Below are positions 1-64,000 of a stretch of 64,000 bases of DNA, piece by piece. This DNA is from a phage. The translations under genes and the position numbers were made by a program. The notes beneath the pieces were generated by a model that was not told the DNA's origin, did not search any database, and saw nothing but the letters and a program-made list of their open reading frames with translations. The stretch is taken from sequence record PX423614.1; one strand, 5' to 3'. How positions within the stretch are numbered: the first letter of the stretch is position 1; the number at the start of each line of letters is the position of its first letter.

Positions 1-60
1 TTTTAAGAGCAGGTTATCCACAGATATTGGGTGATATCTATTTAATTGGCCTTAAAGCTT

Positions 61-86
61 GGCTCTCTTATGAGAGTCCTTTTTTA
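61..86 (+). terminator. hairpin plus T-tract, putative rho-independent terminator
   Basis: GGCTCTC-TTAT-GAGAGTCC imperfect stem-loop followed by TTTTTT. Confidence 0.3.
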
Positions 87-106
87 AGTTCAAAGAAGAG
101 GTTGTA

Positions 107-274
107 TGGATAATAAGTTGAAAGCTAAATTCTTATTGGCAGCAATCTTTATTTGCTTAGCCACTGTGGGGTTTGTCAGGATGTACTCTTTTGCATCTTG
201 CGAGTTAAGCAAGAATAACAGAGGGTCTTACAACTGGCTAACCAATCAATGTGACAAACAGGAGAAGTTATGAA
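107..274 (+). CDS. small hypothetical membrane/secreted protein (55 aa)
   Basis: ATG at 107 preceded by GAAGAGG; hydrophobic N-terminus KFLLAAIFICLATVGFV; stop overlaps next start (ATGA); below the 60-aa ORF track cutoff. Confidence 0.3.
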
Positions 275-632
275 CCTACGCCCCATTAAAGGCCATGTGA
301 ACCTGTCTACGCTTCATAAAGTAGCAAATGATTTAGGTGGTATGGATGAGGAAGATCTGAAACAGCAACTGCTTTGGATTTCTCATGGTATCAAGGCGGC
401 AAAGGCCAAAATGGCTCGTGCACAAGGTAAACTAAAAGCGAATAAATATCTTATTCGCCGTCGTAATACCTTACCTCAGGATGTGGTAAGTTTAGCTTTA
501 TCAGGATATAAAGCAGCAGAGGTAGAGCTTCAGGAAGCAGAGTTTGAAAAAATGCGCTTCCAAGAGAACTATCGAAACTTCCGTAGTATTGACTACATTC
601 GCAAATCTCTGAGCCTTTTGGTAGCAGAGTAA
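270..632 (+). CDS. hypothetical early protein (120 aa)
   Basis: ORF track; first long ORF of the + block, tightly followed by next gene. Confidence 0.55.
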   Translation: MNLRPIKGHVNLSTLHKVANDLGGMDEEDLKQQLLWISHGIKAAKAKMARAQGKLKANKYLIRRRNTLPQDVVSLALSGYKAAEVELQEAEFEKMRFQENYRNFRSIDYIRKSLSLLVAE

Positions 633-642
633 AGAGGTAAAA

Positions 643-1860
643 ATGTTCCCTGTAACACTTCAAAGCTGGAAAGAATCAGAAGACGTTGTAACTGTTTGGC
701 CTCCTTGTTATGGTTTCCTGAAAGCAGGTTACTATCAGGGTGGTGATTATGGTGAAGATGAAGACGGTGATCCTGACTACTACTGCACATACGACAGCAA
801 CTACGGCTGGAATATCCGCATTAAGGTGTGGAGTAAAAATATGATGGTTCGTCAAGGCACTGCCGAAGAGAACGTTCTCGAAAACATGATGCCTATGTCC
901 GAAATCAAGTACATCTGGAACTCTGGTACACACCTTCCCGCTTATGGTGTAAAACGCTATGGTGATAAAGAGCCTATTGCCACTCAATATTTCCGTGAAG
1001 GGGTGGAGAATGGAGACCCTCGTCCACCTTCCCACGTAGAAACATGGGCAGAAGAAAACAACCGTCCTGATATTACTGATCGCGCTGTAATGGAAGCTTT
1101 TGAAGCATTCATGGATAAAGATTCTGACTCATGTCTGGTGTGGCATGAAGCAGGATTCATGGGTGTTTGTACTGATGGTTGTCCTGCTGATCGCGCTCTG
1201 TTCTATCTGATGCTGAATCGCACATTCTATACAGATGATGAAAAATCTGCTGTGTATGAAATGTTGAACAAGATGTATAAGAAGGGCTGGTCTCCTTTAG
1301 CCTCTCTTGCATTCAGCCGACTGATCAACTCTTCAGTGGATGTGTTCGGTAACGAACGTGTTGCTTTAACAGGGAATGATTATGATTCCTGTATCTTCCA
1401 AGCATCTCTGTATACAGTGGGTGTTGGCAGTACAATGGTTGAACCTCGCCAGACCAAGTGGCGACAGTGTGAATACACCGAAGGTGAAGGGCATCTTCGT
1501 GATGAAGACTTCCCCAGTCTGCTCTACCGTAGTGAAGGTGTGCGAGACTGTCGAGTGAATAACTCAATGTTCTTACCAATCCTTCTTCCTCAGTATTGCA
1601 ATCTGCCGAATGGTGAACGTCCGGTCATCACAGAGAAGTCACTCTTGGTTGAATTTATCCGAGAAGTGGCTGAATCTGAAACATCTTTTGATAAAATTGT
1701 GTTCGGTTATAACTGGAACAATGAAACAGCTTCAGCTCGAAGCTACAACACGTATAACATTATCAGTAGTATGTCCAATGGACTGACAGGTAGTAATTAT
1801 ACAGTACGTCCCTCAGAAGAGTGGGAAACCATTATGGAAAAATTATTCTTTAATAAATAG
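643..1860 (+). CDS. hypothetical protein (405 aa), first gene of candidate modification cluster
   Basis: ORF track; RBS-like AAAGAGG upstream; no motif recognised by eye. Confidence 0.6.
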   Translation: MFPVTLQSWKESEDVVTVWPPCYGFLKAGYYQGGDYGEDEDGDPDYYCTYDSNYGWNIRIKVWSKNMMVRQGTAEENVLENMMPMSEIKYIWNSGTHLPAYGVKRYGDKEPIATQYFREGVENGDPRPPSHVETWAEENNRPDITDRAVMEAFEAFMDKDSDSCLVWHEAGFMGVCTDGCPADRALFYLMLNRTFYTDDEKSAVYEMLNKMYKKGWSPLASLAFSRLINSSVDVFGNERVALTGNDYDSCIFQASLYTVGVGSTMVEPRQTKWRQCEYTEGEGHLRDEDFPSLLYRSEGVRDCRVNNSMFLPILLPQYCNLPNGERPVITEKSLLVEFIREVAESETSFDKIVFGYNWNNETASARSYNTYNIISSMSNGLTGSNYTVRPSEEWETIMEKLFFNK

Positions 1861-1868
1861 AGGCGAAT

Positions 1869-2819
1869 ATGTCAATCTCCGCATCGATTGCTCCGGTAAC
1901 ACCGGCAGAGGATTTCGGTGAGTCAGTGTTCAAAGGAAGAGCTTGCTTTGGTACTTTTAACTGTATGCACATGTATTCTGTTACAGACATTAACGGTGAA
2001 AGTCGTAACCGAACAAGCCTTCGTGATAGAACTTCAGAAATTGAAGTTATTAACTTCTGGCCTCACAATTTTTATGGCGTACCAGCTAAAGATATCGAAA
2101 GAGCTTTGGTTGAAGCAACAGACATTTTTAACTCAATGTCTTGCTATAAAGATATGTTCTCTGTCACTTCGGTGAACTCTATTGCCGTGAACCTTCGAAA
2201 CCATCCAGCAGACAAGGTGTTTACTGGACTAATGACCATCCGTAGCTATTTGGATGGTGATTTTAATGGAATGGAGTTCCTTCAGGAAGGCGTACAAGAC
2301 AAGGAAGAGTTGCTTAAGCGACAACGAATCGGTTTAGCTCTACGCCTAGCTGGTTTAAGTCGTAACTTCTTTGGTCGCTGGTGTTATAGTAATGACGTAG
2401 ACTCAACTGATGAGTCAGCAGCGACTTATTTTGATGGTGACATGAGTGCAATTGCATTTCTGCCACTAATTTGCACCACTGATGAATTTTCTGAAAACGT
2501 ATGGGTTCAGAATGTGTTCGGTGTTGATGATAACCGAGATGGTTATGTACGAAACCATAATGATGGAGTTCTCCGTCGTATGGCACGTCGTCGTGACCAA
2601 GACCCTGACCATTACGAGAGTATGAGTGAATGGTTACGTCTCTGGTCAACTTGTGCAGGTCACAAGAGAGAAGTATTAGATCAGCGTATGGATAGAATTA
2701 CTGTTCGTAGTTTTATTGAACGTCTGATGCAAGCAGTACCTTCCTCAATGACACCAGAAGAAGCTGGTGCCCGTGTTGTTTCCCTTTTTGATGAACTCGT
2801 GGAGTATTACAATGACTAA
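1869..2819 (+). CDS. hypothetical protein (316 aa)
   Basis: ORF track; stop TAA overlaps the next ATG (ATGACTAA). Confidence 0.6.
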   Translation: MSISASIAPVTPAEDFGESVFKGRACFGTFNCMHMYSVTDINGESRNRTSLRDRTSEIEVINFWPHNFYGVPAKDIERALVEATDIFNSMSCYKDMFSVTSVNSIAVNLRNHPADKVFTGLMTIRSYLDGDFNGMEFLQEGVQDKEELLKRQRIGLALRLAGLSRNFFGRWCYSNDVDSTDESAATYFDGDMSAIAFLPLICTTDEFSENVWVQNVFGVDDNRDGYVRNHNDGVLRRMARRRDQDPDHYESMSEWLRLWSTCAGHKREVLDQRMDRITVRSFIERLMQAVPSSMTPEEAGARVVSLFDELVEYYND

Positions 2820-3618
2820 GCGCGCTTTCCTTATTGGCTCTGACCCTGAAATGTTTGTTCGTACTGCTTCCGGTATTATCACCTCTGTGGCTGGTAAGCT
2901 GGGCTGTTCTAAAGATAATAAAATTGATCTGGCTCCTGATGTTCGTCTTCAAGAAGACAACGTTCTGGCTGAGTTTGATATTAACCCACAGAAAGGGTTT
3001 GAAGCGTTTGATGATAATATTCAGCGTGGTATTGATCTGACTAACAAAGTTCTCAATGAACGTGGCATGGAGGCAGCACTTGGGATTAGCTCTCATGTGT
3101 TCACTTCAGAAGAACTTGAATCATTCCACCCGTCAGCTTTTGTATTTGGCTGTACTCCTGATTTCAATGCCTTCACTGGACAAAAGAACCCTTCACCAGT
3201 CGCAACTGATAAGGGTTTGCGTACTGCTGGGGGTCATGTGCACCTTGGTGTCTCCGGGACTTTAGAGATTACTCGACAAACTCAAATGATGTTGGGTGTG
3301 TTGTGTGATTACTTCCTGTCCTTGCCAGCTGTGATCATGGATAAAGACACTCGTCGTAAAGAGTTGTACGGAAAGGCTTCTGCCATTCGCTACAAAGATT
3401 ACGGTATTGAATATCGTTCTCTTTCTAACTTCTGGATTGGTGATAAGTCCACTCGCAAGTTTGTTTATGAGCAAGTGGATAAGGTTGTTCAGGGTTGTGA
3501 TATGGAAGTGTTGATGTCACTTCACTCTCGCCTTCCAATTGAAAAGCTTCACAACATCATCAACAGCAACGATGTTAAAGAAGCGGATAAATTCTCCTCT
3601 AAACTCCAGATTGTATAA
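2812..3618 (+). CDS. hypothetical protein, possibly divergent amidoligase-like
   Basis: ATG at 2812 (MTKRAFLIGSDPEMF) overlapping upstream stop; GSDPE and GGHVHLG motifs loosely reminiscent of carboxylate-amine ligases; product assignment weak. Confidence 0.55.
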   Translation: MTKRAFLIGSDPEMFVRTASGIITSVAGKLGCSKDNKIDLAPDVRLQEDNVLAEFDINPQKGFEAFDDNIQRGIDLTNKVLNERGMEAALGISSHVFTSEELESFHPSAFVFGCTPDFNAFTGQKNPSPVATDKGLRTAGGHVHLGVSGTLEITRQTQMMLGVLCDYFLSLPAVIMDKDTRRKELYGKASAIRYKDYGIEYRSLSNFWIGDKSTRKFVYEQVDKVVQGCDMEVLMSLHSRLPIEKLHNIINSNDVKEADKFSSKLQIV

Positions 3619-3627
3619 GGTGATATT

Positions 3628-4254
3628 GTGAGCTTGTTAAGAGATTTTCAACACTATTATTGTGGAACATGGATTGCTCAGCGATCACCTGATGGTAAAA
3701 ACCTCCCTCTATATGTGCTTGATGTTCGTCAGCAAGGTAACTTTGATATCGACGACTATTCACACGACGCTGAAATGTCTTTAGTGTTTGAGGCGGAACG
3801 CTGGACTAAAAACTCTGAAGGTCAGTTTGAACGTCAGGTTGTTAGTAATATCCCAGTGTTTGATCACAGCCTCATTCTGGAGTCTCCAGATGTAGGATAC
3901 CTTCAGCATGGTAATAACATGGTGAGCTGGACCCATATCAACCCTGTTCGTCAGCGAGCTAAAGGCTTGATGGGGAATAAACTTCGTGGTGCTCCGCCTT
4001 CTCTCGGACGTTCGATTCCGGGTGATTTGGTGTACAACCTGTTTAATCCAGAGTTTGAAGGGTTGGTTACTCGTTTCATCTATATCAATCCTGTCGATGG
4101 AAAAGTTTATTACAAAGGAGCTTACGTTGGAAACGTGCTTCTTGAAGCTGGTTATGGCGACAATGGTCGTCAATCTTTAAACCTTCTGGAGAAGTTCAAG
4201 CATATTTCTTCAGACCTGTCATCATATAATGTAGAGTTGGTGGAATCATTATGA
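3628..4254 (+). CDS. hypothetical protein (208 aa, GTG start)
   Basis: ORF track; stop overlaps next start (ATGA at 4251). Confidence 0.5.
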   Translation: MSLLRDFQHYYCGTWIAQRSPDGKNLPLYVLDVRQQGNFDIDDYSHDAEMSLVFEAERWTKNSEGQFERQVVSNIPVFDHSLILESPDVGYLQHGNNMVSWTHINPVRQRAKGLMGNKLRGAPPSLGRSIPGDLVYNLFNPEFEGLVTRFIYINPVDGKVYYKGAYVGNVLLEAGYGDNGRQSLNLLEKFKHISSDLSSYNVELVESL

Positions 4255-5351
4255 CAACCGTAGCACAAGTTTTTGGATACCGTAACCCTCGCTTATCTGA
4301 ACCGCATCCAAGTATTGCTTTTCAGTGTGGTGTTGGTATTGAGTTAGAAGTCGAAGGTACAACTGACATTGACGCTGATATGTGGGTTTGTACTGAAGAT
4401 GGCTCTCTTCGTGATGGTTGTGAATTAGTATGTGCACGACCTTACAACGGTGAAGAACTACTTCGTGCTATTAACAATCTGAGTGAAGCAGTACAGGATT
4501 CCGGAGCCGAGGGAACTTGGCGCTGCTCCACTCACGTTCATATGGATATGCGTGACGCTGATAGTAATATCCTTAAGAAAGTTATTCTTGGATGGACGTT
4601 CTATGAAAAGATGATGTTCAAATGTTCTGGATACCATCGCTATCGTAGCAACTTCTGTCCAGCTTTTGCTGTCGTTCAAGCACAAGTTATGAATGCTTCG
4701 TCAGCGTTCAACCGAGACGGGGAAGCTTTCTTCCACTCTCTTGTTAATAGCTGGGATAAATATACCTCCCTTAATCTTTTGCCTCTATCTCAATTTGGTT
4801 CTGTTGAGTTCCGTATCTCAGAGCCGAAGTGGAAAAAGAGCCAACTTCTGAATCTGGTCAACCGCTTCTTGGTTCTCAAGAAACTGGCTGTTGAATATGC
4901 AGATTTAGACAATGAAGCTTATGTTGAGAAGTTGAATGAGCTGCGCTTCGCTCCTATGATTCAACATCTACCCCTAGACTATACTCCAAGAGACAGCGAT
5001 CTCACTGAAGGGTATCGTCTTGCTCGTGATATTCTCTTCTGTCGTGAGCAATCTGTAACTTTGGTTGGTCGTGTTCGTGTGCAACAGACTGGCCCTGATG
5101 GTGAAGTCCTTATCAACTTACGTGATATGAATGACTTCTATGGTTTCTTGGGATATGTGCGCGGTAATGCCAACAGTGTCTACGAAGAGATCATGACCTA
5201 CTACACCCCTCAGATTGAAAGCACTCGAATCGCAACGGTTCGTGAAATTCGTCACATATTTGCATTGATGCGTGAATCAGGTAGCAGTGATGATAACGTC
5301 ACTGGTTATATTCCAGACCATCTGGAAATGCAATTAGAACGACTGCTGTAA
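4251..5351 (+). CDS. putative amidoligase (COOH-NH2 ligase, glutamine-synthetase-like superfamily)
   Basis: N-terminal GVGIELEVEG, EDGSLRDGCELV and CSTHVHMD motifs resemble the phage/bacterial amidoligase family; assignment from memory of family signatures. Confidence 0.5.
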   Translation: MTTVAQVFGYRNPRLSEPHPSIAFQCGVGIELEVEGTTDIDADMWVCTEDGSLRDGCELVCARPYNGEELLRAINNLSEAVQDSGAEGTWRCSTHVHMDMRDADSNILKKVILGWTFYEKMMFKCSGYHRYRSNFCPAFAVVQAQVMNASSAFNRDGEAFFHSLVNSWDKYTSLNLLPLSQFGSVEFRISEPKWKKSQLLNLVNRFLVLKKLAVEYADLDNEAYVEKLNELRFAPMIQHLPLDYTPRDSDLTEGYRLARDILFCREQSVTLVGRVRVQQTGPDGEVLINLRDMNDFYGFLGYVRGNANSVYEEIMTYYTPQIESTRIATVREIRHIFALMRESGSSDDNVTGYIPDHLEMQLERLL

Positions 5352-5428
5352 CACAACGGGCGCTCTTATACAGGGCGCATTTAAAGGTTAATTAGATGAA
5401 AGGGTTTACCCTTCAGGTGGATTAGAAA

Positions 5429-7462
5429 ATTTGTGGTATCGTATTAGCTGGCGGCAACATGACCTCAGCAGATTTGGACATTTTCAACCAACTTCTGTAT
5501 GCTGGTGTTTTCCGTGGACAGCACTCAACTGGTGTGTTTGGTCAGCGTAAAGGTGAAAAGCAAGTCTTCTCTTATAAAGAAGCTCTTCCTTCTTATGCTT
5601 TTATGCTCCAGACAGAATATACAAATATTACCAAAGGGCTTACGAACTACGTAGTTCCTCCTTCGTGGATTGTTGGTCACAGCCGACATGCCACTCGTGG
5701 GGCTGTCAATGCTCGAAATGCTCACCCATTTACTCACGGGGATATTACTCTGGTTCATAATGGAACCCTGTTAGATCAAGATCTCCTTCCTGACAGTAAG
5801 CGTTTCGAAGTTGATAGTGAAAACATCTGCCACTCAATTAACACCATTGGAGCAGCAGAGACTATCCAAAAACTGGATGGTGCATTCACTTTGATTTGGC
5901 ATGATGCTAAAGACAACACGCTTCACATTATCCGTAATGATGAGCGTCCTTTCCACCTAGCCCGCTGTGGTTTGGATTGGTTTGGAGCTTCTGAAGAAGC
6001 TATGCTTATGTGGATTTTAGAGCGTTCTAAGTCCCATAAGAACCGTATCAATGACCACTTCGAATGTAAAGTGGGAACTGAGTATATCTTTGATGTGTCT
6101 AACAGTCGTATGACTCTGGTTCAAGAGGTGGAGCACACGCTTCCGGTTTTTACGGTAACGAGTCGCTGGGGCGGCTATTACTCGAACTCCTCTCTTTATC
6201 AGAACCAACAGACAAACAAATCAAGCAGCAGCACAAGCGACATTTACGGAAACAAAGACGACAAGCCCGGCGTGACAAGCGGAGACATTCGTCGTCGTAA
6301 AGCGATTGAAGACCAGAACAAACTGGCTGCCGATCGTGGTCTTCCTTATCGTCGTGATGGTCGTGTGGATATTATTCCTCATGAGTTCCATGCTTATAAC
6401 AACACAGATCGTGGTAAGATGGTTGGTTACATCTACGATGATAAAGCTCAAGAGTATGTCGAAGGGGATGTTCACAACGTAGCCAAAGATGAATATCTTA
6501 AGGCTCTTGAAAACCCAAAGGTAGTATATCGCGGGACGATTGCTTGTATCTCCGAAGTGGACAGTATGATTCGCCTCGTACTAACTTCAGGGCTGTTTGT
6601 TGATGCTACAGATAAGGAGCCTCAAAGCACTACTGCTGATTTTGATGATGATATCCCTTTTGATGCAGAGGACTCCTTCATCACTAAGAATGGTGTAGAA
6701 GTCACTCGTAAGTTCTGGGAATCTCACTCTCATGGTGACTGTGGTGGTTGTGATAAGCACATTGACTGGAAAGATGCTCGTAAGGCTGTGTTTGCTTATC
6801 AGGCATACTGGCATCCAGAATGCTTCGAAGCGTTATCTAAAACCTCTGAAGAGGAAGAAGATGTGCCTTTGGGTGTATGTGCTATCTGTGGTGAAGTCAA
6901 GACTGATTTCGAGTTTGACAACGAAATGAGTAAACTTCGTGGTGAAGACGTTTGTTATATCTGCTCCAAAGAAATCAAAGATAAAGTAAAGAATGTTACT
7001 CTATCTGAAGGTTATATTTGGACTAAAGCAGTAGACACAACCAACCCACGTCGTCCTGAAGTAGCTGTTCGTGTTGATGAACGTATGCTTAGCCGTATGA
7101 TTGTAATGGTCAGCTCAGCAAAACGTTCAGGGGATATTACACTTGCAGATGTTCCTAATTCGTATTTGGAAAAACGTGGTGGTGATACTTATGCCATCTC
7201 TGTTTATGGTCCAAAGAATTCCCCAAAGGAGGTACCCGCTGAGAAAGCGGAGACATTTCCAGAAAAGTCAACCTCTCTCCGAAAAACAGTTGTCAGTTAT
7301 GATGGACAACGAACAGCTGAGTTTACAAAAGCCCTCTGGACTTCAATTGGGTTTTGTGCAGTCTGTTATAAACAAATTCCGTGGCGTGATGCAGAAACTT
7401 GCTCACTGAACAAAGAAAACAGGGTGATCTGTAATTCAGATTACTGTAAAGGTAAACACTAA
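5429..7462 (+). CDS. class II (Ntn) glutamine amidotransferase with C-terminal multi-CxxC zinc-ribbon extension; probable ATT start
   Basis: In-frame CGIV immediately upstream of the ATG at 5459 (TAG-AAA-ATT-TGT-GGT-ATC-GTA); AGGTGG RBS 8 nt before ATT 5429; HSRHATRG...NAHPF...HNGTL motifs typical of PurF/GlmS/AsnB-type GATase; C-terminal CGGC/CAIC/CYIC/CAVC pairs. Confidence 0.7.
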   Translation: MCGIVLAGGNMTSADLDIFNQLLYAGVFRGQHSTGVFGQRKGEKQVFSYKEALPSYAFMLQTEYTNITKGLTNYVVPPSWIVGHSRHATRGAVNARNAHPFTHGDITLVHNGTLLDQDLLPDSKRFEVDSENICHSINTIGAAETIQKLDGAFTLIWHDAKDNTLHIIRNDERPFHLARCGLDWFGASEEAMLMWILERSKSHKNRINDHFECKVGTEYIFDVSNSRMTLVQEVEHTLPVFTVTSRWGGYYSNSSLYQNQQTNKSSSSTSDIYGNKDDKPGVTSGDIRRRKAIEDQNKLAADRGLPYRRDGRVDIIPHEFHAYNNTDRGKMVGYIYDDKAQEYVEGDVHNVAKDEYLKALENPKVVYRGTIACISEVDSMIRLVLTSGLFVDATDKEPQSTTADFDDDIPFDAEDSFITKNGVEVTRKFWESHSHGDCGGCDKHIDWKDARKAVFAYQAYWHPECFEALSKTSEEEEDVPLGVCAICGEVKTDFEFDNEMSKLRGEDVCYICSKEIKDKVKNVTLSEGYIWTKAVDTTNPRRPEVAVRVDERMLSRMIVMVSSAKRSGDITLADVPNSYLEKRGGDTYAISVYGPKNSPKEVPAEKAETFPEKSTSLRKTVVSYDGQRTAEFTKALWTSIGFCAVCYKQIPWRDAETCSLNKENRVICNSDYCKGKH

Positions 7463-7473
7463 GAGGTATAGTT

Positions 7474-7707
7474 ATGGAAGTTCGTAAACTGATGTTGGAT
7501 AACGTGGTAACTACCCGCCGTATTCCGATGACAAGCACAGGATGTGATAACCTCCGAGCAATTCAGAAGTGGATGCAAGAAGGTATTGGGAAGCTGGTTG
7601 ACTCTCCAGTAGAAATCCCTTTTCCAACCGTTATCAATAACGTGTTGGCTGACTATGTTAAAATGAAGGGGATTAAAGTTGAGCCTCATGTCAAGCAAGG
7701 GAGCTAA
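7474..7707 (+). CDS. hypothetical small protein (77 aa)
   Basis: ORF track; RBS-like AAGAGG upstream. Confidence 0.4.
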   Translation: MEVRKLMLDNVVTTRRIPMTSTGCDNLRAIQKWMQEGIGKLVDSPVEIPFPTVINNVLADYVKMKGIKVEPHVKQGS

Positions 7708-7909
7708 GCCTCACCTGACAATGCTGGAGTATCAACAACTCCGACTTCAACAACTGGTAACGGAGCAGCGAAAGCTGTATCCGTTTGCTTTTAACTTAAT
7801 CGACTCTCCAAGCGATGCCCAAGAAGACGAAATGTTCGCTGAGTATTGGGCAATCGAAGCTAAAATTCAATCCTGTCGTAACGAAATTCTTAAACTAAAA
7901 GGTATCTAA
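7679..7909 (+). CDS. hypothetical small protein (76 aa or shorter)
   Basis: ORF track; overlaps previous ORF, true start may be internal. Confidence 0.35.
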   Translation: MSLMSSKGAKPHLTMLEYQQLRLQQLVTEQRKLYPFAFNLIDSPSDAQEDEMFAEYWAIEAKIQSCRNEILKLKGI

Positions 7910-7911
7910 AA

Positions 7912-9147
7912 ATGACTACTCGTATCCGTGTTCTTCCGTATGGCCCGTCTGATTCTGTTAACGCTCTGGTATCTGCTATCAGTGATACTATCCGTGATGA
8001 ACGCATCAATGCTAACGTGATGGGGCTTCTTTCAGAGAATAGCCGCTGGCGTTCTCGTGAAGGTGATGTGGTTGTTAACTACGGGAACCGTCGCTATCCT
8101 GAATCATTCTTTGGTTCTGCAACCGTCCTTAACCGTACCGCAGCCTTATATATGGCAGCGAACAAACGTCGTGCTTTCAGTGTGATGGACCAAGCAGGTG
8201 TTAAAACTGTGGAATACACAGATGTTCAAGAGACTGCTCAGGAGTGGTCAAACACTGGTAATATTGTGTATGAGCGCCATGAGCTGACTGGTCACTCTGG
8301 TTCGGGCATTGTTGTTGTAGAACCGGGTGATTCAATTGGTCAAGCTGAACTGTACACCAAAGGTATTCAAGGCCCACGTCGTGAATGGCGTGTCCATGTG
8401 TTCAAAGGTGTAATCACCTATGTTCAGAAGAAGATTCGTCGCAATGGTTATCGCGAAGACCCTAACTATCGTGAAGATATTCGTAATCACCACACTGGCT
8501 GGGTTTACTCAAGCTCCTTCACAGATGCTCCGAATGACGCCTCTCTGATCAATGCAGTGAAAGCTGTTGAATCAATGGGTCTGGATTTCGGTGCAGTTGA
8601 TATTATCACCAAAGGTCAAGAAGCGTGGGTACTGGAAGTTAATACAGCACCGGGCCTGACTGGTACAACTCTGGATACTTACCGTCATAACATTCTTGAG
8701 TTTGTTAAAGCTCAAAACCCTCTCTATACTCCTCAGTATAAAGTGGTTTACCAGACTCCGATTGAAGATGGAGACGGTGAGTTGGTGGATGATATTGAAA
8801 GTGCTGATGATGAAAACTTTGCACTGGAAGGACAAGTAGCACAGCCGATTGATTCAGTTGATGTGGTTCCTGAAGAAATGCAACTGGAAGGTCAGATGAA
8901 TACTCAAACTATTCGTAATGCACCTACTGGCTACACTTTGTCTCGTGGCTACTGGATTGCAAATATCCGTCATGTCCACAACAACCTGCAACCGAATGCA
9001 ATGTCTGCCAATGTCATCCTGTTCTGTGATGGTCGTAACTTCTACCGCAGTGGTTGGAACGTTCCGGTCAATCCAGTCCAGATTCATAACCCTCGCAAGT
9101 TAGAGTCTGTCAATGTTGAAGGTAGCGAAGTAGCAGTAACTCTGTAA
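7912..9147 (+). CDS. ATP-grasp family ligase (RimK/glutathione-synthetase-like)
   Basis: C-terminal half shows GxDxxxxxG...WVLEVNTAPGL, the characteristic ATP-grasp E-V-N-x-x-PG region, plus basic-loop region RREWRVHVFKG. Confidence 0.6.
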   Translation: MTTRIRVLPYGPSDSVNALVSAISDTIRDERINANVMGLLSENSRWRSREGDVVVNYGNRRYPESFFGSATVLNRTAALYMAANKRRAFSVMDQAGVKTVEYTDVQETAQEWSNTGNIVYERHELTGHSGSGIVVVEPGDSIGQAELYTKGIQGPRREWRVHVFKGVITYVQKKIRRNGYREDPNYREDIRNHHTGWVYSSSFTDAPNDASLINAVKAVESMGLDFGAVDIITKGQEAWVLEVNTAPGLTGTTLDTYRHNILEFVKAQNPLYTPQYKVVYQTPIEDGDGELVDDIESADDENFALEGQVAQPIDSVDVVPEEMQLEGQMNTQTIRNAPTGYTLSRGYWIANIRHVHNNLQPNAMSANVILFCDGRNFYRSGWNVPVNPVQIHNPRKLESVNVEGSEVAVTL

Positions 9148-9173
9148 TTAAATTAAACAAAAAGGAATTTGTA

Positions 9174-9416
9174 ATGTTGTCTATCGAAGATTTGATCAGC
9201 CGTGGAATGACCGAAGAAAAAGAGCCTCTGATTGTAGGCTCTCGTAAAGCTATCAACCAACTCTGTGAAGAGTTCGGTATCACAAATAAGAGAATGATTG
9301 GTAATCAGTTCTCTGCAATCATCACCTTCCTCAAACGAGGTGATAAATGTTCAATGGAATGTGCTGAGCGTATCATCGCAATTGCACAAGCAGATAAGGG
9401 AGTAACAAGTCTGTGA
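9174..9416 (+). CDS. hypothetical small protein (80 aa)
   Basis: ORF track. Confidence 0.4.
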   Translation: MLSIEDLISRGMTEEKEPLIVGSRKAINQLCEEFGITNKRMIGNQFSAIITFLKRGDKCSMECAERIIAIAQADKGVTSL

Positions 9417-9598
9417 ATAAATACACAATCATGTTTCGTACAATGTCAGCAGAAGGAAATATTCAATCTCTGGACATTCAAGCAGATCGCTTTGAATCAC
9501 TTGGAACAAGTGTTAACTTCTTCCGAGGTACAGAGCTAGTGGGTACATTCCAATCTGATGTGTTGACTGGTGTGATCAAACACTTCGAAGTAGAATAA
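9413..9598 (+). CDS. hypothetical small protein (61 aa)
   Basis: ORF track; start overlaps previous stop. Confidence 0.35.
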   Translation: MNKYTIMFRTMSAEGNIQSLDIQADRFESLGTSVNFFRGTELVGTFQSDVLTGVIKHFEVE

Positions 9599-9655
9599 TT
9601 TGCTTTAGCCTCTTCGAAAGAGGAGGCTAGTTCGAATTTAACTAGAGGTTGTAAA

Positions 9656-10072
9656 ATGGTTAATAATAAACTGGATATGTTTAAAAGTCGTATCTTAGAT
9701 GTAGAGTATTCCAAAAACCTCTTTGAGAAGCACAAGAAAGAGGCAAAGGAAGAGTTAGAAAGTCTTCTGAAAGATGAAGAGATTCCTCTCTTTGATCGTT
9801 GGTGCTTGTTTCTGGAACACGGTGACTTATTTCCTGTAGCTTCAAGTGTAATTAGTAGAGCTGTTACAAGTGCAGTGGAAGGTTTTTATGACTTGGAAAG
9901 ATACCGAACTTATATCTTCTCTGATATTTTTGAAGAATACTGGTTTGGTGAAAAAGAGTCAATTTCTGATGAAACCAAGAAAGCCATTAAGGGATGTTTT
10001 GAAGAATTCCCTGAAAAGCCAATCCGATCAATCATCTTCTCTGGATATTCTGGTTTCCAACATGATTGGTAA
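9656..10072 (+). CDS. hypothetical protein (138 aa)
   Basis: ORF track; RBS-like AGAGG upstream. Confidence 0.5.
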   Translation: MVNNKLDMFKSRILDVEYSKNLFEKHKKEAKEELESLLKDEEIPLFDRWCLFLEHGDLFPVASSVISRAVTSAVEGFYDLERYRTYIFSDIFEEYWFGEKESISDETKKAIKGCFEEFPEKPIRSIIFSGYSGFQHDW

Positions 10073-10078
10073 GCAGCC

Positions 10079-10276
10079 ATGAAAAAGATTCTATTTTTCC
10101 TCTCCTTATTCAGTGTGTCAGCGATCGCCGCTGATGAATGCATCTCTAAAGATTCAGGGAGAGGTCAAATCATAACTCAATGCGGCAGCCATGTAACAGT
10201 TGTCGATTCTATAACTCAAACAGTTCTCGTGTGTAACGGGACTTCTTGTACAAAAGAAATTTTAAACAAAAGGTAA
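10079..10276 (+). CDS. small secreted cysteine-rich protein (65 aa)
   Basis: N-terminal signal-like MKKILFFLSLFSVSAIAA; six Cys in mature part. Confidence 0.45.
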   Translation: MKKILFFLSLFSVSAIAADECISKDSGRGQIITQCGSHVTVVDSITQTVLVCNGTSCTKEILNKR

Positions 10277-10280
10277 TGTA

Positions 10281-10712
10281 ATGTCTGATAAAGTATTAGT
10301 TGCAACGTATGGTTCTCTTCGTAAAGGTCAACACAACCACGCTATCAATGCTCGTGCAGGTGGTGTGTCTATTGGTGAAGGGTGGACAGTAAACAACTGT
10401 AACCTGTATCAGTATTGCACAGCATACTTCCCAAGTGTATCTTTGGAGCATGACAGCAATGGTAAGCCTGTTCGTGTAGAAGTCTTTGAAACAACCCAAG
10501 CTGGTCTGGAAGGTCCGTATGACGGTCTGGAAGGTCATCGTGGTAATGATAACCCATACACCTTTTACAAGCGTACACTGATTCCAGTATTATTGGACAG
10601 CGGTGAAACTGTGGAAGCGTGGATTTATCACATCGACGAAGAACAAGATGTTCTGGTTGAATCTGGTGACTGGACAGCATATCTGGCAGGTGAGAAGGAT
10701 GACAGTAACTGA
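10281..10712 (+). CDS. gamma-glutamyl cyclotransferase-like (AIG2/GGCT fold) protein
   Basis: N-terminal YGSLRKGQHNH matches the YGSL-x-x-G-x-x-NH signature of GGCT/AIG2-like enzymes. Confidence 0.5.
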   Translation: MSDKVLVATYGSLRKGQHNHAINARAGGVSIGEGWTVNNCNLYQYCTAYFPSVSLEHDSNGKPVRVEVFETTQAGLEGPYDGLEGHRGNDNPYTFYKRTLIPVLLDSGETVEAWIYHIDEEQDVLVESGDWTAYLAGEKDDSN

Positions 10713-10905
10713 CAGGCAGAAGTTAAGAAAGCTGGAATCTGACTACTTGAAGATGCGGTGGAAGATTAATCGTTATGAAAAGTTTGTCAGTATGCTCACA
10801 CCTGATAAGCACTCTGAAGAATTTATTCACAGAACAAAGCAAACCTTGCAGGGTTTTAGAAACTTGCAAGATGATGTGTGGGAAGAAATACGATCGTTTT
10901 ACTAA
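10699..10905 (+). CDS. hypothetical small protein (68 aa)
   Basis: ATG at 10699 preceded by GAGAAGG; in frame with track ORF 10603..10905. Confidence 0.35.
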   Translation: MTVTDRQKLRKLESDYLKMRWKINRYEKFVSMLTPDKHSEEFIHRTKQTLQGFRNLQDDVWEEIRSFY

Positions 10906-10940
10906 GAAGATTGCTCAAGGAATTCCAAGGAGGATAGAGC

Positions 10941-12731
10941 ATGTCAAAGATCATTTTGGGAGACACAGGCTGTAAAGAGTGTATCTCTCATGGTCGTGAT
11001 AAGACCCGCAATCACATGATTCTCTTCCGAAATGAAGAGTCCGGTGAGGAGTGGGGTTCATGTAACAGATGTGGTGCGTATGAAATCTTCGAGAAAGGAA
11101 TGACGCCCACTCCTAATGAAAAGAAAGAGCTGTCCCCTGAAGAACTCCGAGAAGTCTTAGACGATTGCTTAGAGCTTCCTCAGGGAGAGTTGACCCGTCG
11201 CTTAATTCCTAAAGCTGTATCTGAACGCTATGGATGCCGTATTGGTTTAAGTCAAACAGACGGTCAAACTCCTGACAGCTACTTCTTCCCTCGCGAACGT
11301 GATGGGAATATTGTTGGATATGAAGTAAAACTTCTAGACAGCAAGAAATTCTATTATGTAGGTAATGTGAAAGAAGCCGACTTATTTGGTATGGCTCAAG
11401 CACAACGTGGCGATGTTTACAATAAGAAGCTCTTCATCTTTGAAGACCCACTCTCTTGTATGTCTGGATTCCACGTACTTACTGCGTTCACAAACGCAAC
11501 TAATATCAAACCTGCTTGTGTCTCTCTTCCGTTCGGTGCAGGTTCAATCTCTTCTGTGTTGTCAAGAAATCGTGATTTTATTAATGGTTTCGAGGAGATT
11601 GTACTCTGCATGGACAATGATGATGCAGGCGAGATTGCATTGACTAAAGGTCGTTCTCTGTACCCACATGTCAAGTTTGCAAGAATTCCAAAAGGTACGT
11701 TTACTTACAACGGACAGGAAAAGGAAATCAAAGATGCAAACGACATGTTACTGGCAGGGAGAGGTCAAGAGCTTTTCAATAATCTGAAGTATTCAGCTAA
11801 GCGGGAATCTCCTGCTGGAGCTGTTACAGTTTTTGATTGTCTTGAAGACGCTCTGAAGAAAGCGGAATGGGGTATCCCTTATCCGTGGAAAACTCTCAAT
11901 GACATGACCTTTGGTATTCGTTGGGGGGAGATGGTTGCAATCGGCGGTGGTGTTGGTTCAGGTAAAACCTTAATCGCACACGAACTGGTAGCATGGCTTT
12001 GCCTTGAGCATGGTTTTAATGGTGGTGGCTTCTTCTTGGAAGAGAAGGTAGGCATGTCTGTTAAGAACATTGCTGGCAAGTCTGCATCTGTTCCATTTCA
12101 CCGACCGGATGTTGAGTATGAAGAAAGTCAGCTACGAGATGAAGCACTTCGATACGCTGATAAGTTTTTCTTGTACGACAACTTTGGACAGAATGAGTGG
12201 GAAGACATTAAGCAGTGTATTCGCTTTTGGGTAGTTGAGAATCAATGTAAGTTTATCATCCTTGATAACATCACTGCATTGGTATCTCACTTAACTCCAT
12301 CCGAAGTGAATACAGAAATCAGTAAGATTGCTTCAGAGCTTGCTGGTATGTGTAAGGAATTAGACTTCACTGCTTTTGTGTTATCTCACTTGAATGCTCC
12401 GGCGGGCGGTGCCCCTCACGAAGAAGGTGGTCAGGTTAAAGAAGTACAGTTTACTGGCTCACGTTCATTAATGCGCTGGTGTCAATGTATTATCGGTTTC
12501 GAACGTAATAAACAAGCGGATGGGTTAGGTAAAAACTTGTCAATCATACGTCTGCTCAAAGAGCGTAACTATGGACAGACGGGGGTTTGCTATACCAAAT
12601 ATATTAACGAAACAGGTCGTCTTGTAGAACGAGAAGATCATGAAGTTGATGAAGATAATCCGTTTACAGTCACCAACGGAGAAGATGCAGCTTCCTTACT
12701 TTCACAAGAAGGGGAGGCACGTCCGTGGTAA
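10941..12731 (+). CDS. DNA primase/helicase (T7 gp4-like: zinc finger, TOPRIM, SF4 DnaB-like helicase)
   Basis: N-terminal CxxC...CxxC zinc finger; central TOPRIM-like acidic motifs (EDPLS, DND); Walker [10 protein letters not shown]; RBS AAGGAGG upstream. Confidence 0.85.
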
Positions 12732-13273
12732 AGAAACTGTATGCGTTTGATATTGAAGGTGATAACCTCTATGACGGTATTCAGAATGTCTGGTGTATAT
12801 GGATATTTGATGTACTGTCTGGAGAACGGTGGGGGTATCGCCCTCACCAAATTGAAGAAGCACTACACAAACTGAAAGAAGCTGATGTAGTAATAGGTCA
12901 CAATATTATTGATTTTGACCTTCCTGCTTTGTTTAAATTCTACTCTCATGTGATACCTTTTCGTTTTAATGTCTTTGATACCCTGTGCCTGAGTCGATAC
13001 CTCAAGCCTGACCGTATTGGTGACAGTCCAGAATACCCCAAAGGCGACCCTAGACATGGCCCTCGCGGTCATGGCCTCAAGCAATGGGGCGAATTTCTGG
13101 GAGAGCTGAAGGGTGATTATGGCGAACAGGAAGAAGCATGGGATGCATTCACTGAAGACATGTTCACATATTGTGAGCAAGACGTTAACTTGACAGTTAA
13201 GGTTTACATGTGTCTTTGCCAAATGGCAGGATTTGATTATAGAAATCCCCCATCTCTCAACTGGAAAATGTAG
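12725..13273 (+). CDS. family A DNA polymerase 3'-5' exonuclease domain, encoded as a separate gene
   Basis: Exo I FDIEGDNL, Exo [13 protein letters not shown], Exo III YCEQD motifs; 182 aa with its own stop. Confidence 0.7.
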
Positions 13274-13275
13274 AA

Positions 13276-14748
13276 ATGATTAAGATTCCATTGTCTGAAT
13301 TGAACCTTCAAGAAGGAGAAGCCCTCAGTGTAGGGCTTGACCTGATTCGTAATTTGATCAGAGATAACGTAGTCCCTGATGGCATCTATCCTGTTATTGC
13401 AGGTGGTGCTATCCGTGATACGTTCTTCCAAAATAGAACTCCGAATGATGTTGATATCTTCCTAGTTCAAGGAGGGTTTCGTTGGAACACTCGTCAGGAA
13501 AACAGCCCTGCTAACGTAGGTAATGCTGCACTTTTCCTTGACAACTTCTTATCTTGGACAGAAAGTAAGGGGCTTCAGGTTACATCTCGACTAATTCAGC
13601 CTGTTAACGGGACAACCTATGCTGAAGCGCTTTTCACTTTCCAAGAGATTCTGGAAATTGAGATTGATCAAGTTAAAATCCAGATGATGATTAATCTACC
13701 TTTGGATATGGATACTTTAAGCCGTCGCTTCCCTATGATCTGTCAAGGGTTTATGACTCTTGGTAATCTGTATGTGTCAAACGAAGGTTTGTTTGCAATG
13801 TCATACACTCGTGACATTCCTGTGGTATCTAGTCGTGAAATGAAGTACGTTCACAAGAAGTGGCCTGAAGCAACTGTTGCAGTTTATAGCAGTTCTACCG
13901 AATATATGCACCTTGCAATGGGAGCTTTCGGTGAGCCAGAAGTTCACCTGATTAGTGATTTAGTTGGACCTATGGCTGGTGTAAATTTATATCAGAATCA
14001 GCGTCGTCATTATACCCTGAAGATGATGGAAACTATATTAAACATTCCTCAGGAAAGGGGTCGTAGTTATCTGGACGAGGAAGTTAACCTACAGACAGAA
14101 TGGTCTAGTGGATTAACCACTATAGGTGCTGAAGCAATCACGCAGCCTTGGACTCCGGGAACTAACAGACGAGATCTTCAAGCTTTTAATGAAGAAACTT
14201 CTCGAACAGTTCGAGGAGGTGTTGTAGGGTATAACGTACAACCTCATGAAAGACCTCGTGACACTTTCACTGGCAGTTTTGGTAGTGCACGCTCTTCTGG
14301 AGTGGATACTCGTACATGGCATGTCCAAGGAGGAACTGCTCGTCCTATTCCCTCTCCGTCAATGGATGATTTGCAGCGTTCTCGTCGTTCATGGGAAACA
14401 GTAAGCTCTGTTGTTCAGGGTCTACGTGCTAGAGATATTGAACGTGTAGAAGTTGGTGATTTGCCAACCCCTACAGAAGATCGAGTATCAGCTATAGCGG
14501 CTCGTGAAGCTGCTCATATTGGTTTTGCATCATTAACTAATGACGCTAACGAAGCTCCTCGACCTGTTGGTCGTCGTAATGGTCTAGCTCACTCTGACAC
14601 TGCACTTGGTGCAGAACTACGAGCAGCAGCTCGTGAGCTATCTGGTGAGCTTCACAACAACCTAGCAGGTGTTACACTATCTCGTGAAACAGCTCGTAAT
14701 ATGATTAATAATTTGGCATCATCTGTACAAGGAAACAGAAACTCATGA
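13276..14748 (+). CDS. Pol-beta-superfamily nucleotidyltransferase (CCA-adding/poly(A)-polymerase-like head) with disordered R/S/G-rich C-terminus
   Basis: AGGAIRD-x13-DVDIF fits the G[GS]-x9-13-DxD nucleotidyltransferase motif; C-terminal ~200 aa low complexity. Confidence 0.5.
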   Translation: MIKIPLSELNLQEGEALSVGLDLIRNLIRDNVVPDGIYPVIAGGAIRDTFFQNRTPNDVDIFLVQGGFRWNTRQENSPANVGNAALFLDNFLSWTESKGLQVTSRLIQPVNGTTYAEALFTFQEILEIEIDQVKIQMMINLPLDMDTLSRRFPMICQGFMTLGNLYVSNEGLFAMSYTRDIPVVSSREMKYVHKKWPEATVAVYSSSTEYMHLAMGAFGEPEVHLISDLVGPMAGVNLYQNQRRHYTLKMMETILNIPQERGRSYLDEEVNLQTEWSSGLTTIGAEAITQPWTPGTNRRDLQAFNEETSRTVRGGVVGYNVQPHERPRDTFTGSFGSARSSGVDTRTWHVQGGTARPIPSPSMDDLQRSRRSWETVSSVVQGLRARDIERVEVGDLPTPTEDRVSAIAAREAAHIGFASLTNDANEAPRPVGRRNGLAHSDTALGAELRAAARELSGELHNNLAGVTLSRETARNMINNLASSVQGNRNS

Positions 14749-15278
14749 GTCTTTTAGGTTCTCAAGAATTACACAGCGTTATCGATAATGGCTTTTTAGA
14801 TGCGGAGCATAAATATGTTAACGCTGCTAGCGTGGATATCCGTATTGGTGATACTATCCTTGTTGAAGAACAGGCTGATGGTATTGTTGACATTGATGCT
14901 AAAGAAAACCTCAAGTGGAAAGAAGTGAAAATCCCTGAAGATGGCATTGTCATTACTCCGGGACAGTTCTTCTTAGCTCACTCTATGGAAGAATTTAACC
15001 TTCCAGACAATATTTCAAGTCTGTTTGTACTCCGCTCCTCAATGGCTCGTTGTGGTTTAAACCACTTACATGCTGGGTGGGCTGATGCAGGGTTTAACAG
15101 CAGTAAGCTAACCTTTGAGTTCCATAACGTTACCCACAATCACAGCTTACGAGTTCGTGCTGGGATGCGTGTTGGTCAAATGGTTATGTTTGAACACTCT
15201 CACGCTGGTGATGATTCCTATGCAGTGAAGGGTCGTTATAATAACTCTGATGGGGTTGTTGCTTCTAAAGGCGTATAA
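14745..15278 (+). CDS. dcd: dCTP deaminase / dUTPase-family protein
   Basis: SVDIRIGD, LRSSMARCGL, GWADAGFN and GMRVGQMV resemble Dcd motifs (VDVRLG, GRSSLARLGL). Confidence 0.7.
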   Translation: MSLLGSQELHSVIDNGFLDAEHKYVNAASVDIRIGDTILVEEQADGIVDIDAKENLKWKEVKIPEDGIVITPGQFFLAHSMEEFNLPDNISSLFVLRSSMARCGLNHLHAGWADAGFNSSKLTFEFHNVTHNHSLRVRAGMRVGQMVMFEHSHAGDDSYAVKGRYNNSDGVVASKGV

Positions 15279-15281
15279 TTG

Positions 15282-15494
15282 ATGGAGTTTGGAACAATGA
15301 AAAGACGTTGGGTAGTCCGCGTTCACTGGAGCAGTGGTACAGAATCAATGGGTATCAGAAACACTCGTCAAGAAGCTCGCGCTCATAAGAAGTTCTTATT
15401 AAGCTGCGAAAGTACTATTGACAAGATCACTATCCACAAAGCTCAGGACTTTAAATCAGGTCGTTTCTATATCAGCGGAAAGGTACATTACTAA
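15282..15494 (+). CDS. small basic protein, paralogue family A member 1
   Basis: W-x-V-x-V-x-W...TRQEAR...KITIHK...KVHY shared with three other ORFs. Confidence 0.5.
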   Translation: MEFGTMKRRWVVRVHWSSGTESMGIRNTRQEARAHKKFLLSCESTIDKITIHKAQDFKSGRFYISGKVHY

Positions 15495-15700
15495 TGGCTA
15501 AATTATGGGCAGTTCGTGTTAAATGGGCTAACAAAGATCTTGGTGGTGATTGTCTTAAACTGTTTGACACACGACAAGAAGCTCGTCTTGCTAAGAAAGC
15601 TACAAAAGCTTTAGGTCTCGCTGAAAAAGTAGAGATTCATCGTTGGTTTCAAAATGATAATAACAGTGCAGGATCCTTGACTAGCAAGGTTCATTACTAG
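15494..15700 (+). CDS. small basic protein, paralogue family A member 2
   Basis: Same pattern (WAVRVKW...TRQEAR...KVEIHR...KVHY); start overlaps upstream stop (TAATG). Confidence 0.5.
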   Translation: MAKLWAVRVKWANKDLGGDCLKLFDTRQEARLAKKATKALGLAEKVEIHRWFQNDNNSAGSLTSKVHY

Positions 15701-15770
15701 TTGGTAGTAGATATGATAACTCTCAAATGTATATACAGTATAAGAATATTGTATGAAACAGGAGAGAGTT

Positions 15771-16100
15771 ATGTTAGATTTGAGTAAAGTGGCCCCGCCA
15801 TCTGAAGAGATTAGCAAAGCTAAAGTTATGCAGCAGTTCTATCATCGTGATATGCTTGGTCGTTATATCAAGAATCGTGATGTTGTTGCATGGTCTATTG
15901 GAAATCAAGGTTATCTTCTCAAAGTGTTGCAAGTTACTGGCTCAACAGCCAAGCGAGTCAAAGTCTATGACCCTGAAATGGGGCGTTCTAAATCAGTAGA
16001 CCCTCAGAATTGCATTGTTATCACACAACAGGTCATGGATAACATTGCTCGTAATGTAGCTAATTCAACTAACTTAGAAGGGGATGCACCTAATGCATAA
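15771..16100 (+). CDS. hypothetical protein (109 aa)
   Basis: ATG at 15771 with RBS AGGAGAG; within track ORF 15753..16100. Confidence 0.5.
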   Translation: MLDLSKVAPPSEEISKAKVMQQFYHRDMLGRYIKNRDVVAWSIGNQGYLLKVLQVTGSTAKRVKVYDPEMGRSKSVDPQNCIVITQQVMDNIARNVANSTNLEGDAPNA

Positions 16101-16659
16101 TAATGTCTTCGACTTACCTGAACTAACACGAGTGGGTTCTAGCAACCCATTCTCTACTACTGACTCTTCTATCTCTCGTCTTGAGGGAATGAATAAACTG
16201 ATTAGCGGTAACAGCTTAGAACACATCTTGTGTGGTGTGCAAGCTAACCTTGAACTTCTACACATCAAAGCAAAGAACTACCACTGGAACGTCTCTGGAG
16301 CTGGTTTCCAAGGTGTTCATGGTATGTTCGATGAGTTAGAAGATTATGCTCGTGAGGCAGGCGACCGAATAGCAGAGCGTATGCGCTTTCACTGTGTTAA
16401 AGTGGATGCTACTGCTAGTAACTATTTAGGTCATGCTTGGTTCCGAGAAGGTAACGCTGATCTCGACATGGACGGTATGCTTTCCGACATGTGCATGACT
16501 CTGATGTGTATCATTGAAAAGATGGACGAGTTTGATTCAGACTTGTGCACTTATCCAGTTGACCAGAGTATGCTTCAAGAAATTAATGAAGGTCTTGGCA
16601 AGTTCTGCTACTTCGTCAAGAGCAACATGTCCCACTCCAGTGGTGACGTGTCTTACTAA
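16093..16659 (+). CDS. Dps-like ferritin-fold protein
   Basis: NLELLHIKAKNYHWNVSGAGFQGVHGMFDELEDYAREAGDRIAERM matches the Dps signature H-x-YHWNV-G-x-F-x-x-H...FEE...D-x-x-AERI. Confidence 0.6.
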   Translation: MHNNVFDLPELTRVGSSNPFSTTDSSISRLEGMNKLISGNSLEHILCGVQANLELLHIKAKNYHWNVSGAGFQGVHGMFDELEDYAREAGDRIAERMRFHCVKVDATASNYLGHAWFREGNADLDMDGMLSDMCMTLMCIIEKMDEFDSDLCTYPVDQSMLQEINEGLGKFCYFVKSNMSHSSGDVSY

Positions 16660-16722
16660 TCAAACCTCCGCCCTGTCTCTTTGTTTAAGAGGTGGGGCGA
16701 ACTTCTTTATAAGGATATGAGT

Positions 16723-16902
16723 ATGTTTTCAGCAATCGTATGGTCTGTATGGGCAATTCTTGTTGGTGGTATCGTTTATCTGGCTCAGAAGCAGATGCTT
16801 AAAGAGAATCCGAATGATGCTAAACCTATTAAACATGGCAGCATTGCTCTGGTAATTTTCTCTGTTGTTATTCCTTTCCTTCTCCACCTGTTGACTGCAT
16901 AA
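16723..16902 (+). CDS. small two-TM membrane protein (paralogue B1)
   Basis: ATG 16723 with AAGGA RBS; two hydrophobic segments flanking KENPNDAKPIKHG. Confidence 0.5.
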   Translation: MFSAIVWSVWAILVGGIVYLAQKQMLKENPNDAKPIKHGSIALVIFSVVIPFLLHLLTA

Positions 16903-16911
16903 GGGTTTGAT

Positions 16912-17100
16912 ATGATTTCACTGATTGTGTGGGCCGTGTGGTCGTTAATAGTTGGTACTGTTATATATATATAAAGCTCGAAATTTAGCAATTAAAGAAA
17001 ACCCAGCAGAAGAGGATGTTAAAGCTATCAAGCTAGGTAGTGTTGTTCTGGTACATTTTGCTATAACACTACCTCTTGTTATTATTCTTTGTATGCTATA
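16912..17100 (+). pseudogene. interrupted paralogue of the 16723 membrane protein; reading frame broken at a (TA)6 tract
   Basis: MISLIVWAVWSLIVGTVIYI then TAA inside TATATATATATA (16962-16973); downstream +1-shifted frame encodes KARNLAIKENPAEEDVKAIKLGSVVLVHFAITLPLVIILCML, homologous to the upstream gene. Confidence 0.45.
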
Positions 17101-17291
17101 AGGAATCCAAAGAGTGAAACTAAACCTACCTGAAGAATTACAAGCACATGCCATTATCGTTAGTGGCTGTGTGATGGGTCTTGGTCAGACAAAGAAGATT
17201 GCTCATGACTTAGCAAAAGGTCAGTATAAATCTTTTATTGTTGTTCCTGCTACCCAGCGTCATATCAACCTGTTTATTAACAAGGAATAGA

Positions 17292-17567
17292 ATGAGTAAA
17301 GTAATTAAGTTTTATAGTAATTCATGTGCTCCGTGTGCAGCTATGGCTCCTGTGTTTAAGAAGGTTGTGGCTGACTATAGTGTAGAAGTTGAAGAAGTAA
17401 ATATCTCTGAAGGTGATGGTCGAGAGCGAGCCGTTGAATATGGTGTTCGCAGTATCCCAGCCTTTGTCGTCCCTGATAAGAACAGTGGTGCTCATTATAG
17501 TTTATCAGGTATGCAAACTGAATCTAATCTCCGTGCATTTTTAGACACGGCTCTGAAAGGTATTTAA
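17292..17567 (+). CDS. thioredoxin-like protein
   Basis: CAPC active-site motif in thioredoxin context (KFYSNSCAPCAAMAPVF...IPAFVV); RBS AAGGAA upstream. Confidence 0.7.
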   Translation: MSKVIKFYSNSCAPCAAMAPVFKKVVADYSVEVEEVNISEGDGRERAVEYGVRSIPAFVVPDKNSGAHYSLSGMQTESNLRAFLDTALKGI

Positions 17568-17568
17568 T

Positions 17569-17784
17569 ATGGAAAAGAAACCTTGGATTACTTTTTGGGT
17601 AGTTAAGTGGTTTAATTTTGATAGCACAATCCCTAGCCTCTCCTCGTACACAACACGGAGAGAGGCTCGCCGCTTTAAGCGAGCTTTAAAAATTGCTAAC
17701 ACTGGTGCTTCTAAGATCACAATCCAGAAAGGGATTGAAACAGAAAGTGGAAGCAATCTGATTTATAAAAAGATTTACTATTAA
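17569..17784 (+). CDS. small basic protein, paralogue family A member 3
   Basis: WVVKW...TRREARRFKRALK...KITIQK...KIYY. Confidence 0.5.
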   Translation: MEKKPWITFWVVKWFNFDSTIPSLSSYTTRREARRFKRALKIANTGASKITIQKGIETESGSNLIYKKIYY

Positions 17785-17799
17785 AGAATAGGTGCTATT

Positions 17800-18012
17800 A
17801 TGACTCAAGGAAAAGATGTGTATTTTTGGGCTGTTGTTTCTGAATATCCAGAGATGGAGTATCCAAGGGTTAACACGTGTGCTACTCGTAAAACTGCACG
17901 ATGCACTAAACGTGCCCTCAAGAAGATGGGTCGTGATTCGAAGATTTCAATCCACCGTGCATATATGACAGCAGCGGGTTTCATTGTAGTAACACCAAAA
18001 GTTTATTATTAA
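17800..18012 (+). CDS. small basic protein, paralogue family A member 4
   Basis: FWAVV...TRKTARCTKRALK...KISIHR...KVYY. Confidence 0.5.
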   Translation: MTQGKDVYFWAVVSEYPEMEYPRVNTCATRKTARCTKRALKKMGRDSKISIHRAYMTAAGFIVVTPKVYY

Positions 18013-18026
18013 GGAAGAGTTCAAGG

Positions 18027-18677
18027 ATGAATGAACAATTACAAGCAACACTAATTGAAGCAATGGGAAATGACAAAACCGTTGTTAACGCAGCTCGGGT
18101 TTCTTTTGGAGTCACTCGTGAAGGAGAGTTAAATGAACGTGATGAACGCCTTATCAAATTCCTTGCCAGAGAAAAACACTGTACACCATTCCGTCATCCG
18201 ACAATTAGCTTCCGATGCAAAGCGCCAATCGCAATTGCGAGGCAGCTGGGCAAGCATCAAGTTGGATTCTCGTGGAACGAAATGTCCCGGCGGTATAAAG
18301 ATGGAGCAGTTGAACTCTTCATCCCTAAAGAGATTTTTGAAAGACCTTCGGACCTCCATGCAGGTGCGGGGAATCTCCTCACCACAGGAGCACAAAACTC
18401 TGCACTAGTCCTGATTAATCGGGCATATGAAACAGCTCTTGAGTCATATGATGAGTTGATTAAGTTCATCGCTCCAGAGCAAGCTCGATTCGTACTACCT
18501 CAGGGAATGATCACTGAGTGGGTGTGGACAGGCTCTTTATATGGTTGGTCAGAGTTGTGTCGTCAGCGACTGTCCGACCATGCTCAGTATGAAGTACGAG
18601 TGTTCGCATCAACGGTCGATGAAGAGCTTCGTAAACTTTTCCCAATCTCATGGGACGCACTACGTGAAGCCCACTAA
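18027..18677 (+). CDS. thyX: ThyX-like flavin-dependent thymidylate synthase family protein with variant signature
   Basis: HCTPFRHPTISF and KHQ-x8-S...RRY resemble the ThyX H-x-S-P-F-EH and RHR-x7-8-S motifs, but RHR is replaced by KHQ. Confidence 0.5.
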   Translation: MNEQLQATLIEAMGNDKTVVNAARVSFGVTREGELNERDERLIKFLAREKHCTPFRHPTISFRCKAPIAIARQLGKHQVGFSWNEMSRRYKDGAVELFIPKEIFERPSDLHAGAGNLLTTGAQNSALVLINRAYETALESYDELIKFIAPEQARFVLPQGMITEWVWTGSLYGWSELCRQRLSDHAQYEVRVFASTVDEELRKLFPISWDALREAH

Positions 18678-18849
18678 AGTGTGTAGCTTCTGTCAAAAGC
18701 AGAAGCTTCTTATCAATTTCAAGCTGAACGAGGAAACAGGTTTGGGTCATGCTTTTTGTCATGATTGCAGGTACTACCTTGAACAGAAGCAACACATAAA
18801 CTGGTTGCATTACTACAAACCTAACACCTACAAGCACAAGGTTATCTAA
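18664..18849 (+). CDS. small Cys-rich (zinc-ribbon-like) protein, possible GTG start
   Basis: In-frame GTG at 18664 after the ThyX-like stop; CSFCQK...CHDC pairs. Confidence 0.25.
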   Translation: MKPTKVCSFCQKQKLLINFKLNEETGLGHAFCHDCRYYLEQKQHINWLHYYKPNTYKHKVI

Positions 18850-19329
18850 ATGAAAGCTATTTTTGAAGGAAGAGAATATGATGTTCCTGAGTGGACCAAA
18901 TACATAGCCCGCGATTGTGATAATCAGGTTTGGGCATATGGAAATACACGACCTATGTTTAATGAAAACACTGGCAGTTGGTCTAATATGTCAAAACTAC
19001 CGGGATATATTCGGTTGCTTGGTTCTTCTAGGCGTCCTGTAGGTTTCGCTGCTGACTCTCTTGTTGAGGTCGGTGTTGAAAAAGGGGTAGACAAGCCAGA
19101 AACAATTTGGGTATTGTCTTCGAGTACTCCAATCAAAGGGAGTCGTGGGATTTCCTTCTACGTTGAGCCTGTCGCTTACTTCAAAAAGAAGCCAACCACC
19201 AACTCTCTGATGTTAAAGAACATTCCTTATTCCCAAGTTGCTACTCTGTTAGATAATGGAACAGTGCTTGTTGAGAATAATGGGACAAATCAAATCTTTT
19301 ATGATTTAGAAGAAAGGGTTTTGGAATGA
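18850..19329 (+). CDS. hypothetical protein (159 aa)
   Basis: ORF track. Confidence 0.5.
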   Translation: MKAIFEGREYDVPEWTKYIARDCDNQVWAYGNTRPMFNENTGSWSNMSKLPGYIRLLGSSRRPVGFAADSLVEVGVEKGVDKPETIWVLSSSTPIKGSRGISFYVEPVAYFKKKPTTNSLMLKNIPYSQVATLLDNGTVLVENNGTNQIFYDLEERVLE

Positions 19330-19646
19330 TCAACAATAATACATTTAGGACTGGTAACGGAAATGAAATCAGTCCTGCTGAAGTGATTAAACGACACAGA
19401 ACACAGATGCTTATCCACTCCTATTTGTATTATTGGTTGGATGACCCAATCTGGTCTGACGATAAGTGGCAACAAGTGGCTGATGACTTAACCACCTTGC
19501 AAGAGATGTATCCTGAGCCTATTGGATTCTTCGATTCAGAGTTCAATGGATGGAATGGCTCCACTGGTATGCATCTTCCTCATGACGAGCGTATAGCTTG
19601 TATGGCTACTGAAGTATACCGTTTACATAAGGACAAATCAATCTGA
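19326..19646 (+). CDS. hypothetical protein (106 aa)
   Basis: ORF track; ATGA overlap with upstream gene. Confidence 0.5.
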   Translation: MINNNTFRTGNGNEISPAEVIKRHRTQMLIHSYLYYWLDDPIWSDDKWQQVADDLTTLQEMYPEPIGFFDSEFNGWNGSTGMHLPHDERIACMATEVYRLHKDKSI

Positions 19647-19824
19647 AATGTTTTAAATGTGAATCAACTCTTCTCCATTTGGACTCGAAAGTAATACGGG
19701 AGCTTGCCAAAGGCTCCCCGACTAAAGGGAAGAATAAGAAGTTTGTCGAAATTAAGGTTATAGGTATCCATTGCTCAGAGTGTAAATCCTGTAGCTTCTT
19801 ATATGAAGAACACGGAGGTAGGAA

Positions 19825-20562
19825 ATGAGTCGTAGAGAATCTCGGAAAGCATCACGGAGAGAATTACGTCGTGAAGCTCTCGTCACCAAGAAAGGAAAGC
19901 GGGAATTTGAAGAAGTAGTTCTTGCTAAGCCGGTAGTACCTCAGAACCAATTCCAGAGTGAGCTGCTTGATGCAATTAAAACCAAACAGGTTGTATTCAC
20001 AGATGCTCCTGCTGGTTGTGGTAAGACCTTCGTAATTACTTCTACAGTAATTGATGCTCTGAAGAGTGGGAAGATTGAGAAGATTATCCTAAGCCGGCCT
20101 GCTGTTGGTATGGGTAATAGTCTTGGATTACTTCCCGGTGGGCTTCGTGAGAAGTTTGAACCATACCTAATGCCAATCGTTGATGTTATTACTCAGCGCT
20201 ACGGTAAAGGTTTCTACGAATGTCAAGTAGGTAATGGTAATATTGAGTTCGTACCTCTGGAATATCTACGTGGTCGCTCGTTCAACGATGCTGTCGTGAT
20301 TGTTGATGAGTTCCAGAACACTACTCCTGATGAAGCATATTCAATCATGACACGTCTTGGTGAAACCTCTCAGATGTTCTGCATGGGGGACACTAACCAG
20401 CACGACATGCGTGGTGAGAGCGGTCTTGATTGGGCTACTGATTTCATCTACCGTCACCAGTTATTTGAGTTTGCCGCTCTAGTAGATGGCGAATCAGATG
20501 ATATTGTTCGTTCAGGTTTCTGTAAAGCTATTGTTAAAGCAATGGAATCTGAAAAATCATAA
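19825..20562 (+). CDS. phoH: PhoH-like ATPase
   Basis: Walker A APAGCGKTF, Walker B VIVDEFQN, conserved PhoH region LSRPAVGMGNSLGLLPG; RBS GGAGGTAGG. Confidence 0.75.
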   Translation: MSRRESRKASRRELRREALVTKKGKREFEEVVLAKPVVPQNQFQSELLDAIKTKQVVFTDAPAGCGKTFVITSTVIDALKSGKIEKIILSRPAVGMGNSLGLLPGGLREKFEPYLMPIVDVITQRYGKGFYECQVGNGNIEFVPLEYLRGRSFNDAVVIVDEFQNTTPDEAYSIMTRLGETSQMFCMGDTNQHDMRGESGLDWATDFIYRHQLFEFAALVDGESDDIVRSGFCKAIVKAMESEKS

Positions 20563-20609
20563 ACATAATGTATACTCCTTAGTGTACACTGATATGTTAA
20601 GGAGTTGTG

Positions 20610-20924
20610 ATGACCGATAAGGCGAAACGTGATTATGCACAAGAACGAAGAACTGCAATCGCAAGGGGTGAGACCGGCGTTGGTAGCAAGAGCGGAGATG
20701 CTCAGCGCCACCGTGCACGTCGCATCGTTGAAAAGCGCGATGGAAAAGCTGCTGTCCGAGGTAAAGATGTTGGACACAAACGATCAATCAAGTCGGGAGG
20801 TTCTAATGCGTCAAGTAACTTACGTGTTGAATCAGTCTCTCGAAATCGCTCGAACGGCGGCAAAAGTGGAGATCGTGCTGGAAAATCAGCAGGCGGTCGC
20901 AAAGGAGCTTTAAGCTCAAGTTGA
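20610..20924 (+). CDS. small basic Gly/Ser/Arg-rich protein
   Basis: Strong RBS AAGGAG then GTGATG; followed directly by terminator; an alternative-frame ORF 20629..20913 overlaps. Confidence 0.4.
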   Translation: MTDKAKRDYAQERRTAIARGETGVGSKSGDAQRHRARRIVEKRDGKAAVRGKDVGHKRSIKSGGSNASSNLRVESVSRNRSNGGKSGDRAGKSAGGRKGALSSS

Positions 20925-20928
20925 TATA

Positions 20929-20960
20929 AGGCTACCCATTTCGGGTGGCCTTTTCTTTTA
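20929..20960 (+). terminator. rho-independent terminator
   Basis: AGGCTACCC / GGGTGGCCT stem (one G-U), 5-nt loop, then TTTTCTTTT. Confidence 0.6.
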
Positions 20961-20980
20961 TAGAACCTAAGGTAATAAAT

Positions 20981-21232
20981 ATGTCTAAAGTAACTTATAT
21001 CACTGTAACTGATTTCCTCCCTTCTCTGAACACAACTGAGAGCTATACTTTTCCTGTAGAAAATGTTACAAGCTCTGTTGAAATGATTAAGTTTAATCAA
21101 ACAACAGCTCGTACTAACGTGGCTCTTCGTGGTCCTGATGGCAAGTTCATCTCCTTCCGTGATAAGGTTGTTCCTAAGCGTATTGCTAAATCTATTGAAA
21201 ATCTGAAACCTTTCCCTAACTTTGGTGCATAA
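20981..21232 (+). CDS. small protein, paralogue family C member 1
   Basis: RBS AAGG then ATG 20981; C-terminal TTARTNVALRGPDGKFISFRD...NLKPFP shared with next ORF. Confidence 0.5.
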   Translation: MSKVTYITVTDFLPSLNTTESYTFPVENVTSSVEMIKFNQTTARTNVALRGPDGKFISFRDKVVPKRIAKSIENLKPFPNFGA

Positions 21233-21233
21233 T

Positions 21234-21491
21234 ATGAAGATTAGCTTAATCCAAATTCGTGATCATCTCTTTAATGGTGACGCTCAGACTCATGACTACA
21301 AGGTTAATCAAGGACAACACCCTACCAATCACCTGATTGGAGGGATTTCTTTATTACCTAATAAAACAGCACGGACTAATGTAATGATTCGTGGTAAGGA
21401 TGGTAAATTCCTCTCTTATCGTGACCCTGAAATCTGTGCTATTGTTCGTACAGCCATGAACAACCTAAAACCATTCCCGACAGTGGAGTAA
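21234..21491 (+). CDS. small protein, paralogue family C member 2
   Basis: KTARTNVMIRGKDGKFLSYRD...NLKPFP; start overlaps previous stop. Confidence 0.5.
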   Translation: MKISLIQIRDHLFNGDAQTHDYKVNQGQHPTNHLIGGISLLPNKTARTNVMIRGKDGKFLSYRDPEICAIVRTAMNNLKPFPTVE

Positions 21492-21494
21492 GTT

Positions 21495-21848
21495 ATGCCA
21501 GTACCTCAACGCCTAGAACGTCACTGCGTTCTCAAATGGGATAATATTCATGATAACCTCTCTATTCAAGAGTTTCGTCAGTTTATCGAATTGACAGCGA
21601 AGATTAACCGAAACCAACCAGCTCGAAACTTTGTGGTGGTTAGCGATAAGTATCCAGAGCTGTATGAGCAGGTGTGGGGGATGAAACTAGCACAGGTTCA
21701 GAGGAATAGTAATGAACGGAGAGAAGCTCGTAGACAGCGAGCAGAAGATGTTCCAGCAGTCTTTTATGTGGATGAATTGGCTGATTCATATGAAGCTTTA
21801 GATATTGTTGAAGACAACCAAGCATTCACAGATTTAATATACCAATAA
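21495..21848 (+). CDS. hypothetical protein (117 aa)
   Basis: ORF track. Confidence 0.5.
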   Translation: MPVPQRLERHCVLKWDNIHDNLSIQEFRQFIELTAKINRNQPARNFVVVSDKYPELYEQVWGMKLAQVQRNSNERREARRQRAEDVPAVFYVDELADSYEALDIVEDNQAFTDLIYQ

Positions 21849-21861
21849 CTATAAGGAGTGG

Positions 21862-23556
21862 GTGATGGATAACCCTGATAAGTTACCTTTCATAACGGAG
21901 ATGACAGTCGCTGATATAATCTCAAAACAGGCGAAGCATGGAGTCAACTTCAACAGAAGAAACGCTCGGTGGTTTGTTCACCTTCTCAAAGAGATTATTG
22001 TCAATATTGATAAAGAACTGATTCCTCTCCTCCCCAAAATGCGGGTGGATGGTTCAACTTATTCCAAACCTTTTAAGAAGTCCGGTGCTTTACAGAAGTG
22101 GCCTCAACTCTATTGTGATAGGGTTGGTCTTAAAAGAGAAGATATCGGTGGGGCGTTTACTTGCGTTGAGTATGTAGACTTTGACCCATCAAAAGATGCA
22201 CGTATCAAAGAAGCCTTGATGGATGAAGGTTTTATACCTCCAGAGTGGAATTATTCTAAGAAACCTTGGAATACTTTTGAAATTCGTAAAGCTATGAAGA
22301 AGTATGGTACATACTCTGCATGGTATTCTGCTTGGATTCGAGGTAACGCTAAAGAGAAACAGACAGCAGAGATGATAGATGCTGATATCCGAAGGTTTTT
22401 GGATAAACACTTCCGTTATCATACTGTCAATTATATGAAAGCCTATGTCAGCGGTTTAGGTCTTAACCCTAACAGGAAGAAGCCTGTAACCTTTGATGAA
22501 ATCAAAAAAGTTTTGGCTACATCAAACAAGTGGCCTACAGCCCCTACAAACCTTGAGGAGACTCTTGAAGAGGGGCTTGGGGGTGAGCTAGGGGGTGTAG
22601 GAAGTTTGCTTAAGAGACGCGTTGTAGCGGCTCACAGGCTAGGTTTGATTAGCGGGCTTATCGACAAGGAACGTAAAGATGGTAAGTTGTCCGCCGAAGC
22701 TAATAGCTGCGCTACTCCGACATTTCGTTTTAAACATCGCATTGTTGTTAATATTCCTTCTCGCGGTTTGTTTGGTCACGAGTGCCGCAGTCTTTTTCAA
22801 TCTGACTATTCCTCAGACGATAGTCATAACCATCCTTTCATCATTACCAACCATATCCCTGATGGGTGTTACGTACGAAAGGGTACTAACATTATCTATG
22901 AAATGGGAAAACCGGGCAAGAAAGACAAACCAATAGGTGCTTATAAATTTTATGTACCTGCTGGTCGTGAAGTCTTCTTAGGTTATGATGGCTCTGGTCT
23001 TGAGCTGAGGATGCTCGCTCACTACCTTATCAAAGAGTGTCGTGAGATGCTCGCTGAAGCAGAGCGGGAAAACAACCCAGCTAAGAAACGGGAAGCTGAA
23101 CGCGGTCTAGCTTCTGCTGTTATGTACAGAGATATTCTTTTAGAAGGAGATATTCACTCACATAACCAAAAACTTGCTGGCCTTCCTACTCGTGATAATG
23201 CTAAAACATTTATCTACGCATTCAACTACGGAGCTGGTGACGCTAAGTTAGGAAGCATCGTAGGTGGTGGCTCTGACGAAGGGGCTATCATGAGAGCAAG
23301 ATTCTTAGCAGAGAATCCTTGTATTGCAATCCTTATTGAACGTATGACAGAGAAAGCACAAAGTGGATATATCTACGGTGTGGATGGACGTCGTATTACA
23401 ATGAGAAGAGATGCAACTGGAAAGGTTATGGTCCATAAAGCCTTAAATACGCTCCTACAGAGCGCTGGGGCGATTGTTATGAAGTATGCAATGCTATTCC
23501 TCAATAAATGGATTGAGCGTGATGGTGTTCGTTGTGCGAAGGTTATCGACATGCAT
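21862..23556 (+). CDS. family A DNA polymerase, polymerase domain, exon 1 (ends within motif C)
   Basis: Motif A YDGSGLELR, motif B RDNAKTFIYAFNYGAG; track ORF continues to a stop at 23577, but reading stops being polymerase-like after ...AKVIDMH. Confidence 0.65.
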
Positions 23557-24164
23557 AAACTTTCATTGTGCATGTAAAAGTTGGTGAACTCGGTGAAACC
23601 CTACCATTAAGTTGGGGGCAATACCGAGCTAAGCTATTAGGAGATGATATGGCTAAGAAAACTCTTGTTTTGGAAACAACCGAAACAGGGTGTATCATCC
23701 CTATCTCACACAAACTTAACAAAGATGGTTATTTCAGAAAAGTAATAGATGGCAAATGGGTCATGTATCATAGATATGTTTGGGAAGAATCTTTTGGTTC
23801 TATTCCTGATGGTTATGAAATAAATCACAAATGCAAGAATAGGGCTTGTTCCAATCTTGAGCACTTAGAAATGATTGAAGGTTCAGAACATGCAATAGAA
23901 TCAAACACTGGAAGAAATGGAGATAGACAAGAAGCTGCAAGGCTTTATTGGCTAGAAACAGAATGCTCTGGTGTACATCTTGCAGAGAAGTTTGGTGTGA
24001 GCTTCGGAATCGGTTGTAGATGGATTCGGAAGTGGAAAGTGTAGAGACTATCCTAAGGGAGTAGGGGGTTAACAGGGAAACCCTCGAAGCGCCAACAACA
24101 GCAAATTAGCTATGCTGTTATGATATAGTCCGATACCCGAAGTAATTTGGGAATAACATAAATG
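23557..24164 (+). mobile_element. putative group I intron carrying an HNH homing endonuclease ORF, inserted at polymerase motif C
   Basis: Upstream exon ends with T (cat), insert ends with G, downstream codons GAT GAA restore ...VIDMH|DEGQF (HDE motif C); an HNH ORF lies inside. Confidence 0.5.
23649..24044 (+). CDS. HNH homing endonuclease
   Basis: RBS AGGAG before ATG 23649; YEINHKCKNRACSNLEHLE HNH motif. Confidence 0.65.
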   Translation: MAKKTLVLETTETGCIIPISHKLNKDGYFRKVIDGKWVMYHRYVWEESFGSIPDGYEINHKCKNRACSNLEHLEMIEGSEHAIESNTGRNGDRQEAARLYWLETECSGVHLAEKFGVSFGIGCRWIRKWKV

Positions 24165-24317
24165 GATGAAGGCCAGTTCACTGTACATCGTGATGATGTT
24201 AATATTCTGCGCACTCTCACTGAAGAGTGTGTCCGTAAAGCAGGGGAATACCTCAAGATGGAATGTCCTCTTGCATCAGATTGTAAGATTGGGCTTAACT
24301 GGAATCATACTCACTAA
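24165..24317 (+). CDS. DNA polymerase C-terminal exon (motif C to C-terminus)
   Basis: DEGQFTVHRDD...CPLASDCKIGLNWNHTH resembles the T7 DNA polymerase C-terminus (...LDTEGKMGPNWAICH) as recalled from memory; 51 codons, below the ORF track cutoff. Confidence 0.55.
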   Translation, partial: DEGQFTVHRDDVNILRTLTEECVRKAGEYLKMECPLASDCKIGLNWNHTH

Positions 24318-24628
24318 TGATTGATATCAAAACTGAAGTTAAATATAATCCCAAGCTCAATTTTGATGCTTGGGCAAAACTGATTCTTGATATACCTCTC
24401 CAAGATGTGGGTTACACACAAGTAACCTGCACAGCAGAAATTCCTACTCATGGGTTACGTCCGTGGAAAGGCGTATCAGTTGTAGATGTGATAAAAGAGA
24501 TGGTTAAAAGATGTGCCACTCAGTACGGAGGTGCATTAGAAGGTCGTCATTTCTACTACACCCGTAAGCAGGAGTCAACACAATACGAAACTTTCATTGA
24601 AGTTAACCTCTTTGTGGTGGAGAAGTAG
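24317..24628 (+). CDS. hypothetical protein (103 aa)
   Basis: ORF track; start overlaps polymerase stop. Confidence 0.45.
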   Translation: MIDIKTEVKYNPKLNFDAWAKLILDIPLQDVGYTQVTCTAEIPTHGLRPWKGVSVVDVIKEMVKRCATQYGGALEGRHFYYTRKQESTQYETFIEVNLFVVEK

Positions 24629-24709
24629 TGACTAGTTCAGTGGAAGAGTTGAATGGTATTACGAAATGAACTAGTCTTATTGATTAGTTCTTTTTAAGGA
24701 GACAAGGAA

Positions 24710-24844
24710 GTGGAAGAAGTAAAAAGTTCTGAATGGTGCTTGAAGCAACAAAAGCTCGCACAGGATGAAGGTCGTTTTGAAGACGCTAAAGCTTATGGTG
24801 AATTATTTCAAACATGGGTAGAACGAGAGGAGAAAGCTAAATGA
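24710..24844 (+). CDS. hypothetical small protein (44 aa, GTG start)
   Basis: RBS AAGGAG, GTG 24710; short ORF not in track. Confidence 0.2.
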   Translation: MEEVKSSEWCLKQQKLAQDEGRFEDAKAYGELFQTWVEREEKAK

Positions 24845-25008
24845 TGGACCTGATTCGTAAACCCGCCCCAAAGTGGAACATCTATTACCAAGATTCCACT
24901 GGTAAATTTCATAACCAACTGGTTTATACTGATGAAGAGCGCGATGAAGTCGTTGCTCAGATTGAAGCAGATGGTGGTACAGTTCTCAAAATCTACGAAA
25001 GGAATTAA
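24841..25008 (+). CDS. hypothetical small protein (55 aa)
   Basis: ATGA overlap with previous ORF; MMDLIRKPAPKWNIYYQD... Confidence 0.3.
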   Translation: MMDLIRKPAPKWNIYYQDSTGKFHNQLVYTDEERDEVVAQIEADGGTVLKIYERN

Positions 25009-25010
25009 TA

Positions 25011-25253
25011 GTGACTCTAACCTCTAAAGAATTAAAAGAAACTCTGGAAACAACCGAAGGTAAACAACATCTCCTTGCACAGATTCACTCTATGGGTAAG
25101 GATACCTTACGTCAAGCTTTGTATGAACTGACTACTGCTGTTATCCAGATTGAAGCTAACGCTGAAGAAAGTTTGATTAAGTTAGAAGCTGCTAATGCAG
25201 AAATCAATGGATTGAAGGTTCGTATTATCGAGCTGGAAACACAAAATAAATAA
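25011..25253 (+). CDS. hypothetical coiled-coil protein (80 aa)
   Basis: ORF track; followed by terminator. Confidence 0.4.
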   Translation: MTLTSKELKETLETTEGKQHLLAQIHSMGKDTLRQALYELTTAVIQIEANAEESLIKLEAANAEINGLKVRIIELETQNK

Positions 25254-25278
25254 GCTACCTTCGGGTGGCTTTTCTTGT
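25253..25278 (+). terminator. rho-independent terminator with UUCG tetraloop
   Basis: AGCTACC-TTCG-GGTGGCT followed by TTTCTTGT. Confidence 0.65.
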
Positions 25279-25291
25279 CTAAGGAGCTGGT

Positions 25292-25684
25292 ATGAAGATT
25301 GGCTTAGATTATGACGACACTTTTACAGCGGACAAAGAGATGTGGACACATATCATAGGACTTATGAAGTCCCGTGGTCATGATGTTCGTATCGTGACTT
25401 ACCGATTCGCTGAACCTAATGGGTATACAAATGAAGAACTACTGGCAGATGCAGCAAGTCTAGATATTCCTGTTATCTTTTGCAACGGTGTTCAGAAGGA
25501 TTCCGTCACTCAGAGCTTGGGTTTCTTTGTGGATGTTTGGATTGATGACTTCCCTGTAGGTATCCCTAAAATGGACCACCTAGATGGTATGCTGAAGGGC
25601 GTAAGGCTTAATGACCTTAGAGCAGCACCTCCGGTAGAAATAGCCTCTCCTGTATACTCTGAAGAGCCTCTGGTGATACGATGA
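25292..25684 (+). CDS. HAD-superfamily phosphatase-like protein (possible 5'-deoxynucleotidase)
   Basis: N-terminal IGLDYDDTF matches HAD motif I DxDx[TV]; RBS AAGGAG. Confidence 0.45.
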   Translation: MKIGLDYDDTFTADKEMWTHIIGLMKSRGHDVRIVTYRFAEPNGYTNEELLADAASLDIPVIFCNGVQKDSVTQSLGFFVDVWIDDFPVGIPKMDHLDGMLKGVRLNDLRAAPPVEIASPVYSEEPLVIR

Positions 25685-25860
25685 AGAAGTTTCTAATCTG
25701 GTCTATTGTAATTGCTCTGTTTCTTTGGGTGATGGATGCTCTTGGAGATTACAGTAAAGAAGATTGCGAGACTCGAATCTCAAAAGAGTTTAAATCAGAG
25801 ACCAAGTGGGTTGATGGTCGCTGTTATGTTGAAGGTTGGAGTCGTACTACAACTCGTTAA
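25682..25860 (+). CDS. small membrane protein (59 aa)
   Basis: ATGA overlap; hydrophobic segment LIWSIVIALFLWVM. Confidence 0.3.
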
Positions 25861-25871
25861 TAAGGATTAAA

Positions 25872-26096
25872 ATGATTTACGTTCACACCTATAAGATTGG
25901 AAAGAAAATAGTTGACCGAATTCACTATGATGAAGCGGAAGCTCAGGCTTCTCTAGCGGTTCTTGGTGGCAAGGTTAAGAATTACATAGAGGCTGATAAA
26001 CCGACTAAGGGCGTCCCTATTCTAGAGTATCTCGGGACAAACAACCCAGTAACAGCGATGACTGTTATCAACAGTAAACAAAGGGAGTTGCTATAA
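25872..26096 (+). CDS. hypothetical small protein
   Basis: ATG 25872 with AAGGA RBS; inside track ORF 25836..26096. Confidence 0.4.
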   Translation: MIYVHTYKIGKKIVDRIHYDEAEAQASLAVLGGKVKNYIEADKPTKGVPILEYLGTNNPVTAMTVINSKQRELL

Positions 26097-26299
26097 TGTC
26101 TAATGAATATATTATTAAAAATGATGCGACAGGTTTGTTTCAATTTATCACAGATGCGACAGATTATGGGCAACTTATCAACTTTGTAGAGCTTGCAAAG
26201 CTCAAGGAAGAAATTGATGCTTTATATGCCGATGAGCAATCTCGTCTCTTACAAGAATCCTTGAGTGGAGATTATATCTGCGATGGTTGCACTATCTAA
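26096..26299 (+). CDS. hypothetical small protein (67 aa)
   Basis: ORF track; start overlaps upstream stop. Confidence 0.4.
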   Translation: MSNEYIIKNDATGLFQFITDATDYGQLINFVELAKLKEEIDALYADEQSRLLQESLSGDYICDGCTI

Positions 26300-26450
26300 A
26301 CGGTATAAAGTCTGGCTAGACGAAGGGGCTGAGTATTCTGAGGGTTTTGGCTGGAGAGTTATTTTAGAAACAGACGATAGGGAGGAGGCTGAAACGAAAG
26401 CTGAATCCTTCAACTACTCATATTACGAGGACACATACGAGAATGGCTGA
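26265..26450 (+). CDS. hypothetical small acidic protein (61 aa)
   Basis: ORF track; overlaps neighbours. Confidence 0.3.
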   Translation: MEIISAMVALSKRYKVWLDEGAEYSEGFGWRVILETDDREEAETKAESFNYSYYEDTYENG

Positions 26451-27063
26451 AGTTTATTTTGCAGGTGATGGTCACCTAGGCCATCGTAACATCTGTAAAT
26501 TTAGGAAGAAGTTTAGTAGTATTGAAGAACATGATAAAGCTATCTTAGCAGCGTTTGATCATGTTACTAAACGCGATAAAACTTTCTTTACAGGTGACTG
26601 GGTGTTTGAGAAGTATGCACTTGATATTATCGCTGAAGTAAAGGGAGAGAAACATCTTGTCTTAGGGAACCATGACAGATTAGAACTTCTCCCTGATATG
26701 ATGAAAGTCTTTAGACACATCAGTGGTGATTATAAATACAAAGAATTTTGGGTAACTCATATTCCTATTCACTCTGATGAAATGAGAGGGAAGTATAATA
26801 TCTATGCTCATACTCATAATTCTACTATTAGAGATTGGAGATACTTTTGTACTTCAATGGAACAAATTGATTACAGAGCTGTGTCTCTGCAAGAAATTAG
26901 AAAAGAATTAGAAAGTAGGAAAGATTGGGTAGCTTCTTTATTACAAAAAGATTATCCAGTTACTGATAAAGTACAAGAGATGTTAAGCAAACAAGCAGAA
27001 TCTAACTTACCTTATCAGAGAACAGTAGAACAAACCAGTTTTAAAGGTCTTTTAGAATGGTAG
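26443..27063 (+). CDS. calcineurin-like metallophosphoesterase (Ser/Thr phosphatase-like)
   Basis: GDGHLGH, GDWV, GNHD and HTH motifs in canonical order. Confidence 0.65.
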   Translation: MAEVYFAGDGHLGHRNICKFRKKFSSIEEHDKAILAAFDHVTKRDKTFFTGDWVFEKYALDIIAEVKGEKHLVLGNHDRLELLPDMMKVFRHISGDYKYKEFWVTHIPIHSDEMRGKYNIYAHTHNSTIRDWRYFCTSMEQIDYRAVSLQEIRKELESRKDWVASLLQKDYPVTDKVQEMLSKQAESNLPYQRTVEQTSFKGLLEW

Positions 27064-27396
27064 AAGTTATTGTTTTAAGTTAAGTTTTCTTTTGATTTTA
27101 ATAGAGAATCAAAGTCCTAGGAGTCCTCAACCTAAATCAAGGATTTCCTTAATTCTCTATTTTTATCTCGCAGGTGTCTCCTGCCCTTCGGTACTTGCAA
27201 GGGTTACAATGATTGCCCAATATACAAGCCTGCAATAGCTTTACTAGCTATACCATATATACATTACTACTTGTCATTATCTACTACCAAAAAGGTTATA
27301 GTATAATAGAACCTTATCTGTATAAGTGTAATGTATATAGTATACAAACCGCTCAAAGAGAGCAACAATCTTAAATCTATATAAGGAAATATTAAT
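27064..27396. promoter_or_regulatory. long AT-rich noncoding region with inverted repeats and promoter-like elements (candidate promoter cluster / origin)
   Basis: 333-bp gap in otherwise tightly packed genome; TAGAGAAT...ATTCTCTA inverted repeat; perfect TATAAT at 27302-27307; two copies of the AATGTATATA-type motif in opposite orientation (27256-27266, 27328-27339). Confidence 0.4.
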
Positions 27397-28137
27397 ATGT
27401 CTATGATCCCTGAACTGTCTGTATCCCGTAAATCCAACTACGATGTAATCCCTGATGGTGAGTACGAAGCACGTATTGTTCGTGTTGTAGGTTTGGGTGT
27501 TCACAATCGTGACCCTTGGATTGACCCTAAAACCAAAGCAGTTACTCCTAAGAACCCAGCTTTCCGTATGGACTTAGCTTTTGAGCTGATTGGCGTAGAT
27601 GCAACAGGGACTGATAATGAAGGCAAACCTCTGGACCCTCGTCCTGCTTGCCAGTTTAAATCTTTTGATGTAAACCCACGAGCTAAGAACTCTGGTATTC
27701 TAAATCTGATTAAAATGATCGACCCAAGTGTTCAAGCACTGAAAGGTGATTTGGGTTGGTTTAAAGATATGCTGTTAGGTCAGCCTGTTAACATTCTGGT
27801 TAACTCTTACACCAATAAAGCTGGTGAGAAGAAAAACTCCATTAAAAGCATCACTCCAATCCCGACTAAATATCGTGACGCGGTAGGTGCTCCTCGTAGT
27901 GAGTTGATCTTCTTCGAACCATATGCTGAGACTGATGCTAACTTAGCTGCTTATCAAGCAATCTTCCCATTCCAACGTAACCTCTTGACTCAAGCTAATG
28001 ATGCTAAGAACATTCCTCTGGCTGGTCGTGAAGTTACCAAAGCTTCTGACACTGAACAGAAGGACGCAACTCCGAGTATCCCTACTATTAATGAAGAGCC
28101 GCAGTCTACCTTTGAAGAGGACGACTCTCCATTCTAA
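27397..28137 (+). CDS. putative single-stranded DNA-binding protein (T7 gp2.5-like)
   Basis: Acidic C-terminal tail ending in Phe (EEPQSTFEEDDSPF), as recalled for gp2.5; sits with replisome genes; fold not verified. Confidence 0.45.
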   Translation: MSMIPELSVSRKSNYDVIPDGEYEARIVRVVGLGVHNRDPWIDPKTKAVTPKNPAFRMDLAFELIGVDATGTDNEGKPLDPRPACQFKSFDVNPRAKNSGILNLIKMIDPSVQALKGDLGWFKDMLLGQPVNILVNSYTNKAGEKKNSIKSITPIPTKYRDAVGAPRSELIFFEPYAETDANLAAYQAIFPFQRNLLTQANDAKNIPLAGREVTKASDTEQKDATPSIPTINEEPQSTFEEDDSPF

Positions 28138-28159
28138 GAATCTCTCCTTGTAATAGCTT

Positions 28160-28182
28160 AGCCACCTTCGGGTGGCTTTTTT
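28160..28182 (+). terminator. rho-independent terminator with UUCG tetraloop
   Basis: AGCCACC-TTCG-GGTGGCT followed by TTTTTT. Confidence 0.7.
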
Positions 28183-28195
28183 CGTTGGAGTTAAA

Positions 28196-28543
28196 ATGGA
28201 AAACCTTAAACACACTATAGGTTTTATAGTCTTCATAGCTCTTGTTTTCTTTGGAGGTGTTAGGTTCGAGCAACTTCGAAATGACAGTAAAGCTCTTGAC
28301 CAAGAGAAGAAACAACAAGAGATAGAGATTGAGAGAGCTAAGGCTGCTGATGAAGTGGCTCAGAGAGTTCTGACTGGTTTATCAAACTGGAAGAAGAACA
28401 CGGAAACTATTTACAAAGAGATGCATTATGAAAAAACTAAGCCAGTTTTTTACAATGTGTGTGCTAGCGATGAGTATGTCAGCTTGTTCAACGAGCGACA
28501 ACAGCAGGCAGTTAGTGCCCTTACCAACAAACCTAAAAACTGA
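28196..28543 (+). CDS. putative i-spanin (Rz-like; N-terminal TM plus periplasmic coiled coil)
   Basis: RBS GGAG then ATG 28196; TM segment IGFIVFIALVFFGG; coiled-coil QEKKQQEIEIERAKAADE; overlapped by lipoprotein ORF. Confidence 0.45.
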   Translation: MENLKHTIGFIVFIALVFFGGVRFEQLRNDSKALDQEKKQQEIEIERAKAADEVAQRVLTGLSNWKKNTETIYKEMHYEKTKPVFYNVCASDEYVSLFNERQQQAVSALTNKPKN

Positions 28544-28688
28544 GTGTGATGTAGACCTCCCTTTACTTCAGAGTGGACAGGGAGTAGCACTTGCAACAAC
28601 ACTTGAGTGGTATCAGGATAATTATATAACCTGTGCTGCTAATCACAATGGTTTACTTAAAGCTCTCAAAGAGAGAGGGATACAATGA
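28428..28688 (+). CDS. putative o-spanin (Rz1-like lipoprotein) overlapping the i-spanin 3' end
   Basis: Signal sequence ending in lipobox-like MSAC; Pro-containing mature region; out-of-frame overlap with previous gene. Confidence 0.4.
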   Translation: MKKLSQFFTMCVLAMSMSACSTSDNSRQLVPLPTNLKTECDVDLPLLQSGQGVALATTLEWYQDNYITCAANHNGLLKALKERGIQ

Positions 28689-28909
28689 TAAGAGCAGAAC
28701 TTACAATACCAGAAGGCGTTACTCAACTTCATGCAGTATGGGAATACAACAATCAAGTTTGGGGACGAACCTTTAAGTTCTTTGTAGATGGAGATCAATC
28801 CTATTGGGCCTATTATGACTCTGAAGAAGATATGTGGATTAAGGTAAGTGGTATTCAGACAGCCATTCCTTGTCCTGACACAGCAATGTATCTATTCTGT
28901 GTAGCCTAA
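28685..28909 (+). CDS. hypothetical small protein (74 aa)
   Basis: ORF track; ATGA overlap. Confidence 0.4.
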   Translation: MIRAELTIPEGVTQLHAVWEYNNQVWGRTFKFFVDGDQSYWAYYDSEEDMWIKVSGIQTAIPCPDTAMYLFCVA

Positions 28910-28933
28910 CATAAAGTAAGTTAAGGACGACTT

Positions 28934-29584
28934 ATGAAGAAGAAGACAACACCCACACGCTATCGTATTCATGGCATTCCTATTAAATATTATCCAACCT
29001 TCGATGAATTTTATCGAGAGAACTGGAAAGTTGTGCATAAGTATTTTATGTATGACATTAAAGATTATCACGAGGCAGAGGATGTTGCTCAGGAAGTGTT
29101 ACTGAACGCTTGGCGTTTTGTATTTGCAAAGCAAGAAGAACTTCTGCTCACTGATGAAAAAGATATTGAGCACATGACTTATCGTGTCAAGAATATCATC
29201 TGGTCGATTCGTTCTAATCGTCAGACAGTTGGAGACCGACGTATCTACTCTATTCCAGAAGCTGATATGTTTAGACCTCCTGAGATGAATTCATGGGAAA
29301 GTCCTTTAGAGATTGCGATGGATAAGCATGATTCTACTGGAGACCCGTTCTTGGAATCTAGAATCTTTTTCTTCTTCCAAGACCTGAGTGACATTATGGA
29401 AAACCGTAAGATGGCAAGCATGTTCTCAATGCTCTTTCTCGGCATCCCACATGATCACATCCAGCAAGAGTTGGGAATTTCACACGGAACCTTCTATCGT
29501 CGTTATTCAGAGAATCGTGATCTGTATGAAGCGGTAGTAGAGAAGCACTTTGATAAAGAAGATCTTCAAGGGATGATTCAATAA
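28934..29584 (+). CDS. putative ECF-like sigma factor
   Basis: [17 protein letters not shown] resembles sigma-70 region 2; C-terminal [13 protein letters not shown] resembles region 4 HTH. Confidence 0.45.
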
Positions 29585-30180
29585 TGAGTAAACCATTAGT
29601 AGTAATTCTGAATGGACCACCGGGTTGTGGTAAAGATACAATCGCTAATTCTTGGTTAGAGAAAACACTTGGTAACACCGAGTTTAGGCCGCATGTAAAG
29701 GCTTTTAAGGAGCCTATGTATCGAGTGGCTGCTGCTGCATTAGGTCTACCTCTTTATGAGTTCATGGAGCTGTACAACGACCGTGAGTGGAAAGAACATA
29801 GCCGTCCTGAATGGGACGGTAAGTCAGTTCGAGACTTGATGATTGCAACTAGTGAGAACTATCTGAAGCCCATGTTTGGTGAGACCTGCATGGGTAAACT
29901 TGCTGTTAGCAGTATTCAACAACGCACCCCAACACAGAATGATGTTATTGTATTCTCTGACGGTGGGTTTAAAGCAGAAGTTGAAGAACTGGAAAAACAT
30001 TTCCATGTTCGAGTAGTTCAGATTCTCCGAGATGGATGCTCCTTTGAAGGGGACTCCCGTTCTTATATCGAAGGAATAAACCTACCAACCTACCTCCTCT
30101 TTAATGACCGTTCTGTAGAAGAGGCAGTGGAGGATTTGGAGTGGATTATTGAGGGGACACGGAGAGGTCTCTATGTCTGA
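29584..30180 (+). CDS. P-loop nucleotide/nucleoside kinase (dNMP kinase-like)
   Basis: Walker A ILNGPPGCGKDT near N-terminus; size and position like phage dNMP kinases. Confidence 0.6.
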   Translation: MSKPLVVILNGPPGCGKDTIANSWLEKTLGNTEFRPHVKAFKEPMYRVAAAALGLPLYEFMELYNDREWKEHSRPEWDGKSVRDLMIATSENYLKPMFGETCMGKLAVSSIQQRTPTQNDVIVFSDGGFKAEVEELEKHFHVRVVQILRDGCSFEGDSRSYIEGINLPTYLLFNDRSVEEAVEDLEWIIEGTRRGLYV

Positions 30181-30994
30181 TGTAGTCTATCCTGAAGTAG
30201 CAATTGTGGATGCAGATGTTCTACGGTATGAAGTTGGTGCTCTTACACAAGAGCATCCATTCCTAGATACAGGTCGTGTTCCGGTTGATTATGGATTCTT
30301 AATTGAACGTCTCCAACACAAAATTGATGTAATCATTGCAAGGTCAGGTTGTGAGAAAATAATCTTTTACTTCAGTGAAGGTGGTAATTTTCGGTTTGAT
30401 ATTGCTAAGCAGCAAGGTTATAAAGCTAATCGACCACCGGGAGAAAGACCTCACCACTGGCAAAATGTTAGTGACTACATTAAAGAGAATTACGAATACG
30501 TAGAAGTTTTTGGGAGAGAGGCAGATGATGCCTTAGCTGAAAGACAGAGACGTGATAAGAACACTATCATTTGCACCCGTGATAAAGACTTGTTAATCAC
30601 TCCCGGATGGCATTACCGTTGGGCTTGCGGGGAGAGACAGAAAGAGGTACCTCCTCATTATGTATCAGAGGAAGTAGCATGGCAGAACTTCTTCTACCAG
30701 ATGCTGATCGGGGATAGCACAGATAATATTCCCGGATGTGGTGAGAAGGTTGAAATGATGTGGGGTGGCAATCTAGTAATGCGTCGTAAAGGCATTGGTA
30801 GTAAGGCTGCAATCAAACTTATTGAGAAGGTATTCGATAAGTGGACTCTTTATCATATTATACGAATGGAATACTATAAAAGGTTCGAGGAAGAAGCAGA
30901 AGATAAGATGTTAGAAAACGCTCGATTGCTCTTCGTTGGACAAGCTGAAGGTGACCTCTTTGATTGGTCATGGTTAGATAAAACTTGGGAATAA
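30173..30994 (+). CDS. 5'-3' exonuclease / flap endonuclease (T7 gp6-like)
   Basis: ATG 30173 overlapping upstream stop; acidic clusters and YKANR motif typical of FEN-type 5' nucleases. Confidence 0.65.
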   Translation: MSDVVYPEVAIVDADVLRYEVGALTQEHPFLDTGRVPVDYGFLIERLQHKIDVIIARSGCEKIIFYFSEGGNFRFDIAKQQGYKANRPPGERPHHWQNVSDYIKENYEYVEVFGREADDALAERQRRDKNTIICTRDKDLLITPGWHYRWACGERQKEVPPHYVSEEVAWQNFFYQMLIGDSTDNIPGCGEKVEMMWGGNLVMRRKGIGSKAAIKLIEKVFDKWTLYHIIRMEYYKRFEEEAEDKMLENARLLFVGQAEGDLFDWSWLDKTWE

Positions 30995-31004
30995 GGATAT
31001 TATA

Positions 31005-31196
31005 ATGGGTAAATTTGACTATCGTTCGTATGATGAAAACTCCTCTACTCGTGAATCTCGTAAAGATCAAAAGATTAAGCACCAAGCATTTGATCGTCGC
31101 ACAGGTCGTATCCCTCGTGCTGATAAAGAATCACACCGAGTCAATAAACGCATTTGGGAAGACGCTGATATGGATGTAGGTTATGGCGAAAGCTGA
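31005..31196 (+). CDS. hypothetical small basic protein (63 aa)
   Basis: ORF track. Confidence 0.4.
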   Translation: MGKFDYRSYDENSSTRESRKDQKIKHQAFDRRTGRIPRADKESHRVNKRIWEDADMDVGYGES

Positions 31197-31587
31197 GAAG
31201 ACAAGATGCTCTGGTCAGTGGACTGAAGCACGTTATAACTCCTTCATTAAGTCAGGGATTCGTTCTCTGACTAGGAAATGGAAACCTATGTTTGATTCTC
31301 TCAAAGAAGCTCAGACAGAACGTAAAATCAACCCTAAAACTGGCAAACTGGCAATGCACTATAAGTGTGCTATGTGTGGTAATGATTCTCCTCTTAAAGA
31401 CGTAGCAGTAGACCATATAGAGCCTATTGTTCCAGTGGACCATGAAGCTACTTGGGATGAAATCATCGAGAGGGCTTTAGTTGAGAAAGATGGTTTTCAA
31501 GTCTTATGCAAAGAGCCTTGCCATAAGATAAAAACTAAGGAAGAGAATGATGCAAGACGCGAATTTAAAAAATCTAGAGACTCCTGA
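31183..31587 (+). CDS. HNH endonuclease
   Basis: CAMCGN...DHIEPIVPVDHEATWDE...LCKEPCHKIKT HNH-like zinc/His-Me finger. Confidence 0.55.
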   Translation: MAKAEKTRCSGQWTEARYNSFIKSGIRSLTRKWKPMFDSLKEAQTERKINPKTGKLAMHYKCAMCGNDSPLKDVAVDHIEPIVPVDHEATWDEIIERALVEKDGFQVLCKEPCHKIKTKEENDARREFKKSRDS

Positions 31588-31849
31588 AGAAAGAGAAGTC
31601 TTTGAATCTATGAACAAGGAAAACACACATGATCAAGTATCTACGAAACAAGTTCTTCGCTTTAGCTATCGTAATTGGAGAGGCGAAGTTGCAGACCGCT
31701 CCGTTATTCCTTTACGAACCTCAGTTGCTTCTTCCCGTTATCATAATGGGGGCAAACCTTGTTGGATAATGACCGCTTGGGACAACGACAAGAACGACAT
31801 TCGAGAGTTCAAACTCTCTGATATTATTAAGTATTATGATTTAATCTAG
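31547..31849 (+). CDS. hypothetical protein (100 aa)
   Basis: ORF track; last gene of + block. Confidence 0.4.
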   Translation: MMQDANLKNLETPEEREVFESMNKENTHDQVSTKQVLRFSYRNWRGEVADRSVIPLRTSVASSRYHNGGKPCWIMTAWDNDKNDIREFKLSDIIKYYDLI

Positions 31850-32029
31850 GAGATTTTATGATTGAAGAAGAAAATTGGGATGTATGACGAATTTGATGGA
31901 TTCTAGTAGCCTTGGGTTTTCTCTTTGTTCTAATAGTTCCTATTAAGAGTAAGGACACACCCCTACTGTACAGTAGATATGGCAAGAGAAGTGATAAAGG
32001 TTTGATATAAAACGTCGAACCTGTATCTA

Positions 32030-32079
32030 GAAATAAAGAAGCCCCCTTCCTTTTTACAGGTTGGGGGCTTTTCTTGTTT
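32030..32079. terminator. bidirectional rho-independent terminator between convergent gene blocks
   Basis: AAGCCCCC...GGGGGCTT stem with inner CCT/AGG pairs, T-rich runs on both sides; immediately 3' of the 1481-aa gene stop (32078-32080). Confidence 0.6.
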
Positions 32080-35000
32080 ACTCCTTAGCTCGAACTCTAA
32101 CACGAAGTTTAGCTTGACGCTTACTTCTCTCCAACTTGTCAGACAGAGAACCACGTTTGACTTTCAACTCTCCCTCGTCATTATACTTCTCCAAGAACTG
32201 TAAATACTCTTGTCGAGTAGTTGTCTTGTAAGAAGGAATCTTAGCATTAGGATTCGCTTCAATCACACGTCTAATCTTAGCTACATCATCCCTCCCTAAA
32301 AGTTTCCCTTTAGCTTGTTCTGCTGTAGAACCAAAGATTTTCTCAAGTGCTCGAGATTTGTTACCACCTGCTGAAGCAGCACCAAGTTTCGCAATAGCAG
32401 AATAATCATCAGCACTAAACCAAGCCACTGGATTATCTCCATAACGTTTCTTGTTCTCAGCAGCAGTCTGTAGAGCACGCACAAATCGACGGTTGTTACC
32501 AGCCTTATCTGCACCATGAACCCTATCTAGAACCTCTGCAACACTCGCCAACTCCTGCAAGTCTTTCCCTTCAATAAAAGCTTTCTCTGCTTTGTTAGCA
32601 AAGTCATCTTCCTGCTTCTTAATACTTTCAAGAATATCAGAGTTAGCCTGAGATCTTTCATCCTCAGGTAGAGCCGAACGAATCTTCTCCATTTCTTTCT
32701 CTTCATCTAAAAGTTTCTTAAAGTCAGAATCAACTTTACGAGCATCTTCGATAGCTTTTGATGTTTCTGCATCAAGGTCAGAAGCTTTCCCATCTGCATC
32801 ACCAGTTGCCTTAGCAATCTCTCTTTCGATTGGAGTAGCTGTTTCATACTTCTTAACAAACTTCTCTACGTCAGATTCGATACGAGCACGAGCATTCTGA
32901 TGTTCCACTGGAGTCATAGGTTTCTCTAACAAAGCATACCGATTGTCCATATAAGAACCAGCATACGCTTCAGCATCCTCCCTAGAAACCCCCTTCTCTT
33001 CCAGAGTATTGACTAAACGCTTATGAATGTCATCACGTTGACGTTGAACTGCCATTAGGTCATTCTCTCGTTCCTGAGCTTCTTTCAGAGCCTTATCTCT
33101 CTTCACTCTAGAATCAATATCAAACCTACGGTTCATTTCCTCAGCCTGTTCATACATCCTATTCCACTTAGCCTCACGAGCATCTTCCTCTGCTTCGGTC
33201 AAACGACGTTTGCGATCGAGATAATCACTCTCAGCGTTGTGAATACGTTCAATAATACTACGGAAACGCTCTGGTGGTACTGGAGAGTTTTTATCGTGGT
33301 GAGCAGCAAGCTGTTTCAAAGTACGACCTTCCTGAGCTTCTCTGACACTTTCAGGCAATTCTTTGAACATCTTCTCCATCTCGGATTTCTGAGCCGCTAT
33401 AGCTTCCAAGGACTGCTTTTCAGCTTCCATAGCTGCCTTGGCATCATTACGAGCCTTAGCTCTGTTACGGAGCGTCTCAAGACGTTCTTGACGTGCTTGC
33501 AAGTGTTTAGCCGCTGCTTCGTATTGAGAGTTCTTGTTAGCCTTGTTGAACATGTTAACTTCTCGGTTATAGGTATTAATAAACCCATCCCACACATCCT
33601 TCATTTGACCAACTTCCAAAGCCTCAACCCTTCCAGCTTTCTCTGAAGATTTAAACTTACTCTCCACAAAGTCTTCCATGATCTTACGCATAGCATCTTT
33701 CTGAGCAGGACGTAAAGGTTCTGCATCAAGCAGTGTACCAATTTCATCCTGAAGCTCTTTCTTCTGATCTACCAGTTTAGGAGCATCTTTCTTGTCAAAC
33801 GCTTTATTCTCTTCCAGAGCCTCTCGATAGAGACGGTCAAATTCATCATCTCTCTGTTTCTGATATAAACGTTCAGCTCTTCGTTTCAGTGAATCTAGGC
33901 TTGTGACGTTTCCACCCAAACCCTTCTCTTCAGCACGTAAAGCCTTAGTAGCAATATCAGAAGGCAATCCACGCTCTTTTACCCAATCAGCAAAAGAAGA
34001 ACGAACATGTTGAGACTTAGCAGAAGCAATACCTTGCTGTGAAGCTAGCTGGTTTCTAGCCATCTCTTCATGACGCTGTGTGTTGTTTGCTTGGTCTTCC
34101 TGACGGATACGACGCATAAGCTCTTTAGGGTCTCCTTTATAAGAAAGGAAGTTTTCCGCAGTAGCTTTAGCTTTAGCAGCAGCCGAATACAAAGAACGAG
34201 CAAATCGGTCAGCACGATCTTTTGTTGCCTGACGGGCAGCAGTTGACATGGAAGCCAGACGCTCTACACCGAGTGATGGTTTAACAGGCTCAGGAGCCTT
34301 CTCAGGAGCTTTAGGCGCACGAGCAGGTAATGGCTCAGGTTTCTCTTGAGGTTCCTCTACGGTCTTCTCAGGAGCTTCTTTGGCACGTTCTGCTTCCTCT
34401 GCTTCTTGACGTTTCTTCGCTTCTGCTACAGCCCTGCGCTGAGCTACTAGCTCTCTCGCTGTCAATGCTTCTTGCTGTGGTTCAGGTTCTGGAGTAGTGC
34501 TTTCTTGAGCCTGAGCAGCTTCCGCTTCTTGACGTCTAAGTTCTGCTTGTTGTAGAGCACGTCTTTGAGCAACTAAATCTCTTGCCGTAAGAGGTGTTTC
34601 AGTAGGAGCTGGAGAGGAAGGAATTTCTTCCGTCACAGTAGTAGCAGAAGGCTCCTCACGAACCGGTTCGGAAGGGGCATCATTTTGGGTACGGAATTTG
34701 ATGTCTTCTGTGGTTGGTTCTTCTTCCATTTTTGCTCTTGCTTCTTCGGCTTGAGTTCTAGCTCGTTGTACTTCTAAATCCGCTCTAGCCAAAGAACGAA
34801 TAGCTTCACTATTAGCTGACTGTTGTTTCTCTCGTTGAGCACGAGCACGGTCAGAAGTGAAACGATTAAGCACATACTTAGCCGCACCAAGAGGATTCTT
34901 AACCAAGACAGGAGCTGGAGCTTCACGGAAACCATCATCAGTCAGAGAGGTCCAACCGCGATCTTGGTTGCTCATGAACTTAGCCGTGTTATTTAAAGTG

Positions 35001-36523
35001 AAAGCATCTTGAATAGGATTAAACCCTTCAGGCATACCTTTCAGTTTCTTCAACCCACCAATAGCCTTCTTCATCTCTGGAGAAACATTCTCAGAGAGTT
35101 TTTGCAACTGAGTAGCTTTATCAATAAAGTTATTTAGATCTTCACCATCACGAGCTTTGAAACGATTTGCTTCACTGTAGAAGGTCTTGTAGGCATCAAT
35201 AAAGTCACGGTCAGCTTGTGTACGATTCTTAATGTCAATAGCACTACCGGTAAAGTCACCACTCGCTCGGAGAGCTACTAACTCTCGGTCTAGGTTGTCT
35301 AGAACATCAGTAAGAGCTTTGGTGTTGTCTTTAGTGTAGTCAGCCATCGCATCTTTCATTGCTACAGCTTGTTTCTGGTTATACTCATTGTCAGCAAAAG
35401 CTTTACCTTGAGTCTTCTTAGGAGAAGCTAAAGGATTGAGACCGGGAACGTTAGAACTGTCTTTCTGAACAGTAGCAGCCTTCTCTGCACGACTTTGGTC
35501 TGTATTTAAGATGCGCTGAACAGCAGGAGAATCCATAGCAACTGCATCAGTGATACGGAAACCGTTTTCATCTAGAAGATTTAAAGCAGAAGCAGCATTA
35601 GCATTCTCAGCTTTAGAGTAGGCTTCACGAAGTTCATCAGCATTAGCAGCTTTACGAATCACTTCATCTTCAGCAGCAATGTCAGTTTTAACATGCTCAG
35701 GAGTACGGTCAAATACTTGAGGGCTAGAACGACTTATCAATCCATGAACCCCACCAATTGCCCCACCATAAGCAGCACCAAGTGCACCCTCTTCAATAGC
35801 CCCTTCTAAGACATTAGCGAGAGTAGTATCATCCCCATGTTTGTTCTGAGCTTCAGCAGCACCTACAATAGCACCACCCTTAGCACCCGCAACTGCGTTG
35901 GAAGCTACGCTCTGTCCTACACGACCAAGAGTCGTAGAAGCTGTACCAGTCATACCCGGAAGGATTTTCTGAGCAGCGTAGTTAGCGCCACCAACAAGAG
36001 CAGCATCCAGAACTGATTTGTCTTCATCTTCTTTTGGAGTTTGGTCAGCATATGCACGACCTGTTTCACGAGCCGCAATAACAGCAGCAGCAACAGCAGG
36101 GTTTGCAACTGTCAAACCAATATCAGCAGCAACTCCAGCATACTGACCAGCTGTTTTACCAAAACCATCTTCTATCTTAGATAAGCGCTCTTCCAACAAT
36201 TGCTTGGAGTTCTCTTGAATACGCTTACCGTAGCTTGTTTCTGAACCAGTTAAGTTTTCACCAATCTCTACCAGCCCACCTATACCTCTAGCAGCACTAG
36301 CTGCAATGTTAGCACCACCAGATTGAAGAGCGTTAGACACACCTTGAGCAAACTCCCCAATAGCACCTCGTTCTTCTTGTTGTGGTTGCTCTTGTGGTTG
36401 AGTCTCAGGAATAGTGCCCCCTGCTGCCTTGTATTGTTCTCTCATTTGAGCCTGTTGCTCTGGAGAGGCATTCAGATACGCAGGAGCTTTGGAAGCTTCT
36501 TCCCACGATTTTAAATTAGCCAT
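32078..36523 (-). CDS. large alpha-helical virion protein (1481 aa), likely internal/ejection or tape-measure-like protein
   Basis: Very long ORF rich in Ala/Glu/Lys/Gln with coiled-coil character; last gene of structural block. Confidence 0.7.
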   Translation of the reverse strand: MANLKSWEEASKAPAYLNASPEQQAQMREQYKAAGGTIPETQPQEQPQQEERGAIGEFAQGVSNALQSGGANIAASAARGIGGLVEIGENLTGSETSYGKRIQENSKQLLEERLSKIEDGFGKTAGQYAGVAADIGLTVANPAVAAAVIAARETGRAYADQTPKEDEDKSVLDAALVGGANYAAQKILPGMTGTASTTLGRVGQSVASNAVAGAKGGAIVGAAEAQNKHGDDTTLANVLEGAIEEGALGAAYGGAIGGVHGLISRSSPQVFDRTPEHVKTDIAAEDEVIRKAANADELREAYSKAENANAASALNLLDENGFRITDAVAMDSPAVQRILNTDQSRAEKAATVQKDSSNVPGLNPLASPKKTQGKAFADNEYNQKQAVAMKDAMADYTKDNTKALTDVLDNLDRELVALRASGDFTGSAIDIKNRTQADRDFIDAYKTFYSEANRFKARDGEDLNNFIDKATQLQKLSENVSPEMKKAIGGLKKLKGMPEGFNPIQDAFTLNNTAKFMSNQDRGWTSLTDDGFREAPAPVLVKNPLGAAKYVLNRFTSDRARAQREKQQSANSEAIRSLARADLEVQRARTQAEEARAKMEEEPTTEDIKFRTQNDAPSEPVREEPSATTVTEEIPSSPAPTETPLTARDLVAQRRALQQAELRRQEAEAAQAQESTTPEPEPQQEALTARELVAQRRAVAEAKKRQEAEEAERAKEAPEKTVEEPQEKPEPLPARAPKAPEKAPEPVKPSLGVERLASMSTAARQATKDRADRFARSLYSAAAKAKATAENFLSYKGDPKELMRRIRQEDQANNTQRHEEMARNQLASQQGIASAKSQHVRSSFADWVKERGLPSDIATKALRAEEKGLGGNVTSLDSLKRRAERLYQKQRDDEFDRLYREALEENKAFDKKDAPKLVDQKKELQDEIGTLLDAEPLRPAQKDAMRKIMEDFVESKFKSSEKAGRVEALEVGQMKDVWDGFINTYNREVNMFNKANKNSQYEAAAKHLQARQERLETLRNRAKARNDAKAAMEAEKQSLEAIAAQKSEMEKMFKELPESVREAQEGRTLKQLAAHHDKNSPVPPERFRSIIERIHNAESDYLDRKRRLTEAEEDAREAKWNRMYEQAEEMNRRFDIDSRVKRDKALKEAQERENDLMAVQRQRDDIHKRLVNTLEEKGVSREDAEAYAGSYMDNRYALLEKPMTPVEHQNARARIESDVEKFVKKYETATPIEREIAKATGDADGKASDLDAETSKAIEDARKVDSDFKKLLDEEKEMEKIRSALPEDERSQANSDILESIKKQEDDFANKAEKAFIEGKDLQELASVAEVLDRVHGADKAGNNRRFVRALQTAAENKKRYGDNPVAWFSADDYSAIAKLGAASAGGNKSRALEKIFGSTAEQAKGKLLGRDDVAKIRRVIEANPNAKIPSYKTTTRQEYLQFLEKYNDEGELKVKRGSLSDKLERSKRQAKLRVRVRAKE

Positions 36524-36593
36524 AACGTCTCCTTATAAATAAAAATGTCCTACCTCCTATATACATTATAAGAGATAGGACTTAGGTCTTAGA

Positions 36594-38261
36594 TTACTGG
36601 AACATCCAACTCGTATCTGCCGCTGAAGAAGAAAGAGCACCTGTTAAGCGAGGATTTGTAGTATCTCCACCAACAGCTGCTTCGGCTTCATTCTCAAACG
36701 TACCGAATGGGTCATAGAAACCAGCAGAGGGGATAGCACGGTTGACAAGAGCTGTAGCTCTTTTCTTATCCATACCAGAACCGATATATGCCTCAATTGT
36801 TGCTTTCTTAGCATCCTTCACACCTTTCTCAGCGGAAGTAGCACCAACAGTTGCCTGCTTACGAGCATACGACAGAGCAGCATCAGAAGGACGATAGCCT
36901 GCTTTAAGGGACCAAGTATTACCAACCTTAACAAAGATTGACGGGTCTTCTGCAAAGTGAGCCAAGTCATCAGCTTGGAGAGAGCGGTTAGCACCAATTT
37001 CTGCCCTTGCGGAGTTCATGATAGCCTGCATGTAAGCAGAACGAGCAGTTTGATAATCCTTATCTTTAACAGCTTTGTCAGCTAAATCCAAGTCTTTATG
37101 AGACTGATTAAACAGACCCGCTTTTTCTGCCCACTGCTTAGCAACGGTACCTTCTGCTGTGTTCTGAGCCAGACGAACTTCTTTAGGGTTGAAAGTAAAG
37201 CTCTGAGCAGCTTTCTCTGCACGCTCTGCTTTAACTTGATCACGATATCCAATAAGTTCTTTCTGTTTCTCGAACTGAGCATTAGCACGTTCTTCAGCAG
37301 CACGACGAGTTTCAGCAGCACGTTCCCGCATCGAATTCTCTTGAATCTGTTGACGTCTATCCCACTCACGATTGGCACGTTCTTCATCCTGAGCAGCAAG
37401 AGCCATTTTCTCCTGAGGACTCATCTGACGCATCTTGAGAAGAGAAGGATCTCCCGAAGCAATTGCAGCAGCAACTGAATCTTGAGAGTAGCCTTGTTCT
37501 AACAGAGCATCACGGTTGGCTTCTAGTTGTTGTTTAGTTTCATCCTGAGCAGCTAAGCCAGAACCAATCTGGAAAGCTTCAATAGGGGATTTACCTGACA
37601 TAATAGAAAGACCAACACCCATTAAGCCAGTGTAGAAACTAGACTTCTGGTAGAACGGTTGCTTCTGAAGCTCATTCCAAGCTTGTGCTGGATCTTTAGC
37701 TTTAGCTACTTCCATAATATCATTATTAATACGTTCTTGGTCTTTAGCACGAGTTGCACCAGCCATACCTTCAGGAGCTGGATTACTATTAGCTAGAGTG
37801 TTAATAACATTCTGAGCCTGTTCCACTTGAACTGGAGAGAACTCTTTATCTGTTTCTTCCAGAGGTTTACGAGGAGGAGTAACAGGAAGCGGGTCACTAG
37901 GCATCAACCCAGCAGCTTGTAGACCCTCATCAGAGGATAGATCTGGGTTATTTATAGCAGGAGCTGGTTCGCCAATATCAATACCCTGAAGGCTTGTAGG
38001 AGTCCCTTGATTCTCTGCTTCCATAAGGCGCTGTCTAAATCCCGGATTTAACATAGCTTCTTGGTCTTCTTGAGCATTGGCAACAAGAGAAGACAAACCT
38101 ACAGGAGAAGCAGGAGGTCTCCGGTTATACATAGAAACATCAGCAGCTGGATAAGCAGGTCTTGCCATGTATGGAGAGGCCGAAGCGGCCCCTTGTTTAA
38201 CACCATAAATCTGATTTCTTGGGTCTTGACTGCGAAGATACGCATAAGAAGTTTGTTGCAT
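36594..38261 (-). CDS. virion structural protein (555 aa)
   Basis: ORF track; within structural operon. Confidence 0.6.
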   Translation of the reverse strand: MQQTSYAYLRSQDPRNQIYGVKQGAASASPYMARPAYPAADVSMYNRRPPASPVGLSSLVANAQEDQEAMLNPGFRQRLMEAENQGTPTSLQGIDIGEPAPAINNPDLSSDEGLQAAGLMPSDPLPVTPPRKPLEETDKEFSPVQVEQAQNVINTLANSNPAPEGMAGATRAKDQERINNDIMEVAKAKDPAQAWNELQKQPFYQKSSFYTGLMGVGLSIMSGKSPIEAFQIGSGLAAQDETKQQLEANRDALLEQGYSQDSVAAAIASGDPSLLKMRQMSPQEKMALAAQDEERANREWDRRQQIQENSMRERAAETRRAAEERANAQFEKQKELIGYRDQVKAERAEKAAQSFTFNPKEVRLAQNTAEGTVAKQWAEKAGLFNQSHKDLDLADKAVKDKDYQTARSAYMQAIMNSARAEIGANRSLQADDLAHFAEDPSIFVKVGNTWSLKAGYRPSDAALSYARKQATVGATSAEKGVKDAKKATIEAYIGSGMDKKRATALVNRAIPSAGFYDPFGTFENEAEAAVGGDTTNPRLTGALSSSAADTSWMFQ

Positions 38262-38275
38262 AATTATTCTCCTAA

Positions 38276-39244
38276 TTAAGAGCTAGCTAAGCCACCGATA
38301 ACACCGCCAGCTAAAGCACCCCAAGGGCCAAAAGCTGAACCAGCAGCAGCACCACTAGCAGCACCACCTAGGAAGCCTCCGCTACCACCAGATGTTTTAG
38401 TAGTTGTGGTTGTCCCTAAAGCTCCATTAAGAACCCCGGCAGCACCTAGTTGATTGTTAATATCCTGCCAACCCCAATTAGCAGCATTCTGAGCATTCTC
38501 ATAAGCATTGTTCAAATCAGACTGCTGTTGTTGCTGCTGTTGCAGTCCTGCATTCCACTGATTCATCATTTGCTGTTGTGATAACTGACCAGCTTGGTTT
38601 CCTAGATTAGCAAGATTGGAGCCAATGTTAGATAAACCACCCAAAGCAGATGCTTGTGTTTGTCTATTACCAGAAAGAATGTTCTGTGCTTGAGTTAGAG
38701 CGGAGTCATAAGCACTATTAGTAATATTGGTTGCTGTGTTCTGCATCTGGTTCAGAGCATCACCTTGAGCAAAAGATTTAGCCATACGTGCACCAGAACC
38801 TTGCTGACCAGCAAACTGCTGAGAAATTTGAGGAAGTGCATTCCTAGCCAAACTCTGTTGGGTTTGTTCATTATTCGCTGCAATAGCTGCTTGCACAGCC
38901 TCATCGTCATAGAGCTGGCCTGCAAGAGCACCAATCTGTTCTCCAGTGATTTGACCAGAGTTTGCAAGGTTGTTGTATCCAGAGTATGCGTTATCTAGAT
39001 ACCCTAAACCAGATTGGGCAGCATCCATGTATTGAGAAGAAAGTGCACCTAATGCACCAGATTGTGATAGATTGTTCAGAGCCTCTTGCTGGTTTTGATT
39101 AAGTCCAACATTTTCTCGATACACATAATCGCCTGAACTAGTGTTATTAACCTGATTGACCAACTGATCAATATAGGATTGAATGTAGTCAGGTCTTGTC
39201 ATTTTAGAAGTAGTCTTGCTACTCCCACCACCAAATAAAGCCAT
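38276..39244 (-). CDS. N/Q/G-rich virion protein, paralogue of 39254..40306
   Basis: Shared N-terminus M(A/S)LFG..., Asn/Gln/Gly-rich, poly-Q run, Gly/Ala-rich C-terminus. Confidence 0.6.
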   Translation of the reverse strand: MALFGGGSSKTTSKMTRPDYIQSYIDQLVNQVNNTSSGDYVYRENVGLNQNQQEALNNLSQSGALGALSSQYMDAAQSGLGYLDNAYSGYNNLANSGQITGEQIGALAGQLYDDEAVQAAIAANNEQTQQSLARNALPQISQQFAGQQGSGARMAKSFAQGDALNQMQNTATNITNSAYDSALTQAQNILSGNRQTQASALGGLSNIGSNLANLGNQAGQLSQQQMMNQWNAGLQQQQQQQSDLNNAYENAQNAANWGWQDINNQLGAAGVLNGALGTTTTTKTSGGSGGFLGGAASGAAAGSAFGPWGALAGGVIGGLASS

Positions 39245-39253
39245 AGCTCCTCC

Positions 39254-40306
39254 TTAATTTGCTCCAAAGGCTCCTAGAACACCACCTAAGATATTACTCC
39301 CTGCGGTAGATAACCAGTTGCTCTGACCGTTCTGTTGAGACAGGTTTGAGCCACCAATCATAGGACCAGCCATCCCAGCTTGACCTCCAGAAGCATTGTA
39401 CGAATTCCAAGCATTAGTAGTTTGCTGGTTAGGGGTAAAAGCACCTAGACGACCAGCAATACCAAGACCAGTAACCCCAGCACCAAGGATTTGTTGTGAA
39501 GCATTAGGGGCAGCACCTCTATTAGTAATAGTGTACCCAGCCATTGGACTTACTGAGTTTAATACATTAAGCTGATTGTTAAGCTGATTCCAACCATACT
39601 GCTGACTGCCAATATCATTCTCCCAATTGTTGTTAGCTTGGAGTTGATCTTGCTGCTGTTGAAGGTTTCCAGCAGTGAGCTGATTCTGTATTGCCTGTTG
39701 ACCAGCTTGCACCCCAGCAGCTCCTAGGTTCAGATTCTGATTTGCTAAACCAGACTGAGCATTGAGCAAACCTTGCTGATAAGAGTTGTTATTCAGAAGA
39801 TTACTAACACCCATATTTTTACCCTGAATAGAGCGAGAGAGGTTAGTATTCGCTGAAGAAAGAGCAGCACCTTGAGCAGCAGCGCGTCTCAGAGAGCCTG
39901 AGTCAGAGCCATTGCCAAGAGATACATTAGCAGCAGCTTTGCCTGTAGACTTAGCTAGTGCAGAGTTATTTAATCCAGAACTAAAGTTATTAACATCTTG
40001 AGCAGAGATACCACCTTTATTGACTAGGTTTTGGTATTTCTGAGCCAACTCATTCATCTGGTCTAGCCCTTGTTGAGTCCGAGGGGTATACATCTGACTG
40101 AGTTGGTTAAGTGTGTTAGAGTTTGCTAAATTAGAAAGAGCTGCCGTTTGGCCTTCATTGAAGCCCGCTATATTGCGACTGATGAACCCTTGGTCATTTT
40201 GATTCATAGCTTGGGCATTGGCTACAATCTGTTTCAGAAGAGCATCAACCTGAGAAGACGGAGCTACCGTAGTCTTAGATTTAGGAGCAGAACCGAAAAG
40301 AGACAT
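39254..40306 (-). CDS. N/Q/G-rich virion protein, paralogue of 38276..39244
   Basis: MSLFGSAPKSKTT... similar composition and N-terminus. Confidence 0.6.
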   Translation of the reverse strand: MSLFGSAPKSKTTVAPSSQVDALLKQIVANAQAMNQNDQGFISRNIAGFNEGQTAALSNLANSNTLNQLSQMYTPRTQQGLDQMNELAQKYQNLVNKGGISAQDVNNFSSGLNNSALAKSTGKAAANVSLGNGSDSGSLRRAAAQGAALSSANTNLSRSIQGKNMGVSNLLNNNSYQQGLLNAQSGLANQNLNLGAAGVQAGQQAIQNQLTAGNLQQQQDQLQANNNWENDIGSQQYGWNQLNNQLNVLNSVSPMAGYTITNRGAAPNASQQILGAGVTGLGIAGRLGAFTPNQQTTNAWNSYNASGGQAGMAGPMIGGSNLSQQNGQSNWLSTAGSNILGGVLGAFGAN

Positions 40307-40315
40307 ATGTCCTCC

Positions 40316-41113
40316 TTATCTGTAAATGTCAGTACCTATGCTAGACAGACGTCTCAGCACAGCTTGTGTTTGTGGACTATATCGAGAACCTGCTTGAGTA
40401 GGGGCATGTGCTCTCTGTACAGTTTGAGAGTTAGGCTGTTTTCCTGCAAGCATAGAAGCAGCTGCCAACACAGCATTACCAAAGTTCTGTTGAGGTTTTT
40501 GATCTTCTCCAGACTGTTGTTCATCAGAGTAAAACTCAACAGGACGACCACCCAAAGCCCCAGCCTTGCTTGCAGCCATCTCTGCTTGAGTGGGAGCATT
40601 TGCAGCACCTTCTCTGGCCAATGTGTTAGGGTCAAACTGGTCCACAGGTTGTACTGCTTTCAAAGCACCTACAGGATTAGCCACTTGTGCCGCTGCTGTG
40701 TTCTTATCAAAGAATGGTAGGAACAGCTTATTATTCATTGAATCTAAAGCTTGAGGTGTAAACCCTTTCTTACCAGCAAACATTTGCTTAGCACCACCAG
40801 TCCCTTCTGAATATCCCACCAAAGCCTTCCTCACATCACCGTCAAAAGCTTTCAGGTTATCTCTTAAATATCTAGCACCCATGTCAATATTCTTTGCAGG
40901 GTCTAACCTATCTTCAAGTTTATATCCATAATCTTTAGCCAACCCCTTACTGATTTGCATTAAACCTACTGGCCCTGTACCAGATTCAGCAGAAGGTCTT
41001 CCACTAGACTCTCTCTGAATAACTGCGTGAATGAGAGCAGCAGGAATGCCATATTTCTTAGAAGCTTGCTGAACCAAAGGGTCAAGCTCCGACACTCCTA
41101 GTATCTTTGTCAT
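40316..41113 (-). CDS. lytic transglycosylase (SLT domain) virion-associated peptidoglycan hydrolase
   Basis: IHAVIQRESSGRPSAESGTGPVGLMQI matches SLT catalytic E-S...GLMQ motif. Confidence 0.7.
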   Translation of the reverse strand: MTKILGVSELDPLVQQASKKYGIPAALIHAVIQRESSGRPSAESGTGPVGLMQISKGLAKDYGYKLEDRLDPAKNIDMGARYLRDNLKAFDGDVRKALVGYSEGTGGAKQMFAGKKGFTPQALDSMNNKLFLPFFDKNTAAAQVANPVGALKAVQPVDQFDPNTLAREGAANAPTQAEMAASKAGALGGRPVEFYSDEQQSGEDQKPQQNFGNAVLAAASMLAGKQPNSQTVQRAHAPTQAGSRYSPQTQAVLRRLSSIGTDIYR

Positions 41114-41125
41114 AAAAACTCCTTA

Positions 41126-42157
41126 TCATAAACCTGCAAAAATCTTAGCAGCGTTGATTACAGGGATGGAGATATTAACAGCAGCATTAGAACCTAAGTC
41201 ATAGCTGTTAGACCATTGGAACATATATCTACCATATCCAGTTCCTATTGAAGATCCTGACATGGTATGAGAACGCATTTGTTGATAATACCAACCACCC
41301 CCACTTCCTCTAATAGCTCCAACTCCAGAAGACAGAGGAATCATAGGATAAGCTAAGCCAGTATCTCCACCTGCTGAGCCTACGAAAGTGTCTACTGTAA
41401 AAGGAGACCTATAAGTAGAGAATACGCACTGAGTAGTTCCGGGAGAGTATATATTTAAACCGCCGTTGTGTTCAGGAACCCCAGCACCATTACAAAATAC
41501 AGCAACCCTAGCAAACACAGAACCACCTTCATTAGTGTTGCCGTTGTTATAAGACCTGTTTTGATAAACTCGAATCACCCTATCTCCTGATGTATAAGAT
41601 AAACCAACACCACCATCAGACCAGTTAGCAAAAACTACAGCATTAGGCATATAGAAACCACCAATATCAGGTATCTGTAGAGCGTTGTTTATAGTTCCTT
41701 GCCAAGCCCAGATACATTGACCCACAACCCCAGCATCTGAGATAGAGAAGTAGTCAGCTGTATTAGAGAAGGTTATTCCATAGTTCCTATCAGCTCTTGG
41801 GTAGATTTGATATATATTGAAACCACAGTCAAACAAGGGGTTGCTTCCCGGATTTTGATTTAATGTAACCCTGAACGATGTGTTATTCTCTACATAAATA
41901 TTGTTGACACAATATACATCAGGAATTAAGTTAGGAGGAACCTCCCATTGCCAACAAAGAGATCCTGTTGGTACAATCACTATCTGACCACTCCCATCCC
42001 ACCCGCTAATAGGAAAAGACCTTCCAGCCCCATTAAAGTTAAAACTCCCACTTATTGAATTTTTTATTTGAGGAAAAGTACTTCCGCTATCAATAAAGAG
42101 AGGAGCCGGGGAAGCTGGTCCCGGTCCTACAGGTTGACACCATATTCCATAAGCCAT
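41126..42157 (-). CDS. tail-associated structural protein (343 aa)
   Basis: ORF track; Gly/Ser/Asn-rich beta-type composition. Confidence 0.55.
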   Translation of the reverse strand: MAYGIWCQPVGPGPASPAPLFIDSGSTFPQIKNSISGSFNFNGAGRSFPISGWDGSGQIVIVPTGSLCWQWEVPPNLIPDVYCVNNIYVENNTSFRVTLNQNPGSNPLFDCGFNIYQIYPRADRNYGITFSNTADYFSISDAGVVGQCIWAWQGTINNALQIPDIGGFYMPNAVVFANWSDGGVGLSYTSGDRVIRVYQNRSYNNGNTNEGGSVFARVAVFCNGAGVPEHNGGLNIYSPGTTQCVFSTYRSPFTVDTFVGSAGGDTGLAYPMIPLSSGVGAIRGSGGGWYYQQMRSHTMSGSSIGTGYGRYMFQWSNSYDLGSNAAVNISIPVINAAKIFAGL

Positions 42158-42158
42158 A

Positions 42159-43139
42159 TTACCAACTCCCTATCCTGATTCTCAGTGCACCACTCCCGTC
42201 ATAGAAATCGATTCTGTTCCCATTCATCCAGAGCTGTGCTCCACCTGTACCACCCATCACAAAATCCCCACCAACAGTAAGTCTCCAGTTTGAACCACTC
42301 ATAGAGCCAGCAGTGATCTTGTTAGCTGTAAGATTGGCAATCTGACCATCAGTAATCCACACGTTATCTATCTGAGCAAACTGGATACGAGCATTAGCAA
42401 TCTGAGCAGTTGTGATATTGACGTTCTTAATATCAGCAAACTCTATCTTAGCTCGACCTCCTTCAAATACAAAAGGTGTATTACCCGAGTTACCATCACC
42501 TACAACAAACTTATCAGCTGTAACTTGGAACTGACTATTCGTGCCGTTGTTAGTTAGTTTGACACCAGCATACCTACCGTTGACATTTGAGTTAATTCCC
42601 CACGTAGCTTCGTAGTCAGATAGCTTCATATAAGAAGATAGACTGCTGTTAATGTTGGAGATCTCTGTTTGAACTAAGCCAATTTCCTCTCCCTGCTGGT
42701 TTACGATTCCCTCAACAGATTGTATCTTAACCTCATTACCTTCTATAGAAGTTTTAAACCCTGCCATAGAACTTTCTAGCTTAACTGGCGGTTGTACTGA
42801 ATTATCCCAAATATCTTCAGTGGACAGATTGCCCATCTGTGTTTGAATATCAGCAATAGCTGTTTCGATCTCTGTAGTAATTCTGTTTTCAAGTTCATCA
42901 AATTGAAGATTCATTGCATTAAGAGCTTTAATCCTAACATCAATTTCTTCATGTATTTCATCAATGGCTTGAAACATCTGATTAGTTGCTGTACTAACTT
43001 TTTGTAGTTCATCATAGACGGCAACGTTGTAAGTTTCTGTATCCTGCACATTGTTTAGAAAACCAACATTGTACGGAAGTGTGGTGTTGTTTCTACCAGT
43101 ATTCTTTCGAAAACCTCCAGCACCCATAAGTACCTCCAA
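42159..43139 (-). CDS. tail fibre/tail tip-like protein (326 aa)
   Basis: N-terminal coiled coil then Gly/Asn-rich repeats (IANARIQFAQIDNVWITDGQIANL). Confidence 0.55.
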   Translation of the reverse strand: MEVLMGAGGFRKNTGRNNTTLPYNVGFLNNVQDTETYNVAVYDELQKVSTATNQMFQAIDEIHEEIDVRIKALNAMNLQFDELENRITTEIETAIADIQTQMGNLSTEDIWDNSVQPPVKLESSMAGFKTSIEGNEVKIQSVEGIVNQQGEEIGLVQTEISNINSSLSSYMKLSDYEATWGINSNVNGRYAGVKLTNNGTNSQFQVTADKFVVGDGNSGNTPFVFEGGRAKIEFADIKNVNITTAQIANARIQFAQIDNVWITDGQIANLTANKITAGSMSGSNWRLTVGGDFVMGGTGGAQLWMNGNRIDFYDGSGALRIRIGSW

Positions 43140-43140
43140 T

Positions 43141-43168
43141 TAAAAACAATAAAAGGGGCCGAAGCCCC
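43141..43168 (-). terminator. hairpin with UUCG tetraloop (on - strand) followed by T-rich tract
   Basis: GGGGC-CGAA-GCCCC palindrome; - strand reads GGGGC-UUCG-GCCCC then UUUUAUUGUUUUUA. Confidence 0.45.
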
Positions 43169-43174
43169 TATTTG

Positions 43175-46100
43175 TTATCTTCGACCGCCAACACTAAACT
43201 CTATGGTTAAACCATTCATAGAAGCATTACTGTTAACATCATTATCTATAACATTATAGAATAGGTATGGATGGTTCAGTCTCACGGATACATGACGATC
43301 TGAGCCTACCCTAAACTCTTTAGTTGAGTGATTGTGTCCATACTCGTTTGAGAATTGACTTCCACCGACTTCAAAAGTATAAGTACCTGTACCAGTAACT
43401 TGAGGTCTAAATCTATTAATATGTTTTTGATTCCACTCATTAGTGACATTATCAAAATCAATACCAGTTCTTTCTAACCTCATTTCTAAAGGTTTTTCTA
43501 TAATCCTATCATTGGTTCTATCATAGATGTAGTCCAGAGCACCAACATCCACTTGATAGAATCCCTTCAGGAAAGAGCCAACTATTGTAATCCTTTGACG
43601 GAAGTTATTAGCATCCTTTCTCCAGACTAATTGGTTAATAGAGGGATCATCCCAAGTGATCTCTTGAAAATCTGCCCAGATTGGACCTCTCTCAAGAACT
43701 GGTGGATCGACTAACCCAATACACTGAGCATATGGTATTGTACGGAAAGACCAAGTGTCAAACTCATAATTCCAAACAGCGGCTTTATTACAAGCAAAAC
43801 TCTCTTTAGGCTCTCCCGGACCTACATATAAAACCCAAACCTCTTTCTTGTCTTGGTGTAGGTGAACTCTAGTAGCTAGAGGGTTTACTAGACAGATCTC
43901 ATTAATGAGAAGATTCTTGACTCGGTTAGATGCTATAGATTTTTTAGATGCACCATTATGTAAGATCACATCATTTTGAGTTACTACGAAGTGTCCACCT
44001 TCGACTTCAACTGCACACTCAGGAGCAAGTATGCCAGAGTCATTAAACAGTTTCTTAAACATAAGGGGCTGATATGTGTTATTGGTTGGAGAACCAATGT
44101 AGGTTTCGAACTCCGTGTAAACAAAAAGGTAATCTTTCAGAGGAAGTACATCAATCAAGCTTCCGTTAGAATCTGCTAAATCTATATACCCAGCGTACCC
44201 ATTTTCCAAAGCCTCAGTTTGACCAACAATGTTTGCTGATAGGTCTGAAGTTGTTAAACGATCATAAGCATAATCATCCCAAAGAGATGGAGCTTTGTTT
44301 TCGTTAGCGAAATTCGACCACCGAAGTCTTAGAGGGTAGTGAGTAGTTACACCAGATGCATTAGATTCCCTCATATTCAGAGCAAAAAGTCTGTTGTTGA
44401 ATGCACGAATACGCTCACACTTCCAGTTAAATTTCTTAACAGAAGGGTTGCCATCATTATCAACGACTGTTTGCTCACCCCATCCCGGAAGATCTACGAA
44501 ATACTCAGATTCAAACTCTTTGACCTGTGGTGTTTCATAATGAGTGGTAGCCACTGCACAGTTAGAGATTATGGTGTGATACCAAGGATAGTCGTCAAAA
44601 GCATCATAATCTTTCTGAGTCATTTGACTAGCAGTACAAGTAACTTTGATCTCACCTTTACGAATAGCTGTCAGTTTTAGAGATTTCCCGGTAGTAGATG
44701 TGGTTGAAACATATCCTGCTTTGTCCACTGTCCACTGATAGAAATACTCTCCCTCAGGCAAAGCATTGGCTGTAATTACAATATCTTCCCCAACATCAAG
44801 AGAGGCATCGATGATATCTAGTGATAAAGATTGCAACGGAGTATCGCTGGACATGAGTGCAGCTCGTGCAAAACCTTCCATATCATTGACGTTTGAGTAA
44901 TCATAGAAGTTGTTACCTTCATACATTCCTGAGGTATCAACTCCAGATGGCTCATTAACAAAATATAAAACCTCTTCTGATTCGATAGGAACATTATTGG
45001 TTTCTTCTCGTATAGAATCTACTACAGGTTCTGATAAGGTCATTGCAGAAGTTCGCATCATTCTCCCAGCTAAATCAACCCTCACTGTACAGGTTGCTGA
45101 TCTATCACCCTCTTGAGTAACAGCTGTGATTTCAGTAAACCCAGCTAGTAACCCTGTTATTACCGCTTCTGTACTATTTCCAGAAACTGTGGCAATGGTA
45201 GGATTAGAGGAAGTCCAAGTTATGCTTTTATTGGGAGCATCTGAAGGATTAACCGTAGCAGTTAAAACATACTGAGTACCTCTGCTCATTTGAACGCTTG
45301 TCTGACTCAGAGTGATACTGTCTATCTGAGGTATAACAGTAACTTGACAAGAAGCACTCTTAGTTCCGTTATCAGCAGTTATTGTTACAGTACCCTCACC
45401 ATTAGCAGACAAAGTAGCTGTCAGTGTATTAGCATTAGGTGTTACAGACACAACAGAAGCATTACTAGAGACCCAAGTTACAGGAGTTTTTCCAGTAACA
45501 GCAGTTAGCGTTGTGTTACCACCTTTGCGGACAGTTATTGTATCCTGACTTAAGAAGATACCAGAATCACCATCTATGATGTTTACTGCAATCTGAGTAC
45601 TAATAGATTTATCAGCTGTTGATACAGTAACTACTAAATTCCCTTCTTTTTCATAAGACGTCAAGGTTGCAGTTTTAGAGTTCTCGGTGTCAGCTTCTAC
45701 TTTACCATAAGAAGAATTACTAACCTCCCAAACTAAAGCTGTGTTATTAGCATCTTCAGGAAGAATAGAAACTTCCAAGGTTTTAGTTTGATTGAAATTC
45801 ATTGAAATAGAAGTTTCTTTAGGAACAATCTGAGAAACAACCGGATATATCTTAATAGAAGCGGAAGCTCTTTTTGTGACAGTAGCAACCTTTCGGCTAA
45901 TATCTGTCAAACTTTCATCTGTTAGCTTGTATAGCTTTTTGTCTGTACCAACAATCAGAAAGCTATTACCTGCACTATAGTAGTCAAAAGGCATTGATAT
46001 AAAAGAAAGTGGTGTAATCTCTTTATCTTCTTCTACATAAGAAAGAGGGGCATTGCCCCCCGTCTTAAAAACTCTTTGCTCTACAAAGCGGGCATTGATA

Positions 46101-46192
46101 GCATTAGTGAAAGCATTAGGTGCTAAATCAGTTGGAGCTTGGTCAGCAATAACCCCTACAGCCCCTAAAGATTTTATTGGATAAAGCGCCAT
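43175..46192 (-). CDS. large structural protein with Ig-like (Big_2-type) domains (1005 aa)
   Basis: Several ~80-aa segments with the T-x-T-A / V-T-V pattern typical of bacterial Ig-like domains. Confidence 0.65.
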   Translation of the reverse strand: MALYPIKSLGAVGVIADQAPTDLAPNAFTNAINARFVEQRVFKTGGNAPLSYVEEDKEITPLSFISMPFDYYSAGNSFLIVGTDKKLYKLTDESLTDISRKVATVTKRASASIKIYPVVSQIVPKETSISMNFNQTKTLEVSILPEDANNTALVWEVSNSSYGKVEADTENSKTATLTSYEKEGNLVVTVSTADKSISTQIAVNIIDGDSGIFLSQDTITVRKGGNTTLTAVTGKTPVTWVSSNASVVSVTPNANTLTATLSANGEGTVTITADNGTKSASCQVTVIPQIDSITLSQTSVQMSRGTQYVLTATVNPSDAPNKSITWTSSNPTIATVSGNSTEAVITGLLAGFTEITAVTQEGDRSATCTVRVDLAGRMMRTSAMTLSEPVVDSIREETNNVPIESEEVLYFVNEPSGVDTSGMYEGNNFYDYSNVNDMEGFARAALMSSDTPLQSLSLDIIDASLDVGEDIVITANALPEGEYFYQWTVDKAGYVSTTSTTGKSLKLTAIRKGEIKVTCTASQMTQKDYDAFDDYPWYHTIISNCAVATTHYETPQVKEFESEYFVDLPGWGEQTVVDNDGNPSVKKFNWKCERIRAFNNRLFALNMRESNASGVTTHYPLRLRWSNFANENKAPSLWDDYAYDRLTTSDLSANIVGQTEALENGYAGYIDLADSNGSLIDVLPLKDYLFVYTEFETYIGSPTNNTYQPLMFKKLFNDSGILAPECAVEVEGGHFVVTQNDVILHNGASKKSIASNRVKNLLINEICLVNPLATRVHLHQDKKEVWVLYVGPGEPKESFACNKAAVWNYEFDTWSFRTIPYAQCIGLVDPPVLERGPIWADFQEITWDDPSINQLVWRKDANNFRQRITIVGSFLKGFYQVDVGALDYIYDRTNDRIIEKPLEMRLERTGIDFDNVTNEWNQKHINRFRPQVTGTGTYTFEVGGSQFSNEYGHNHSTKEFRVGSDRHVSVRLNHPYLFYNVIDNDVNSNASMNGLTIEFSVGGRR

Positions 46193-46201
46193 AGTTCCTC
46201 C

Positions 46202-47005
46202 TTAGCTAATACGTCTCCAGATATGCGCTGCTCTGAAAGGCGGCAAAGTGTTGATAGGTTGTCTCGATACATCATCACGTCCAAAACTAACAGAACCTGT
46301 AATCGAGTGAGAGTGAGTGTTAGTATCAGTTACCTGAGTATAACCACCACCCGGACTATACCAATTAGGACTGCTGTTGTGACCGCTAGCATCCCCACGA
46401 CCCATCGTGATATTATGTGAGTGAGAATAAGAACTAACTTGAAAACTGGAACCATTGATTGTAGTAAGAGGCATATTGTCAGCACGGATTGTGTTGAATA
46501 CTCGACCTCCTGTGCCACCTGCTTGGAATTCCACACGCTGGGCGTTAGGAACCGAACCGTCAGGGTTAACAACACCAGTACCCATAACAACACCAGTTAC
46601 TTTAGCCCAAGAACCGAAGCCAAGAGAGCTGGAGTCTCCCGGATTAATATCTTCTTCAGTGATGTAATAAGAACCAATACGGTATAGTTTATTTTGCATC
46701 CAATTCAACATGAAAGCTTCCATCTGACCTTTGGTTACAGCATCTTTATCACCAGTTCCCGGAGTTAAGTTTTTGATCATCAAACCTCCAACATCCATAG
46801 AATCTCCAGTAAAGGAGACCTTGTTTGCTAGGATGTTGAAAGAATCTGAGTCAAGTTGAACCGGCTCTGTGATGTTAGGGAAAGTGTTAATTAAGACTTG
46901 TTTGACCAGTCGTATCTGGGCAGCCCCTTCATAAAGATAGTCCCTATCCCGTGGGTATAGGGGGTTTAAATCGGTAGTAACTACCGCAGTTGTTTCGATA
47001 GCCAA
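46202..47005 (-). CDS. tail fibre-like protein (267 aa)
   Basis: Gly/Ser/Thr-rich with His-rich C-terminal region (SYSHSHNITMG...THSHSITG). Confidence 0.55.
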   Translation of the reverse strand: MAIETTAVVTTDLNPLYPRDRDYLYEGAAQIRLVKQVLINTFPNITEPVQLDSDSFNILANKVSFTGDSMDVGGLMIKNLTPGTGDKDAVTKGQMEAFMLNWMQNKLYRIGSYYITEEDINPGDSSSLGFGSWAKVTGVVMGTGVVNPDGSVPNAQRVEFQAGGTGGRVFNTIRADNMPLTTINGSSFQVSSYSHSHNITMGRGDASGHNSSPNWYSPGGGYTQVTDTNTHSHSITGSVSFGRDDVSRQPINTLPPFRAAHIWRRIS

Positions 47006-47017
47006 AAGGCACCTCCA

Positions 47018-47509
47018 TTAATATTTTCCTGTAGTGTATAGATTTGCTTCTGCAACCCTGCGATTGTGAAGTCCCGGACTCCGCTGCTTTACACCTTTAA
47101 CAGTTATCTTATCCCAACGTAAGAACTCTGAGTAAACATCACCCTTCACATCTCCGTTGATCACTTTCCTAAGTTTTGAAGCTGACAAAGCACCACCACC
47201 AACATTAAAGTTGAAAGAAGTGACAGCATCAAATTCATGAGCTAGCATAGGAACTCTTATGTTTTTCTGAGTAGCACGAACAGAGTCTTGTGTGTCTCTA
47301 TCTAGCAGAGCTAGACAATCCTCTATAGAATACGTTAATCCCTGTCTAACTGGATACCCATTCATATCGCGCGTAGCCCCAACACATATCGTCCAGATAC
47401 CTGCGGAATCTTGGTAAGCACGAGTTCTCATACCTTCATGCTTCATGATGAATTCCATCCCTTCTGGGCTTAAGCTCAGTTGTATCGGTGGCAATGCGAC
47501 ATTATCCAT
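47018..47509 (-). CDS. phage lysozyme (T4 E-type muramidase) candidate endolysin
   Basis: HEGMRTRAYQDSAGIWTICVGAT fits the E-x8-D-x5-T catalytic pattern of T4-type lysozymes. Confidence 0.65.
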   Translation of the reverse strand: MDNVALPPIQLSLSPEGMEFIMKHEGMRTRAYQDSAGIWTICVGATRDMNGYPVRQGLTYSIEDCLALLDRDTQDSVRATQKNIRVPMLAHEFDAVTSFNFNVGGGALSASKLRKVINGDVKGDVYSEFLRWDKITVKGVKQRSPGLHNRRVAEANLYTTGKY

Positions 47510-47539
47510 TTTTCACCTCCCTTTCTAGTTAGCCCTAAG

Positions 47540-47758
47540 TTACTGAAGCATGTTTCTCAGAGCACTAGAATCAGAGTCCGGACAAATAACCACAAGATTA
47601 TTTTGAATTGTACGCTGCTTACATGATGCACTTAACTTCTCAATTGGTGCAGGTTGTGTTACCAGAGGATGCACTGCGTTAACAGGAACAGCCACTGACA
47701 CAGCAAAACCGGTAGCAACACAAGCTAACCCATAACTGATTTGTTTCATCATTTTCAT
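47540..47758 (-). CDS. small secreted protein (72 aa)
   Basis: Signal-peptide-like N-terminus MKMMKQISYGLACVATGFAVSVAVPVNA. Confidence 0.5.
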   Translation of the reverse strand: MKMMKQISYGLACVATGFAVSVAVPVNAVHPLVTQPAPIEKLSASCKQRTIQNNLVVICPDSDSSALRNMLQ

Positions 47759-47852
47759 CTTCGTATCTCCTATGTGTATTCCTTTTGTGATATAGTAGTT
47801 TCATTACTTCTTGAACATACTTACTACTAAAGCCCCCAAAGGGGCTATTAGA

Positions 47853-50042
47853 CTACTTACTAGACTTAAGCTCTGACACCTCTTTCTTAAGATCTTCAAC
47901 CTGCTTCATAAGTTCAAGAATAGCTTCATGGTGCAACGCAGCAGCAACGCCCGTGGTGTTAACTGACTTTACGTTATCCAACACAGATCCGTCTCGCAGA
48001 GTGACTGGTGAAGCCTTTGTTTCTGATACAGCTTCAGGAAAATCCTTCTCTACGTCCTGTGCGATGAATCCGTACCCTGTTGAGCCATTGGTTTCCAGAA
48101 CCCATGAAACCCCCTTGATATTCTTCATCTTAGAGAGTGGGTCACTGATGCGCTCAATATTGCTTTTAACTCGTTCATCAGATGTACTTCTCCATTCTTG
48201 GCATCTTGCTATACCATCAGATCCAAATAAGTATGAGGCACTGCTACCAAGCCCATCATAGACGTTAATCTGCACGCGGTCCAATGCTGTTGTGCCACTT
48301 CTGACTCCGCCAAGTAACCAATTCCCGTCATACCAGTCGCCGCCAACGGAGTTTATATAACCTCCTTCCGGCACATTCGCGTAGTTTATCATCCTGATGG
48401 CGTTTCTTTCTGAAGCTGCGACCCCAACAGAGTTTAATGGTTGTACAATGACATCATTCGGTCTGACGTATGCGTCAATATGTAATGCGCCATCAGGCCG
48501 TAGTGTGCCAATCTGAGTCTCTGCGCTTGGGAAGTACAAAGTACCAGCTTGGTTGAATGACCATTCTTGCACCCCATTGGATACCACAGCGCCTTGTTCA
48601 GATGCCAACCCACCAATTCTCCCATATGCCTGAAGATATGCTTGATACCTTAGGCTTGTACCAATCTTATATTCAGATTTGACACTACCACCCCTGACAA
48701 CCGTTCCGGATGCAGGTTCTGTCGAGTCACTATTAATAACAGACCAAGAAGTATTAGCAGCAGTAAATCCACCGTGTGCACGGATAGTCCAAACACCAAT
48801 AAAGTTACGAGGTATGGCATTTGCAGTAATACCGTATCTACCATATGTTAGATCAGATTGACTTGCATCAAATCTAATATTAGTATACAGCCCGGCACCA
48901 CCAGAAACAGGCCACACACCTTGAGTTGAAGTTGTAGAGGTAAAAGCTCCATCAGTAGCTACTTGACCTTGAGAACTAGCTGCGGTAAGAAGAGTATGGG
49001 CAGTGTAGGCAACAATGTTAGGCAGTGCAGCATCATAAGCCAACCCATTATTAACAGAGTATCCTCCATCACCACGAGCAAACAATTCTTTAAGAGAGCC
49101 AGCCTGAACACCATTTCGGTCAGGCACACGGAAGGTTGTCGTACCGTTCCCTGTAGAGTATTTCCCTCTTTGCTGAGCATCAGCCAACCAAGCAGAATCG
49201 CTAATAGGTGTTAGTAATTGAGCATAAGCCCATAGGTCTGGATAGTCAGCACGATTGAGAAGCTGCCCGTCTGAAGGTACTTCAAAAGCTGGGATGAAAG
49301 CACGACTGTCACGTAGGTGAAAATCACCAATACCAAAGTTAGAAATACCACTCATGGTAGGACCACCAGAACCACCACCACTATTACGAAGCTGTCTCAG
49401 TGTCACTGCATCATAATCACCAACTGCATCAGGGACAGTTACTGGTTGAGTGAAAGTAACTTTCTGTGTGAGCTGTTTGATATCAGAGTTAATACCAGTA
49501 CGAGTTACACCAATGGTACGCCCTTTGGAATCTTTGACGTAGGAACCAATTGAAGCGAAAGGTAAATCCTCAACTTCTGGGCGATATCTTTTGGAGTATA
49601 CCGGGTATTTAGTTTCGACTCCAGAATCGTTCTGATCAACAACCTGAAGACGACCAGCAGAATGAATCTCAACCCCCTGAACAGAAGAAGCATAACTTCC
49701 AAGTTTGATGGTGTTCTCAGGGGTGACTTTAATCATATCTACCGATTCAACACCATTACCACCGCCAGAGCGAATAGGTGTGTCATTATTAACAAAGGGG
49801 TCATCTTTAAAAAGAGCATTTGTCATAATGGGATTGATAGCGTCGGTTACATATTGCTTAGTAGCCCCTTCTGCTTTCGTTTGATAGGTTGCTTCAGCGT
49901 CAGACTTCTGAAGATATTTTTCTGTTAAGTTGATAGCACCAGCGGCCCCATCTACAGTAGATACACCCACAACTGCGGCATCTCTAGTAACTACCACGTG
50001 AGGCATCATTATCCCAGATTTGGGCATTAATTCTCTAGACAT
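47853..50042 (-). CDS. tail fibre/tailspike with C-terminal intramolecular chaperone (peptidase S74-like) domain
   Basis: C-terminal DERVKSNIERISDPLSKMKNIKGVSWVLE...GFIAQDVEKDFPEAV resembles the autoproteolytic chaperone domain of endosialidase-type fibres. Confidence 0.65.
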   Translation of the reverse strand: MSRELMPKSGIMMPHVVVTRDAAVVGVSTVDGAAGAINLTEKYLQKSDAEATYQTKAEGATKQYVTDAINPIMTNALFKDDPFVNNDTPIRSGGGNGVESVDMIKVTPENTIKLGSYASSVQGVEIHSAGRLQVVDQNDSGVETKYPVYSKRYRPEVEDLPFASIGSYVKDSKGRTIGVTRTGINSDIKQLTQKVTFTQPVTVPDAVGDYDAVTLRQLRNSGGGSGGPTMSGISNFGIGDFHLRDSRAFIPAFEVPSDGQLLNRADYPDLWAYAQLLTPISDSAWLADAQQRGKYSTGNGTTTFRVPDRNGVQAGSLKELFARGDGGYSVNNGLAYDAALPNIVAYTAHTLLTAASSQGQVATDGAFTSTTSTQGVWPVSGGAGLYTNIRFDASQSDLTYGRYGITANAIPRNFIGVWTIRAHGGFTAANTSWSVINSDSTEPASGTVVRGGSVKSEYKIGTSLRYQAYLQAYGRIGGLASEQGAVVSNGVQEWSFNQAGTLYFPSAETQIGTLRPDGALHIDAYVRPNDVIVQPLNSVGVAASERNAIRMINYANVPEGGYINSVGGDWYDGNWLLGGVRSGTTALDRVQINVYDGLGSSASYLFGSDGIARCQEWRSTSDERVKSNIERISDPLSKMKNIKGVSWVLETNGSTGYGFIAQDVEKDFPEAVSETKASPVTLRDGSVLDNVKSVNTTGVAAALHHEAILELMKQVEDLKKEVSELKSSK

Positions 50043-50082
50043 TTAAATCTCCTTAAAGCTCCCCGAAGGGAGCATTGTTAAA

Positions 50083-52641
50083 TTACTCAGAAGGCATTTC
50101 AACACGAACTGAAATAAAAGCATCACTCGGGATATCAATAGGATCGCCGTCAGAGAAACCTTCTATCTCATTTCTAGCAAAAACCGGAGAGGTTGGATGG
50201 GTTCTGTGATAGGTTTTAACTAAAATAGAACCATCTTCTTTAATCTCATAGTCCAACCAAATCCTAGGTTGTTTGTTGCGGTCAGTAGGAATTTCAAAGC
50301 CGCCGTCAATGCCTCCCCATTTTGCATCTGCGTTTAAGCCAAGGCAACCGGTAATCAAGTACTCACCAACACTTTGCCGAATGACATTAACCCCCTCAGA
50401 TTCCTCGTTCGTCTCATATCGACCGTTGGAGTAAATATGAACTACCGGAGATGCCGCTTTGATAAATCCGTTTACATCAACAGTGGTGTTTTTGTTTGTA
50501 AAACAATGGACATATTTTGTTGTTCCGTCTGCAATCCTTATTGCGTAAGTTATACGACCATAGTCTGAGGCTTCGCCATTAGACCCTGCATATGATACAC
50601 CGTGGGCAACCCAGAAGTTAGTATCCTCTGGCTGCATATACCAGTAGCAGTTAAACATGTCTAAAGTAAACAGTCCATTCCCGGAGGCATGTTGGACGCG
50701 ATTACCAGAACCACCCACACCTGTGTTTGATGGAGTGGTACTTAGCGCTCCAATATTGAACCTTGCACCAGCAGCATCCCCAGCACCTGTCCCACCGTTA
50801 GCAATAGGGACGTTATCTAGAGTAGAAACACTCCCGAGACCTAAGTTGGAACGAGCACCAGCAGCAGTAGTTGCTCCAGTACCTCCATTAGCTACGGGTA
50901 TATTGTTTAGCGTGGACACTGAACCCAAACCGAGATTGCTTCGTGCACCAGCAGCATCCTTAGCTCCCGTACCCCCTTGAGGAATACCAAGAGCAATAAA
51001 ACCGCCATCTGTTACGTTCTGGCACCCCCAAGAACCACCAGTGTTGTCAACATAAACACGACGGGCATAATCAGGAGAATATATCAAAGTCTGCGAATTG
51101 TCTTGTTGAAATCTTTCAAGATTCAGGTTTGCCCTAGCTTCAGATGGGGTTTTCCCTCCTGTACCGCCTTGAGCGATAGAGAGAGCTGTAGTGAGTCCTG
51201 TCAGGGATGTTATATCAGAGTTTGCACCAGAAGAAGCTGCTCCCAAGATAGATCTGGAGATGTTCACATTACCAGTAATATCATCAGGAGCTTGGTTATT
51301 TACAGTAACAACATAAGGTTTCTGAGCCTGTACAGACCCATTGTACTGAGAGTCTTTATCAGAATCTGGTGCTCTTATTGCCTCCCCTCCAGTCCAATCA
51401 GGGAGTCGAATGTTGATAAAATTAGTAGAATCCGCATCGGTAATACCGTCTGCTAACTTACCCCAAGAGAAGTACTGTTTAGCCCCCGCTTGCCATTCAG
51501 TTTCTGAAACAACAGGGAGCTGTCCGCTGACAAGGGATGGGCCTAAATCTGAAGCAGATTCTTTTGATACCAGACGACCATCAGCAGGAAGAACTCCTGG
51601 GTAGGAGATATTCTTAGATGGATCGTAAGGGAACATTACCATTTCACCAAGATACAAAGACGGGTTACCTGTTGGAATCGTGATATCGATATTACCGCTT
51701 GAGTCTGGAGAACGAGAGTTAACGGTAAGGATTCTACCTTCAGTTTTAACAGGAGTTAGTGTTTTATTAGCAGCAACAGTATAGAACTCATACTTAGTAG
51801 CTTCCCAAACCAAAACCTTCTCACCAACTTGACGGTATTGAGCATCAGCATCAGCTTCTGCTTTTGATTGGTAGGTCTTGGTAGTTTTGTCAAACTTGTC
51901 ATTAATCTCTTGACGGCTATATTGAGCAACGTTCAGAACATTTCCTAAACCTACCGTCTCTTTGTTAAGTGTTAGAGCAACCTCTCCATCAAGAGCTGGA
52001 CCACCGTTAACAGAAACAGAACGAACAGACGGAATCAAGTTAGCAATGTTCTCTAGGGTAGTTTTGTGGACGGTATTGTCATCTTTGTCAACATAGAAAC
52101 CTAAATCCCCAAGCTCTGGAGTCCCAGAAGATACAGTTGACAGATCTGTTACAGAGCCATCTGCACCTTTTTCACCCTCAGGAATTCCCAGCTTAATCTC
52201 ACCAGTTTGGTTATCAAAAGAGCCAGTAGCTTGAGAACCCGGAGGCAGAGTAGTGACAGTAACCTTCATATCCATTAGAATATCCAATTGCTTCTGGACT
52301 TCTACAATCTTTTGATCAATAAGTGCAACTGAGTTATTGGCATCTGCAACAGCAGCATTTGTTTGAGCAATCAAATTCATTAAGCGAATGTCTTGAGCAG
52401 CAAAATCCTGCTTCAGGTCTTCAATATCTTCTCGGAGTAAAACACCTTGTTGGTATAAACGCTCCACCTGTGCAATCAGGTCATCAATTGTCCCAAATTT
52501 AGATTCTGCTAAAAGTGCCCAATATTTAGAATCAGCAGCATATTCCGCTGCTTGTTTATAGGCTCCAATAGAACCTTCTGTAGCACCAAACTGACCAACA
52601 TTATTAGGATTAGCTGGTGCTTGGCTGTTATAAACGATCAT
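50083..52641 (-). CDS. tail fibre protein with internal tandem repeats (852 aa)
   Basis: Repeated ARSNLGLGSVSTL-N-P-ANGGTGA units; Gly/Thr/Asn-rich. Confidence 0.65.
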   Translation of the reverse strand: MIVYNSQAPANPNNVGQFGATEGSIGAYKQAAEYAADSKYWALLAESKFGTIDDLIAQVERLYQQGVLLREDIEDLKQDFAAQDIRLMNLIAQTNAAVADANNSVALIDQKIVEVQKQLDILMDMKVTVTTLPPGSQATGSFDNQTGEIKLGIPEGEKGADGSVTDLSTVSSGTPELGDLGFYVDKDDNTVHKTTLENIANLIPSVRSVSVNGGPALDGEVALTLNKETVGLGNVLNVAQYSRQEINDKFDKTTKTYQSKAEADADAQYRQVGEKVLVWEATKYEFYTVAANKTLTPVKTEGRILTVNSRSPDSSGNIDITIPTGNPSLYLGEMVMFPYDPSKNISYPGVLPADGRLVSKESASDLGPSLVSGQLPVVSETEWQAGAKQYFSWGKLADGITDADSTNFINIRLPDWTGGEAIRAPDSDKDSQYNGSVQAQKPYVVTVNNQAPDDITGNVNISRSILGAASSGANSDITSLTGLTTALSIAQGGTGGKTPSEARANLNLERFQQDNSQTLIYSPDYARRVYVDNTGGSWGCQNVTDGGFIALGIPQGGTGAKDAAGARSNLGLGSVSTLNNIPVANGGTGATTAAGARSNLGLGSVSTLDNVPIANGGTGAGDAAGARFNIGALSTTPSNTGVGGSGNRVQHASGNGLFTLDMFNCYWYMQPEDTNFWVAHGVSYAGSNGEASDYGRITYAIRIADGTTKYVHCFTNKNTTVDVNGFIKAASPVVHIYSNGRYETNEESEGVNVIRQSVGEYLITGCLGLNADAKWGGIDGGFEIPTDRNKQPRIWLDYEIKEDGSILVKTYHRTHPTSPVFARNEIEGFSDGDPIDIPSDAFISVRVEMPSE

Positions 52642-52650
52642 AATCTCTCC

Positions 52651-53394
52651 TTAACTGTAGTGTTTGATTCCATACAACTCACGAGAGCTGTGAAGACGGT
52701 CAATAGTTCTAGGAATAACTAGAGGAGAGCCTGAGTATTCAGCTTTCTTACTCTGTTCAACTACCTCATCTAGAATAGCTTTCCCTAAAGCAGACCATTT
52801 CTGAACCCCATTATCATCTTGGACAAATAAGCTTGCATGACGTAATGTGAAATATAGAAGAAGCTCTGGAGCTATTGTTAAAATTGCACTTGTATCAGAA
52901 TCCTCATGAAACTCCGGAGGGTCTGCATAATAGCTAAGAATTACCGAATTCTCCGCTGGAATAAGAGGGCTTCCATCATCAGGATAGACCGGAGTGTCAG
53001 CGTTGATAGCTGGGTAGAACAGGAACCGACTTCCCAACCTAGTAAAACTCACTTCTCCCTGATTCCAGTTAGTTGGGTTTACTGAGTTATTTCTTTTCAG
53101 CCAATCTAACTCTTCTGGAGAAGTCACTCGGAACATATGTCCATTGCTTGCTCTCATCATCCATTGAGCTTCTAAATAGTCTGGTGGAATAAAAGCCACA
53201 CCATCTTTAATATCTAAGTATACTTCTTTTTCCAGAGGAGGAATTCGTAAGTTACGATAGATTTCTTTCTCTGCAAAGTTAATAAAGTTTGGAATCTGAT
53301 TAACAAATTCATCATCATCCCTGTCAGCCCAGAGGGACACAGCTTTCTTGAGCCATCCGTAGGTATTGATGGGATATTGGACGTCAGGCATCAT
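52651..53394 (-). CDS. virion structural protein (247 aa)
   Basis: ORF track; between HNH gene and fibre. Confidence 0.5.
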   Translation of the reverse strand: MMPDVQYPINTYGWLKKAVSLWADRDDDEFVNQIPNFINFAEKEIYRNLRIPPLEKEVYLDIKDGVAFIPPDYLEAQWMMRASNGHMFRVTSPEELDWLKRNNSVNPTNWNQGEVSFTRLGSRFLFYPAINADTPVYPDDGSPLIPAENSVILSYYADPPEFHEDSDTSAILTIAPELLLYFTLRHASLFVQDDNGVQKWSALGKAILDEVVEQSKKAEYSGSPLVIPRTIDRLHSSRELYGIKHYS

Positions 53395-53896
53395 AATAAA
53401 CCTCCTTCCAGTTTACGCCTTTAGTAATGAGAGATATTGTGCTTTTAGAGACCCTAAATTTTCTAGCTAAGGCTCTAGCTCCAAACTCTCTATCTCTCGG
53501 TTTGTAGTTCTCCAAACAAAAGAGAACTTGCTCTTTAGTGAGTTTGGAATTAGGGTTATCCTCAAGATTCCTTGGTGTTGAGAGTTTTGTTTCATAAGCA
53601 TGTACACAGTTTTCTTGTTGAGTACACCACTCTAAATTCTCAATCCTGTTGTCATCTTTTATTCCATTCTTATGGTTGATATACTCCTTCCCTTCTACTT
53701 TAGGAAGAAAGAGTTCAGCTATGACTCTATGCTCTAGGTAAGATTTCTTCTTGAAGGTTAACACACGATACCCCTTACTGTTAATACATCCAGCACGTTG
53801 ACCTTTCTGTTTATTGAATATGTTACTCATAGACCAGAAAAGATACCCTGTATTTGGGTCATATGTAAAAGCTCCTCTGAAATCTGGCATTGCCAT
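53384..53896 (-). CDS. HNH homing endonuclease, free-standing in the late operon
   Basis: YINHKNGIKDDNRIENLEWCTQQEN HNH motif. Confidence 0.65.
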   Translation of the reverse strand: MAMPDFRGAFTYDPNTGYLFWSMSNIFNKQKGQRAGCINSKGYRVLTFKKKSYLEHRVIAELFLPKVEGKEYINHKNGIKDDNRIENLEWCTQQENCVHAYETKLSTPRNLEDNPNSKLTKEQVLFCLENYKPRDREFGARALARKFRVSKSTISLITKGVNWKEVYYDA

Positions 53897-53959
53897 AACT
53901 TGTCCTCCTAGTTGTGTATAGACAAAGAGAATACATTACATATCTCCTTATAAGGGTCT

Positions 53960-53990
53960 TAAAATGAGAAAAGGCCACCCGAAGGCAGCC
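53960..53990 (-). terminator. hairpin with UUCG tetraloop plus T-tract (on - strand)
   Basis: - strand GGCUGCC-UUCG-GGUGGCC (two wobble pairs) followed by UUUUCUCAUUUU; directly 3' of the Ig-like ORF stop. Confidence 0.5.
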
Positions 53991-53996
53991 TTAGTT

Positions 53997-55628
53997 TTAA
54001 GCACCAGATTTAACGGTGTAGGTTTTGAACACTGTAGAACCTGGGTCAGTTCTCAGGGTTACTTTAGTATCTTCACTAGTGATAGCACCAGAGAGCGTAA
54101 TTGTTAAAGCATCACCAGAAATGGTAATACTCAATTTGTCTGCATCTGTGCCTTCTACATCATATACGATAGTTCCTAGTGGAGCACCTTGAGGAACAGA
54201 AGCTATGTTAAAAACTCCTGGTTGGCTTGGGTCTGAGATTGTCAAAGTATCACCAGCTACTGACCCATCAGACACTGCTGAAACAACTAAACCAGTAAGT
54301 TTAGGTATTACGTCTTCTATGGTAGAAGTTGCAGTTACTGAAGTCTGGGTTTTATGAGTAGCCTTAACAGTTACATTGTCATTCGCTGTATCTGACAAGG
54401 TTAACAAGCCAGAGGTAGCATTAACAGAACCGGCAGCAGTTGGAGTTACTACGAAATTATAGTTAGTAGCTGCGGAGTTAGTAACAGTAAACATTTCAGC
54501 AAACGTTACTGTACCTCCTGCGGATTTACCACCTACTATCTTGCCTGTAATTGTAGCTTTTGGCGATACACCTGTCAAATTGAACGTAGCAGTGACAGTT
54601 GTTTTAATTTTATGAGTAGCTTTGATACTCACATCACCAGTAGCTGTATCAGCCAGAGTTAACAACCCAGAAGCATTAACGGAACCAGCAGCTGTCGGAG
54701 TAACAACGAAGTTGTAGTCAGATGCCGCAGAGTTGGTTACTGTAAACATGTCAGCAAACGCAACCGTATCACCGCCTATCTTACCAGCAACAGCAGCTTT
54801 AGCTACGACAGTTGGAAGAGGAGTTACACCATTAATACTAGCAGTTGCAGTAATAGAAGTTACCGTCTTGTGAGTAGCTTTAACAGTTACGTTACCACTA
54901 GCTGTACCAGCTAAAGTGAGCTGACCAGCAGCATTCACTGTACCGGCAGCAGTAGGGGTTACTACAAAATTATAGTCACTAGCAGCTGAGCGTTGAACAG
55001 TAAACATATCTGTAAAAGCGACACTGTCTCCACCAGATTTTCCAGTAATAGCAGCTTTAGCCGCGATAGTTGGAGGCTGAGGGTTGACAACAACGTTAAT
55101 CACTTTAGTGACAGAAGGTTTAGTAGAAGATTTAACTGTAAGAGTAGTACTACCTGCTGCAACAGCAGTTACACGACCAGCAGTTGTTACCGTAGCCTTA
55201 GTCGGATCTGCAATTTCCCAAGTAACACCTTGAGGTGCACCAGCAGGAGATACAGAAGCAGTCAGATTGGTAGCATCTGGAACAGTTATGGTAAGAGTAT
55301 CACCAGTTAGACCACCACCAGTTACAGCAATGGAAGCTGGGTCAGGGATTGGAGCTTTAATTTCCGAGATAACGGCAGTACCTGATACATCTTTAAGAGT
55401 AGCAGTCACTGTAATATCAGCGGTTTGAGGCGAACCCGGAGCAGTGAACAGTCCAGAAACAGAAATGGCCCCACCACCGGCTACTGACCAATCGAAGCCT
55501 GTAGTAGATGTGGAGCCATCGCTTAGTTCTGCTTCAGCTGTAAACTGTTGGGTAGCCCCGGTCAGCAGACTAGCCACTGACGCGGGACTAACAGTTACGC
55601 TGTCAACTGTTACGCCTCCACCTTTCCC
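53997..55628 (-). CDS. Ig-like (Big_2-type) repeat extension, predicted to be expressed as a -1 frameshift fusion to the major capsid protein
   Basis: ~540 codons open in the -1 frame relative to the capsid gene, no plausible own start/RBS; tandem repeats of VTPTAAGSVNA...VKATHKT; slippery G GGA AAG at capsid codons 346-348. Confidence 0.55.
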   Translation of the reverse strand, partial: GKGGGVTVDSVTVSPASVASLLTGATQQFTAEAELSDGSTSTTGFDWSVAGGGAISVSGLFTAPGSPQTADITVTATLKDVSGTAVISEIKAPIPDPASIAVTGGGLTGDTLTITVPDATNLTASVSPAGAPQGVTWEIADPTKATVTTAGRVTAVAAGSTTLTVKSSTKPSVTKVINVVVNPQPPTIAAKAAITGKSGGDSVAFTDMFTVQRSAASDYNFVVTPTAAGTVNAAGQLTLAGTASGNVTVKATHKTVTSITATASINGVTPLPTVVAKAAVAGKIGGDTVAFADMFTVTNSAASDYNFVVTPTAAGSVNASGLLTLADTATGDVSIKATHKIKTTVTATFNLTGVSPKATITGKIVGGKSAGGTVTFAEMFTVTNSAATNYNFVVTPTAAGSVNATSGLLTLSDTANDNVTVKATHKTQTSVTATSTIEDVIPKLTGLVVSAVSDGSVAGDTLTISDPSQPGVFNIASVPQGAPLGTIVYDVEGTDADKLSITISGDALTITLSGAITSEDTKVTLRTDPGSTVFKTYTVKSGA

Positions 55629-56665
55629 GCAGCGGTGAACAATACACCAGAAGCATATGGGTTGCGGTGACGCAGACCAACTTCCATTTCGATCATCCAT
55701 TTCTCGTAAGAACCATCTTTCGCCAGTTCAGTACGTTTCGGAGCACGAAGAACCATCTGAGTCCAGTCAGAGCTGCGGAAGAAGTAAACTGCATCAGCAG
55801 GCATCCAACGGTTAACGATGATTTTATAGCTCTGACCCAGCGGGTCAGTGATGCTGTTAACTTCATAGATGAACTGTTTGGTGTTCTCAAAGATACGCTG
55901 ACGAGAACCAACAGAGTTTTCCTGAAGCTTAGCAAAGATGCTAGCGTGAGCAGGGTTAATCATGATGATGTCTGCTTCAGAACCGGCGGTATACAGTTGC
56001 AGAGTCATATCAAAGATATCAGCTTCATCAAAACCGATGTTCGTAGTCGGGTTAGAAGCATTCTGTGCAACTTTAACAGTTACTGCACCAGTATCTGGGT
56101 CAGCAGGACCATCTTCTTTCTTAACAACACCACCAGCAACACCGTTGTGTGCACACAGGAACTGGAAAGCACCAGTCTTACGAGCAGCTGAGGTGTCATT
56201 CTGACCTACAACAGCAGGATCAGTTGCAGAGTTGGTCAGATACTGGTCTGCCAGAATATCGGTACGAGCCTGACCGGACAGCAAGATTTTCTCGAGGTCA
56301 CGTTTAATCTCTTTACCTTTCTTCTCCAGCTGATACATCAGTTCACGACCACGACCGTAGTTAGCGGTGGTGTTAGCAGTATCAGAAACACGAACAACTT
56401 TACGCAGGATCTGAGTAACGTTGGACTTGATTACAGTCGGTTTCATTTCGCCGTCTTCAGCACGAGAGCCTTCGACGTGGGCGTTGTTAGCATCTACGCT
56501 CGCCAGAGCATCGGTCTGCCAGCTGAAAATAGTCTGATTGATAGACTCTTTACCAGTCATAGACACAAACGGAGTGTCTTGCGGAGACAGGACAGAAATC
56601 CAGTTAGCAAAAGAAAGTTTTTTACCATTCTGGTCGTAAGATACAAATAAAGTTGGATTTGCCAT
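55610..56665 (-). CDS. major capsid protein (351 aa)
   Basis: Directly downstream of acidic scaffold gene; strong RBS; product assigned by operon position, not by recognised motif. Confidence 0.55.
   Translation of the reverse strand: MANPTLFVSYDQNGKKLSFANWISVLSPQDTPFVSMTGKESINQTIFSWQTDALASVDANNAHVEGSRAEDGEMKPTVIKSNVTQILRKVVRVSDTANTTANYGRGRELMYQLEKKGKEIKRDLEKILLSGQARTDILADQYLTNSATDPAVVGQNDTSAARKTGAFQFLCAHNGVAGGVVKKEDGPADPDTGAVTVKVAQNASNPTTNIGFDEADIFDMTLQLYTAGSEADIIMINPAHASIFAKLQENSVGSRQRIFENTKQFIYEVNSITDPLGQSYKIIVNRWMPADAVYFFRSSDWTQMVLRAPKRTELAKDGSYEKWMIEMEVGLRHRNPYASGVLFTAAGKVEA
55622..55628 (-). other. -1 programmed ribosomal frameshift slippery heptamer G GGA AAG
   Basis: On - strand mRNA, GCG GGA AAG GTG GAG GCG TAA in capsid frame; slipping to GGG AAA G enters the Ig-like ORF (…GKGGGVTVDS…). 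Confidence 0.5.
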
Positions 56666-56705
56666 GTTATATTAGCTCCTATACTATTAAAAATAAATTT
56701 GTCGA

Positions 56706-57788
56706 TTAATCTACGAGATACTTAAATGCGTCTTCGTGACGAATACGACCCTCTGAGAATGCCTTGGCAACCTTAGCGTTGTCTGGCGTATTGGAAGAAC
56801 GAGACTTAGAAGCATCGGACTTCACAACCTTGCGTGGAGAGCCGGGACGTTTAATCTTAGCCATCACCTGCTGCTTACCTTTATCAAACTGGTATGCTTT
56901 GTGTAGAGCTAGGAAGATTGACGGACGGTTCTCTTTCAGCACTTCTTCTTCTGTAGCACCTAAGTCGATTGCGTACTGCATCAGGTTCTGATACAAGTTG
57001 TCATCCCAATTAGGAATCTCACGTTTAAGTACGCTTACACACTCAGTACATTTAGCTTGGAAGAGCTGTTGTTCTTTTGCTAGTGCTTCTTGCTTGATTT
57101 TAAGCTGAGCTTGTTCAAGCTGTTGGCGACGAGCTGTATATTTTTCTAAGAAACGTTTGTTTTCTACATAAGCTTGAGGATCTTCTTGTGCAAGTTTGTC
57201 CCAATCAAAACCGTTGTAATCTTCAATTACTCGGTCTGCTTCTAGGGCAGCTAGTTCTAATACATCCCCCAAGCCAGCAACACGCTCTTCAAAAGCTTCA
57301 ACATGACGCTGCAAAGTAGTCTCACGTTCGGACATTTCTGCACCAGTCAAATAGCCATTAGACAACTCTTCAATAGTCATCTCACGACCGTCAGGAAGGG
57401 TGATAACAGTTTCATAATCTACGTCAAAGACTTCACCTTCTTCGCCATCTTCATCACTGTTAGCAGCTTCATCGTGACCTGCTTCACCGGAATCATCTTC
57501 TTCATCTTCTTCATCAGAGAACTCAGACTCTTCCTCTTCTTCTTCGCCTTCCTCTTCACGATCTTCCCAACCATCTTCATCTTCGAACGCTAACGTATCG
57601 TCATCACCGAGAAGGTCGGAAGCATCAAGATCAAAAGTCTCAGACTGTTCTGGGAATTCATCATCGATGTTCACTTCTGGTTCACGTTCTGATTCTAATT
57701 GACTAAGCTCTTCTTTGAAGGAGCCTTTTAAGTCGTCTAGTTGGAGGAAAGATTTAAAATCGTTCGGGTCAATATAATCATTTGCCAT
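56706..57788 (-). CDS. scaffolding protein (acidic, 360 aa)
   Basis: Highly acidic with poly-Glu/Asp runs (EEGEEEEEESEFSDEEDEEDD); located between portal and capsid. Confidence 0.5.
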   Translation of the reverse strand: MANDYIDPNDFKSFLQLDDLKGSFKEELSQLESEREPEVNIDDEFPEQSETFDLDASDLLGDDDTLAFEDEDGWEDREEEGEEEEEESEFSDEEDEEDDSGEAGHDEAANSDEDGEEGEVFDVDYETVITLPDGREMTIEELSNGYLTGAEMSERETTLQRHVEAFEERVAGLGDVLELAALEADRVIEDYNGFDWDKLAQEDPQAYVENKRFLEKYTARRQQLEQAQLKIKQEALAKEQQLFQAKCTECVSVLKREIPNWDDNLYQNLMQYAIDLGATEEEVLKENRPSIFLALHKAYQFDKGKQQVMAKIKRPGSPRKVVKSDASKSRSSNTPDNAKVAKAFSEGRIRHEDAFKYLVD

Positions 57789-58024
57789 TAGGAATTATCT
57801 CCTGCATTATTGATAGCAGCTTTTATGACCTCTTTTAAGCTACCAACCATTTTATACTTTTGATAACATTCTTCGCGTTTCTTATTCTCATGAGCCTCGG
57901 TTAATACGATATCTCTCATGAGGGTTTCTTTTAATGCCTCTAATGCTGCGTCAAGAATGCCGTTGTGATTGAGAGCCGCCAAAGCGGCGGCGTGCTCTTT
58001 ATTGAATTGCTGTCTTGTATTCAT
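57788..58024 (-). CDS. hypothetical small protein (78 aa)
   Basis: ORF track. Confidence 0.4.
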   Translation of the reverse strand: MNTRQQFNKEHAAALAALNHNGILDAALEALKETLMRDIVLTEAHENKKREECYQKYKMVGSLKEVIKAAINNAGDNS

Positions 58025-58033
58025 TCAGTATCC

Positions 58034-60277
58034 TTATTTTCTACTACCAAGACGACGGTTAGGAATCCGTGAATCTTTGATTGAACTTTGCTGTTCTTTC
58101 TTAGTTTCATTTGCTTCTTTCTTTTGGAGTTCCAAAGTCTTATCTTGAATTTTAGCCTGATTTGCAACTTTCTCAACATCGACCTGATGATTAAGAGTCA
58201 TCTGCAACTCTTTAAGTACAGATTCATACTGACGGACCTGTTGCTGGAGCAGAGCCAACTTATGCTTGGCTTGTTCAAGTGTAGCACTGTTATCTTCTTT
58301 ACGGTTCTCCAAAGTCATCTGATCAGCAGCATTCTCTTGCTTAAATTGCAGTTCTTCTTGACGTAAGCTGAACTCATCCGCAGCTTTCTGCTGTTCAAAC
58401 GTAGTACGTTCACGCTGGTCGAATGCATCAGCAATCATCTTCTGAGAAGAAGCCTGTACGTTCTCAACCTGTGCTTTAGTCATCTCAAGCTGGAGGATTT
58501 CCATCGGAGTTGGCTCAGGAGGTTGATACTGTTCCAGAGGCATTAAGTATTTGTGGGTGTCTTTAATTCCCATCAACTCGAAGATCTGTGCAGTCATATA
58601 ACGATCTTGCTCCAGAGTAAACAGAGGTGCTAACTGAGCATCAGCAGCAATCAATTGCTTCAGGCTGATTAGTTTCTGGGCACGTTCTGATTTCTCGCTA
58701 GGAGAGATAGCTACAACAACTTGTAGATTATGACGAGCAGGTAGTTGTTTAGGATGAACCTGAACCATACCACGAGGGGTTTGTACTTGTAAAGGAACCT
58801 CACCATTTTCTCGGACTAAATTATAAATACCACGCATCAATTCAACCATACCGTTGTGAGCAATATTACGACAGACCATACGGAGACGGTTCTGAGCAGC
58901 ATTCATCATCAATCCAACAGTTGCATACGCGTTATCATTCTTAAACACATCAGGGTTAATGCCCATACCAAGTTTAGTAACACCAGTACGAGTTTCTTTC
59001 AACTCATCAGACATTCCCAGCAAGCCATCGATACCTTGAGGTAGGTTATGATACGGGAAGAGATCAATCGCATCCTGACGCTCCATTTCTACTACACCAC
59101 CCGGACGGTTGTCTAGCAAAGAACGACGGTCATATGCGCCTACGAGCGCCTTGTATCGACCATAGTTAGCGTTATTTACGTTATCAATATAACCTCGGAC
59201 CAAAGCGGTACGTAAATCCTGAATATCTTTAGTAATATCATAAACCGACTGTCCGTAGAATGAACCCGGGATAGGATAAGGGCAGAAAGTTACAAAAGGA
59301 ATGCTAGTTACTTCCTCACAAGAGAGAATATGCTCACCTGCTTGAATAACTTGGTAAAGTTTTGATTCTTTATTCTTATCAAGTACACCAGTACGGATAT
59401 AATGTTCATAAACCCATACCATACATGCAATGTCATCAGTGTCAACACCGATATCAGCATCAGTGTCCTGTCTCCAGTCAGTACGTGACCATGCAACGGT
59501 AGACTGAGTGGTGTCCATTGTGTCAGTCCAGTCATTAAAAGCTTCAATTTCATCTTTAGGGAAGCCCATAGCAACCAGATCTTCTTTAGATTTACGTGTG
59601 CGATGACAAAAATACTGAGCATCTGAAAAAGAGGTAGCATGTTCGTCAACAAAAATCTGTTCTGAAGGAACATATTCTACTTTAACACGTTTTACTGTTT
59701 GTTTGTAAGTTACTTTAACGTCCACTGTACCATCTTCATTGTCAGTGGTAAAAATTTCTAAATCTTGAAGCCCACCAGCTTCTAAACCTTGGACATATGC
59801 AGCCAAAGCTTCCGGAGGAACACCCTCTGCTTCTTCTGTTTGAGTAGAAGTTTGTTCATCCCAATAGTATTTAATAAAAGAGTTACGTGTAACCAGACAC
59901 TCTTGTGCCGCTGAAGAGATAATATTGTATCCCGGATTATCACGTAACAAAATTTGGTTGACAAGTTTAGTGGCTACGTCAGCAGCATCACTATCTTCTT
60001 GGTTATCGGCTACGAAAGTTACCGCTTCGTCACCAGAACAGAACACGTTAATGATATCTTGGAGTGTACCATTCACTGATTCCCATACTGTACGGTCTAC
60101 CCAACTAGAACTACCAGCAGTAACTGGAGCAGGAAGGTTCCCATAGAAGTATTCCCAAGCTTCACGAGCATAGCCTTTTACAGCTAAGTCTACATAACCC
60201 TGAGCATAGTTGAATCGACGTTGAAGGTCAACGCGTAATTCATCCAAAACATCTTCACTAAATTTCTTCTTAGCCAT
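58034..60277 (-). CDS. portal protein (747 aa)
   Basis: Large ORF immediately downstream of terminase large subunit and upstream of scaffold; assignment by position and size. Confidence 0.55.
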   Translation of the reverse strand: MAKKKFSEDVLDELRVDLQRRFNYAQGYVDLAVKGYAREAWEYFYGNLPAPVTAGSSSWVDRTVWESVNGTLQDIINVFCSGDEAVTFVADNQEDSDAADVATKLVNQILLRDNPGYNIISSAAQECLVTRNSFIKYYWDEQTSTQTEEAEGVPPEALAAYVQGLEAGGLQDLEIFTTDNEDGTVDVKVTYKQTVKRVKVEYVPSEQIFVDEHATSFSDAQYFCHRTRKSKEDLVAMGFPKDEIEAFNDWTDTMDTTQSTVAWSRTDWRQDTDADIGVDTDDIACMVWVYEHYIRTGVLDKNKESKLYQVIQAGEHILSCEEVTSIPFVTFCPYPIPGSFYGQSVYDITKDIQDLRTALVRGYIDNVNNANYGRYKALVGAYDRRSLLDNRPGGVVEMERQDAIDLFPYHNLPQGIDGLLGMSDELKETRTGVTKLGMGINPDVFKNDNAYATVGLMMNAAQNRLRMVCRNIAHNGMVELMRGIYNLVRENGEVPLQVQTPRGMVQVHPKQLPARHNLQVVVAISPSEKSERAQKLISLKQLIAADAQLAPLFTLEQDRYMTAQIFELMGIKDTHKYLMPLEQYQPPEPTPMEILQLEMTKAQVENVQASSQKMIADAFDQRERTTFEQQKAADEFSLRQEELQFKQENAADQMTLENRKEDNSATLEQAKHKLALLQQQVRQYESVLKELQMTLNHQVDVEKVANQAKIQDKTLELQKKEANETKKEQQSSIKDSRIPNRRLGSRK

Positions 60278-60342
60278 CTAATCTCTCCCTCGGTGATAGC
60301 TTGGAAGGAACTACTAAAGGGAGGACAAAGCCTCCCCTATTT

Positions 60343-61896
60343 TTAGTAGGTCTGATTCCATCTGTTAATATTGTCTTGATAAAGCGATGAACTACCATAA
60401 CTAGCATCATGCTTACTACGTCCACGATGTGTTACAGAACAAGCTGAATATCGCATAGCATCCATCAAGTCATCGTGTTCCTTAACAATCTTGCCAACCT
60501 TACGGTGATAGCGAGCTTTCTCTTCAAAGAGTTTAGCACACGAAGCAATGTTAAAGATTTTGAAACGACCTGACATCATACGTTCACGAATATCAGTAAT
60601 TCCTGGCTCTACAAAGAAGTTCTTCTTACCATCCATTCCAATCTTGTTGTAGAAGGTCTCACTCTGTACGTTAACTCCTGCATTCTTATAGAATTGAGCA
60701 ACAGATGAACCACTTCCCTTCTCAATGTTATCGGCATCATGAGGAAGAATAACTGGAATCCACTGACCACGACCATTAATAGCTGGTGCATGATACACCG
60801 GAGTAAATCCACCTTCTTTATAGCAGTCATAAACATAAATCGTATCAGTGTTAGCATCATATGCTGTCCAAACAGCGGCTGTCGGGTGATCGATACCAAT
60901 ATCAATAGCACAAACACGTTTCCACGTATCAGGTATCTCAAAGGGATCACACTTAATCATGTCATCTGATACATCATAAATTAAACCAGAACCAAGCAAC
61001 GGCATACCTTTTGAACGCATCTCTAACTGCCATGCTGGAATACCTTCAGTCATATCTTTAATATCTTGGTCAGTGATGTGTCCACCTAAATCTACGTGAG
61101 CATCCCACCAAGAAGCGTTCTGGAAATATAGAGAACCTGTGTTCTCGTCCCCTTCACCTTTCATAAACTTATCCACCAGCTCTGTTAAACCGTTCTCTGG
61201 TGTAGCTGTAATAGTAACTAAACCTTTAGTTGTAAGTGTACGTGTTACACACTGAGAGAAGATTGCCATAGATTCGTATGGATCTTCTTCGTCCAGCCAA
61301 ATGTAATCAACCGTAGCACCCATCAATGTATGTTCACCCTGTTGGGTAGAACGGAACTCCAGCGTACTTAGACCATCAAACTCGCCTCTCGCGTTTTGAT
61401 GTTTAATCTGTACAATCTGTAATTTGTTCCCATCTCGTTCTATTGTATCAATGACAATAGCATCACGAGGAATAACACCTGTTCCTATTAGATTCATATC
61501 TTTTCCGATAGGTGTTCCAAACAATTCCTTTTGCAATACCTTTCTTGTAGAGTCCCCTGTAATCCCTACTGCCCAAGCCAATATGGGTCGATTAAATCTA
61601 TATCCTGTCCACCAAGTTGGGTAGCGACCTGTGACATGACAAGCAAACTCGTATGCCTCGCTGTAAGATTTACCAACACGGTTAGCTGCACACAGGAATC
61701 GGAAGCGATGCTTCAACCCTGCTGCATAGAATTTCTTCTGAAAGTCGTAAGCTTTAAAAGCTAACATCTTATTATATTTTCTCCACTGGTCCCTTTCTTT
61801 TAACATATTGAGCAAAGCTTTCTTCTCCTCTACACTCAACTTGTCTCCAGTTAGAGCTTCATAAATTTCTTTATCTAACGACATATATTCCTCCAA
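60343..61896 (-). CDS. terL: terminase large subunit
   Basis: Walker A-like LCAANRVGKS in N-terminal ATPase region; acidic residues in C-terminal nuclease region; size ~517 aa. Confidence 0.7.
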   Translation of the reverse strand: MEEYMSLDKEIYEALTGDKLSVEEKKALLNMLKERDQWRKYNKMLAFKAYDFQKKFYAAGLKHRFRFLCAANRVGKSYSEAYEFACHVTGRYPTWWTGYRFNRPILAWAVGITGDSTRKVLQKELFGTPIGKDMNLIGTGVIPRDAIVIDTIERDGNKLQIVQIKHQNARGEFDGLSTLEFRSTQQGEHTLMGATVDYIWLDEEDPYESMAIFSQCVTRTLTTKGLVTITATPENGLTELVDKFMKGEGDENTGSLYFQNASWWDAHVDLGGHITDQDIKDMTEGIPAWQLEMRSKGMPLLGSGLIYDVSDDMIKCDPFEIPDTWKRVCAIDIGIDHPTAAVWTAYDANTDTIYVYDCYKEGGFTPVYHAPAINGRGQWIPVILPHDADNIEKGSGSSVAQFYKNAGVNVQSETFYNKIGMDGKKNFFVEPGITDIRERMMSGRFKIFNIASCAKLFEEKARYHRKVGKIVKEHDDLMDAMRYSACSVTHRGRSKHDASYGSSSLYQDNINRWNQTY

Positions 61897-61950
61897 TAAA
61901 ATAAAAAAGGGAGAGATCCCTCGCGAAAAGAACCTTCCCCTCTATTCCTA

Positions 61951-62418
61951 TTAACTCTCGTCCGCTTCCTCCTCCTTTTCAGCGTCCTCAGAGTCCTCTG
62001 GAGGTAGCACATCCACTTTCAGTGCACCAGTCAAGAAGTCTCGAATCTGTGCGTTCAGTGATTCTTCATTGATTACATTCTCTTCCTCAATCTTAACCTC
62101 AACAGAAGCTGCCTTAGGATATACCAGATCAGCGACTTTACTTGCAGCCTTGAATCTAAGATCAGGTGGAATATTTGGATCTTCATAAATCTGAATCAAC
62201 ACTTCATCAGGAGACAAATGACTAGCAGCAACACGATCGAGCATGAGCTGTGTCAATTTACCTCTACTACCTTTGGGACGTCCAAATTTATTACCTTTAG
62301 TGAACTTCCCTGTGCTTGGTTCCATGCCCTTGGATTCAAGTTCTTCCGTTACTCCGGGCAGTCTTCCTGTAATCTCAGCTACCTGTGCAGGCGTGAGTTC
62401 TCCTTTTTCTCCAAACAT
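61951..62418 (-). CDS. putative terminase small subunit
   Basis: Immediately upstream of terL; basic N-terminal GNKFGRPKGSRGK DNA-binding-like segment, acidic C-terminus. Confidence 0.35.
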   Translation of the reverse strand: MFGEKGELTPAQVAEITGRLPGVTEELESKGMEPSTGKFTKGNKFGRPKGSRGKLTQLMLDRVAASHLSPDEVLIQIYEDPNIPPDLRFKAASKVADLVYPKAASVEVKIEEENVINEESLNAQIRDFLTGALKVDVLPPEDSEDAEKEEEADES

Positions 62419-62483
62419 CTTATACTCCTTCTACATTATCGTTATAACAAAAAGCCTCCCACGAGAGGAGGCAACACCTTTTA

Positions 62484-63158
62484 TTAATCTACATCACCTA
62501 TGTGTAGGTTGAACAAAGTCTGGAGAGCTACAGTTTCACCTTCCCAGCTAACTGGAACAGATTTGTCATTCTCTACCTCAAAAGAAGAGGACGCCAAAAA
62601 TTTTTTGTATTCTTCAAGCTCGGGGTCCAGAGCTTGTTCACTAACATGCACCCACGTAACTACTTCATTACCTTCTTCATCAATTACTACATTACGAGAC
62701 CATTGCTCTTTTGAATTTAAATAGTTATTCAGAGCTTCATACTCGGCTTCTTCAATCATCTCAATCATCTCGCGGGCATAGTCCGGTAGGTGTGCATGTT
62801 TGTCGGATACATACGGAACAACTTCTAAATTGGAAGGAAGCTTACGTTTAACCTCTTTCGCTACAGTGAAATAATCTTTCACGTCTTTAGCTTCTGTACG
62901 AGGAATCAAACCTTCCCATAATTCACGGGTTGAAGGAGCATAACCATACACAGAATCATGAGCCAGTTGTTTTGCCATCTCAACTCGGGACTTACCTCCA
63001 GTAGTTTCATGAATACGGTTCAGATAGAAAGTGTCCTCTGATAAAGGACGGAGATTGCCATTATACGTAACTTCGCCTTTACATCCCATGTTCTCATAGA
63101 TTGCATTCAGTGTATTAGTTCCTGTCATATTATTCATCATTCTCTCCTTCAGCGCCAT
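62484..63158 (-). CDS. hypothetical protein (224 aa)
   Basis: ORF track. Confidence 0.5.
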   Translation of the reverse strand: MALKERMMNNMTGTNTLNAIYENMGCKGEVTYNGNLRPLSEDTFYLNRIHETTGGKSRVEMAKQLAHDSVYGYAPSTRELWEGLIPRTEAKDVKDYFTVAKEVKRKLPSNLEVVPYVSDKHAHLPDYAREMIEMIEEAEYEALNNYLNSKEQWSRNVVIDEEGNEVVTWVHVSEQALDPELEEYKKFLASSSFEVENDKSVPVSWEGETVALQTLFNLHIGDVD

Positions 63159-63393
63159 AGCGATAATCTTTATAAGTTTCAGCCTTGTAGGTTACAAAGC
63201 AACGCATGTACAACCAACCCAATGAACTCAGATCTATTGTCACATCAAAATCTTCATCGTCATCTAGGTCTACTAATCTACCCAAACAAGTTATTACTTC
63301 AGTGTCTCCAACTTCTTCAACTTTAAATGCACATTTCTCAGTGCGGAAGTAAGGAATCAACTCTGATAAAAAGTCTAGAAACATTTTATATCT
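63130..63393 (-). CDS. hypothetical protein (first gene of - block)
   Basis: Internal ATG at 63393 with RBS GAGGAG 8 nt upstream; track ORF extends to 63453. Confidence 0.45.
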   Translation of the reverse strand, partial: RYKMFLDFLSELIPYFRTEKCAFKVEEVGDTEVITCLGRLVDLDDDEDFDVTIDLSSLGWLYMRCFVTYKAETYKDYRYGAEGENDE

Positions 63394-63526
63394 CCTCTGA
63401 TAAAGGGAGGGGTCTTCACCCATAAAGGCGTACTCATCTAAAGGCCCACCCATCTAATCTCTGAAGTAAAGGGGACTCCATAAAGGCTACCCCACATTAA
63501 GGCATACCCATAAAGGCCATGTCATG

Positions 63527-63691
63527 TTAAGGCTTATCCACCCATTTACTATTCCTAACCTTACCACAGTCTGCGCATCTCCATGTACTCTTGTAATAAG
63601 CGTGTAACCGTTCATCACCTCTTGATATCCGGATTGGATAGTACTCGTGATTACATTTGAATTGCTTAATTAGTAACTTAATCTTCCACAT
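63527..63691 (-). CDS. small zinc-ribbon-like protein (54 aa)
   Basis: ATG at 63691 (- strand) with AAGGA upstream; C-x-H...C-x2-C arrangement; below ORF track cutoff. Confidence 0.2.
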   Translation of the reverse strand: MWKIKLLIKQFKCNHEYYPIRISRGDERLHAYYKSTWRCADCGKVRNSKWVDKP

Positions 63692-64000
63692 AAAATAGTT
63701 CCTTATTCTTATATATAAGAGTTTAAAATTTCAATTTGACCGAGTGGACCTAGCCTCTCCGAGCGCGTTTCCTAAAAAGGGGGAGTCCTCATTTAAATTG
63801 TGGATATTACCAATGCAATTGCCTTTAGGAAATCAACCAGCCTTTAAGCCCTAAGCCCTAGCTCCCTTGCTACCAGTGGCATACCTGCCCATAAATACCC
63901 TACCCATTAATATAAGCCATCTATTTAATACCCATGTATATCTAACCAGTATTCTCCCACCCGTATTTCTCTTACTCATGTTGAGAAGGGATGAAAGGCT

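Follow-up and report, generated by a model that had tools for sequence, protein, structure and literature searches.

A phiEco32-like phage encodes the exonuclease and polymerase parts of its T7-type family A DNA polymerase in two separate genes

In the textbook view, a family A DNA polymerase carries its polymerase and proofreading activities on one chain. All Kuravirus-like phages and their relatives have been described as sharing a separation of the exonuclease (exo) and polymerase (pol) domains (Viruses 2023, PMC9965538), which was also reported for the LUZ24 group and phiEco32 (PLoS One 2012, PMC3517423, which cites Savalia 2008). The T7-like PolA of S-SBP1 is also split, and an AlphaFold2 (AF2) model of its exo-pol complex superposes on unsplit PolA (Czernecki et al., NAR 2023, PMC10201439). 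A second kind of interruption is found in PhiI and W31, where gene 5 carries self-splicing introns (Bonocora & Shub 2004, as cited in PMC3428280). The literature that we found under the name "DNA polymerase exonuclease subunit" consists of genome announcements, with no biochemistry found among them.

The window analysed here, a 64,000-nt stretch of phage DNA (sequence record PX423614.1), comes from a phiEco32-like (Gordonclarkvirinae) E. coli phage with ~93–96% nucleotide identity to ECBP2, Bas87 and EK010, whose public records already name the same gene (here at 12725) "DNA polymerase exonuclease subunit". The split is thus already known, being both annotated and published for this phage group, and the window adds no new biology to it. 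The exo subunits of Kuravirus-like phages (YF01 gp70, ECBP2 YP_006908923, Bas87_0070) are the gene found here, unchanged in position and in length (182 aa), with proteins 72–99.5% identical. We found no substantive difference from these phages; an intron in motif C, present here, occurs in only some members of the group.

In the window, one gene encodes the exo domain and another the pol domain of a T7-type family A polymerase (Table 1). The original prediction had placed the exonuclease motifs in a 182-aa ORF with its own stop and motifs A, B and C in ORFs from 21862 onward, some 8.6 kb away. Each of these statements holds: the exo ORF, in which Exo I, II and III align to T7 gp5, opens with GTG and ends with a TAG at 13271–13273; motifs A (GYDGSGLELR), B (RDNAKTFIYAFNYGAG) and C (MH/DE, the slash marking the intron) lie downstream; and 8589 nt separate the end of the exo gene from the opening of the polymerase ORF (13273 to 21862). 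The interval was said to hold about 15 genes, which is an undercount, as ~21–22 ORFs are found there; the corresponding intervals of ECBP2 and Bas87 contain 21 and 24 annotated CDS.

Table 1. Replication genes and intron features discussed in the text, with their positions in the window.
Feature	Coordinates	Strand	Evidence
T7 gp4-like primase/helicase	10941..12731	+	Pfam DnaB_C and Toprim_2
Stand-alone DEDDy 3'-5' exonuclease (predicted), "DNA polymerase exonuclease subunit", 182 aa	12725..13273	+	Motifs, profiles, predicted fold
Phage-encoded thioredoxin, CAPC active site, sited between exo and pol	17292..17567	+	Pfam Thioredoxin E 1e-12; PHROG 22
DNA polymerase exon 1 (thumb, fingers, most of palm; motifs A, B, His of motif C)	21865..23556	+	Pfam DNA_pol_A; T7 gp5 alignment
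Putative group I intron, 608 nt, between His and Asp of motif C	23557..24164	+	Splice-site pairings, covariation, homology
Intron-encoded HNH homing endonuclease, 131 aa from ATG 23650	23650..24044	+	Pfam HNH_3 E 3e-12; PHROG 6254 E 4e-43
DNA polymerase exon 2 (Asp-Glu of motif C and C-terminal 50 aa)	24165..24317	+	PHROG-17 profile
5'-3' exonuclease (FEN-like), own gene	30149..30994	+	PHROG 107 "exonuclease" E 8e-63; start codon uncertain

The 182-aa protein is predicted, from its motifs and modelled fold, to be a complete stand-alone DEDDy 3'-5' exonuclease. Alignment to T7 gp5 pairs D9 and E11 of Exo I (DxE; D9-I-E11) with D5 and E7, N60 and D65 of Exo II (Nx3[F/Y]D; N60-IIDF-D65) with N60 and D65, and Y149 and D153 of Exo III (Yx3D; Y149-CEQ-D153) with Y170 and D174. 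None of the six residues varies among 36 stand-alone homologs, whose identity reaches as low as 35%, and these close homologs are 163–208 aa long, one fragment excepted. Profile matches, well above chance level, agree with the motifs (PHROG 38876, E 3e-67; PHROG 403 "DNA polymerase exonuclease subunit", E 3e-37), and Pfam PF01612 (DNA_pol_A_exo1) matches residues 7–164 with 24.2 bits, a small margin above the gathering threshold of 23.6.

Is this protein a member of an unrelated DnaQ-like family? Among solved structures, T7 gp5 is the closest in both sequence and predicted fold. A phmmer search of the PDB returned T7 gp5 as the sole match (residues 4–142, E 4e-8). The AF2 model (pLDDT 91.8) has an RNase H-like exonuclease fold, and its best 27 Foldseek matches in the PDB are all T7 gp5 (E ~1e-9, query TM-score 0.61–0.76), followed by the exo domains of other polymerases at E 3e-5 or worse. 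Pfam RNase_T gave no match to the exo protein at E ≤0.01. DnaQ or RNase T identity is ruled out by this missing match, by PDB sequence matches restricted to T7 gp5 and by fold matches to polymerase exo domains.

The polymerase ORF opens with a GTG at 21862, the related records starting at the ATG at 21865. T7 gp5 is the best PDB match of its product both in sequence (E 1e-29) and in fold (E 1e-25, AF2 model with pLDDT 90.1). The catalytic residues D375 (A), R443, K447 and Y451 (B) and H564, D565 and E566 (C; P0037 numbering) are invariant among 56 pol homologs, and the Tyr of motif B is of T7 type, at the position of T7 Y526, as in the T7-like family A polymerases (cluster #5 of Czernecki et al.). 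Its alignment to T7 gp5 begins near residue 200, and several lines of evidence show that it has no exonuclease domain of its own; of the two outcomes named in the original prediction as refuting it, a complete exo domain in pol and an unrelated DnaQ-like family for the 182-aa protein, neither was obtained. Profile-profile comparison of the exo and pol families with hhalign gave a probability of 0.1%, no Pfam exo family was found in pol residues 1–360, and the alignment of these N-terminal 360 aa contains no Exo II motif; a hidden or degenerate exo domain in this region is thereby ruled out. The best 120 pol homologs, 370–618 aa long, all lack an exo domain. Compared with T7, pol has large insertions in its thumb and palm regions (residues ~154–253 and ~318–373), and these account for its extra N-terminal length.

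Placed end to end, exo and pol are collinear with T7 gp5 in the alignment, residues 1–~200 of which match exo and ~200–704 match pol, with the same catalytic residues in Exo I–III and in motifs A, B and C. As the original prediction had proposed, the domain boundary can be mapped on T7 gp5: the break falls at about residues 200–208, after the conserved FD..NPP linker motif (T7 YFPPE). On the PHROG-17 profile, the exo protein occupies positions 670–826, exon 1 of pol 837–1185 and exon 2 1186–1233, so that the pol match starts only at 837. T7 gp5 (PDB 1T7P and others) is nevertheless a single polypeptide, whereas two genes are found here, together with the pol insertions, a shortened putative thioredoxin-binding region and a thioredoxin of the phage's own. 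Pol residues 54–135 align to T7 283–362 with a deletion of ~20 aa in the thioredoxin-binding region. The phage thioredoxin may be a candidate processivity factor, a hypothesis also put forward for phage Privateer (PMC7881722).

A third activity of Pol I type, a FEN-like 5'-3' exonuclease, is likewise encoded by a separate gene, for which Pfam 5_3_exonuc_N gave 29.2 bits, under its cut-off; the separate 5'-3' exonuclease of phage YF01 is gp27 (PMC9965538).

The exo gene follows the primase/helicase gene directly. The stop codon of the latter and the exo start overlap in GTGGTAA, the two genes sharing 7 nt, and a Shine-Dalgarno-like GGGGAGG lies 7 nt 5' of the exo start. Because of this overlap, translation of exo is probably coupled to that of the primase/helicase gene and not to that of pol. 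The order primase/helicase, exo, pol, 5'-3' exonuclease is kept in ECBP2, Bas87, Pseudomonas phage NV1 and Aeromonas phage LAh_8; exo directly follows primase/helicase in the first three, and one small ORF intervenes in LAh_8. The distance from exo to pol ranges from 2 to 9.6 kb across phages. Homologs of exo with at least 60% identity occur in 98 phage records and homologs of pol in 99, and the contigs that carry several of the exo and pol homologs agree in length. An artefact or pseudogene, that is, a frameshifted fused gene, is ruled out by the 8.6-kb gap and by conservation in ~98 phage records and metagenomic homologs. Between exo and pol, the + strand contains two strong terminator-like hairpins (16669–16699 and 20928–20952); with the 8.6-kb separation, they suggest that the two genes may be expressed independently. 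A promoter and terminator scan found sites no commoner than in shuffled sequence. Genes of nucleotide metabolism (dCTP deaminase, ThyX and a nucleotidyltransferase) are also found near exo.

Among relatives outside the Kuravirus-like phages, the LUZ24-group Pseudomonas phages (tf, PaP3, LUZ24, NV1) are similar in having a "DNA polymerase part I" or exonuclease subunit directly after primase/helicase and an exo-less T7-type pol that follows several genes downstream. Their pol is 39–41% identical over its full length, and that of LUZ24 also has an intron. They differ in the shorter distance between exo and pol (~2 kb in NV1) and in an exo that is just ~32–39% identical. In S-SBP1-like cyanophages, as here, a T7-like PolA is divided where its two domains meet, giving an exo gene and a pol gene (PMC10201439). 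However, that split is recent, arose by frameshift and left the genes adjacent and overlapping, while the one described here is old, spans several genera and has 8.6 kb between its halves.

The pol gene itself is interrupted inside motif C. From its splice-site pairings, covariation and homology, the insert, between the codons for His and Asp, is identified as a group I intron that is mobile and encodes an HNH homing endonuclease. P1 consists of CAUGCAU/GUGCAUG, its U.G pair lying at the 5' splice site; P10 is an 8-bp pairing with exon 2 (CUUUCAUU/GAUGAAGG), and the intron ends in ...AAAUG, with a terminal G. Five homologous introns show covariation of the P9 stem and of the P1 and P10 guides, and in 13a, Sekstaphage-1, Vp_R1 and PE006 the guides change together with the exons. 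Rfam Intron_gpI (RF00028) matches 24045–24152 with 26.7 bits (E 1.8e-4), below the gathering score of 50; the match covers the 3' core only, including the conserved GAUAUAGUC, as the 395-nt ORF interrupts the model. Because this score is sub-threshold, membership in the group rests on the pairings, the covariation and the homology. The HNH ORF opens mechanically at 23568, but the PHROG 6254 match begins at residue 28 of this long ORF, and ECBP2 annotates the same gene as a 396-nt CDS. The intron is ~66% identical in nucleotide sequence to the gene-5 introns of T7-like phages (13a, Sekstaphage-1 and Yersinia phages), which lie at the same His/Asp site. The gene-5 group I intron of PhiI and W31 (I-TslI type) likewise occupies Pol I site 881 and carries an HNH ORF in a loop. 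Unlike in the T7-like phages, the host of the intron is here an exo-less pol of Kuravirus type, and the P1 and P10 guides are adapted to a different exon. Bas87 and P0037 lack the intron, and their pol is uninterrupted; splicing in silico yields a 614-aa polymerase that is identical to that of P0037 at 609 of 614 positions, without gaps. The two polymerase ORFs are most likely exons joined at the RNA level, and an intein is ruled out by in-frame stops (TAA at 23575).

How would the two genes give one polymerase? The reading that we favour, and consider probable with good confidence, is that the 182-aa protein is the proofreading exonuclease of the T7-type polymerase, that an ancestral gene was split in the exo/pol linker and that exo acts in trans on pol. 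An ancestral family A polymerase gene would have been split in the linker between its exonuclease and polymerase domains, leaving exo directly 3' of primase/helicase and pol 8.6 kb further on. The exo protein would then dock non-covalently on pol, where the exo domain sits in T7 gp5, and the docked protein would excise misincorporated 3' nucleotides in trans. We infer the physical association of exo and pol, proofreading in trans and splicing in vivo. Such a scheme would be comparable to that of epsilon (DnaQ) with the alpha subunit of E. coli Pol III, where a DEDD proofreader is likewise on a separate polypeptide; this is an analogy only, since Pol III belongs to family C and not A, and the exo protein here is not DnaQ/RNase_T-like by Pfam.

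Alternatively, the 182-aa protein could be an autonomous 3'-5' exonuclease, active in recombination or repair, in degradation of host DNA for nucleotide salvage or in a function tied to the primase/helicase, in which case pol would replicate without proofreading. The distance from pol, the overlap with the primase/helicase stop codon, the terminator-like hairpins and the nucleotide-metabolism neighbours are all in keeping with such an enzyme. Yet exo co-occurs strictly with an exo-less pol of T7 type, it resembles the exo domain of T7 gp5 and not the stand-alone DnaQ or RNase T enzymes, the break is placed exactly at the inter-domain linker with contiguous profile coordinates, and AF2 predicts that the complex is preserved in the analogous split of S-SBP1. 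We therefore regard an autonomous exonuclease as unlikely. It is very improbable that the protein is catalytically dead and retained solely as a structural partner that stabilises pol: Czernecki et al. note that PolAs depend on the exo domain to be stable, also where this domain is inactive (NAR 2023, PMC10201439), but here the protein has the full set of six DEDDy catalytic residues, with no variation across the 36 homologs. A different possibility concerns where the proofreader binds. Kuravirus-like phages and those of the LUZ24 type keep the overlap of exo with primase/helicase, and in Lahexavirus the two genes lie almost side by side; as this overlap is conserved while the distance to pol varies, exo could dock on the helicase-primase ring. 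It would be stoichiometric with the ring, instead of or besides pol, and would act as an exchangeable proofreader shared by the replisome, an arrangement that we consider quite doubtful.

The original prediction had also held that, with the insert, the polymerase is in three pieces. This would apply if the insert were a homing endonuclease gene standing on its own, by which pol is broken for good, giving three polypeptides: exo, a 571-aa N-terminal and a 51-aa C-terminal pol. Mechanical ORF calling does yield ORFs of 571 aa (stop at 23575–23577) and 51 aa (ATG at 24162), and pol is entered as two "DNA polymerase" CDS in several public records. However, the ends of the insert are exact group I splice sites, its P1/P10 guides and P9 stem co-vary across the five introns, its GAUAUAGUC core matches the Rfam model, and a free-standing gene is disfavoured by these pairings and their covariation. 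The homologous introns at the same site in T7-like gene 5, where that of 13a is annotated as a joined CDS, and the self-splicing PhiI and W31 introns (cited in PMC3428280) also argue against three polypeptides. Moreover, the apparent ATG of the 51-aa ORF (24162–24164) consists of the final three bases of the intron, and three polypeptides would part the His from the Asp-Glu of catalytic motif C. This outcome is thus highly unlikely. Given the splice sites, the covariation, the intron-less alleles and the near-identity of the spliced product to the P0037 polymerase, the third piece is not supported while the division into an exo gene and a pol gene stands, and we expect two pieces of the polymerase at the protein level.

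For the annotation of this phage group, the analysis means that, wherever the intron is present, as in ECBP2, the paired "DNA polymerase" CDS should be treated as exons and joined. If the proofreader were docked on the helicase and shared, this would be an architecture undescribed for family A polymerases. More generally, natural splits of this kind indicate that exo and pol domains can work as separable subunits, which bears on the control of fidelity and on polymerase engineering.

The 3'-5' exonuclease of this phage is encoded apart from its T7-type family A polymerase. The exonuclease gene is preceded by a Shine-Dalgarno-like sequence (GGGGAGG, 7 nt upstream of the start), and its start overlaps the stop of a 596-aa primase/helicase gene (GTGGTAA). 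Pfam DNA_pol_A_exo1 recognized the protein at 24.2 bits, barely over the 23.6 cut-off, and it matched two PHROG families, both called "DNA polymerase exonuclease subunit", with E values of 3e-67 and 3e-37. T7 gp5 was its sole phmmer match among all PDB sequences (residues 4–142, E 4e-8), and BLASTP aligned residues 9–157 to gp5 5–178 (E 4e-15). In alignment, Exo I (D9/E11), Exo II (N60/D65) and Exo III (Y149/D153) correspond to T7 D5/E7, N60/D65 and Y170/D174. When an AlphaFold2 model built on the homolog alignment (mean pLDDT 91.8) was compared with the PDB by Foldseek, the best 27 matches were all T7 gp5 (E about 1e-9), other polymerase exonuclease domains trailing by four orders of magnitude. 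By sequence and by fold, the closest relative of solved structure is T7 gp5 and not an unrelated DnaQ-like family. The original prediction of a separate exonuclease ORF with Exo I–III motifs and its own stop was thus confirmed, the sole correction being that about 21–22 ORFs, not about 15 genes, separate it from the polymerase.

For just this group of phages, the split has already been described and annotated. Between 12000 and 25000, the window is 93–96% identical in nucleotide sequence to phiEco32-like E. coli podophages (Gordonclarkvirinae: ECBP2, Bas87, EK010, IME267, SU7 and others; 99 matching records), and RefSeq ECBP2 (YP_006908923) and Bas87 name the protein "DNA polymerase exonuclease subunit". 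For the separation in phiEco32, PMC3517423 points to Savalia 2008; the same separation is described for the LUZ24 group (PLoS One 2012, PMC3517423), and YF01 polymerase has [quoted passage not shown] (Viruses 2023, PMC9965538). S-SBP1-like cyanophages carry an independent, recent and adjacent split (NAR 2023, PMC10201439), in which AlphaFold2 predicted the complex to be preserved (PMC10201439).

Features of the exonuclease–polymerase region and its surroundings
Feature	Position	Strand	Remarks
Glutamine amidotransferase and ATP-grasp/RimK-like cluster	5459-9147 and upstream	+	upstream of primase/helicase
Exonuclease	12725-13273	+	GTG start, own TAG stop, 182 aa
Nucleotidyltransferase, 490 aa	13276-14748	+	PHROG 12715, E 2e-165; no Pfam match
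Four paralogous ORFs, ~70 aa	15279-15494, 15494-15700, 17569-17784, 17800-18012	+	PHROG 4939
Terminator-like hairpins	16669-16699, 20928-20952	+	13-bp and 10-bp stems, then T-runs
Thioredoxin	17292-17567	+	phage-encoded, between exonuclease and polymerase; unusual CAPC active site
Two adjacent paralogs	20945-21232, 21222-21491	+	just 5' of polymerase; PHROG 6814
Polymerase insertions relative to T7 gp5	22324-22623, 22816-22983		residues about 154-253 and about 318-373
Insert in motif C	23557-24164	+	608 nt
HNH_3 endonuclease ORF within insert	23650-24044	+	HNH_3 family match
5'-3' exonuclease	30149-30994		separately encoded

The plus-strand half of the window constitutes a replication and nucleotide-metabolism module. 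The nucleotidyltransferase gene follows the exonuclease directly (2-nt spacer, start 3 nt past the stop). Two strong hairpins lie between exonuclease and polymerase, so the two genes may sit in different transcription units; terminator-like sites in total are no more numerous than in shuffled sequence. Scattered through the same interval, the PHROG 4939 paralogs share W.V...TR(Q/R/K)(E/T)AR..K(K/R)...K(I/V).I(H/Q)(K/R) and end in the motif K(V/I)(H/Y)Y near the C-terminus; the PHROG 6814 pair shares TARTNV..RG.DGKF.S.RD...NLKPFP. At the amidotransferase cluster, related phages also have an annotated amidoligase and gamma-glutamyl cyclotransferase. Because the cluster is common to LUZ24-like Pseudomonas phage NV1, this early module is conserved between both phage groups.

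Does the polymerase retain an exonuclease domain of its own? Pfam DNA_pol_A matched only residues 362–565 of the 571-aa ORF opening at 21862, a Pfam scan of polymerase residues 1–360 found no exonuclease family, and profile–profile comparison of the exonuclease and polymerase families gave no match (probability 0.1%). On the PHROG-17 DNA polymerase profile (1445 positions), the exonuclease (670–826), the 571-aa ORF (837–1185) and the 51-aa ORF beyond the insert (1186–1233) are contiguous pieces. T7 gp5 is collinear with exonuclease and polymerase joined end to end, and mapping the domain boundaries placed the break near gp5 residues 200–208, just after an FD..NPP motif (YFPPE in T7) conserved at the C-terminus of all stand-alone exonuclease proteins. 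A full-length AlphaFold2 model of the polymerase built on P0037, a metagenomic homolog identical at 609/614 positions to the window polymerase spliced in silico, again best matched T7 gp5 (pLDDT 90.1). Neither finding named beforehand as refuting the original prediction, a complete exonuclease domain inside the polymerase ORF or alignment of the 182-aa protein to an unrelated DnaQ-like family, was thus obtained. Both large insertions relative to gp5 were confidently modelled, and the first has a weak, sub-threshold match to Pfam DUF3201. The T7 thioredoxin-binding region aligns with the polymerase thumb, which carries a deletion of ~20 aa; the Privateer paper hypothesizes that phage thioredoxin is the processivity factor (PMC7881722).

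The insert splits His from Asp of catalytic motif C, which reads ...VIDMHDEGQF... in the uninterrupted 614-aa polymerases of Bas87 and P0037. Hallmarks of a group I intron are present: its last base is G, its P10 (CUUUCAUU/GAUGAAGG) spans 8 bp, and its 7-bp P1 (CAUGCAU/GUGCAUG) closes with the U.G pair that marks the 5' splice site. Rfam Intron_gpI matched its 3' core, which contains GAUAUAGUC, at 26.7 bits (E 1.8e-4), which falls short of the gathering score (50) since the model is broken up by the ORF. T7-like phages (13a, Sekstaphage-1, Yersinia WX1/2 and K1F) and Vp_R1 have inserts in gene 5 that are about 66% identical to it in nucleotide sequence over 83–98% of its length and occupy precisely this H|D site; the 13a annotation joins the parts of gene 5 into one CDS. 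PMC3428280 cites the PhiI/W31 introns (I-TslI), which are self-splicing and lie at Pol I site 881. Across five homologous introns, P1 and P10 guides vary in step with the exons, and the P9 stem varies (CCCGAA/UUUGGG, CUCCUA/UAGGAG, CACAGA/UCUGUG) while its GUAA loop stays the same. The intron is present in only about 12 of about 99 related phage records, as a mobile element is expected to be. The occurrence of homologous introns here, in T7-like Autographiviridae and in Vibrio phage Vp_R1 looks like homing across phage families, the guides of each copy being fitted anew to its host exon. The final three bases of the intron supply the ATG of the 51-aa ORF, and in ECBP2 and similar public records each exon is listed as a "DNA polymerase" CDS of its own. 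Several close polymerase homologs (P0047, P0051-P0053) are cut short near motif B, at about 450 aa, and the SU7 record lists three "DNA polymerase" CDS; this hints that relatives have another insertion site for an intron or homing endonuclease, absent from the window.

How would the enzyme work? In the best-supported reading, which we regard as probable, the exonuclease is an active proofreading subunit. It would bind the polymerase non-covalently, in the position of the gp5 exonuclease domain, and act in trans to edit the primer terminus, and the polymerase itself would be translated from spliced mRNA. We found no biochemical study of this trans arrangement in our literature search. An inactive scaffold is very improbable; D9, E11, N60, D65, Y149 and D153 are invariant among 36 homologs, down to 35% identity, and the protein is catalytically competent at the sequence level. 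Equally improbable is a polymerase truly in three pieces. The original prediction counted the insert as creating a third piece; its two separate genes stand, and the third piece gives way to a group I intron, its hallmarks and same-site homologs making the enzyme most likely two proteins, not three. An exonuclease acting autonomously is less remote and still unlikely; exonuclease homologs (>=60% identity) occur in 98 phage records and polymerase homologs in 99. We therefore rank trans-proofreading by a docked subunit over all three.

All 36 close exonuclease homologs are stand-alone proteins (163–208 aa), and the best 120 polymerase homologs, including those of Vp_R1, Aeromonas APT65 and LUZ24-like Pseudomonas phages (annotated "DNA polymerase part II"), are all exonuclease-less. 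An exhaustive exonuclease search of 1.8 billion representative proteins likewise gave stand-alone closest matches; among the best 150, 38 were 130–260 aa long and 82 exceeded 540 aa with an N-terminal match, i.e., fused T7-type enzymes. The order primase/helicase, exonuclease, polymerase, 5'-3' exonuclease also holds for Pseudomonas phage NV1 (3'-5' exonuclease gene overlapping the helicase gene, polymerase 2 kb downstream) and Aeromonas phage LAh_8 (polymerase 9.6 kb downstream). Thus, as judged from stand-alone homologs, co-occurrence and gene order, the fission of exonuclease and polymerase is old and common to several phage genera.

Follow-up and report, generated by a model that had tools for sequence, protein, structure and literature searches.

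Among the closest described relatives of the protein considered here are the class II tRNA nucleotidyltransferases and poly(A) polymerase I (PF01743; e.g. PDB entries 3aql, 1miv, 4wby, 3h37, 1ou5 and 6ibp), which have the nearest head and share motif A with it. The class II enzymes also have motif B (RRD-F/L-T-x-N-A), involved in ribose recognition, motif D (E-D-x-x-R), involved in base templating, motifs C and E, and α-helical body and tail domains that bind tRNA or RNA. Small head-only 'PolyA_pol head' proteins of 170–220 residues are, as judged by a Foldseek search of predicted viral structures (BFVD), frequent in the Autographiviridae and in other podophages, e.g. LKD16, LIMEzero, PP2, phiAS7, Cd1 and Vibrio phage VEN. 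Head-only proteins are annotated as tRNA nucleotidyltransferases in Pectobacterium phages, their role being not known (PMC7693777).

The gene studied here lies in the window, i.e. the entire 64,000-nucleotide stretch of phage DNA that was analysed (PX423614.1), which is from a Gordonclarkvirinae coliphage of the Suseptimavirus type and is 98% identical to vB_EcoP_PAS59. The gene itself has 98.3% DNA identity to that of Escherichia phage vB_EcoP_PAS59 and 88–95% identity to 19 further records among the matches listed, including EK010, SU7 and ECBP2. The open reading frame picked out by the first-pass annotation is real (Table 1), its product giving a full-length match to the PHROG 12715 'nucleotidyltransferase' profile (E 1.8e-165; residues 1–483 on profile positions 1–456 of 457). 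GenBank entries name the product 'hypothetical protein', while RefSeq and BASEL records name it 'nucleotidyltransferase'. The annotation is therefore already public, and candidacy for DNA modification has already been raised in one paper; two papers mention the protein without functional data, and no functional study of the PHROG 12715 nucleotidyltransferase was found in the literature. The protein has been seen by mass spectrometry in a preparation made without CsCl purification (PMC4281155).

The nucleotidyltransferase ATG lies 2 nt past the stop codon of the DNA polymerase A exonuclease-subunit gene, and its TGA shares bases with the start codon of the dCTP deaminase gene (ATGA); no excess of promoter- or terminator-like sites was found around it. 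It is an internal gene of a replication and nucleotide-metabolism operon. An overlapping gene in the tail region was considered and rejected, the other frames holding only 52- and 71-residue ORFs. No Rfam families were found at 9–20 kb in the window.

Table 1. Positions in the window of the nucleotidyltransferase gene, the parts of its product and the other genes discussed
Feature	Residues	Position	Strand	Remarks
Nucleotidyltransferase CDS	1-490	13276..14748	+	ATG-to-stop ORF, 490 aa + stop; PHROG 12715 match
Conserved catalytic head	1-215	13276..13920	+	sole part alignable family-wide
Motif A (AGGAIRDTFFQNRTPNDVDIF)	42-62	13399..13461	+	GG-x-x-RD helix and DxD metal-binding strand
Family-specific conserved helix (SREMKYVHKKWP)	186-197	13831..13866	+	consensus R-[DE]-x-x-Y-x-x-K-K-[WY]-P, aa 187-197; Y191 and K195 invariant
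Helical subdomain	216-283	13921..14124	+	pLDDT 71-91; in all members, sequence poorly conserved
Disordered tail (predicted)	284-490	14125..14745	+	Arg-rich, Lys-free, net neutral
Hypervariable indel segment	301-330	14176..14265	+	identity 0.08-0.46, gaps up to 75%
C-terminal 30 residues	461-490	14656..14745	+	last 20 invariant in 23 genus-level clusters; aa 461-470 95% identical
T7 gp4-like primase-helicase		10941..12731	+	first gene of block primase-helicase / exonuclease subunit / nucleotidyltransferase / dCTP deaminase
DNA polymerase A 3'-5' exonuclease subunit		12725..13273	+	upstream operon neighbour; 182 aa
dCTP deaminase		14745..15278	+	downstream operon neighbour
Tandem paralogous ORFs		15279-15494, 15494-15700	+	71 and 68 aa; phrog_4939
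117-aa ORF		21495-21848	+	just upstream of polymerase subunit
DNA polymerase A polymerase subunit		21865-23577	+	570 aa
Amidoligase (PF12224)		4251-5351	+	upstream cluster, 4251-10712
Class II glutamine amidotransferase		5459-7462	+	same cluster
RimK-like ATP-grasp protein		7912-9147	+	same cluster
Gamma-glutamyl(amine) cyclotransferase		10281-10712	+	same cluster
phrog_4287 'DNA ejection proteins' (paralogous pair) and phrog_1265 'membrane protein'		38276-39244, 39254-40306, 41126-42157	-	Lys-poor: 1.2%, 2.3%, 0.6%

The conservation of the catalytic centre is striking. The motif A residues G43, G44, R47, D48, D58, D60 and F62 are invariant in an alignment of 26 family members, as are Y115, I125, Q136, P153, Y191 and K195; the members are 21–29% identical to the window protein, with one close relative at 89%. 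The hallmark of the Pol-beta superfamily, i.e. an hG[GS] helix-turn followed by a Dh[DE]h strand on an α-β-α-β-α-β core, is present, and so is the class II form of motif A (GGxVRD...DxD), at which the family profile was aligned with E. coli Cca and with class II CCA-adding enzymes of the PDB (best 6ibp, E 0.002; also 4x4w, 8cbm and 1ou5), the family consensus 'IaGGaVRD...phDiDI' lying on 'IVGGAVRD...PHDVDV'. At first pass AGGAIRD (residues 42–48) and DVDIF (residues 58–62) had been read as the catalytic signature of this superfamily, with a formal alignment of the Asp residues proposed as the check; the reading holds, because the family consensus lies on the class II GG..RD...DxD of 6ibp and the other enzymes.

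Searches with the window protein gave no match in Pfam even at E ≤1, PF01743 included, nor in NCBIfam or PADLOC, and phmmer with the single sequence against the PDB returned noise only. Weak matches to PF01743 (the PolyA_pol head) were obtained for 17 of the 26 members, all of them below the 23-bit gathering score (the best relative reaching 21.8 bits), and most spanned only profile positions 3–24 or 3–35 of 126, i.e. motif A.

An AlphaFold2 prediction of the full-length protein with the family alignment is confident for the globular part and of low confidence for the tail; for residues 1–283 the model has a pLDDT of 85 and a pTM of 0.85. The predicted order of elements (strand, GG helix, DxD strand, helix, long hairpin, helix, two short strands, helix, strand, helix) fits a class II head plus neck, and the helical subdomain that follows has a short C-terminal motif, [WY]-[ST]-x-G-[LR] (TEWSSGL, residues 274–280). 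In a Foldseek search of the PDB the top 11 matches were all class II CCA-adding or A-adding enzymes. Since at most 166 of the 283 residues are aligned, with targets of 340–520 residues, the likeness is that of a class II-like head, perhaps with the start of the neck, lacking body and tail domains; indeed, the α-helical body and tail domains with which class II enzymes bind tRNA or RNA are absent from the predicted structure. The structural part of the first-pass annotation, a nucleotidyltransferase with a CCA-adding/poly(A)-polymerase-like head, is thus upheld by both the motif A profile match and the Foldseek result, and to judge from the conserved residues and the model the protein is very probably an active Pol-beta-type nucleotidyltransferase of class II ancestry.

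The first-pass annotation had also called for class II enzymes to be separated from the cGAS/DncV-like (CD-NTase) and MNT classes. Class II is clearly the better match in structure and in sequence; neither a fold or profile match to CD-NTases nor a CBASS-type context was found, there is no Pfam or PADLOC match to CD-NTases or to MNT (HEPN-MNT)/NTP_transf_2 families, and the neighbouring genes encode the PolA exonuclease subunit and dCTP deaminase, not HEPN proteins. These observations bear on the proposal that the protein is a counter-defence or host-takeover enzyme, which nucleotidylates (e.g. AMPylates) a host or defence protein, or makes or mimics a signalling nucleotide, rather than extending a nucleic acid. 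Together with the location of the gene in a replication operon, and not among the early host-takeover genes, they make such a role decidedly unlikely.

The features that confer specificity on class II enzymes are far less evident than motif A. Motifs B and D are absent from the invariant and near-invariant columns of the family alignment, and no conserved counterpart of motifs C and E is recognisable in that alignment or in hhalign comparisons. When the protein is compared by eye with E. coli Cca, [FM]-P-x-x-[CSA] seems to occupy the place of motif B (RRD-L-T-I-N). The same comparison, with the order of secondary-structure elements, indicates that the conserved helix at residues 186–197 may be the positional counterpart of motif D (EDxxR), with Y191 replacing the base-templating Arg; this correspondence was not confirmed by hhalign, which in greedy mode placed the sequences in another register, itself unreliable. 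When E. coli Cca and PcnB were compared with the family by hhalign, motif A alone was reliably aligned (the Cca match covering 23 columns), the greedy and global modes giving unreliable or contradictory alignments. Nor was a conserved third carboxylate found in the family alignment, where the E127 column contains E, D, Q, N or S and Q136, on the paired strand, is invariant.

With motifs B and D not recognisable, the Pfam score below threshold and the tRNA-binding domains absent, the protein is unlikely to be a canonical CCA-adding or repair enzyme. The first-pass annotation had listed tRNA 3'-end repair among candidate roles, and a genuine enzyme of CCA repair or A addition, acting on tRNAs that tRNA-targeting host toxins or defences have damaged, would be in keeping with the nearest solved structures, which are CCA- and A-adding enzymes, with the class II type of motif A and with the rapid divergence of the gene, which fits a counter-defence role; related small phage nucleotidyltransferases, moreover, routinely receive this annotation and show enrichment among phages that infect certain hosts (PMC7693777). 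Besides the failures listed above, it is opposed by the lack of a tRNA gene in the window, by the host already having Cca, and by the only tRNA of the 98%-identical PAS59 having a gene-encoded 3' CCA, and this role is considered quite improbable. That tRNA, a tRNA-Arg(UCU), lies among the early genes of PAS59 (10110–10185, outside the window). A rationale based on tRNA maturation was accordingly rejected as a strong argument, the window having no tRNA and the PAS59 tRNA-Arg an encoded CCA.

The family is small. An exhaustive phmmer search with residues 1–275 against 1.84 billion cluster representatives gave 29 proteins (clusters), and word-indexed homologue searches returned the same 22 close relatives whether a single sequence or an alignment was used; one hit of the exhaustive search, a 3044-residue protein (P0044) matched over 15 short stretches, was taken as a repeat artefact. 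Wherever context could be seen, the nucleotidyltransferase gene lies between those for the PolA exonuclease subunit and dCTP deaminase, the complete block starting with the primase-helicase being kept in EK010, phiEco32 (Kuravirus) and EP335 (Nieuwekanaalvirus), in two metagenomic viral contigs of 82–88 kb and in a contig whose nucleotidyltransferase is only 23% identical.

Within this fixed setting the divergence of the gene is extreme. In comparison with phiEco32, the primase-helicase and dCTP deaminase are both 93% identical and the PolA exonuclease subunit 80%, whereas the nucleotidyltransferase head is 36% identical and its mid region and tail give no significant match. No other ORF of at least 90 residues common to the two phages has diverged as far as the nucleotidyltransferase (33% identity over 60% of its length, most others being 65–95% identical). 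Likewise, phiEco32 gp73, SU10 CDS74 and EP335 gp070 (PHROG 12715) belong to the same family, with the same position, invariant residues and Lys-free tails, yet their heads are only 33–42% identical to that of the window protein, and their mid regions and tails lack similarity to it, while the flanking genes are 80–93% identical. For the primase-helicase, 96 phage records show at least 90% identity; the nucleotidyltransferase records, by contrast, split into 23 at ≥80% and 75 at <60% identity, the gene being kept in 98 of 98 matching phage records. This split implies purifying selection within a type and very deep divergence between types, a pattern that suits a gene in conflict with a variable host factor better than it suits a core replication enzyme.

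It might be argued that such fast divergence relative to the neighbouring genes, together with the failure to find a conserved third carboxylate, reflects either decay of the gene or a product that is catalytically dead and has a structural, accessory role in the replisome. The invariance of the motif A residues in 26 of 26 members, the strong purifying selection within the genus and the retention of the gene in all 98 records make this extremely improbable.

Other features of the surrounding region may be noted. The family A DNA polymerase is split, the genes for its two subunits lying 8.6 kb apart, with HNH endonuclease genes between them in relatives. The 117-residue ORF immediately upstream of the polymerase subunit gene is the second most diverged relative to phiEco32 (36%), so that the two most diverged genes shared with that phage each adjoin a polymerase subunit gene. 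The two small tandem ORFs downstream of the dCTP deaminase gene are 33% identical to one another and both end KVHY; a KBNP1711-type relative has three copies of this type of ORF. The sign of the GC skew changes at ~32000, where the rightward early/middle genes meet the leftward late (structural) genes.

The tail of the protein is unusual in composition. It had been described at first pass as long, disordered and basic; disorder is supported, in that pLDDT values are mostly below 50, with weak predicted helices at residues 363–385, 401–414, 443–463 and 470–486, but 'basic' is wrong, since in residues 271–490 the 25 Arg are equalled by 10 Asp and 15 Glu, giving a net charge of 0 and a pI of 7.2. 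This region is rich in Arg (11.4%), Ala (10.5%), Ser (9.5%), Thr (9.1%) and Gly (9.1%), and contains no Lys. Lys makes up 5.7% of the predicted proteome of the window, and is wholly absent from the tails of 19 of 19 tailed family members (~1600 residues with ~170 Arg). Trp-centred short motifs occur in the window tail (TEWSS, QPWTP, RTWHV and RSWET), with similar ones in phiEco32 and EP335, and short family members end in aromatic sequences (..GGWTF, ..IRWQW, ..TTWDW and ..SEYDF). Tails of different genera are not alignable with one another, and tail length varies across the family from 0 to ~220 residues.

As judged by substitution and conservation patterns, the tail is nonetheless under purifying selection and is not junk: among six phages dN/dS is 0.17–0.47 (about 0.3) for the tail versus 0.02–0.16 for the head, and outside the indel hot spot at residues 301–330 the tail is 85–100% conserved among 23 genus-level clusters. 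The strongly conserved C-terminal 30 residues are a candidate partner-binding module. There is no clear support for a foreign origin of the tail, its GC content being 0.47 versus 0.42, but its GC3 0.19. Elsewhere in the window, the two paralogous ejection proteins and the phrog_1265 protein, the last with a Lys-free run of 305 residues, are also poor in Lys; unlike the Arg-rich nucleotidyltransferase tail, they are poor in Arg as well.

The Gordonclarkvirinae are strongly resistant to restriction–modification systems without a known mechanism, and in the BASEL paper reporting this, Humolli et al. (2025; PMC11990801) name the nucleotidyltransferase and dCTP deaminase as candidate DNA-modification genes, a proposal that is explicitly speculative. 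Such a DNA- or dNTP-directed enzyme could act in an unrecognised pathway of genome modification or protection and so explain the resistance, e.g. by nucleotidylating a base or a DNA end, or by joining with the dCTP deaminase encoded next to it in the synthesis of a non-canonical precursor. The translational coupling of the gene to those for the PolA exonuclease subunit and dCTP deaminase, its strictly conserved position and the failure to find a conserved counterpart of motif B with its ribose-recognising RRD are in line with this possibility. So are the numbers of EcoRI (GAATTC, 14) and EcoRV (GATATC, 20) sites, which in the whole window are near expectation, so that avoidance of sites is not enough to account for resistance to EcoRI and EcoRV and was rejected as its cause. 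Other sites of the window show a different pattern: ten GC-rich 6-mer palindromes (e.g. CTGCAG, GTCGAC, GAGCTC and CCATGG) are absent, 6–11 copies of each being expected, and CCWGG (4 occurrences) and GATC (118 versus ~240–280 expected) are both strongly avoided.

Against a DNA-directed role, we know of no DNA modification pathway that uses a class II-like Pol-beta nucleotidyltransferase; dCTP deaminase and an ordinary ThyX (PF02511, E 1.4e-42) constitute a standard route of dTTP supply; and no modification has been reported for the frequently sequenced phages of this group. Deep divergence beside replication proteins that are 93% identical would also be odd for an enzyme with an invariant substrate such as DNA, and overall we regard this role as unlikely. 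Hypermodification of thymidine via 5-hmdU is not supported, the thymidylate synthase being an ordinary ThyX.

Upstream of the primase-helicase gene lies a cluster (4251–10712) encoding amide-bond-forming and amide-bond-cleaving enzymes, in which Arg is favoured over Lys and there are Lys-free runs of 118–139 residues. A more far-reaching proposal would make the nucleotidyltransferase the missing determinant of broad restriction resistance, acting on DNA or dNTPs in the replication complex to install or prime an undescribed modification chemistry, with the tail adapted, by being free of lysine, to a lysine-directed chemistry of the phage amidoligase/ATP-grasp/γ-glutamyl-cyclotransferase cluster or of a host defence; this combination is highly doubtful.

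The explanation that we tentatively prefer, as possible rather than probable, is that the protein is a non-canonical, template-independent nucleotidyltransferase that acts on a nucleic-acid 3' end, more likely of RNA, with its tail serving as a tether. It builds on the fold, the invariant GG..RD...DxD centre, the disordered yet selected tail and the fixed place in the operon, which are established here. A class II (CCA-adding/poly(A) polymerase) head would have lost its tRNA- and CCA-specific features, or altered them past recognition. D58 and D60 would hold two Mg2+ ions and an NMP or dNMP would be moved from a nucleoside triphosphate to the 3'-OH of the nucleic-acid end, RNA being the more likely acceptor because of the nearest relatives. 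In place of motifs B and D of the class II enzymes, the family-specific residues Y115, Q136, Y191 and K195 may confer specificity. The tail, rich in Arg, free of Lys and carrying the Trp motifs and an invariant C terminus, would be a flexible tether to a substrate or partner protein, and may replace the missing body and tail domains in a manner analogous to the C terminus of E. coli poly(A) polymerase I, which is disordered and is thought to aid RNA binding. The protein differs so strongly from one phage genus to the next that a rapidly changing host or defence component is suggested as its target or partner.

Several observations count against this explanation, i.e. the third carboxylate not found conserved, the genomic neighbours, which serve DNA and dNTPs and not RNA, and the net neutrality of the tail, which is unlike a simple nucleic-acid-binding tail. 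Since tail-less members exist, the tail must be dispensable for the core function.

What is new here, relative to the public annotation, is that all class II criteria beyond motif A fail, that the family is very small and lineage-restricted, that its gene is the most diverged of those common with phiEco32 while lying inside a 93%-conserved block, and that its tail is strictly lysine-free and selected. The protein appears as a stripped-down class II-like enzyme, in which the catalytic centre is kept and the specificity motifs are not recognisable. Its gene has a fixed place in the replication operon of restriction-resistant phages, and is the fastest-diverging shared gene of these genomes, a property which usually marks a gene in conflict with the host. 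A lysine-free disordered tail in every lineage represents a strong compositional constraint.

In comparison with the class II enzymes, the phage protein retains motif A, but falls below the Pfam threshold, has no recognisable motif B (RRD..T.N), C, D or E, carries an inserted helix of ~20 residues plus loops after the DxD strand, lacks the helical body and tail domains, has a Lys-free, net-neutral tail instead and is encoded in a phage replication operon. The head-only phage nucleotidyltransferases (LKD16 ORF16, Pectobacterium phage PP47 gp28, LIMEzero and phiAS7) are similar to it in structure (BFVD E 6e-9 to 1e-3; TM 0.5–0.6, target-normalised) and likewise have a class II-type motif A and a place in a T7-type replication module beside a helicase or primase-helicase gene (PMC7693777); they are, however, shorter, at 170–220 residues, without the mid subdomain and tail. 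The head-only ORF of Pseudomonas phage LKD16 (1704–2303, 199 residues) overlaps the end of the helicase gene, has no match in Pfam or NCBIfam and returned two proteins in a homologue search. By hhalign it is aligned with the present family over ~41 columns around motif A only (E 4e-4, probability 35%), and it keeps a motif-B-like D-Y-T-L-N, whereas the Gordonclarkvirinae family is without such a motif. Head-only enzymes are widespread in T7-like phages and equally uncharacterised, and a biochemical answer for the enzyme described here might extend to them.

Follow-up and report, generated by a model that had tools for sequence, protein, structure and literature searches.

Gene Content of the Locus

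The window analyzed here is a 64,000-nucleotide stretch of DNA (PX423614.1) from a phiEco32-like podophage of E. coli (Kuravirus, Gordonclarkvirinae). It shares ~94% DNA identity with Bas87, IME267 and ECBP2, and its GC fraction ranges from 0.38 to 0.46 along its length. Features relevant to pyrimidine metabolism are collected in Table 1. In all three relatives, the orthologous genes carry annotations as dCTP deaminase and thymidylate synthase, and gene order is the same as in the window. The orthologues of the window's ThyX and Dcd genes are YP_001671809 and YP_001671817 in Kuravirus phiEco32 (as cited in the phage 7-11 record) and Bas87_0055 and Bas87_0068 in Bas87. An HNH endonuclease insertion lies just upstream of thyX in Bas87 but is missing from the window; otherwise, the loci do not differ materially.

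Table 1. Coordinates of the features discussed, numbered from the first nucleotide of the window.
Feature	Position	Strand	Basis
Amide-ligase cluster: COOH-NH2_lig, Amidoligase_2, GATase, RimK-like ATP-grasp, GGACT	about 2767–10712		
Putative nucleotidyltransferase, Kuravirus-specific	13276..14748	+	PHROG 12715 (E 1.8e-165)
dCTP deaminase (Dcd family), 177 aa	14745..15278	+	Pfam, NCBIfam, PHROG, catalytic motifs
Thioredoxin between Dcd and ThyX	17292..17567	+	Pfam Thioredoxin PF00085 (E 9e-13); Bas87 annotation "thioredoxin domain"
Flavin-dependent thymidylate synthase ThyX, 216 aa, K-H-x/SRRY subfamily	18027..18677	+	Pfam, NCBIfam, PDB, AlphaFold
ThyX motif segment K76-H77-Q78-V-G80-F-S-W-N84-E85-M-S87-R88-R89-Y90	18252..18296	+	Alignment to T. 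maritima ThyX
130-aa protein with DxDxT…DD pattern	25292..25684	+	Sequence; PHROG 4919 (function not assigned)
P-loop deoxynucleoside monophosphate kinase-like protein	29584..30180	+	PHROG 139 (E 1.4e-40); Bas87 annotation dNMP kinase

Most of the genes named in an earlier, sequence-only reading of this DNA were recovered by profile searches, including the Dcd-family and ThyX-like ORFs, each of which passes both its Pfam and its NCBIfam equivalog cut-off, and the cluster of amide-ligase genes. The P-loop kinase of that reading is indeed a P-loop protein and matches a deoxynucleoside monophosphate kinase PHROG, while Pfam and PDB searches returned nothing significant beyond P-loop-level similarity; we infer that it serves the dTMP to dTDP step. 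A HAD-like phosphatase had also been proposed. The DYDDT…T…DD pattern of this protein fits HAD motifs, but the label stays unverified because searches of Pfam, NCBIfam and PDB gave no match for the protein, and the PHROG to which it belongs has no assigned function.

Two further genes lie near Dcd and ThyX. The thioredoxin is a candidate redox partner or polymerase accessory. The putative nucleotidyltransferase, whose stop codon overlaps the start of Dcd, has a GGAIRD…DVD head followed by a long low-complexity tail. Its homologues occur only in Kuravirus, and it has no sequence match in Pfam, NCBIfam or PDB. Its predicted structure is of low confidence (pLDDT 45.8), with only weak matches to the Pol-beta NTase fold.

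The dCTP Deaminase

The Dcd ORF matches Pfam DCD (PF22769; E 1.5e-34, 119.7 bits against a cut-off of 27), NCBIfam TIGR02274 (106.6 bits, cut-off 92.8) and PHROG 1663 (E 7.5e-59). Its catalytic motifs, RSSxxRxGL and D-x-GF…T-x-E(125), are present, and RSSmaRcGL and E125 align with the catalytic positions in 4xjc and 2qxx. Among solved structures, the closest are 4xjc (1.1e-14), which like the phage protein is 177 aa long and which carries the same catalytic motifs, and M. tuberculosis 2qxx/2qlp (about 3e-13). We take 4xjc, from B. halodurans, and the M. tuberculosis enzyme to be bifunctional dCTP deaminase:dUTPases. M. jannaschii 1ogh, labeled bifunctional by its depositors, is also a relative, and the monofunctional E. 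coli enzyme 1xs1, although a significant match (6.6e-7), ranks below all of these. To our knowledge, no sequence feature discriminates bifunctional enzymes from those that are dCTP deaminases alone. Judged by its nearest relatives, the phage Dcd may be a bifunctional dCTP deaminase:dUTPase.

ThyX and Its KHQ Motif

By sequence and predicted fold, the ThyX ORF is a genuine member of its family. It covers 190 of the 191 profile positions of Pfam Thy1 (PF02511; E 1.4e-42, 146.1 bits against a cut-off of 24.8) and scores 123.4 bits against the NCBIfam equivalog TIGR02170 (cut-off 87.9). Among solved structures, its sequence matches ThyX of T. thermophilus (6j61, 6e-29) and T. maritima (1kq4, 3e-26). 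AlphaFold predicts the structure with confidence (pLDDT 94.1), and Foldseek aligns the model with T. maritima ThyX structures at TM scores of 0.84–0.86 (E about 1e-17), as expected of the ThyX fold.

The sequence-only reading had noted KHQ-x8-S in place of the ThyX motif RHR-x7-8-S, and alignment to T. maritima ThyX, which has RHR-x7-S, bears this out (nt 18252–18287). When the phage sequence ARQLGKHQVGFSWNEMSRRY is aligned with ARQWFRHR-IASYNELSGRY of T. maritima, K76 corresponds to R78, H77 to H79 and Q78 to R80, and the phage enzyme has one extra residue ahead of the motif Ser. The T. maritima counterpart of the whole segment reads R78-H79-R80…N85-E86-L-S88-G89-R90-Y91. The phage enzyme thus departs from the literal motif but retains its His and Ser. 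At an identity of about 31–33% to T. maritima ThyX (TM0449; 1kq4, 1o26), its differences in this region are R78 to K, R80 to Q, G89 to R, and the one-residue insertion with its Gly; H53, Q75, H79, N85, E86, S88, R90, Y91, E144, R147, R174 and Q180 are shared. This set includes all of the dUMP- and folate-contacting residues considered (Q75, E86, S88, R90, R147, R174, H53 and E144 in T. maritima numbering).

The same contacting residues are near-invariant across 247 sequences of the K-H-x/SRRY subfamily, in which S30, H53, H59, Q75, H79, N85, E86, S88, R90, Y91, E144, R147, R174 and Q180 are conserved. In these sequences, R78 is replaced by K, position 80 is variable (Q, K, T, H, V or E), and G89 is replaced by R in about 243. 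The literal RHR-x7-S motif therefore covers only part of the ThyX family, since the deviation is common to a whole subfamily that includes bacterial chromosomal genes.

Position 89 lies at the dUMP-phosphate pocket, and R78 and R80 lie at the dUMP and FAD phosphates (PMC3498832, PMC6514825). All K-H-x and K-Y enzymes examined have R at position 89, whereas the RHR enzymes of T. maritima, T. thermophilus, Mycobacterium phage BeanWater and PolB have G or A. Given this covariation, Gly89 to Arg is a plausible compensation for the missing third Arg. KHQ-x8-S would then represent a rebuilt phosphate-binding loop, in which the first Arg is conservatively replaced by Lys, the His is retained, the third Arg is dispensable, and an extra residue is inserted together with a near-invariant Gly. 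The invariant Arg that replaces Gly89 in SRRY would probably make up for the guanidinium that the phosphate pocket has lost.

Absence of the canonical RHR could also point to a decayed, non-catalytic relic, such as a nucleotide-binding regulator. That reading is exceedingly improbable: the motif and all catalytic residues are near-invariant among homologues of 39–97% identity, the ORF is full-length with a confidently predicted fold, and the equivalog cut-off is passed.

Distribution and Genomic Context of KHQ-type ThyX

The KHQ string is not a chance reading, as it is kept, identical or nearly so, in all 120 of the closest 90%-cluster homologues (53–97% identity). At greater distance, [K/R]-H-x-x-Gly…SRRY appears in the 150 top-ranking representatives of clusters at 50% identity, none of which has RHR-x7. 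At least 600 IMG/VR stretches match, and the type is found in phage 7-11, Chaseviridae, Zobellviridae, and N4-like and cyanophage-like contigs. KHQ is a hallmark of a very large ThyX branch, most of whose members are viral, and is not private to the Kuravirus enzyme.

Viral members usually adjoin primase and polymerase genes, without amidoligase genes. For example, ThyX of Erwinia phage Y2 (Chaseviridae) lies next to a primase/helicase gene in a module that goes on to DNA polymerase, a dNMP-kinase homologue and dUTPase and in which no amidoligases were found. Among 82 viral loci, the common ThyX neighbors are primase and DNA polymerase, and genes for GATase, ATP-grasp, GGCT or Dcd recur at only two loci, both of the 7-11 type. 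Cellular examples also occur. In two Spirochaetia chromosomes, a KHQ ThyX gene has citrate synthase/AKR/SDR genes on one side and pyrD, pyrF-E, pyrB and pyrC on the other, and in a Chloroflexota chromosome a KHQ-type gene is flanked by PDH E2 and an MFS transporter. Contigs of about 43 kb carry the closest relatives of the Spirochaetia gene, and such cellular genes look like captures from viruses.

These distributions bear on the earlier suggestion that KHQ hints at altered substrate or chemistry and is tied to the amide-ligase cluster. The motif is branch-wide, the other contact residues are kept, and the branch extends to unrelated phages without amidoligases and to genes beside the pyrimidine biosynthesis operon of Spirochaetia; neither the hint nor the link is supported.

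Restriction Sites and Modified Pyrimidines

Members of Gordonclarkvirinae are described as “remarkably resistant to RM systems” in vivo, with no known protection (PMC11990801). Since the window nonetheless holds 14 EcoRI, 20 EcoRV and 8 EcoKI sites, DNA modification somewhere in the subfamily is possible. RM resistance without known modification is also seen in further BASEL phages, N4 relatives and Wifcevirus among them, so resistance does not imply base modification. Several T-containing sites are strongly depleted in the genome, with observed versus expected counts of 0 versus 14.5 for CTGCAG, 0 versus 15.3 for GAGCTC, 0 versus 6.9 for CCATGG, 4 versus 83 for CCWGG and 118 versus 282 for GATC. 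Such avoidance implies that phage DNA is cleavable at these sites.

One explanation of the resistance would be that the KHQ ThyX, through release of 5-hydroxymethyl-dUMP or an exocyclic methylene, feeds a hypermodified thymidine completed by the amidoligase, GATase and ATP-grasp proteins. In principle, the exocyclic methylene of the ThyX reaction could be trapped by water. This intermediate has been described (PMC8989533), the amidoligase cluster has no assigned function, and no member of the K-H-x/SRRY subfamily is among the solved (PDB) or biochemically characterized ThyX enzymes in the literature searched, so that dTMP synthesis by KHQ-type ThyX rests on homology and context. The thymidine-hypermodifying phages SPO1, ViI, M6 and phiW-14 likewise encode pyrimidine-metabolism genes that include a P-loop protein resembling dNMP kinase (PMC5889632, PMC8989533).

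Those pathways start with a ThyA-family dUMP hydroxymethylase, where the window has a ThyX-type synthase, and continue with a 5-HMU DNA kinase (5-HMUDK), aGPT-Pplase, and PLP or radical-SAM enzymes (PMC8989533). A scan of ~30 proteins (270–31587) turned up no member of these families, and the only kinase in it is the one matching the dNMP-kinase PHROG. The Bas87 annotation, over the stretch covered, lists neither a DNA glycosyltransferase nor a second thymidylate synthase. Furthermore, the Kuravirus enzyme is indistinguishable from KHQ-type enzymes elsewhere, whose motif and active-site set recur in hundreds of lineages that lack amidoligases, as well as at housekeeping loci of bacteria. Avoidance of T-containing sites would be needless were T bulkily modified. 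Altered ThyX chemistry is accordingly a highly improbable source of the resistance.

From the conserved Dcd and nucleotidyltransferase locus, the BASEL authors suggested that deoxyuridine replaces thymidine, as in PBS1 (PMC11990801), with Dcd making dUTP for incorporation. Site avoidance is compatible with such DNA because many restriction enzymes could still cut it. The hallmarks of dU-DNA phages of the PBS1/AR9 type are absent or neutralized dTMP synthesis, an inhibitor of Ung and a build-up of dUTP, whereas the window encodes an intact and seemingly functional ThyX, conserved at ≥60% identity in about 107 related phage genomes, that would turn dUMP into dTMP. In addition, the nearest relatives of Dcd are bifunctional enzymes yielding dUMP rather than dUTP; no Ugi-like protein, other Ung inhibitor or dTMPase was identified, though many small ORFs are uncharacterized; and the nucleotidyltransferase is missing from 7-11 and its relatives, which do have Dcd and ThyX. 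We consider deoxyuridine substitution very unlikely.

A Probable Module for dTTP Supply

Since KHQ marks a large branch of normal ThyX enzymes, routine dTTP supply is the most likely role of the locus, rather than an exotic base. The genes very probably form a conventional nucleotide-pool module, dCTP→dUMP→dTMP→dTTP, serving a 42% GC genome. Dcd would deaminate dCTP to dUTP, to be processed by host Dut, or directly to dUMP and PPi if it is bifunctional. ThyX would then reductively methylate dUMP to dTMP with reduced flavin and methylene-tetrahydrofolate, and the phage dNMP kinase and host NDP kinase would complete the conversion to dTTP. Such a route would be independent of host ThyA and would not consume DHFR capacity. 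It would serve to keep fast replication supplied with thymidylate in a phage whose genome, at about 42% GC, is richer in AT than that of its host (about 51% GC). Family membership, conserved residues, distribution and gene neighborhoods are observed directly, and from them the enzyme activities, the compensating Arg and the pool-shifting role are deduced.

A parallel is seen in PBCV-1, a virus that is likewise lower in GC than its host and has both a ThyX and an enzyme that deaminates dC nucleotides. There, the dCMP/dCTP deaminase A596R and the ThyX A674R shift the dCTP:dTTP balance toward dTTP, in line with the lower GC of the virus (PMC10142491). The two systems differ in their parts: the PBCV-1 deaminase is a dCMP/dCTP dual enzyme of a different family from the phage Dcd, and the PBCV-1 ThyX is no more than a distant relative of the phage enzyme (E 4e-9), with Gln at position 89 (PMC3498832).

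The sequence-only reading had held ordinary dTTP synthesis and a non-canonical thymidine to be equally consistent with the sequence. The former is supported, but the latter is not on a par with it, and non-canonical thymidine in virion DNA has only a slight chance of being found. There is a similarly small chance that an undescribed Kuravirus pyrimidine modification explains the restriction resistance of Gordonclarkvirinae, with Dcd and ThyX supplying or creating its precursor. If so, these enzymes might work with the Kuravirus-only nucleotidyltransferase or the amidoligase cluster on a modified pyrimidine.

Identity and gene order of the Dcd/ThyX region

The segment at 14000–19500 of the window (overall GC ~0.42) is closely related to the corresponding DNA of phiEco32-like podophages (Kuravirus, Gordonclarkvirinae). 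In a megablast comparison with phage genomes, it matched Escherichia phage AnnaHegner_Bas87 with 98% coverage and 93.9% identity, IME267 and vB_EcoP-101114UKE3 at ~94% identity, and ECBP2 at 92%, all of which are members of this group. The syntenic genes of Bas87 run in the order DNA polymerase exonuclease subunit, nucleotidyltransferase, dCTP deaminase, small hypothetical genes, DNA-binding protein, thioredoxin, thymidylate synthase, LigA-like domain, and PhoH. Bas87 carries a gene for an HNH homing endonuclease directly upstream of thyX (22195–22662 of its locus), whereas the window lacks an insertion at ~18012–18027 and instead possesses an HNH_3 gene that follows the DNA polymerase gene. 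Features of the region are collected in the table below.

Features of the window relevant to the Dcd/ThyX region
Feature	Coordinates	Strand	Remarks
phiEco32-type amidoligase cluster	643-10712	+	Partly shared with Salmonella phage 7-11
Putative nucleotidyltransferase	13276-14748	+	490 aa; GGAIRD…DVD Pol-beta-type head; ~240-aa low-complexity tail
Dcd, dCTP deaminase	14745-15278	+	177 aa
Paralogous ORF 1	15279-15494	+	~70 aa
Paralogous ORF 2	15494-15700	+	~70 aa
Ferritin/Dps-like protein	16084-16659	+	PF00210, E 7e-8; "DNA-binding protein" in relatives; also in Salmonella phage 7-11
Paralogous ORF 3	17569-17784	+	~70 aa
Paralogous ORF 4	17800-18012	+	~70 aa
ThyX	18027-18677	+	216 aa
Stand-alone NAD+-ligase domain Ia	19326-19646	+	106 aa; PF22745, E 1e-33; "DNA ligase" in Bas87; no attached ligase catalytic domain
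HNH_3 gene	23568-24044		After DNA polymerase
DYDDT…DD protein	25292-25684		
dNMP kinase homologue	29584-30180		PHROG match, E 1.4e-40

The four paralogous ORFs between Dcd and ThyX share the motifs W-[AV]-V, TR[QRK]xAR, K[IV]xI[HQ][KR], and a C-terminal K[VI][HY]Y. The amidoligase cluster encodes two large proteins without a family match (405 and 316 aa), a COOH-NH2 ligase, a 208-aa protein, Amidoligase_2, a class-II GATase (667 aa), a RimK-like ATP-grasp protein, DUF7020, and GGACT.

The KHQ motif of ThyX

The ORF listing and family matches place Dcd and ThyX where a sequence-only reading had put them. ThyX matches the full Pfam Thy1 profile (E 1.4e-42) and scores 123.4 bits against TIGR02170 (cut-off 87.9), while its AlphaFold model, generated from 26 homologues (pLDDT 94.1), superposes on T. 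maritima ThyX with a TM-score of 0.84–0.86. When aligned by HMMER with ThyX of T. maritima and T. thermophilus, ARQLGKHQVGFSWNEMSRRY of the window protein falls opposite ARQWFRHR-IASYNELSGRY. The window ThyX does therefore read KHQ-x8-S in place of RHR-x7-S, as had been noticed earlier. This substitution was taken as a possible sign of altered substrate or chemistry and, together with the amide-ligase cluster, of a non-canonical thymidine; ordinary dTTP synthesis was the stated alternative.

KHQ is not peculiar to this phage, and its distribution marks it as a subfamily signature. KHQ-x8-S occurs in all 120 of the best 90%-identity clusters (53–97% identical), with a 20-residue string that is nearly unchanged. 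Searched exhaustively with HMMER, 1.84 billion cluster representatives yielded 366 at E <= 1e-30. Among the best 150 of these (39–53% identical), all those with a parsable motif follow [K/R]-H-[Q/K/T/H/V…]-x-Gly-…-[N/S]-E-x-S-R-R-Y, and RHR-x7 was found in none. By tblastn, ThyX is present in 1203 phage records, ~107 of which (Gordonclarkvirinae and the 7-11 group) share >= 60% identity with the window protein, and at least 600 IMG/VR stretches match it as well. On these comparisons, the textbook RHR-x7-S motif fits only part of the ThyX family, with a very large, virus-centred clade characterized by K-H-x-x-Gly…SRRY.

Conserved residues and relocation of an arginine

Alignment of 247 subfamily sequences with ThyX of T. 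maritima (whose numbering is used here) and T. thermophilus revealed that S30, H53, H59, Q75, H79, N85, E86, S88, R90, Y91, E144, R147, R174, and Q180 are kept throughout. These are the residues described in contact with dUMP, folate, and flavin. A dCMP-modifying role for the enzyme was rejected, since all uracil-contacting residues are conserved. Differences at R165 and N169 already exist in T. thermophilus ThyX. The systematic changes are a conservative R78→K, a variable residue in place of R80, and G89→R (SRRY versus SGRY), and the motif holds one additional residue, with a near-invariant Gly. Position 80 is unconstrained, since its residue varies across the subfamily.

The RHR side chains contact the phosphate and ribityl groups of FAD and the phosphate of dUMP (PMC6514825; PMC3498832), and in PBCV-1 ThyX the position-89 side chain can fill the dUMP-phosphate pocket (PMC3498832). 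The guanidinium missing at position 80 is probably supplied from position 89, with help from an altered backbone around the inserted Gly. Covariation of the motif Arg with position 89 supports such a relocation. Position 89 holds Gly or Ala in RHR enzymes (T. maritima, T. thermophilus, Mycobacterium phage BeanWater, and PolB) and Arg in K-H-x enzymes (~243 of the 247 aligned) as well as in a third class.

This third class has the motif ARQWWK-Y-x-x-G/A-S-…(long insert)…-WNESSRRY, with Tyr in place of the motif His and a longer insert. It is carried by chromosomes of Fusibacter and other Firmicutes, where the surroundings are housekeeping genes, and by Streptomyces phage Starbow and Bacillus phage BSP7, and it forms a Firmicutes/actinophage clade of ThyX. 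The third Arg appears to have been relocated to position 89 in both the K-H-x…SRRY and K-Y…SRRY clades.

Genomic contexts in viruses

Salmonella phage 7-11 resembles the window in having a phiEco32-type replication module together with genes for Dcd, ThyX, and amidoligases; the nucleotidyltransferase is missing from it. In Erwinia phage Y2 (Chaseviridae), a KHQ ThyX lies directly upstream of the primase/helicase, with DNA polymerase, a dNMP-kinase homologue, and a dUTPase further along the same module; unlike the window, Y2 has neither Dcd nor amidoligases. K-H-x/SRRY enzymes also occur in Zobellviridae (Lentibacter ICBM1 and Pseudomonas FBPa8), Schitoviridae phage EK8, and a T4-like cyanophage fragment.

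Neighbours were surveyed by tblastn with window proteins across 82 viral loci, 33 of which are >= 12 kb. Primase/helicase was found in 30 and DNA polymerase in 25, while a nucleotidyltransferase homologue was detected in none of the 82. Homologues of GATase, ATP-grasp, GGCT, and Dcd were restricted to two loci, both of the 7-11 type. KHQ and the amide-ligase cluster therefore do not travel together, and the suggested link between them is unsupported. The cluster itself is partly common to 7-11 and missing from the other KHQ-ThyX phages surveyed.

Genomic contexts in cells

When a single genome was scanned for each species, K-H-x/SRRY and K-Y/SRRY ThyX turned up on large bacterial contigs. For example, a 1.79-Mb Spirochaetia chromosome encodes a KHQ ThyX 44% identical to that of the window, in an arrangement that is syntenic in a second species. 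By Pfam assignment, citrate synthase, aldo-keto reductase, and SDR genes precede it, and it adjoins pyrD, a pyrF-pyrE fusion, pyrB, and pyrC. A Chloroflexota contig has a KHQ ThyX between genes for pyruvate dehydrogenase E2 and an MFS transporter, and the K-Y ThyX of Fusibacter sits among ackA, plsX, coaD, and recG-like genes. These are housekeeping settings in which, from gene context, the only sensible role for ThyX is dTMP synthesis. The Spirochaetia gene was probably captured from a virus, since a homologue search returned mostly environmental proteins, many on ~43 kb contigs, and none from a cultured organism.

Three loci were not counted as cellular evidence. One labelled "Prochlorococcus" (L034) is a piece of a T4-like cyanophage, with a gp32-like gene next to ThyX, rather than host DNA, and the ORF content of two others ("Nitrosopelagicus", L044, and Phenylobacterium, L031) looks viral or prophage-like. 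A eukaryotic assembly (GCA_013572995.1, 559-kb contig JACCDX010832861, L004) encodes a 318-aa RHT-x8-SRRY homologue (P0136) beside VWA, AAA, DUF5760, and glycosyltransferase genes, in DNA that looks giant-virus-derived.

Dcd and the proposed pyrimidine set

Dcd is well matched by Pfam DCD (E 1.5e-34), PHROG 1663 (E 7.5e-59), and TIGR02274 (106.6 bits; cut-off 92.8), and its catalytic motifs RSSxxRxGL and D-x-GF…T-x-E line up with their counterparts in enzymes of solved structure. Among these, the top matches are 4xjc (1.1e-14; also 177 aa), the bifunctional enzyme of B. halodurans, and 2qxx/2qlp of M. tuberculosis (~3e-13), likewise bifunctional. M. jannaschii 1ogh, labelled bifunctional by its depositors, ranks above the monofunctional E. 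coli enzyme (9.1e-8 and 6.6e-7, respectively). These rankings hint that Dcd makes dUMP directly.

Of the other genes assigned to the set, the P-loop kinase is upheld by its dNMP-kinase match, while the "HAD-like phosphatase" (the DYDDT…DD protein) found no support in Pfam, NCBIfam, PDB, or PHROG. The stop of the nucleotidyltransferase gene overlaps the Dcd start. Its product has no sequence match in Pfam, NCBIfam, or PDB, and its homologues form only 22 clusters, all Kuravirus at >= 83% identity. Its N-terminal 250 aa gave a low-confidence AlphaFold model (pLDDT 45.8), with weak, unspecific Foldseek matches to Pol-beta nucleotidyltransferases (E 0.02–0.2).

Restriction sites and resistance

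Gordonclarkvirinae are reported to resist restriction-modification (RM), and the BASEL paper points to the Dcd and nucleotidyltransferase locus and suggests that dU replaces T (PMC11990801). Beyond that statement, the literature searched gave nothing on Kuravirus DNA composition or restriction digests. Base modification does not follow from RM resistance alone, because N4 relatives and Wifcevirus resist too, likewise without explanation (PMC11990801).

The genome shows classical restriction-site avoidance, which bears on this published resistance. Across the whole window (1–64000), CCWGG occurs four times versus 83 expected and GATC 118 times versus 282. GAGCTC (15.3 expected, P 2e-7), CTGCAG (14.5, P 5e-7), and CCATGG (6.9) are absent, as are the GRGCYC variants GGGCTC and GAGCCC. 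Non-palindromic hexamers show no such deviation from expectation (mean z 0.01, sd 0.95). Avoidance was ruled out as the cause of the BASEL resistance for EcoRI, EcoRV, EcoKI, and EcoP1: simple site loss fails as an explanation because their sites are present (14, 20, 8, and >100, respectively), with EcoRI and EcoRV not depleted.

That T-containing sites are selected against speaks against a protective modification of T in this DNA. The proposed dU-for-T substitution is opposed by the strong avoidance of several such sites, by an intact and conserved ThyX, and by the resemblance of Dcd to dUMP-forming enzymes. The same three observations stand against a bulky T modification.

Function and significance

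Dcd and ThyX most likely make up an ordinary dC→dT nucleotide-supply module. Relatives of phiEco32 already have the pair annotated in this way, and the chlorovirus PBCV-1 offers a documented functional analogue (PMC10142491). The window ThyX very probably makes dTMP; residue conservation and the replication-module and housekeeping contexts support ordinary dTTP synthesis. The doubt that is left comes from the search of the PDB and the literature, which found no assayed K-H-x/SRRY enzyme, and from the unexplained RM resistance reported for Gordonclarkvirinae. Neither the K-H-x/SRRY nor the K-Y/SRRY clade seems to include a characterised enzyme. That the set instead feeds a non-canonical pyrimidine is highly improbable. 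KHQ did not hold up as a hint of new chemistry, being the signature of a whole subfamily in which catalytic and substrate residues are kept.

The finding is mostly one of clarification. The motif "anomaly" is a family-level variant and should not be read as a sign of exotic DNA chemistry. Given the intact ThyX, a Dcd resembling dUMP-forming enzymes, and avoidance of T-containing sites, the restriction resistance of Gordonclarkvirinae should be sought in explanations other than dU-for-T or bulky T modification. The K-H-x and K-Y variants matter for the design of ThyX inhibitors and for the annotation of viral auxiliary metabolic genes.

Follow-up and report, generated by a model that had tools for sequence, protein, structure and literature searches.

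Positions 15,297 to 18,012 of a 64,000-nucleotide stretch of phage DNA (record PX423614.1, hereafter the window) hold four genes for small basic proteins, and they raise the question of whether these proteins form a genuine family and, if so, what they do for the phage. The window belongs to a Kuravirus/phiEco32-like coliphage, and the four genes, designated copies A to D, lie inside its DNA-replication gene block. The relevant features are as follows.

14745..15278, + strand, dCTP deaminase gene (dcd), a conserved boundary that limits array site 1 on its upstream side
15297..15494, + strand, copy A, 65 aa, orthogroup of phiEco32 gp70; pI 10.5, net charge +9
15494..15700, + strand, copy B, 68 aa, orthogroup of phiEco32 gp69
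15725..15733, + strand, candidate promoter element AAATGTATA, in the 52-nt gap 3' of copy B
17292..17567, + strand, phage thioredoxin gene (Pfam Thioredoxin, 1e-12), the upstream boundary of array site 2
17569..17784, + strand, copy C, 71 aa, thyX-adjacent orthogroup, which phiEco32 lacks
17800..18012, + strand, copy D, 70 aa, the most divergent of the four and specific to one clade
18027..18677, + strand, thyX (ThyX thymidylate synthase), the downstream boundary of site 2

All four open reading frames are present on the + strand at the coordinates first given, and their description in the initial annotation as paralogues was borne out. Copies A–D share 33–40% identity in pairwise BLASTP comparisons (E 6e-10 to 2.7e-5), and Smith-Waterman alignment gave significant similarity for all six pairs, with z = 7.5–14 over 2000 shuffles, none of which reached the observed score. 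An HMM built from the four recovers exactly A–D among the 958 six-frame ORFs of the window, the next best candidate having an E-value of 0.28. They are true paralogues, anciently duplicated and diverged; at the DNA level, the sole similarity between A and B is a stretch of 31 nt coding for TRQEAR (77%). The view that these are chance ORFs or non-coding sequence, with a similarity of no biological meaning, is already refuted and retains practically no probability, being contradicted not only by the shuffles but also by PHROG profile matches down to 5e-26, orthologues in about 100 phage records, pN/pS values of 0.03–0.04 and two confident AlphaFold models. A DNA-level repeat, mobile cassette or RNA element was likewise rejected, as flanking repeats are absent and Rfam gave 0 matches in the window.

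Several details of the initial description needed adjustment. Copy A had been started at ATG 15282, and a further in-frame TTG occurs at 15279, but ATG 15297 is the most likely start because it has GGAG 9 nt upstream, provides the M-K-K/R-x-W consensus N-terminus of the family, and agrees with the annotation of the Bas87 orthologue as a 198-nt form. SD-like sequences are found 5' of family genes. Among the motifs said to be shared by all four proteins, the C-terminal K-[VI]-[HY]-Y is indeed universal, W-x-V-x-V-x-W applies strictly to A and B only and not, as written, to C and D, while TR-x-EAR breaks down in D (TRKTAR) and K-I-x-I in B (KVEI). The arrangement as two tandem pairs stands: A and B share one base, where the stop codon of A runs into the start of B (TAATG), which suggests that their translation is coupled, and C and D are spaced by 15 nt. 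Copy C begins 1 nt past the thioredoxin stop codon, and 14 nt separate the end of copy D from thyX. The identity of dcd is supported by a PF22769 DCD match in phage L006. Element AAATGTATA differs by one mismatch from tAATGTAtA, the middle/late promoter element of the phiEco32 gp36 sigma factor (PMC8948821), and the annotation of phage 4E8 places a predicted promoter at the equivalent position. A putative promoter at 15725 would end one transcription unit with A/B and put C/D in the next. The paper on the svsR sRNA of Kuravirus infection draws no link to the array genes. In Bas87, an HNH endonuclease has been inserted directly 3' of copy D.

The family is already catalogued as phrog_4939 (PHROGs v4), which A–D match with E-values of 5.2e-26, 2.6e-19, 9.4e-22 and 1.4e-12 over profile positions 1–67 or 4–67 of 67, i.e. 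full length, yet the entry has no assigned function, structure or publication and the family is uncharacterised. Searched exhaustively with an HMM, 1.84 billion representatives yielded only 23 matches, and by sequence the family is an orphan, lineage-specific and confined to the phiEco32-like phage group. Orthologues in the Gordonclarkvirinae (Kuravirus, Nieuwekanaalvirus, Suseptimavirus) are annotated as "hypothetical protein". In phiEco32, gp69, gp70 and gp71 (phi32_69-71) are members at the same position after dcd, and the gene order dcd-array-gp68-Dps is the same as in the window; unlike phiEco32, the window lacks a gp71-type gene but has two thyX-adjacent copies (C and D). A neighbor-joining tree groups A with gp70 and B with gp69, places C and D as additional subfamilies, and shows the orthogroups to be conserved across genera. 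The BASEL phages Bas87 and Bas88 carry the same four genes; outside the window, the copy D type was observed only in Bas87 and the P0001 cluster. That copy A might be a gp71/gp70 recombinant, explaining the drop from three to two copies at site 1, was considered and dropped because the signal is too small (N-terminal 12 columns, 7/11 against 3–5/12, with another gp70-type protein also at 7/12). In Kuravirus-type relatives, a dynamic array of 3–5 members lies between dcd and thyX, several being kept in nine of the nine genomes and contigs examined; in distant relatives there are one or two, located next to thyX, a short way downstream of DNA polymerase A genes, or both. The family always sits within the replication module, near dcd/thyX in Kuravirus-type phages, directly adjoining a DNA polymerase A gene in GAP52 and L014, and in PKM.Hi.22.6 downstream of such a gene with two small genes in between.

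The basic character of the proteins, also noted at the start, is pronounced. Copies A–D have pI values of 9.8–10.5 and net charges of +6 to +9, ranking 3rd, 4th, 6th and 7th in basicity among the 81 putative products of the window, and strong basicity extends to every one of the 28 aligned members (pI 9.7–10.8, +5 to +10). After filtering at 80% identity (37 sequences), almost every invariant or near-invariant position outside the core is Arg or Lys, while W5, A27 and the hydrophobic positions are compatible with core packing and T23 with a helix N-cap. A helical wheel drawn from the model and the conservation puts R24, R28, K31, K32 and K35 on one face of the helix, and none of the paralogue subfamilies departs from this basic ridge. 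The initial interpretation of the genes is supported in part. Copies A and C, with pN/pS values against Bas87 of 0.03 and 0.04, respectively, are under purifying selection, and the genes are real and constrained.

The initial annotation recognised no characterised family in these proteins, and this agrees with the searches, which found no clear homology to a known domain in Pfam, NCBIfam, PADLOC or the PDB. Pfam returned no family at E ≤ 10 for A–D or for 28 family members, the anti-phage defence profiles of PADLOC-DB matched 0 families, the named families of NCBIfam gave noise only (E 0.034 and 0.17, far below cut-offs), and the PDB held no sequence match and no solved relative of known function by sequence or fold. 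Structure prediction, which had been suggested as a check, gave two confident AlphaFold models with one shared fold (pLDDT 92.6 for copy A, 90 for copy D), confidently predicted as a compact beta-hairpin/alpha-helix/beta-hairpin sandwich. The predicted fold is confident yet unplaced; searches with the models returned no significant structural relative. The PsaD core, ERH, PHPT1 (phosphohistidine phosphatase), the palm domains of nucleotidyl cyclases and reverse transcriptases, and PII/BMC are generic two-layer alpha/beta sandwiches that match the models in general outline, with a single helix lying over a sheet of four strands. Such generic sandwiches superpose on 52–64 of 65 residues at 1.3–4.3 Å rmsd, with PsaD the top match for both paralogue models in two different programs. 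DUF2188 (PF09954) proteins are of similar length and have a comparable succession of beta-hairpin, helix (T-x-x-E-A) and strand (x-I-H-x). One phage protein with DUF2188 appeared at rank 38 in the BFVD list, not significantly (Foldseek E 0.11, TM 0.60), and a DUF2188 / YegP-like identity was rejected given that E-value and no Pfam match at E ≤ 10 among 28 members. Membership would explain nothing, since DUF2188 comprises small uncharacterised bacterial and phage proteins whose function is likewise not known.

The N-terminal hairpin and helix start weakly resemble the AP2/ERF DNA-binding domain (PF00847), the fold class of lambda/Tn916 integrase N-terminal domains. The common local motif is a beta-hairpin W-x-[AV]-x-[IV] followed by [FY]-x-T-[KR]-x-[EQ]-A, which opens a sheet-packed helix. 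It could be speculated that the proteins are degenerate AP2/integrase-type DNA-binding domains, such as detached homing-endonuclease DNA-binding modules, and in favor of this are a match of the family profile to an AP2-repeat protein (E 1.8e-5, five stretches) confirmed as Pfam AP2 (8e-18), an hhalign probability of 54% over 28 columns against AP2 repeats (an AP2 profile built from only four repeats of one protein), and the HNH endonuclease beside copy D in Bas87. However, in the family the helix has a pair of strands on either side of it in the chain whereas in AP2 three strands precede it, so that the models do not show the AP2 beta-beta-beta-alpha topology (three-stranded antiparallel sheet, C-terminal helix), and fold searches with them did not recover AP2 domains. 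With no Pfam score, a different topology and hhalign at only 54%, AP2 membership was rejected and the likeness kept as a local resemblance, leaving the degenerate-domain origin highly improbable.

The best guess, offered tentatively, is that A–D serve the replication module as small accessory proteins that bind nucleic acid, a reading based on their strong basicity, the conservation of Arg and Lys, the replication-module location, the weak AP2 likeness and the constraint on the genes. The four are diverged members, 65–71 aa long, of a lineage-specific family amplified in tandem within the replication/nucleotide-metabolism module, and they may bind nucleic acid, whether DNA of the phage or RNA. 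The contact surface would be the helix ridge (T23 N-cap, R24, R28, K31, K32, K35) and would also include the sheet residues K2, K3, R8, K43, H47 and K48, while subfamily-specific loops could provide each paralogue with its own specificity or partner. The overlapping stop and start codons suggest roughly equimolar products, possibly co-assembling.

A serious rival is that the proteins are host-takeover or counter-defence effectors, each paralogue inhibiting or redirecting a host protein (e.g., a defence nuclease or nucleoid protein), and the array changing in size through an arms race. This is possible, although on balance unlikely. A ridge that is invariant across all subfamilies is unexpected with different targets and argues instead for a common polyanionic ligand, and selection on the orthologues is strongly purifying and not diversifying. 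In cells infected with phiEco32, pull-downs of RNA polymerase reportedly gave only gp36 and gp79. Of the expression classes of phiEco32-type phages (PMC8948821), the array falls in the middle-class replication cluster and not in the early host-takeover cluster. Protein-binding accessory subunits or regulators of dCTP deaminase, ThyX or thioredoxin/DNA polymerase, for instance as organisers of a dNTP-synthesis/replisome complex, would fit an operon in which the array genes lie only 1–18 nt from dcd, thioredoxin and thyX. In the same direction point a copy directly 5' of thyX in PKM.Hi.22.6, a Salmonella phage that is only distantly related, and the copies in GAP52 and L014 that directly adjoin DNA polymerase A genes. 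However, phiEco32, L006 and L013 keep thyX without a copy next to it, which makes that copy dispensable, and three to five diverged copies are unexpected for a stoichiometric enzyme subunit; the synteny may just mirror vertical inheritance inside one module, and such a role is improbable.

Phages of the phiEco32/Kuravirus group are often isolated and are considered for therapy, but their molecular biology is little studied (PMC11990801). The family is a typical, well-defined phage ORFan paralogue family that challenges no current concept, and it is among the few uncharacterised gene sets kept multicopy in all nine Kuravirus-type genomes and contigs. Should the preferred reading of DNA or RNA binding prove true, the family would contribute a small binding fold that is new and perhaps also a replication or regulatory factor so far missing (these genomes have no annotated SSB), while host-protein binding would reveal new takeover or counter-defence effectors. 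The small size (65–71 aa), the tractable phages Bas87 and Bas88, and clear point mutants make it a cheap and well-defined target.

A bolder variant, and a long shot, is a new nucleic-acid-binding fold whose co-expressed paralogues come together on phage DNA, or join the products of the adjacent dCTP deaminase, nucleotidyltransferase and ThyX genes in a DNA-modification pathway. If true, it would account for the broad resistance of Gordonclarkvirinae to restriction-modification systems, so far without explanation (PMC11990801). Restriction-site avoidance was rejected as a trivial cause of this resistance, since the tested sites are not depleted: those of EcoRI, EcoRV, EcoKI and EcoP1 occur in the genome at near-expected numbers.

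Four small ORFs in the window (copies A–D) encode members of one protein family, phrog_4939 (PHROGs v4), which is clearly delimited yet typical of the paralogous ORFan families of phages. They lie within a block of replication and nucleotide-metabolism genes, in the following order.

12725, DNA polymerase exonuclease subunit
13276-14748, + strand, nucleotidyltransferase (490 aa)
from 14745, dCTP deaminase (dcd)
15297-15494, + strand, copy A
15494-15700, + strand, copy B
between copy B and the next gene, a 115-aa ORF
from 16084, Dps/ferritin-like protein, then small membrane ORFs
from 17292, thioredoxin
17569-17784, + strand, copy C
17800-18012, + strand, copy D
from 18027, ThyX
from 19825, PhoH

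Genes are on the + strand to ~32 kb and on the - strand past it. By megablast, 99 phage records match 14700-18700, the best (92–95% identity across this region) being Escherichia phages Bas87, Bas88, vB_EcoP-101114UKE3, IME267 and ECBP2, all phiEco32-like C3 podophages (Gordonclarkvirinae/Kuravirus). In phiEco32, the genes of the corresponding cluster are classed as middle-expressed (PMC8948821).

The initial annotation, which described four paralogous ORFs, is upheld as a whole. All six BLASTP pairs are significant (E 6e-10 to 2.7e-5), with identities of 33–40%, or 28–38% to copy A in the alignment, and all four match the phrog_4939 profile across its entire length. Local alignment scores are 7.5–14 SD above 2000 shuffles; neighbouring unrelated small ORFs scored at background in the same test. 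An HMM built from A–D found no fifth copy in the window. Copies B, C and D lie where they had been placed, but for copy A the start is most likely ATG 15297 and not 15282, to judge from the distance to its GGAG, the N-terminus typical of the family and the way Bas87 is annotated. The core of the motif pattern was also real, although somewhat idealised as first written: it reads T-R-x-x-A-R-x-x-K, K-[IV]-x-I-[HQ]-[KR] and a C-terminal K-[VI]-[HY]-Y, and the residues invariant in the four copies (copy A numbering) are W5, V7, T23, R24, A27, R28, K31, K43, I46, K62 and Y65.

Each copy is preceded by an SD-like sequence and lies 1–18 nt from its neighbouring genes, with a TAATG overlap at the A/B junction. 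The earlier suggestion of a function under selection is borne out by comparison with Bas87, which rests on copies A (14 synonymous and 2 non-synonymous differences, pN/pS 0.03) and C (7 and 1, pN/pS 0.04), as D has too few changes and B an indel. At the DNA level the paralogues are alike only in a 31-nt stretch coding for TRQEAR (77%, A vs B), so the duplications are old and have not been homogenised by conversion. Rfam gave zero matches within the window.

The orthogroups of the family span genera, and one-base stop/start overlaps join array members. Copies occur after dcd (site 1) and between thioredoxin and thyX (site 2).

Orthogroups and copy numbers (site 1 + site 2) across relatives
gp71-type: absent from the window
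gp70-type: includes copy A
gp69-type: includes copy B
thyX-adjacent type: includes copy C; absent from phiEco32
clade-specific type: copy D
window, Bas87: 2+2
4E8, KBNP1711, MN05: 3+1
phiEco32, related contig L006: 3+0
related contig L012: 4 at site 1
related contig L013: at least 4 + 0

The distant 7-11/GAP52 subgroup has a reduced family. In PKM.Hi.22.6, one copy lies immediately 5' of thyX and another lies two small genes downstream of a DNA polymerase gene; in GAP52 the sole relative, of 80 aa, adjoins DNA polymerase I; and in another related contig (L014) one copy directly follows a DNA_pol_A gene fragment. Judging from these counts and placements, the gene is old in the phage supergroup and is always found within the replication module; in the Kuravirus branch it was amplified to 3–5 copies, which are still being gained and lost.

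The family had been called uncharacterised, and this description stands; it is already catalogued as phrog_4939. Neither copies A–D nor 28 family members match a family in Pfam, NCBIfam or PADLOC, PDB sequences gave nothing better than E 0.28, and no mention of phiEco32 genes 69–71 was found in the literature searched. When 1.84 billion cluster representatives were searched by HMM without filters, only 23 proteins came up at E <= 1e-3, about 19 of them of the same kind (65–78 aa). Word-seeded searches returned 11, 57 and 17 proteins of 48–91 aa, none with Pfam domains, all unnamed or 'hypothetical protein' and mostly on ~77 kb contigs; by tblastn, 43 deposited Escherichia and Salmonella phages carry the family.

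Confident AlphaFold2 models built with family alignments agree for copy A (pLDDT 92.6, pTM 0.76) and the most divergent copy, D (pLDDT 90.0, pTM 0.76): a beta-hairpin, a 14-residue helix and a second hairpin, the last strand of which takes in the C-terminal K-V-x-Y. Foldseek found no PDB match to the D model at E <= 0.001, the best being PsaD (E 0.08, TM ~0.5), also the top match to the model of copy A. Among viral predicted structures only three matches reached E <= 0.001, and the best (E <= 0.011) were almost solely uncharacterised family members, including distant ones from Salmonella SE131, Cronobacter phages 009 and GAP52, and Aeromonas LAh_8. The predicted fold is thus a generic small two-layer alpha/beta sandwich without an informative relative. 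The family profile did match a 418-aa protein (E 1.8e-5) with AP2 repeats according to Pfam, and profile-profile comparison with AP2 gave 54% probability over 28 columns, the alignable part being the N-terminal hairpin and helix start. Membership was rejected on three grounds (no AP2 score in Pfam, a different order of strands, and no AP2 among the results of the fold searches); the likeness is treated as a shared supersecondary motif.

All 28 aligned members are basic (pI 9.7–10.8, net charge +5 to +10), and copies A–D rank 3rd, 4th, 6th and 7th most basic among the 81 putative products of the window. Across 37 sequences filtered at 80% identity, W5, T23, R24 and R28 never vary, and A27, K31 and Y65 hardly do; K2, R8, K32 and K48 are basic in at least 73%, and K3, K35 and K43 in 62–68%. 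H47 is His in 70%, and of the acidic positions only E26 is conserved. W5, A27 and the alternating hydrophobic positions are consistent with a core and T23 with a helix N-cap. R24, R28, K31, K32 and K35 fall on one side of a helical wheel beside the hydrophobic face, probably forming a continuous basic ridge. Variation is found in the hairpin loops and at the C-terminal end of the helix, segments that are subfamily-specific and conserved inside each subfamily.

Since every subfamily has the invariant Arg/Lys ridge, a polyanionic ligand common to them is indicated. The genes also keep to the replication module, and the simplest, if tentative, reading of the family is therefore nucleic-acid binding; the subfamily-specific loops may then confer differing specificity or partners. 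The ligand could be either DNA or RNA, and the role an architectural, a regulatory or a replication-accessory one. The main rival, according to which the proteins are effectors of takeover or counter-defence that target other proteins, would suit the turnover in copy number and the lineage restriction, but is somewhat less likely in view of the purifying selection, the invariant surface common to the copies and the middle-module location. That they are enzyme-accessory proteins is improbable, since the thyX-adjacent copy is dispensable. SU10 proteomics detected the neighbours gp65, gp67 and gp68 and no family member, which says little for or against, as 8-kDa proteins rich in K/R yield few usable tryptic peptides. 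The curated Bas87 genome (27600-77516) has no gene annotated as an SSB, but many Bas87 ORFs are still hypothetical, so nothing firm is drawn from this. The Bas87 replication set is T7-like (polymerase with exonuclease subunit, primase/helicase, ligase, exonuclease and its own thioredoxin).

Restriction–modification (RM) resistance of this phage group has been reported but is unexplained (PMC11990801). In the window, 6-mer palindromes are strongly depleted (638 observed vs 1071 expected), at least ten being absent (e.g., PstI, SacI, SalI, NcoI and SphI sites). Dcm sites (4 vs 74) and GATC (118 vs 238) are strongly depleted too. EcoRI (14), EcoRV (20), EcoKI (8) and EcoP1 (109) sites are near expectation, so avoidance does not explain the resistance. 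A link to the present family is speculative and very improbable; for the products of middle genes to protect DNA on entry, they would have to act through modification in the previous replication cycle. The nucleotidyltransferase (13276-14748, +), annotated as CCA-adding-enzyme-like in SU10, has no Pfam match at E <= 0.01, and its long C-terminal half is rich in Ser, Arg, Gly and Ala; a possible part in DNA modification has been suggested by the BASEL authors (PMC11990801).

Other features of the region were also seen. The membrane-like ORFs 16681-16902 and 16952-17101 (+) are a second tandem paralogue pair, with a common K-E-N-P...K-x-I-K-x-G-S-x-x-L-V (local alignment score 80, z = 13.8, 2000 shuffles). 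Bas87 and KBNP1711 carry a ~190-nt membrane-like ORF between dcd and the first family gene (L001 2084-2275 and L003 2302-2493, respectively); the window (15279-15296) lacks it, and the first array gene's conserved leader, GGAGTTTGGAACAATG, directly follows the dcd stop. An HNH endonuclease gene (L001 5018-5485) separates copy D from thyX in Bas87, where the window has only a 14-nt spacer (~18012-18027). The sole intrinsic-terminator-like hairpin within 14600-18800 lies just past the Dps/ferritin-like gene (16669-16699, +; 13-bp stem, 7 GC pairs, then a T-rich tail). The phiEco32 gp36 sigma-factor promoter element TAATGTATA is matched at 15725, 20566, 27329 and 4227 (+) and at 36568, 27266, 62438, 53938, 39929 and 39569 (-). 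Four matches are perfect (+20566, +27329, -36568, -27266), +27329 and -27266 form a divergent pair, and 15725 lies in the gap directly 3' of copy B.
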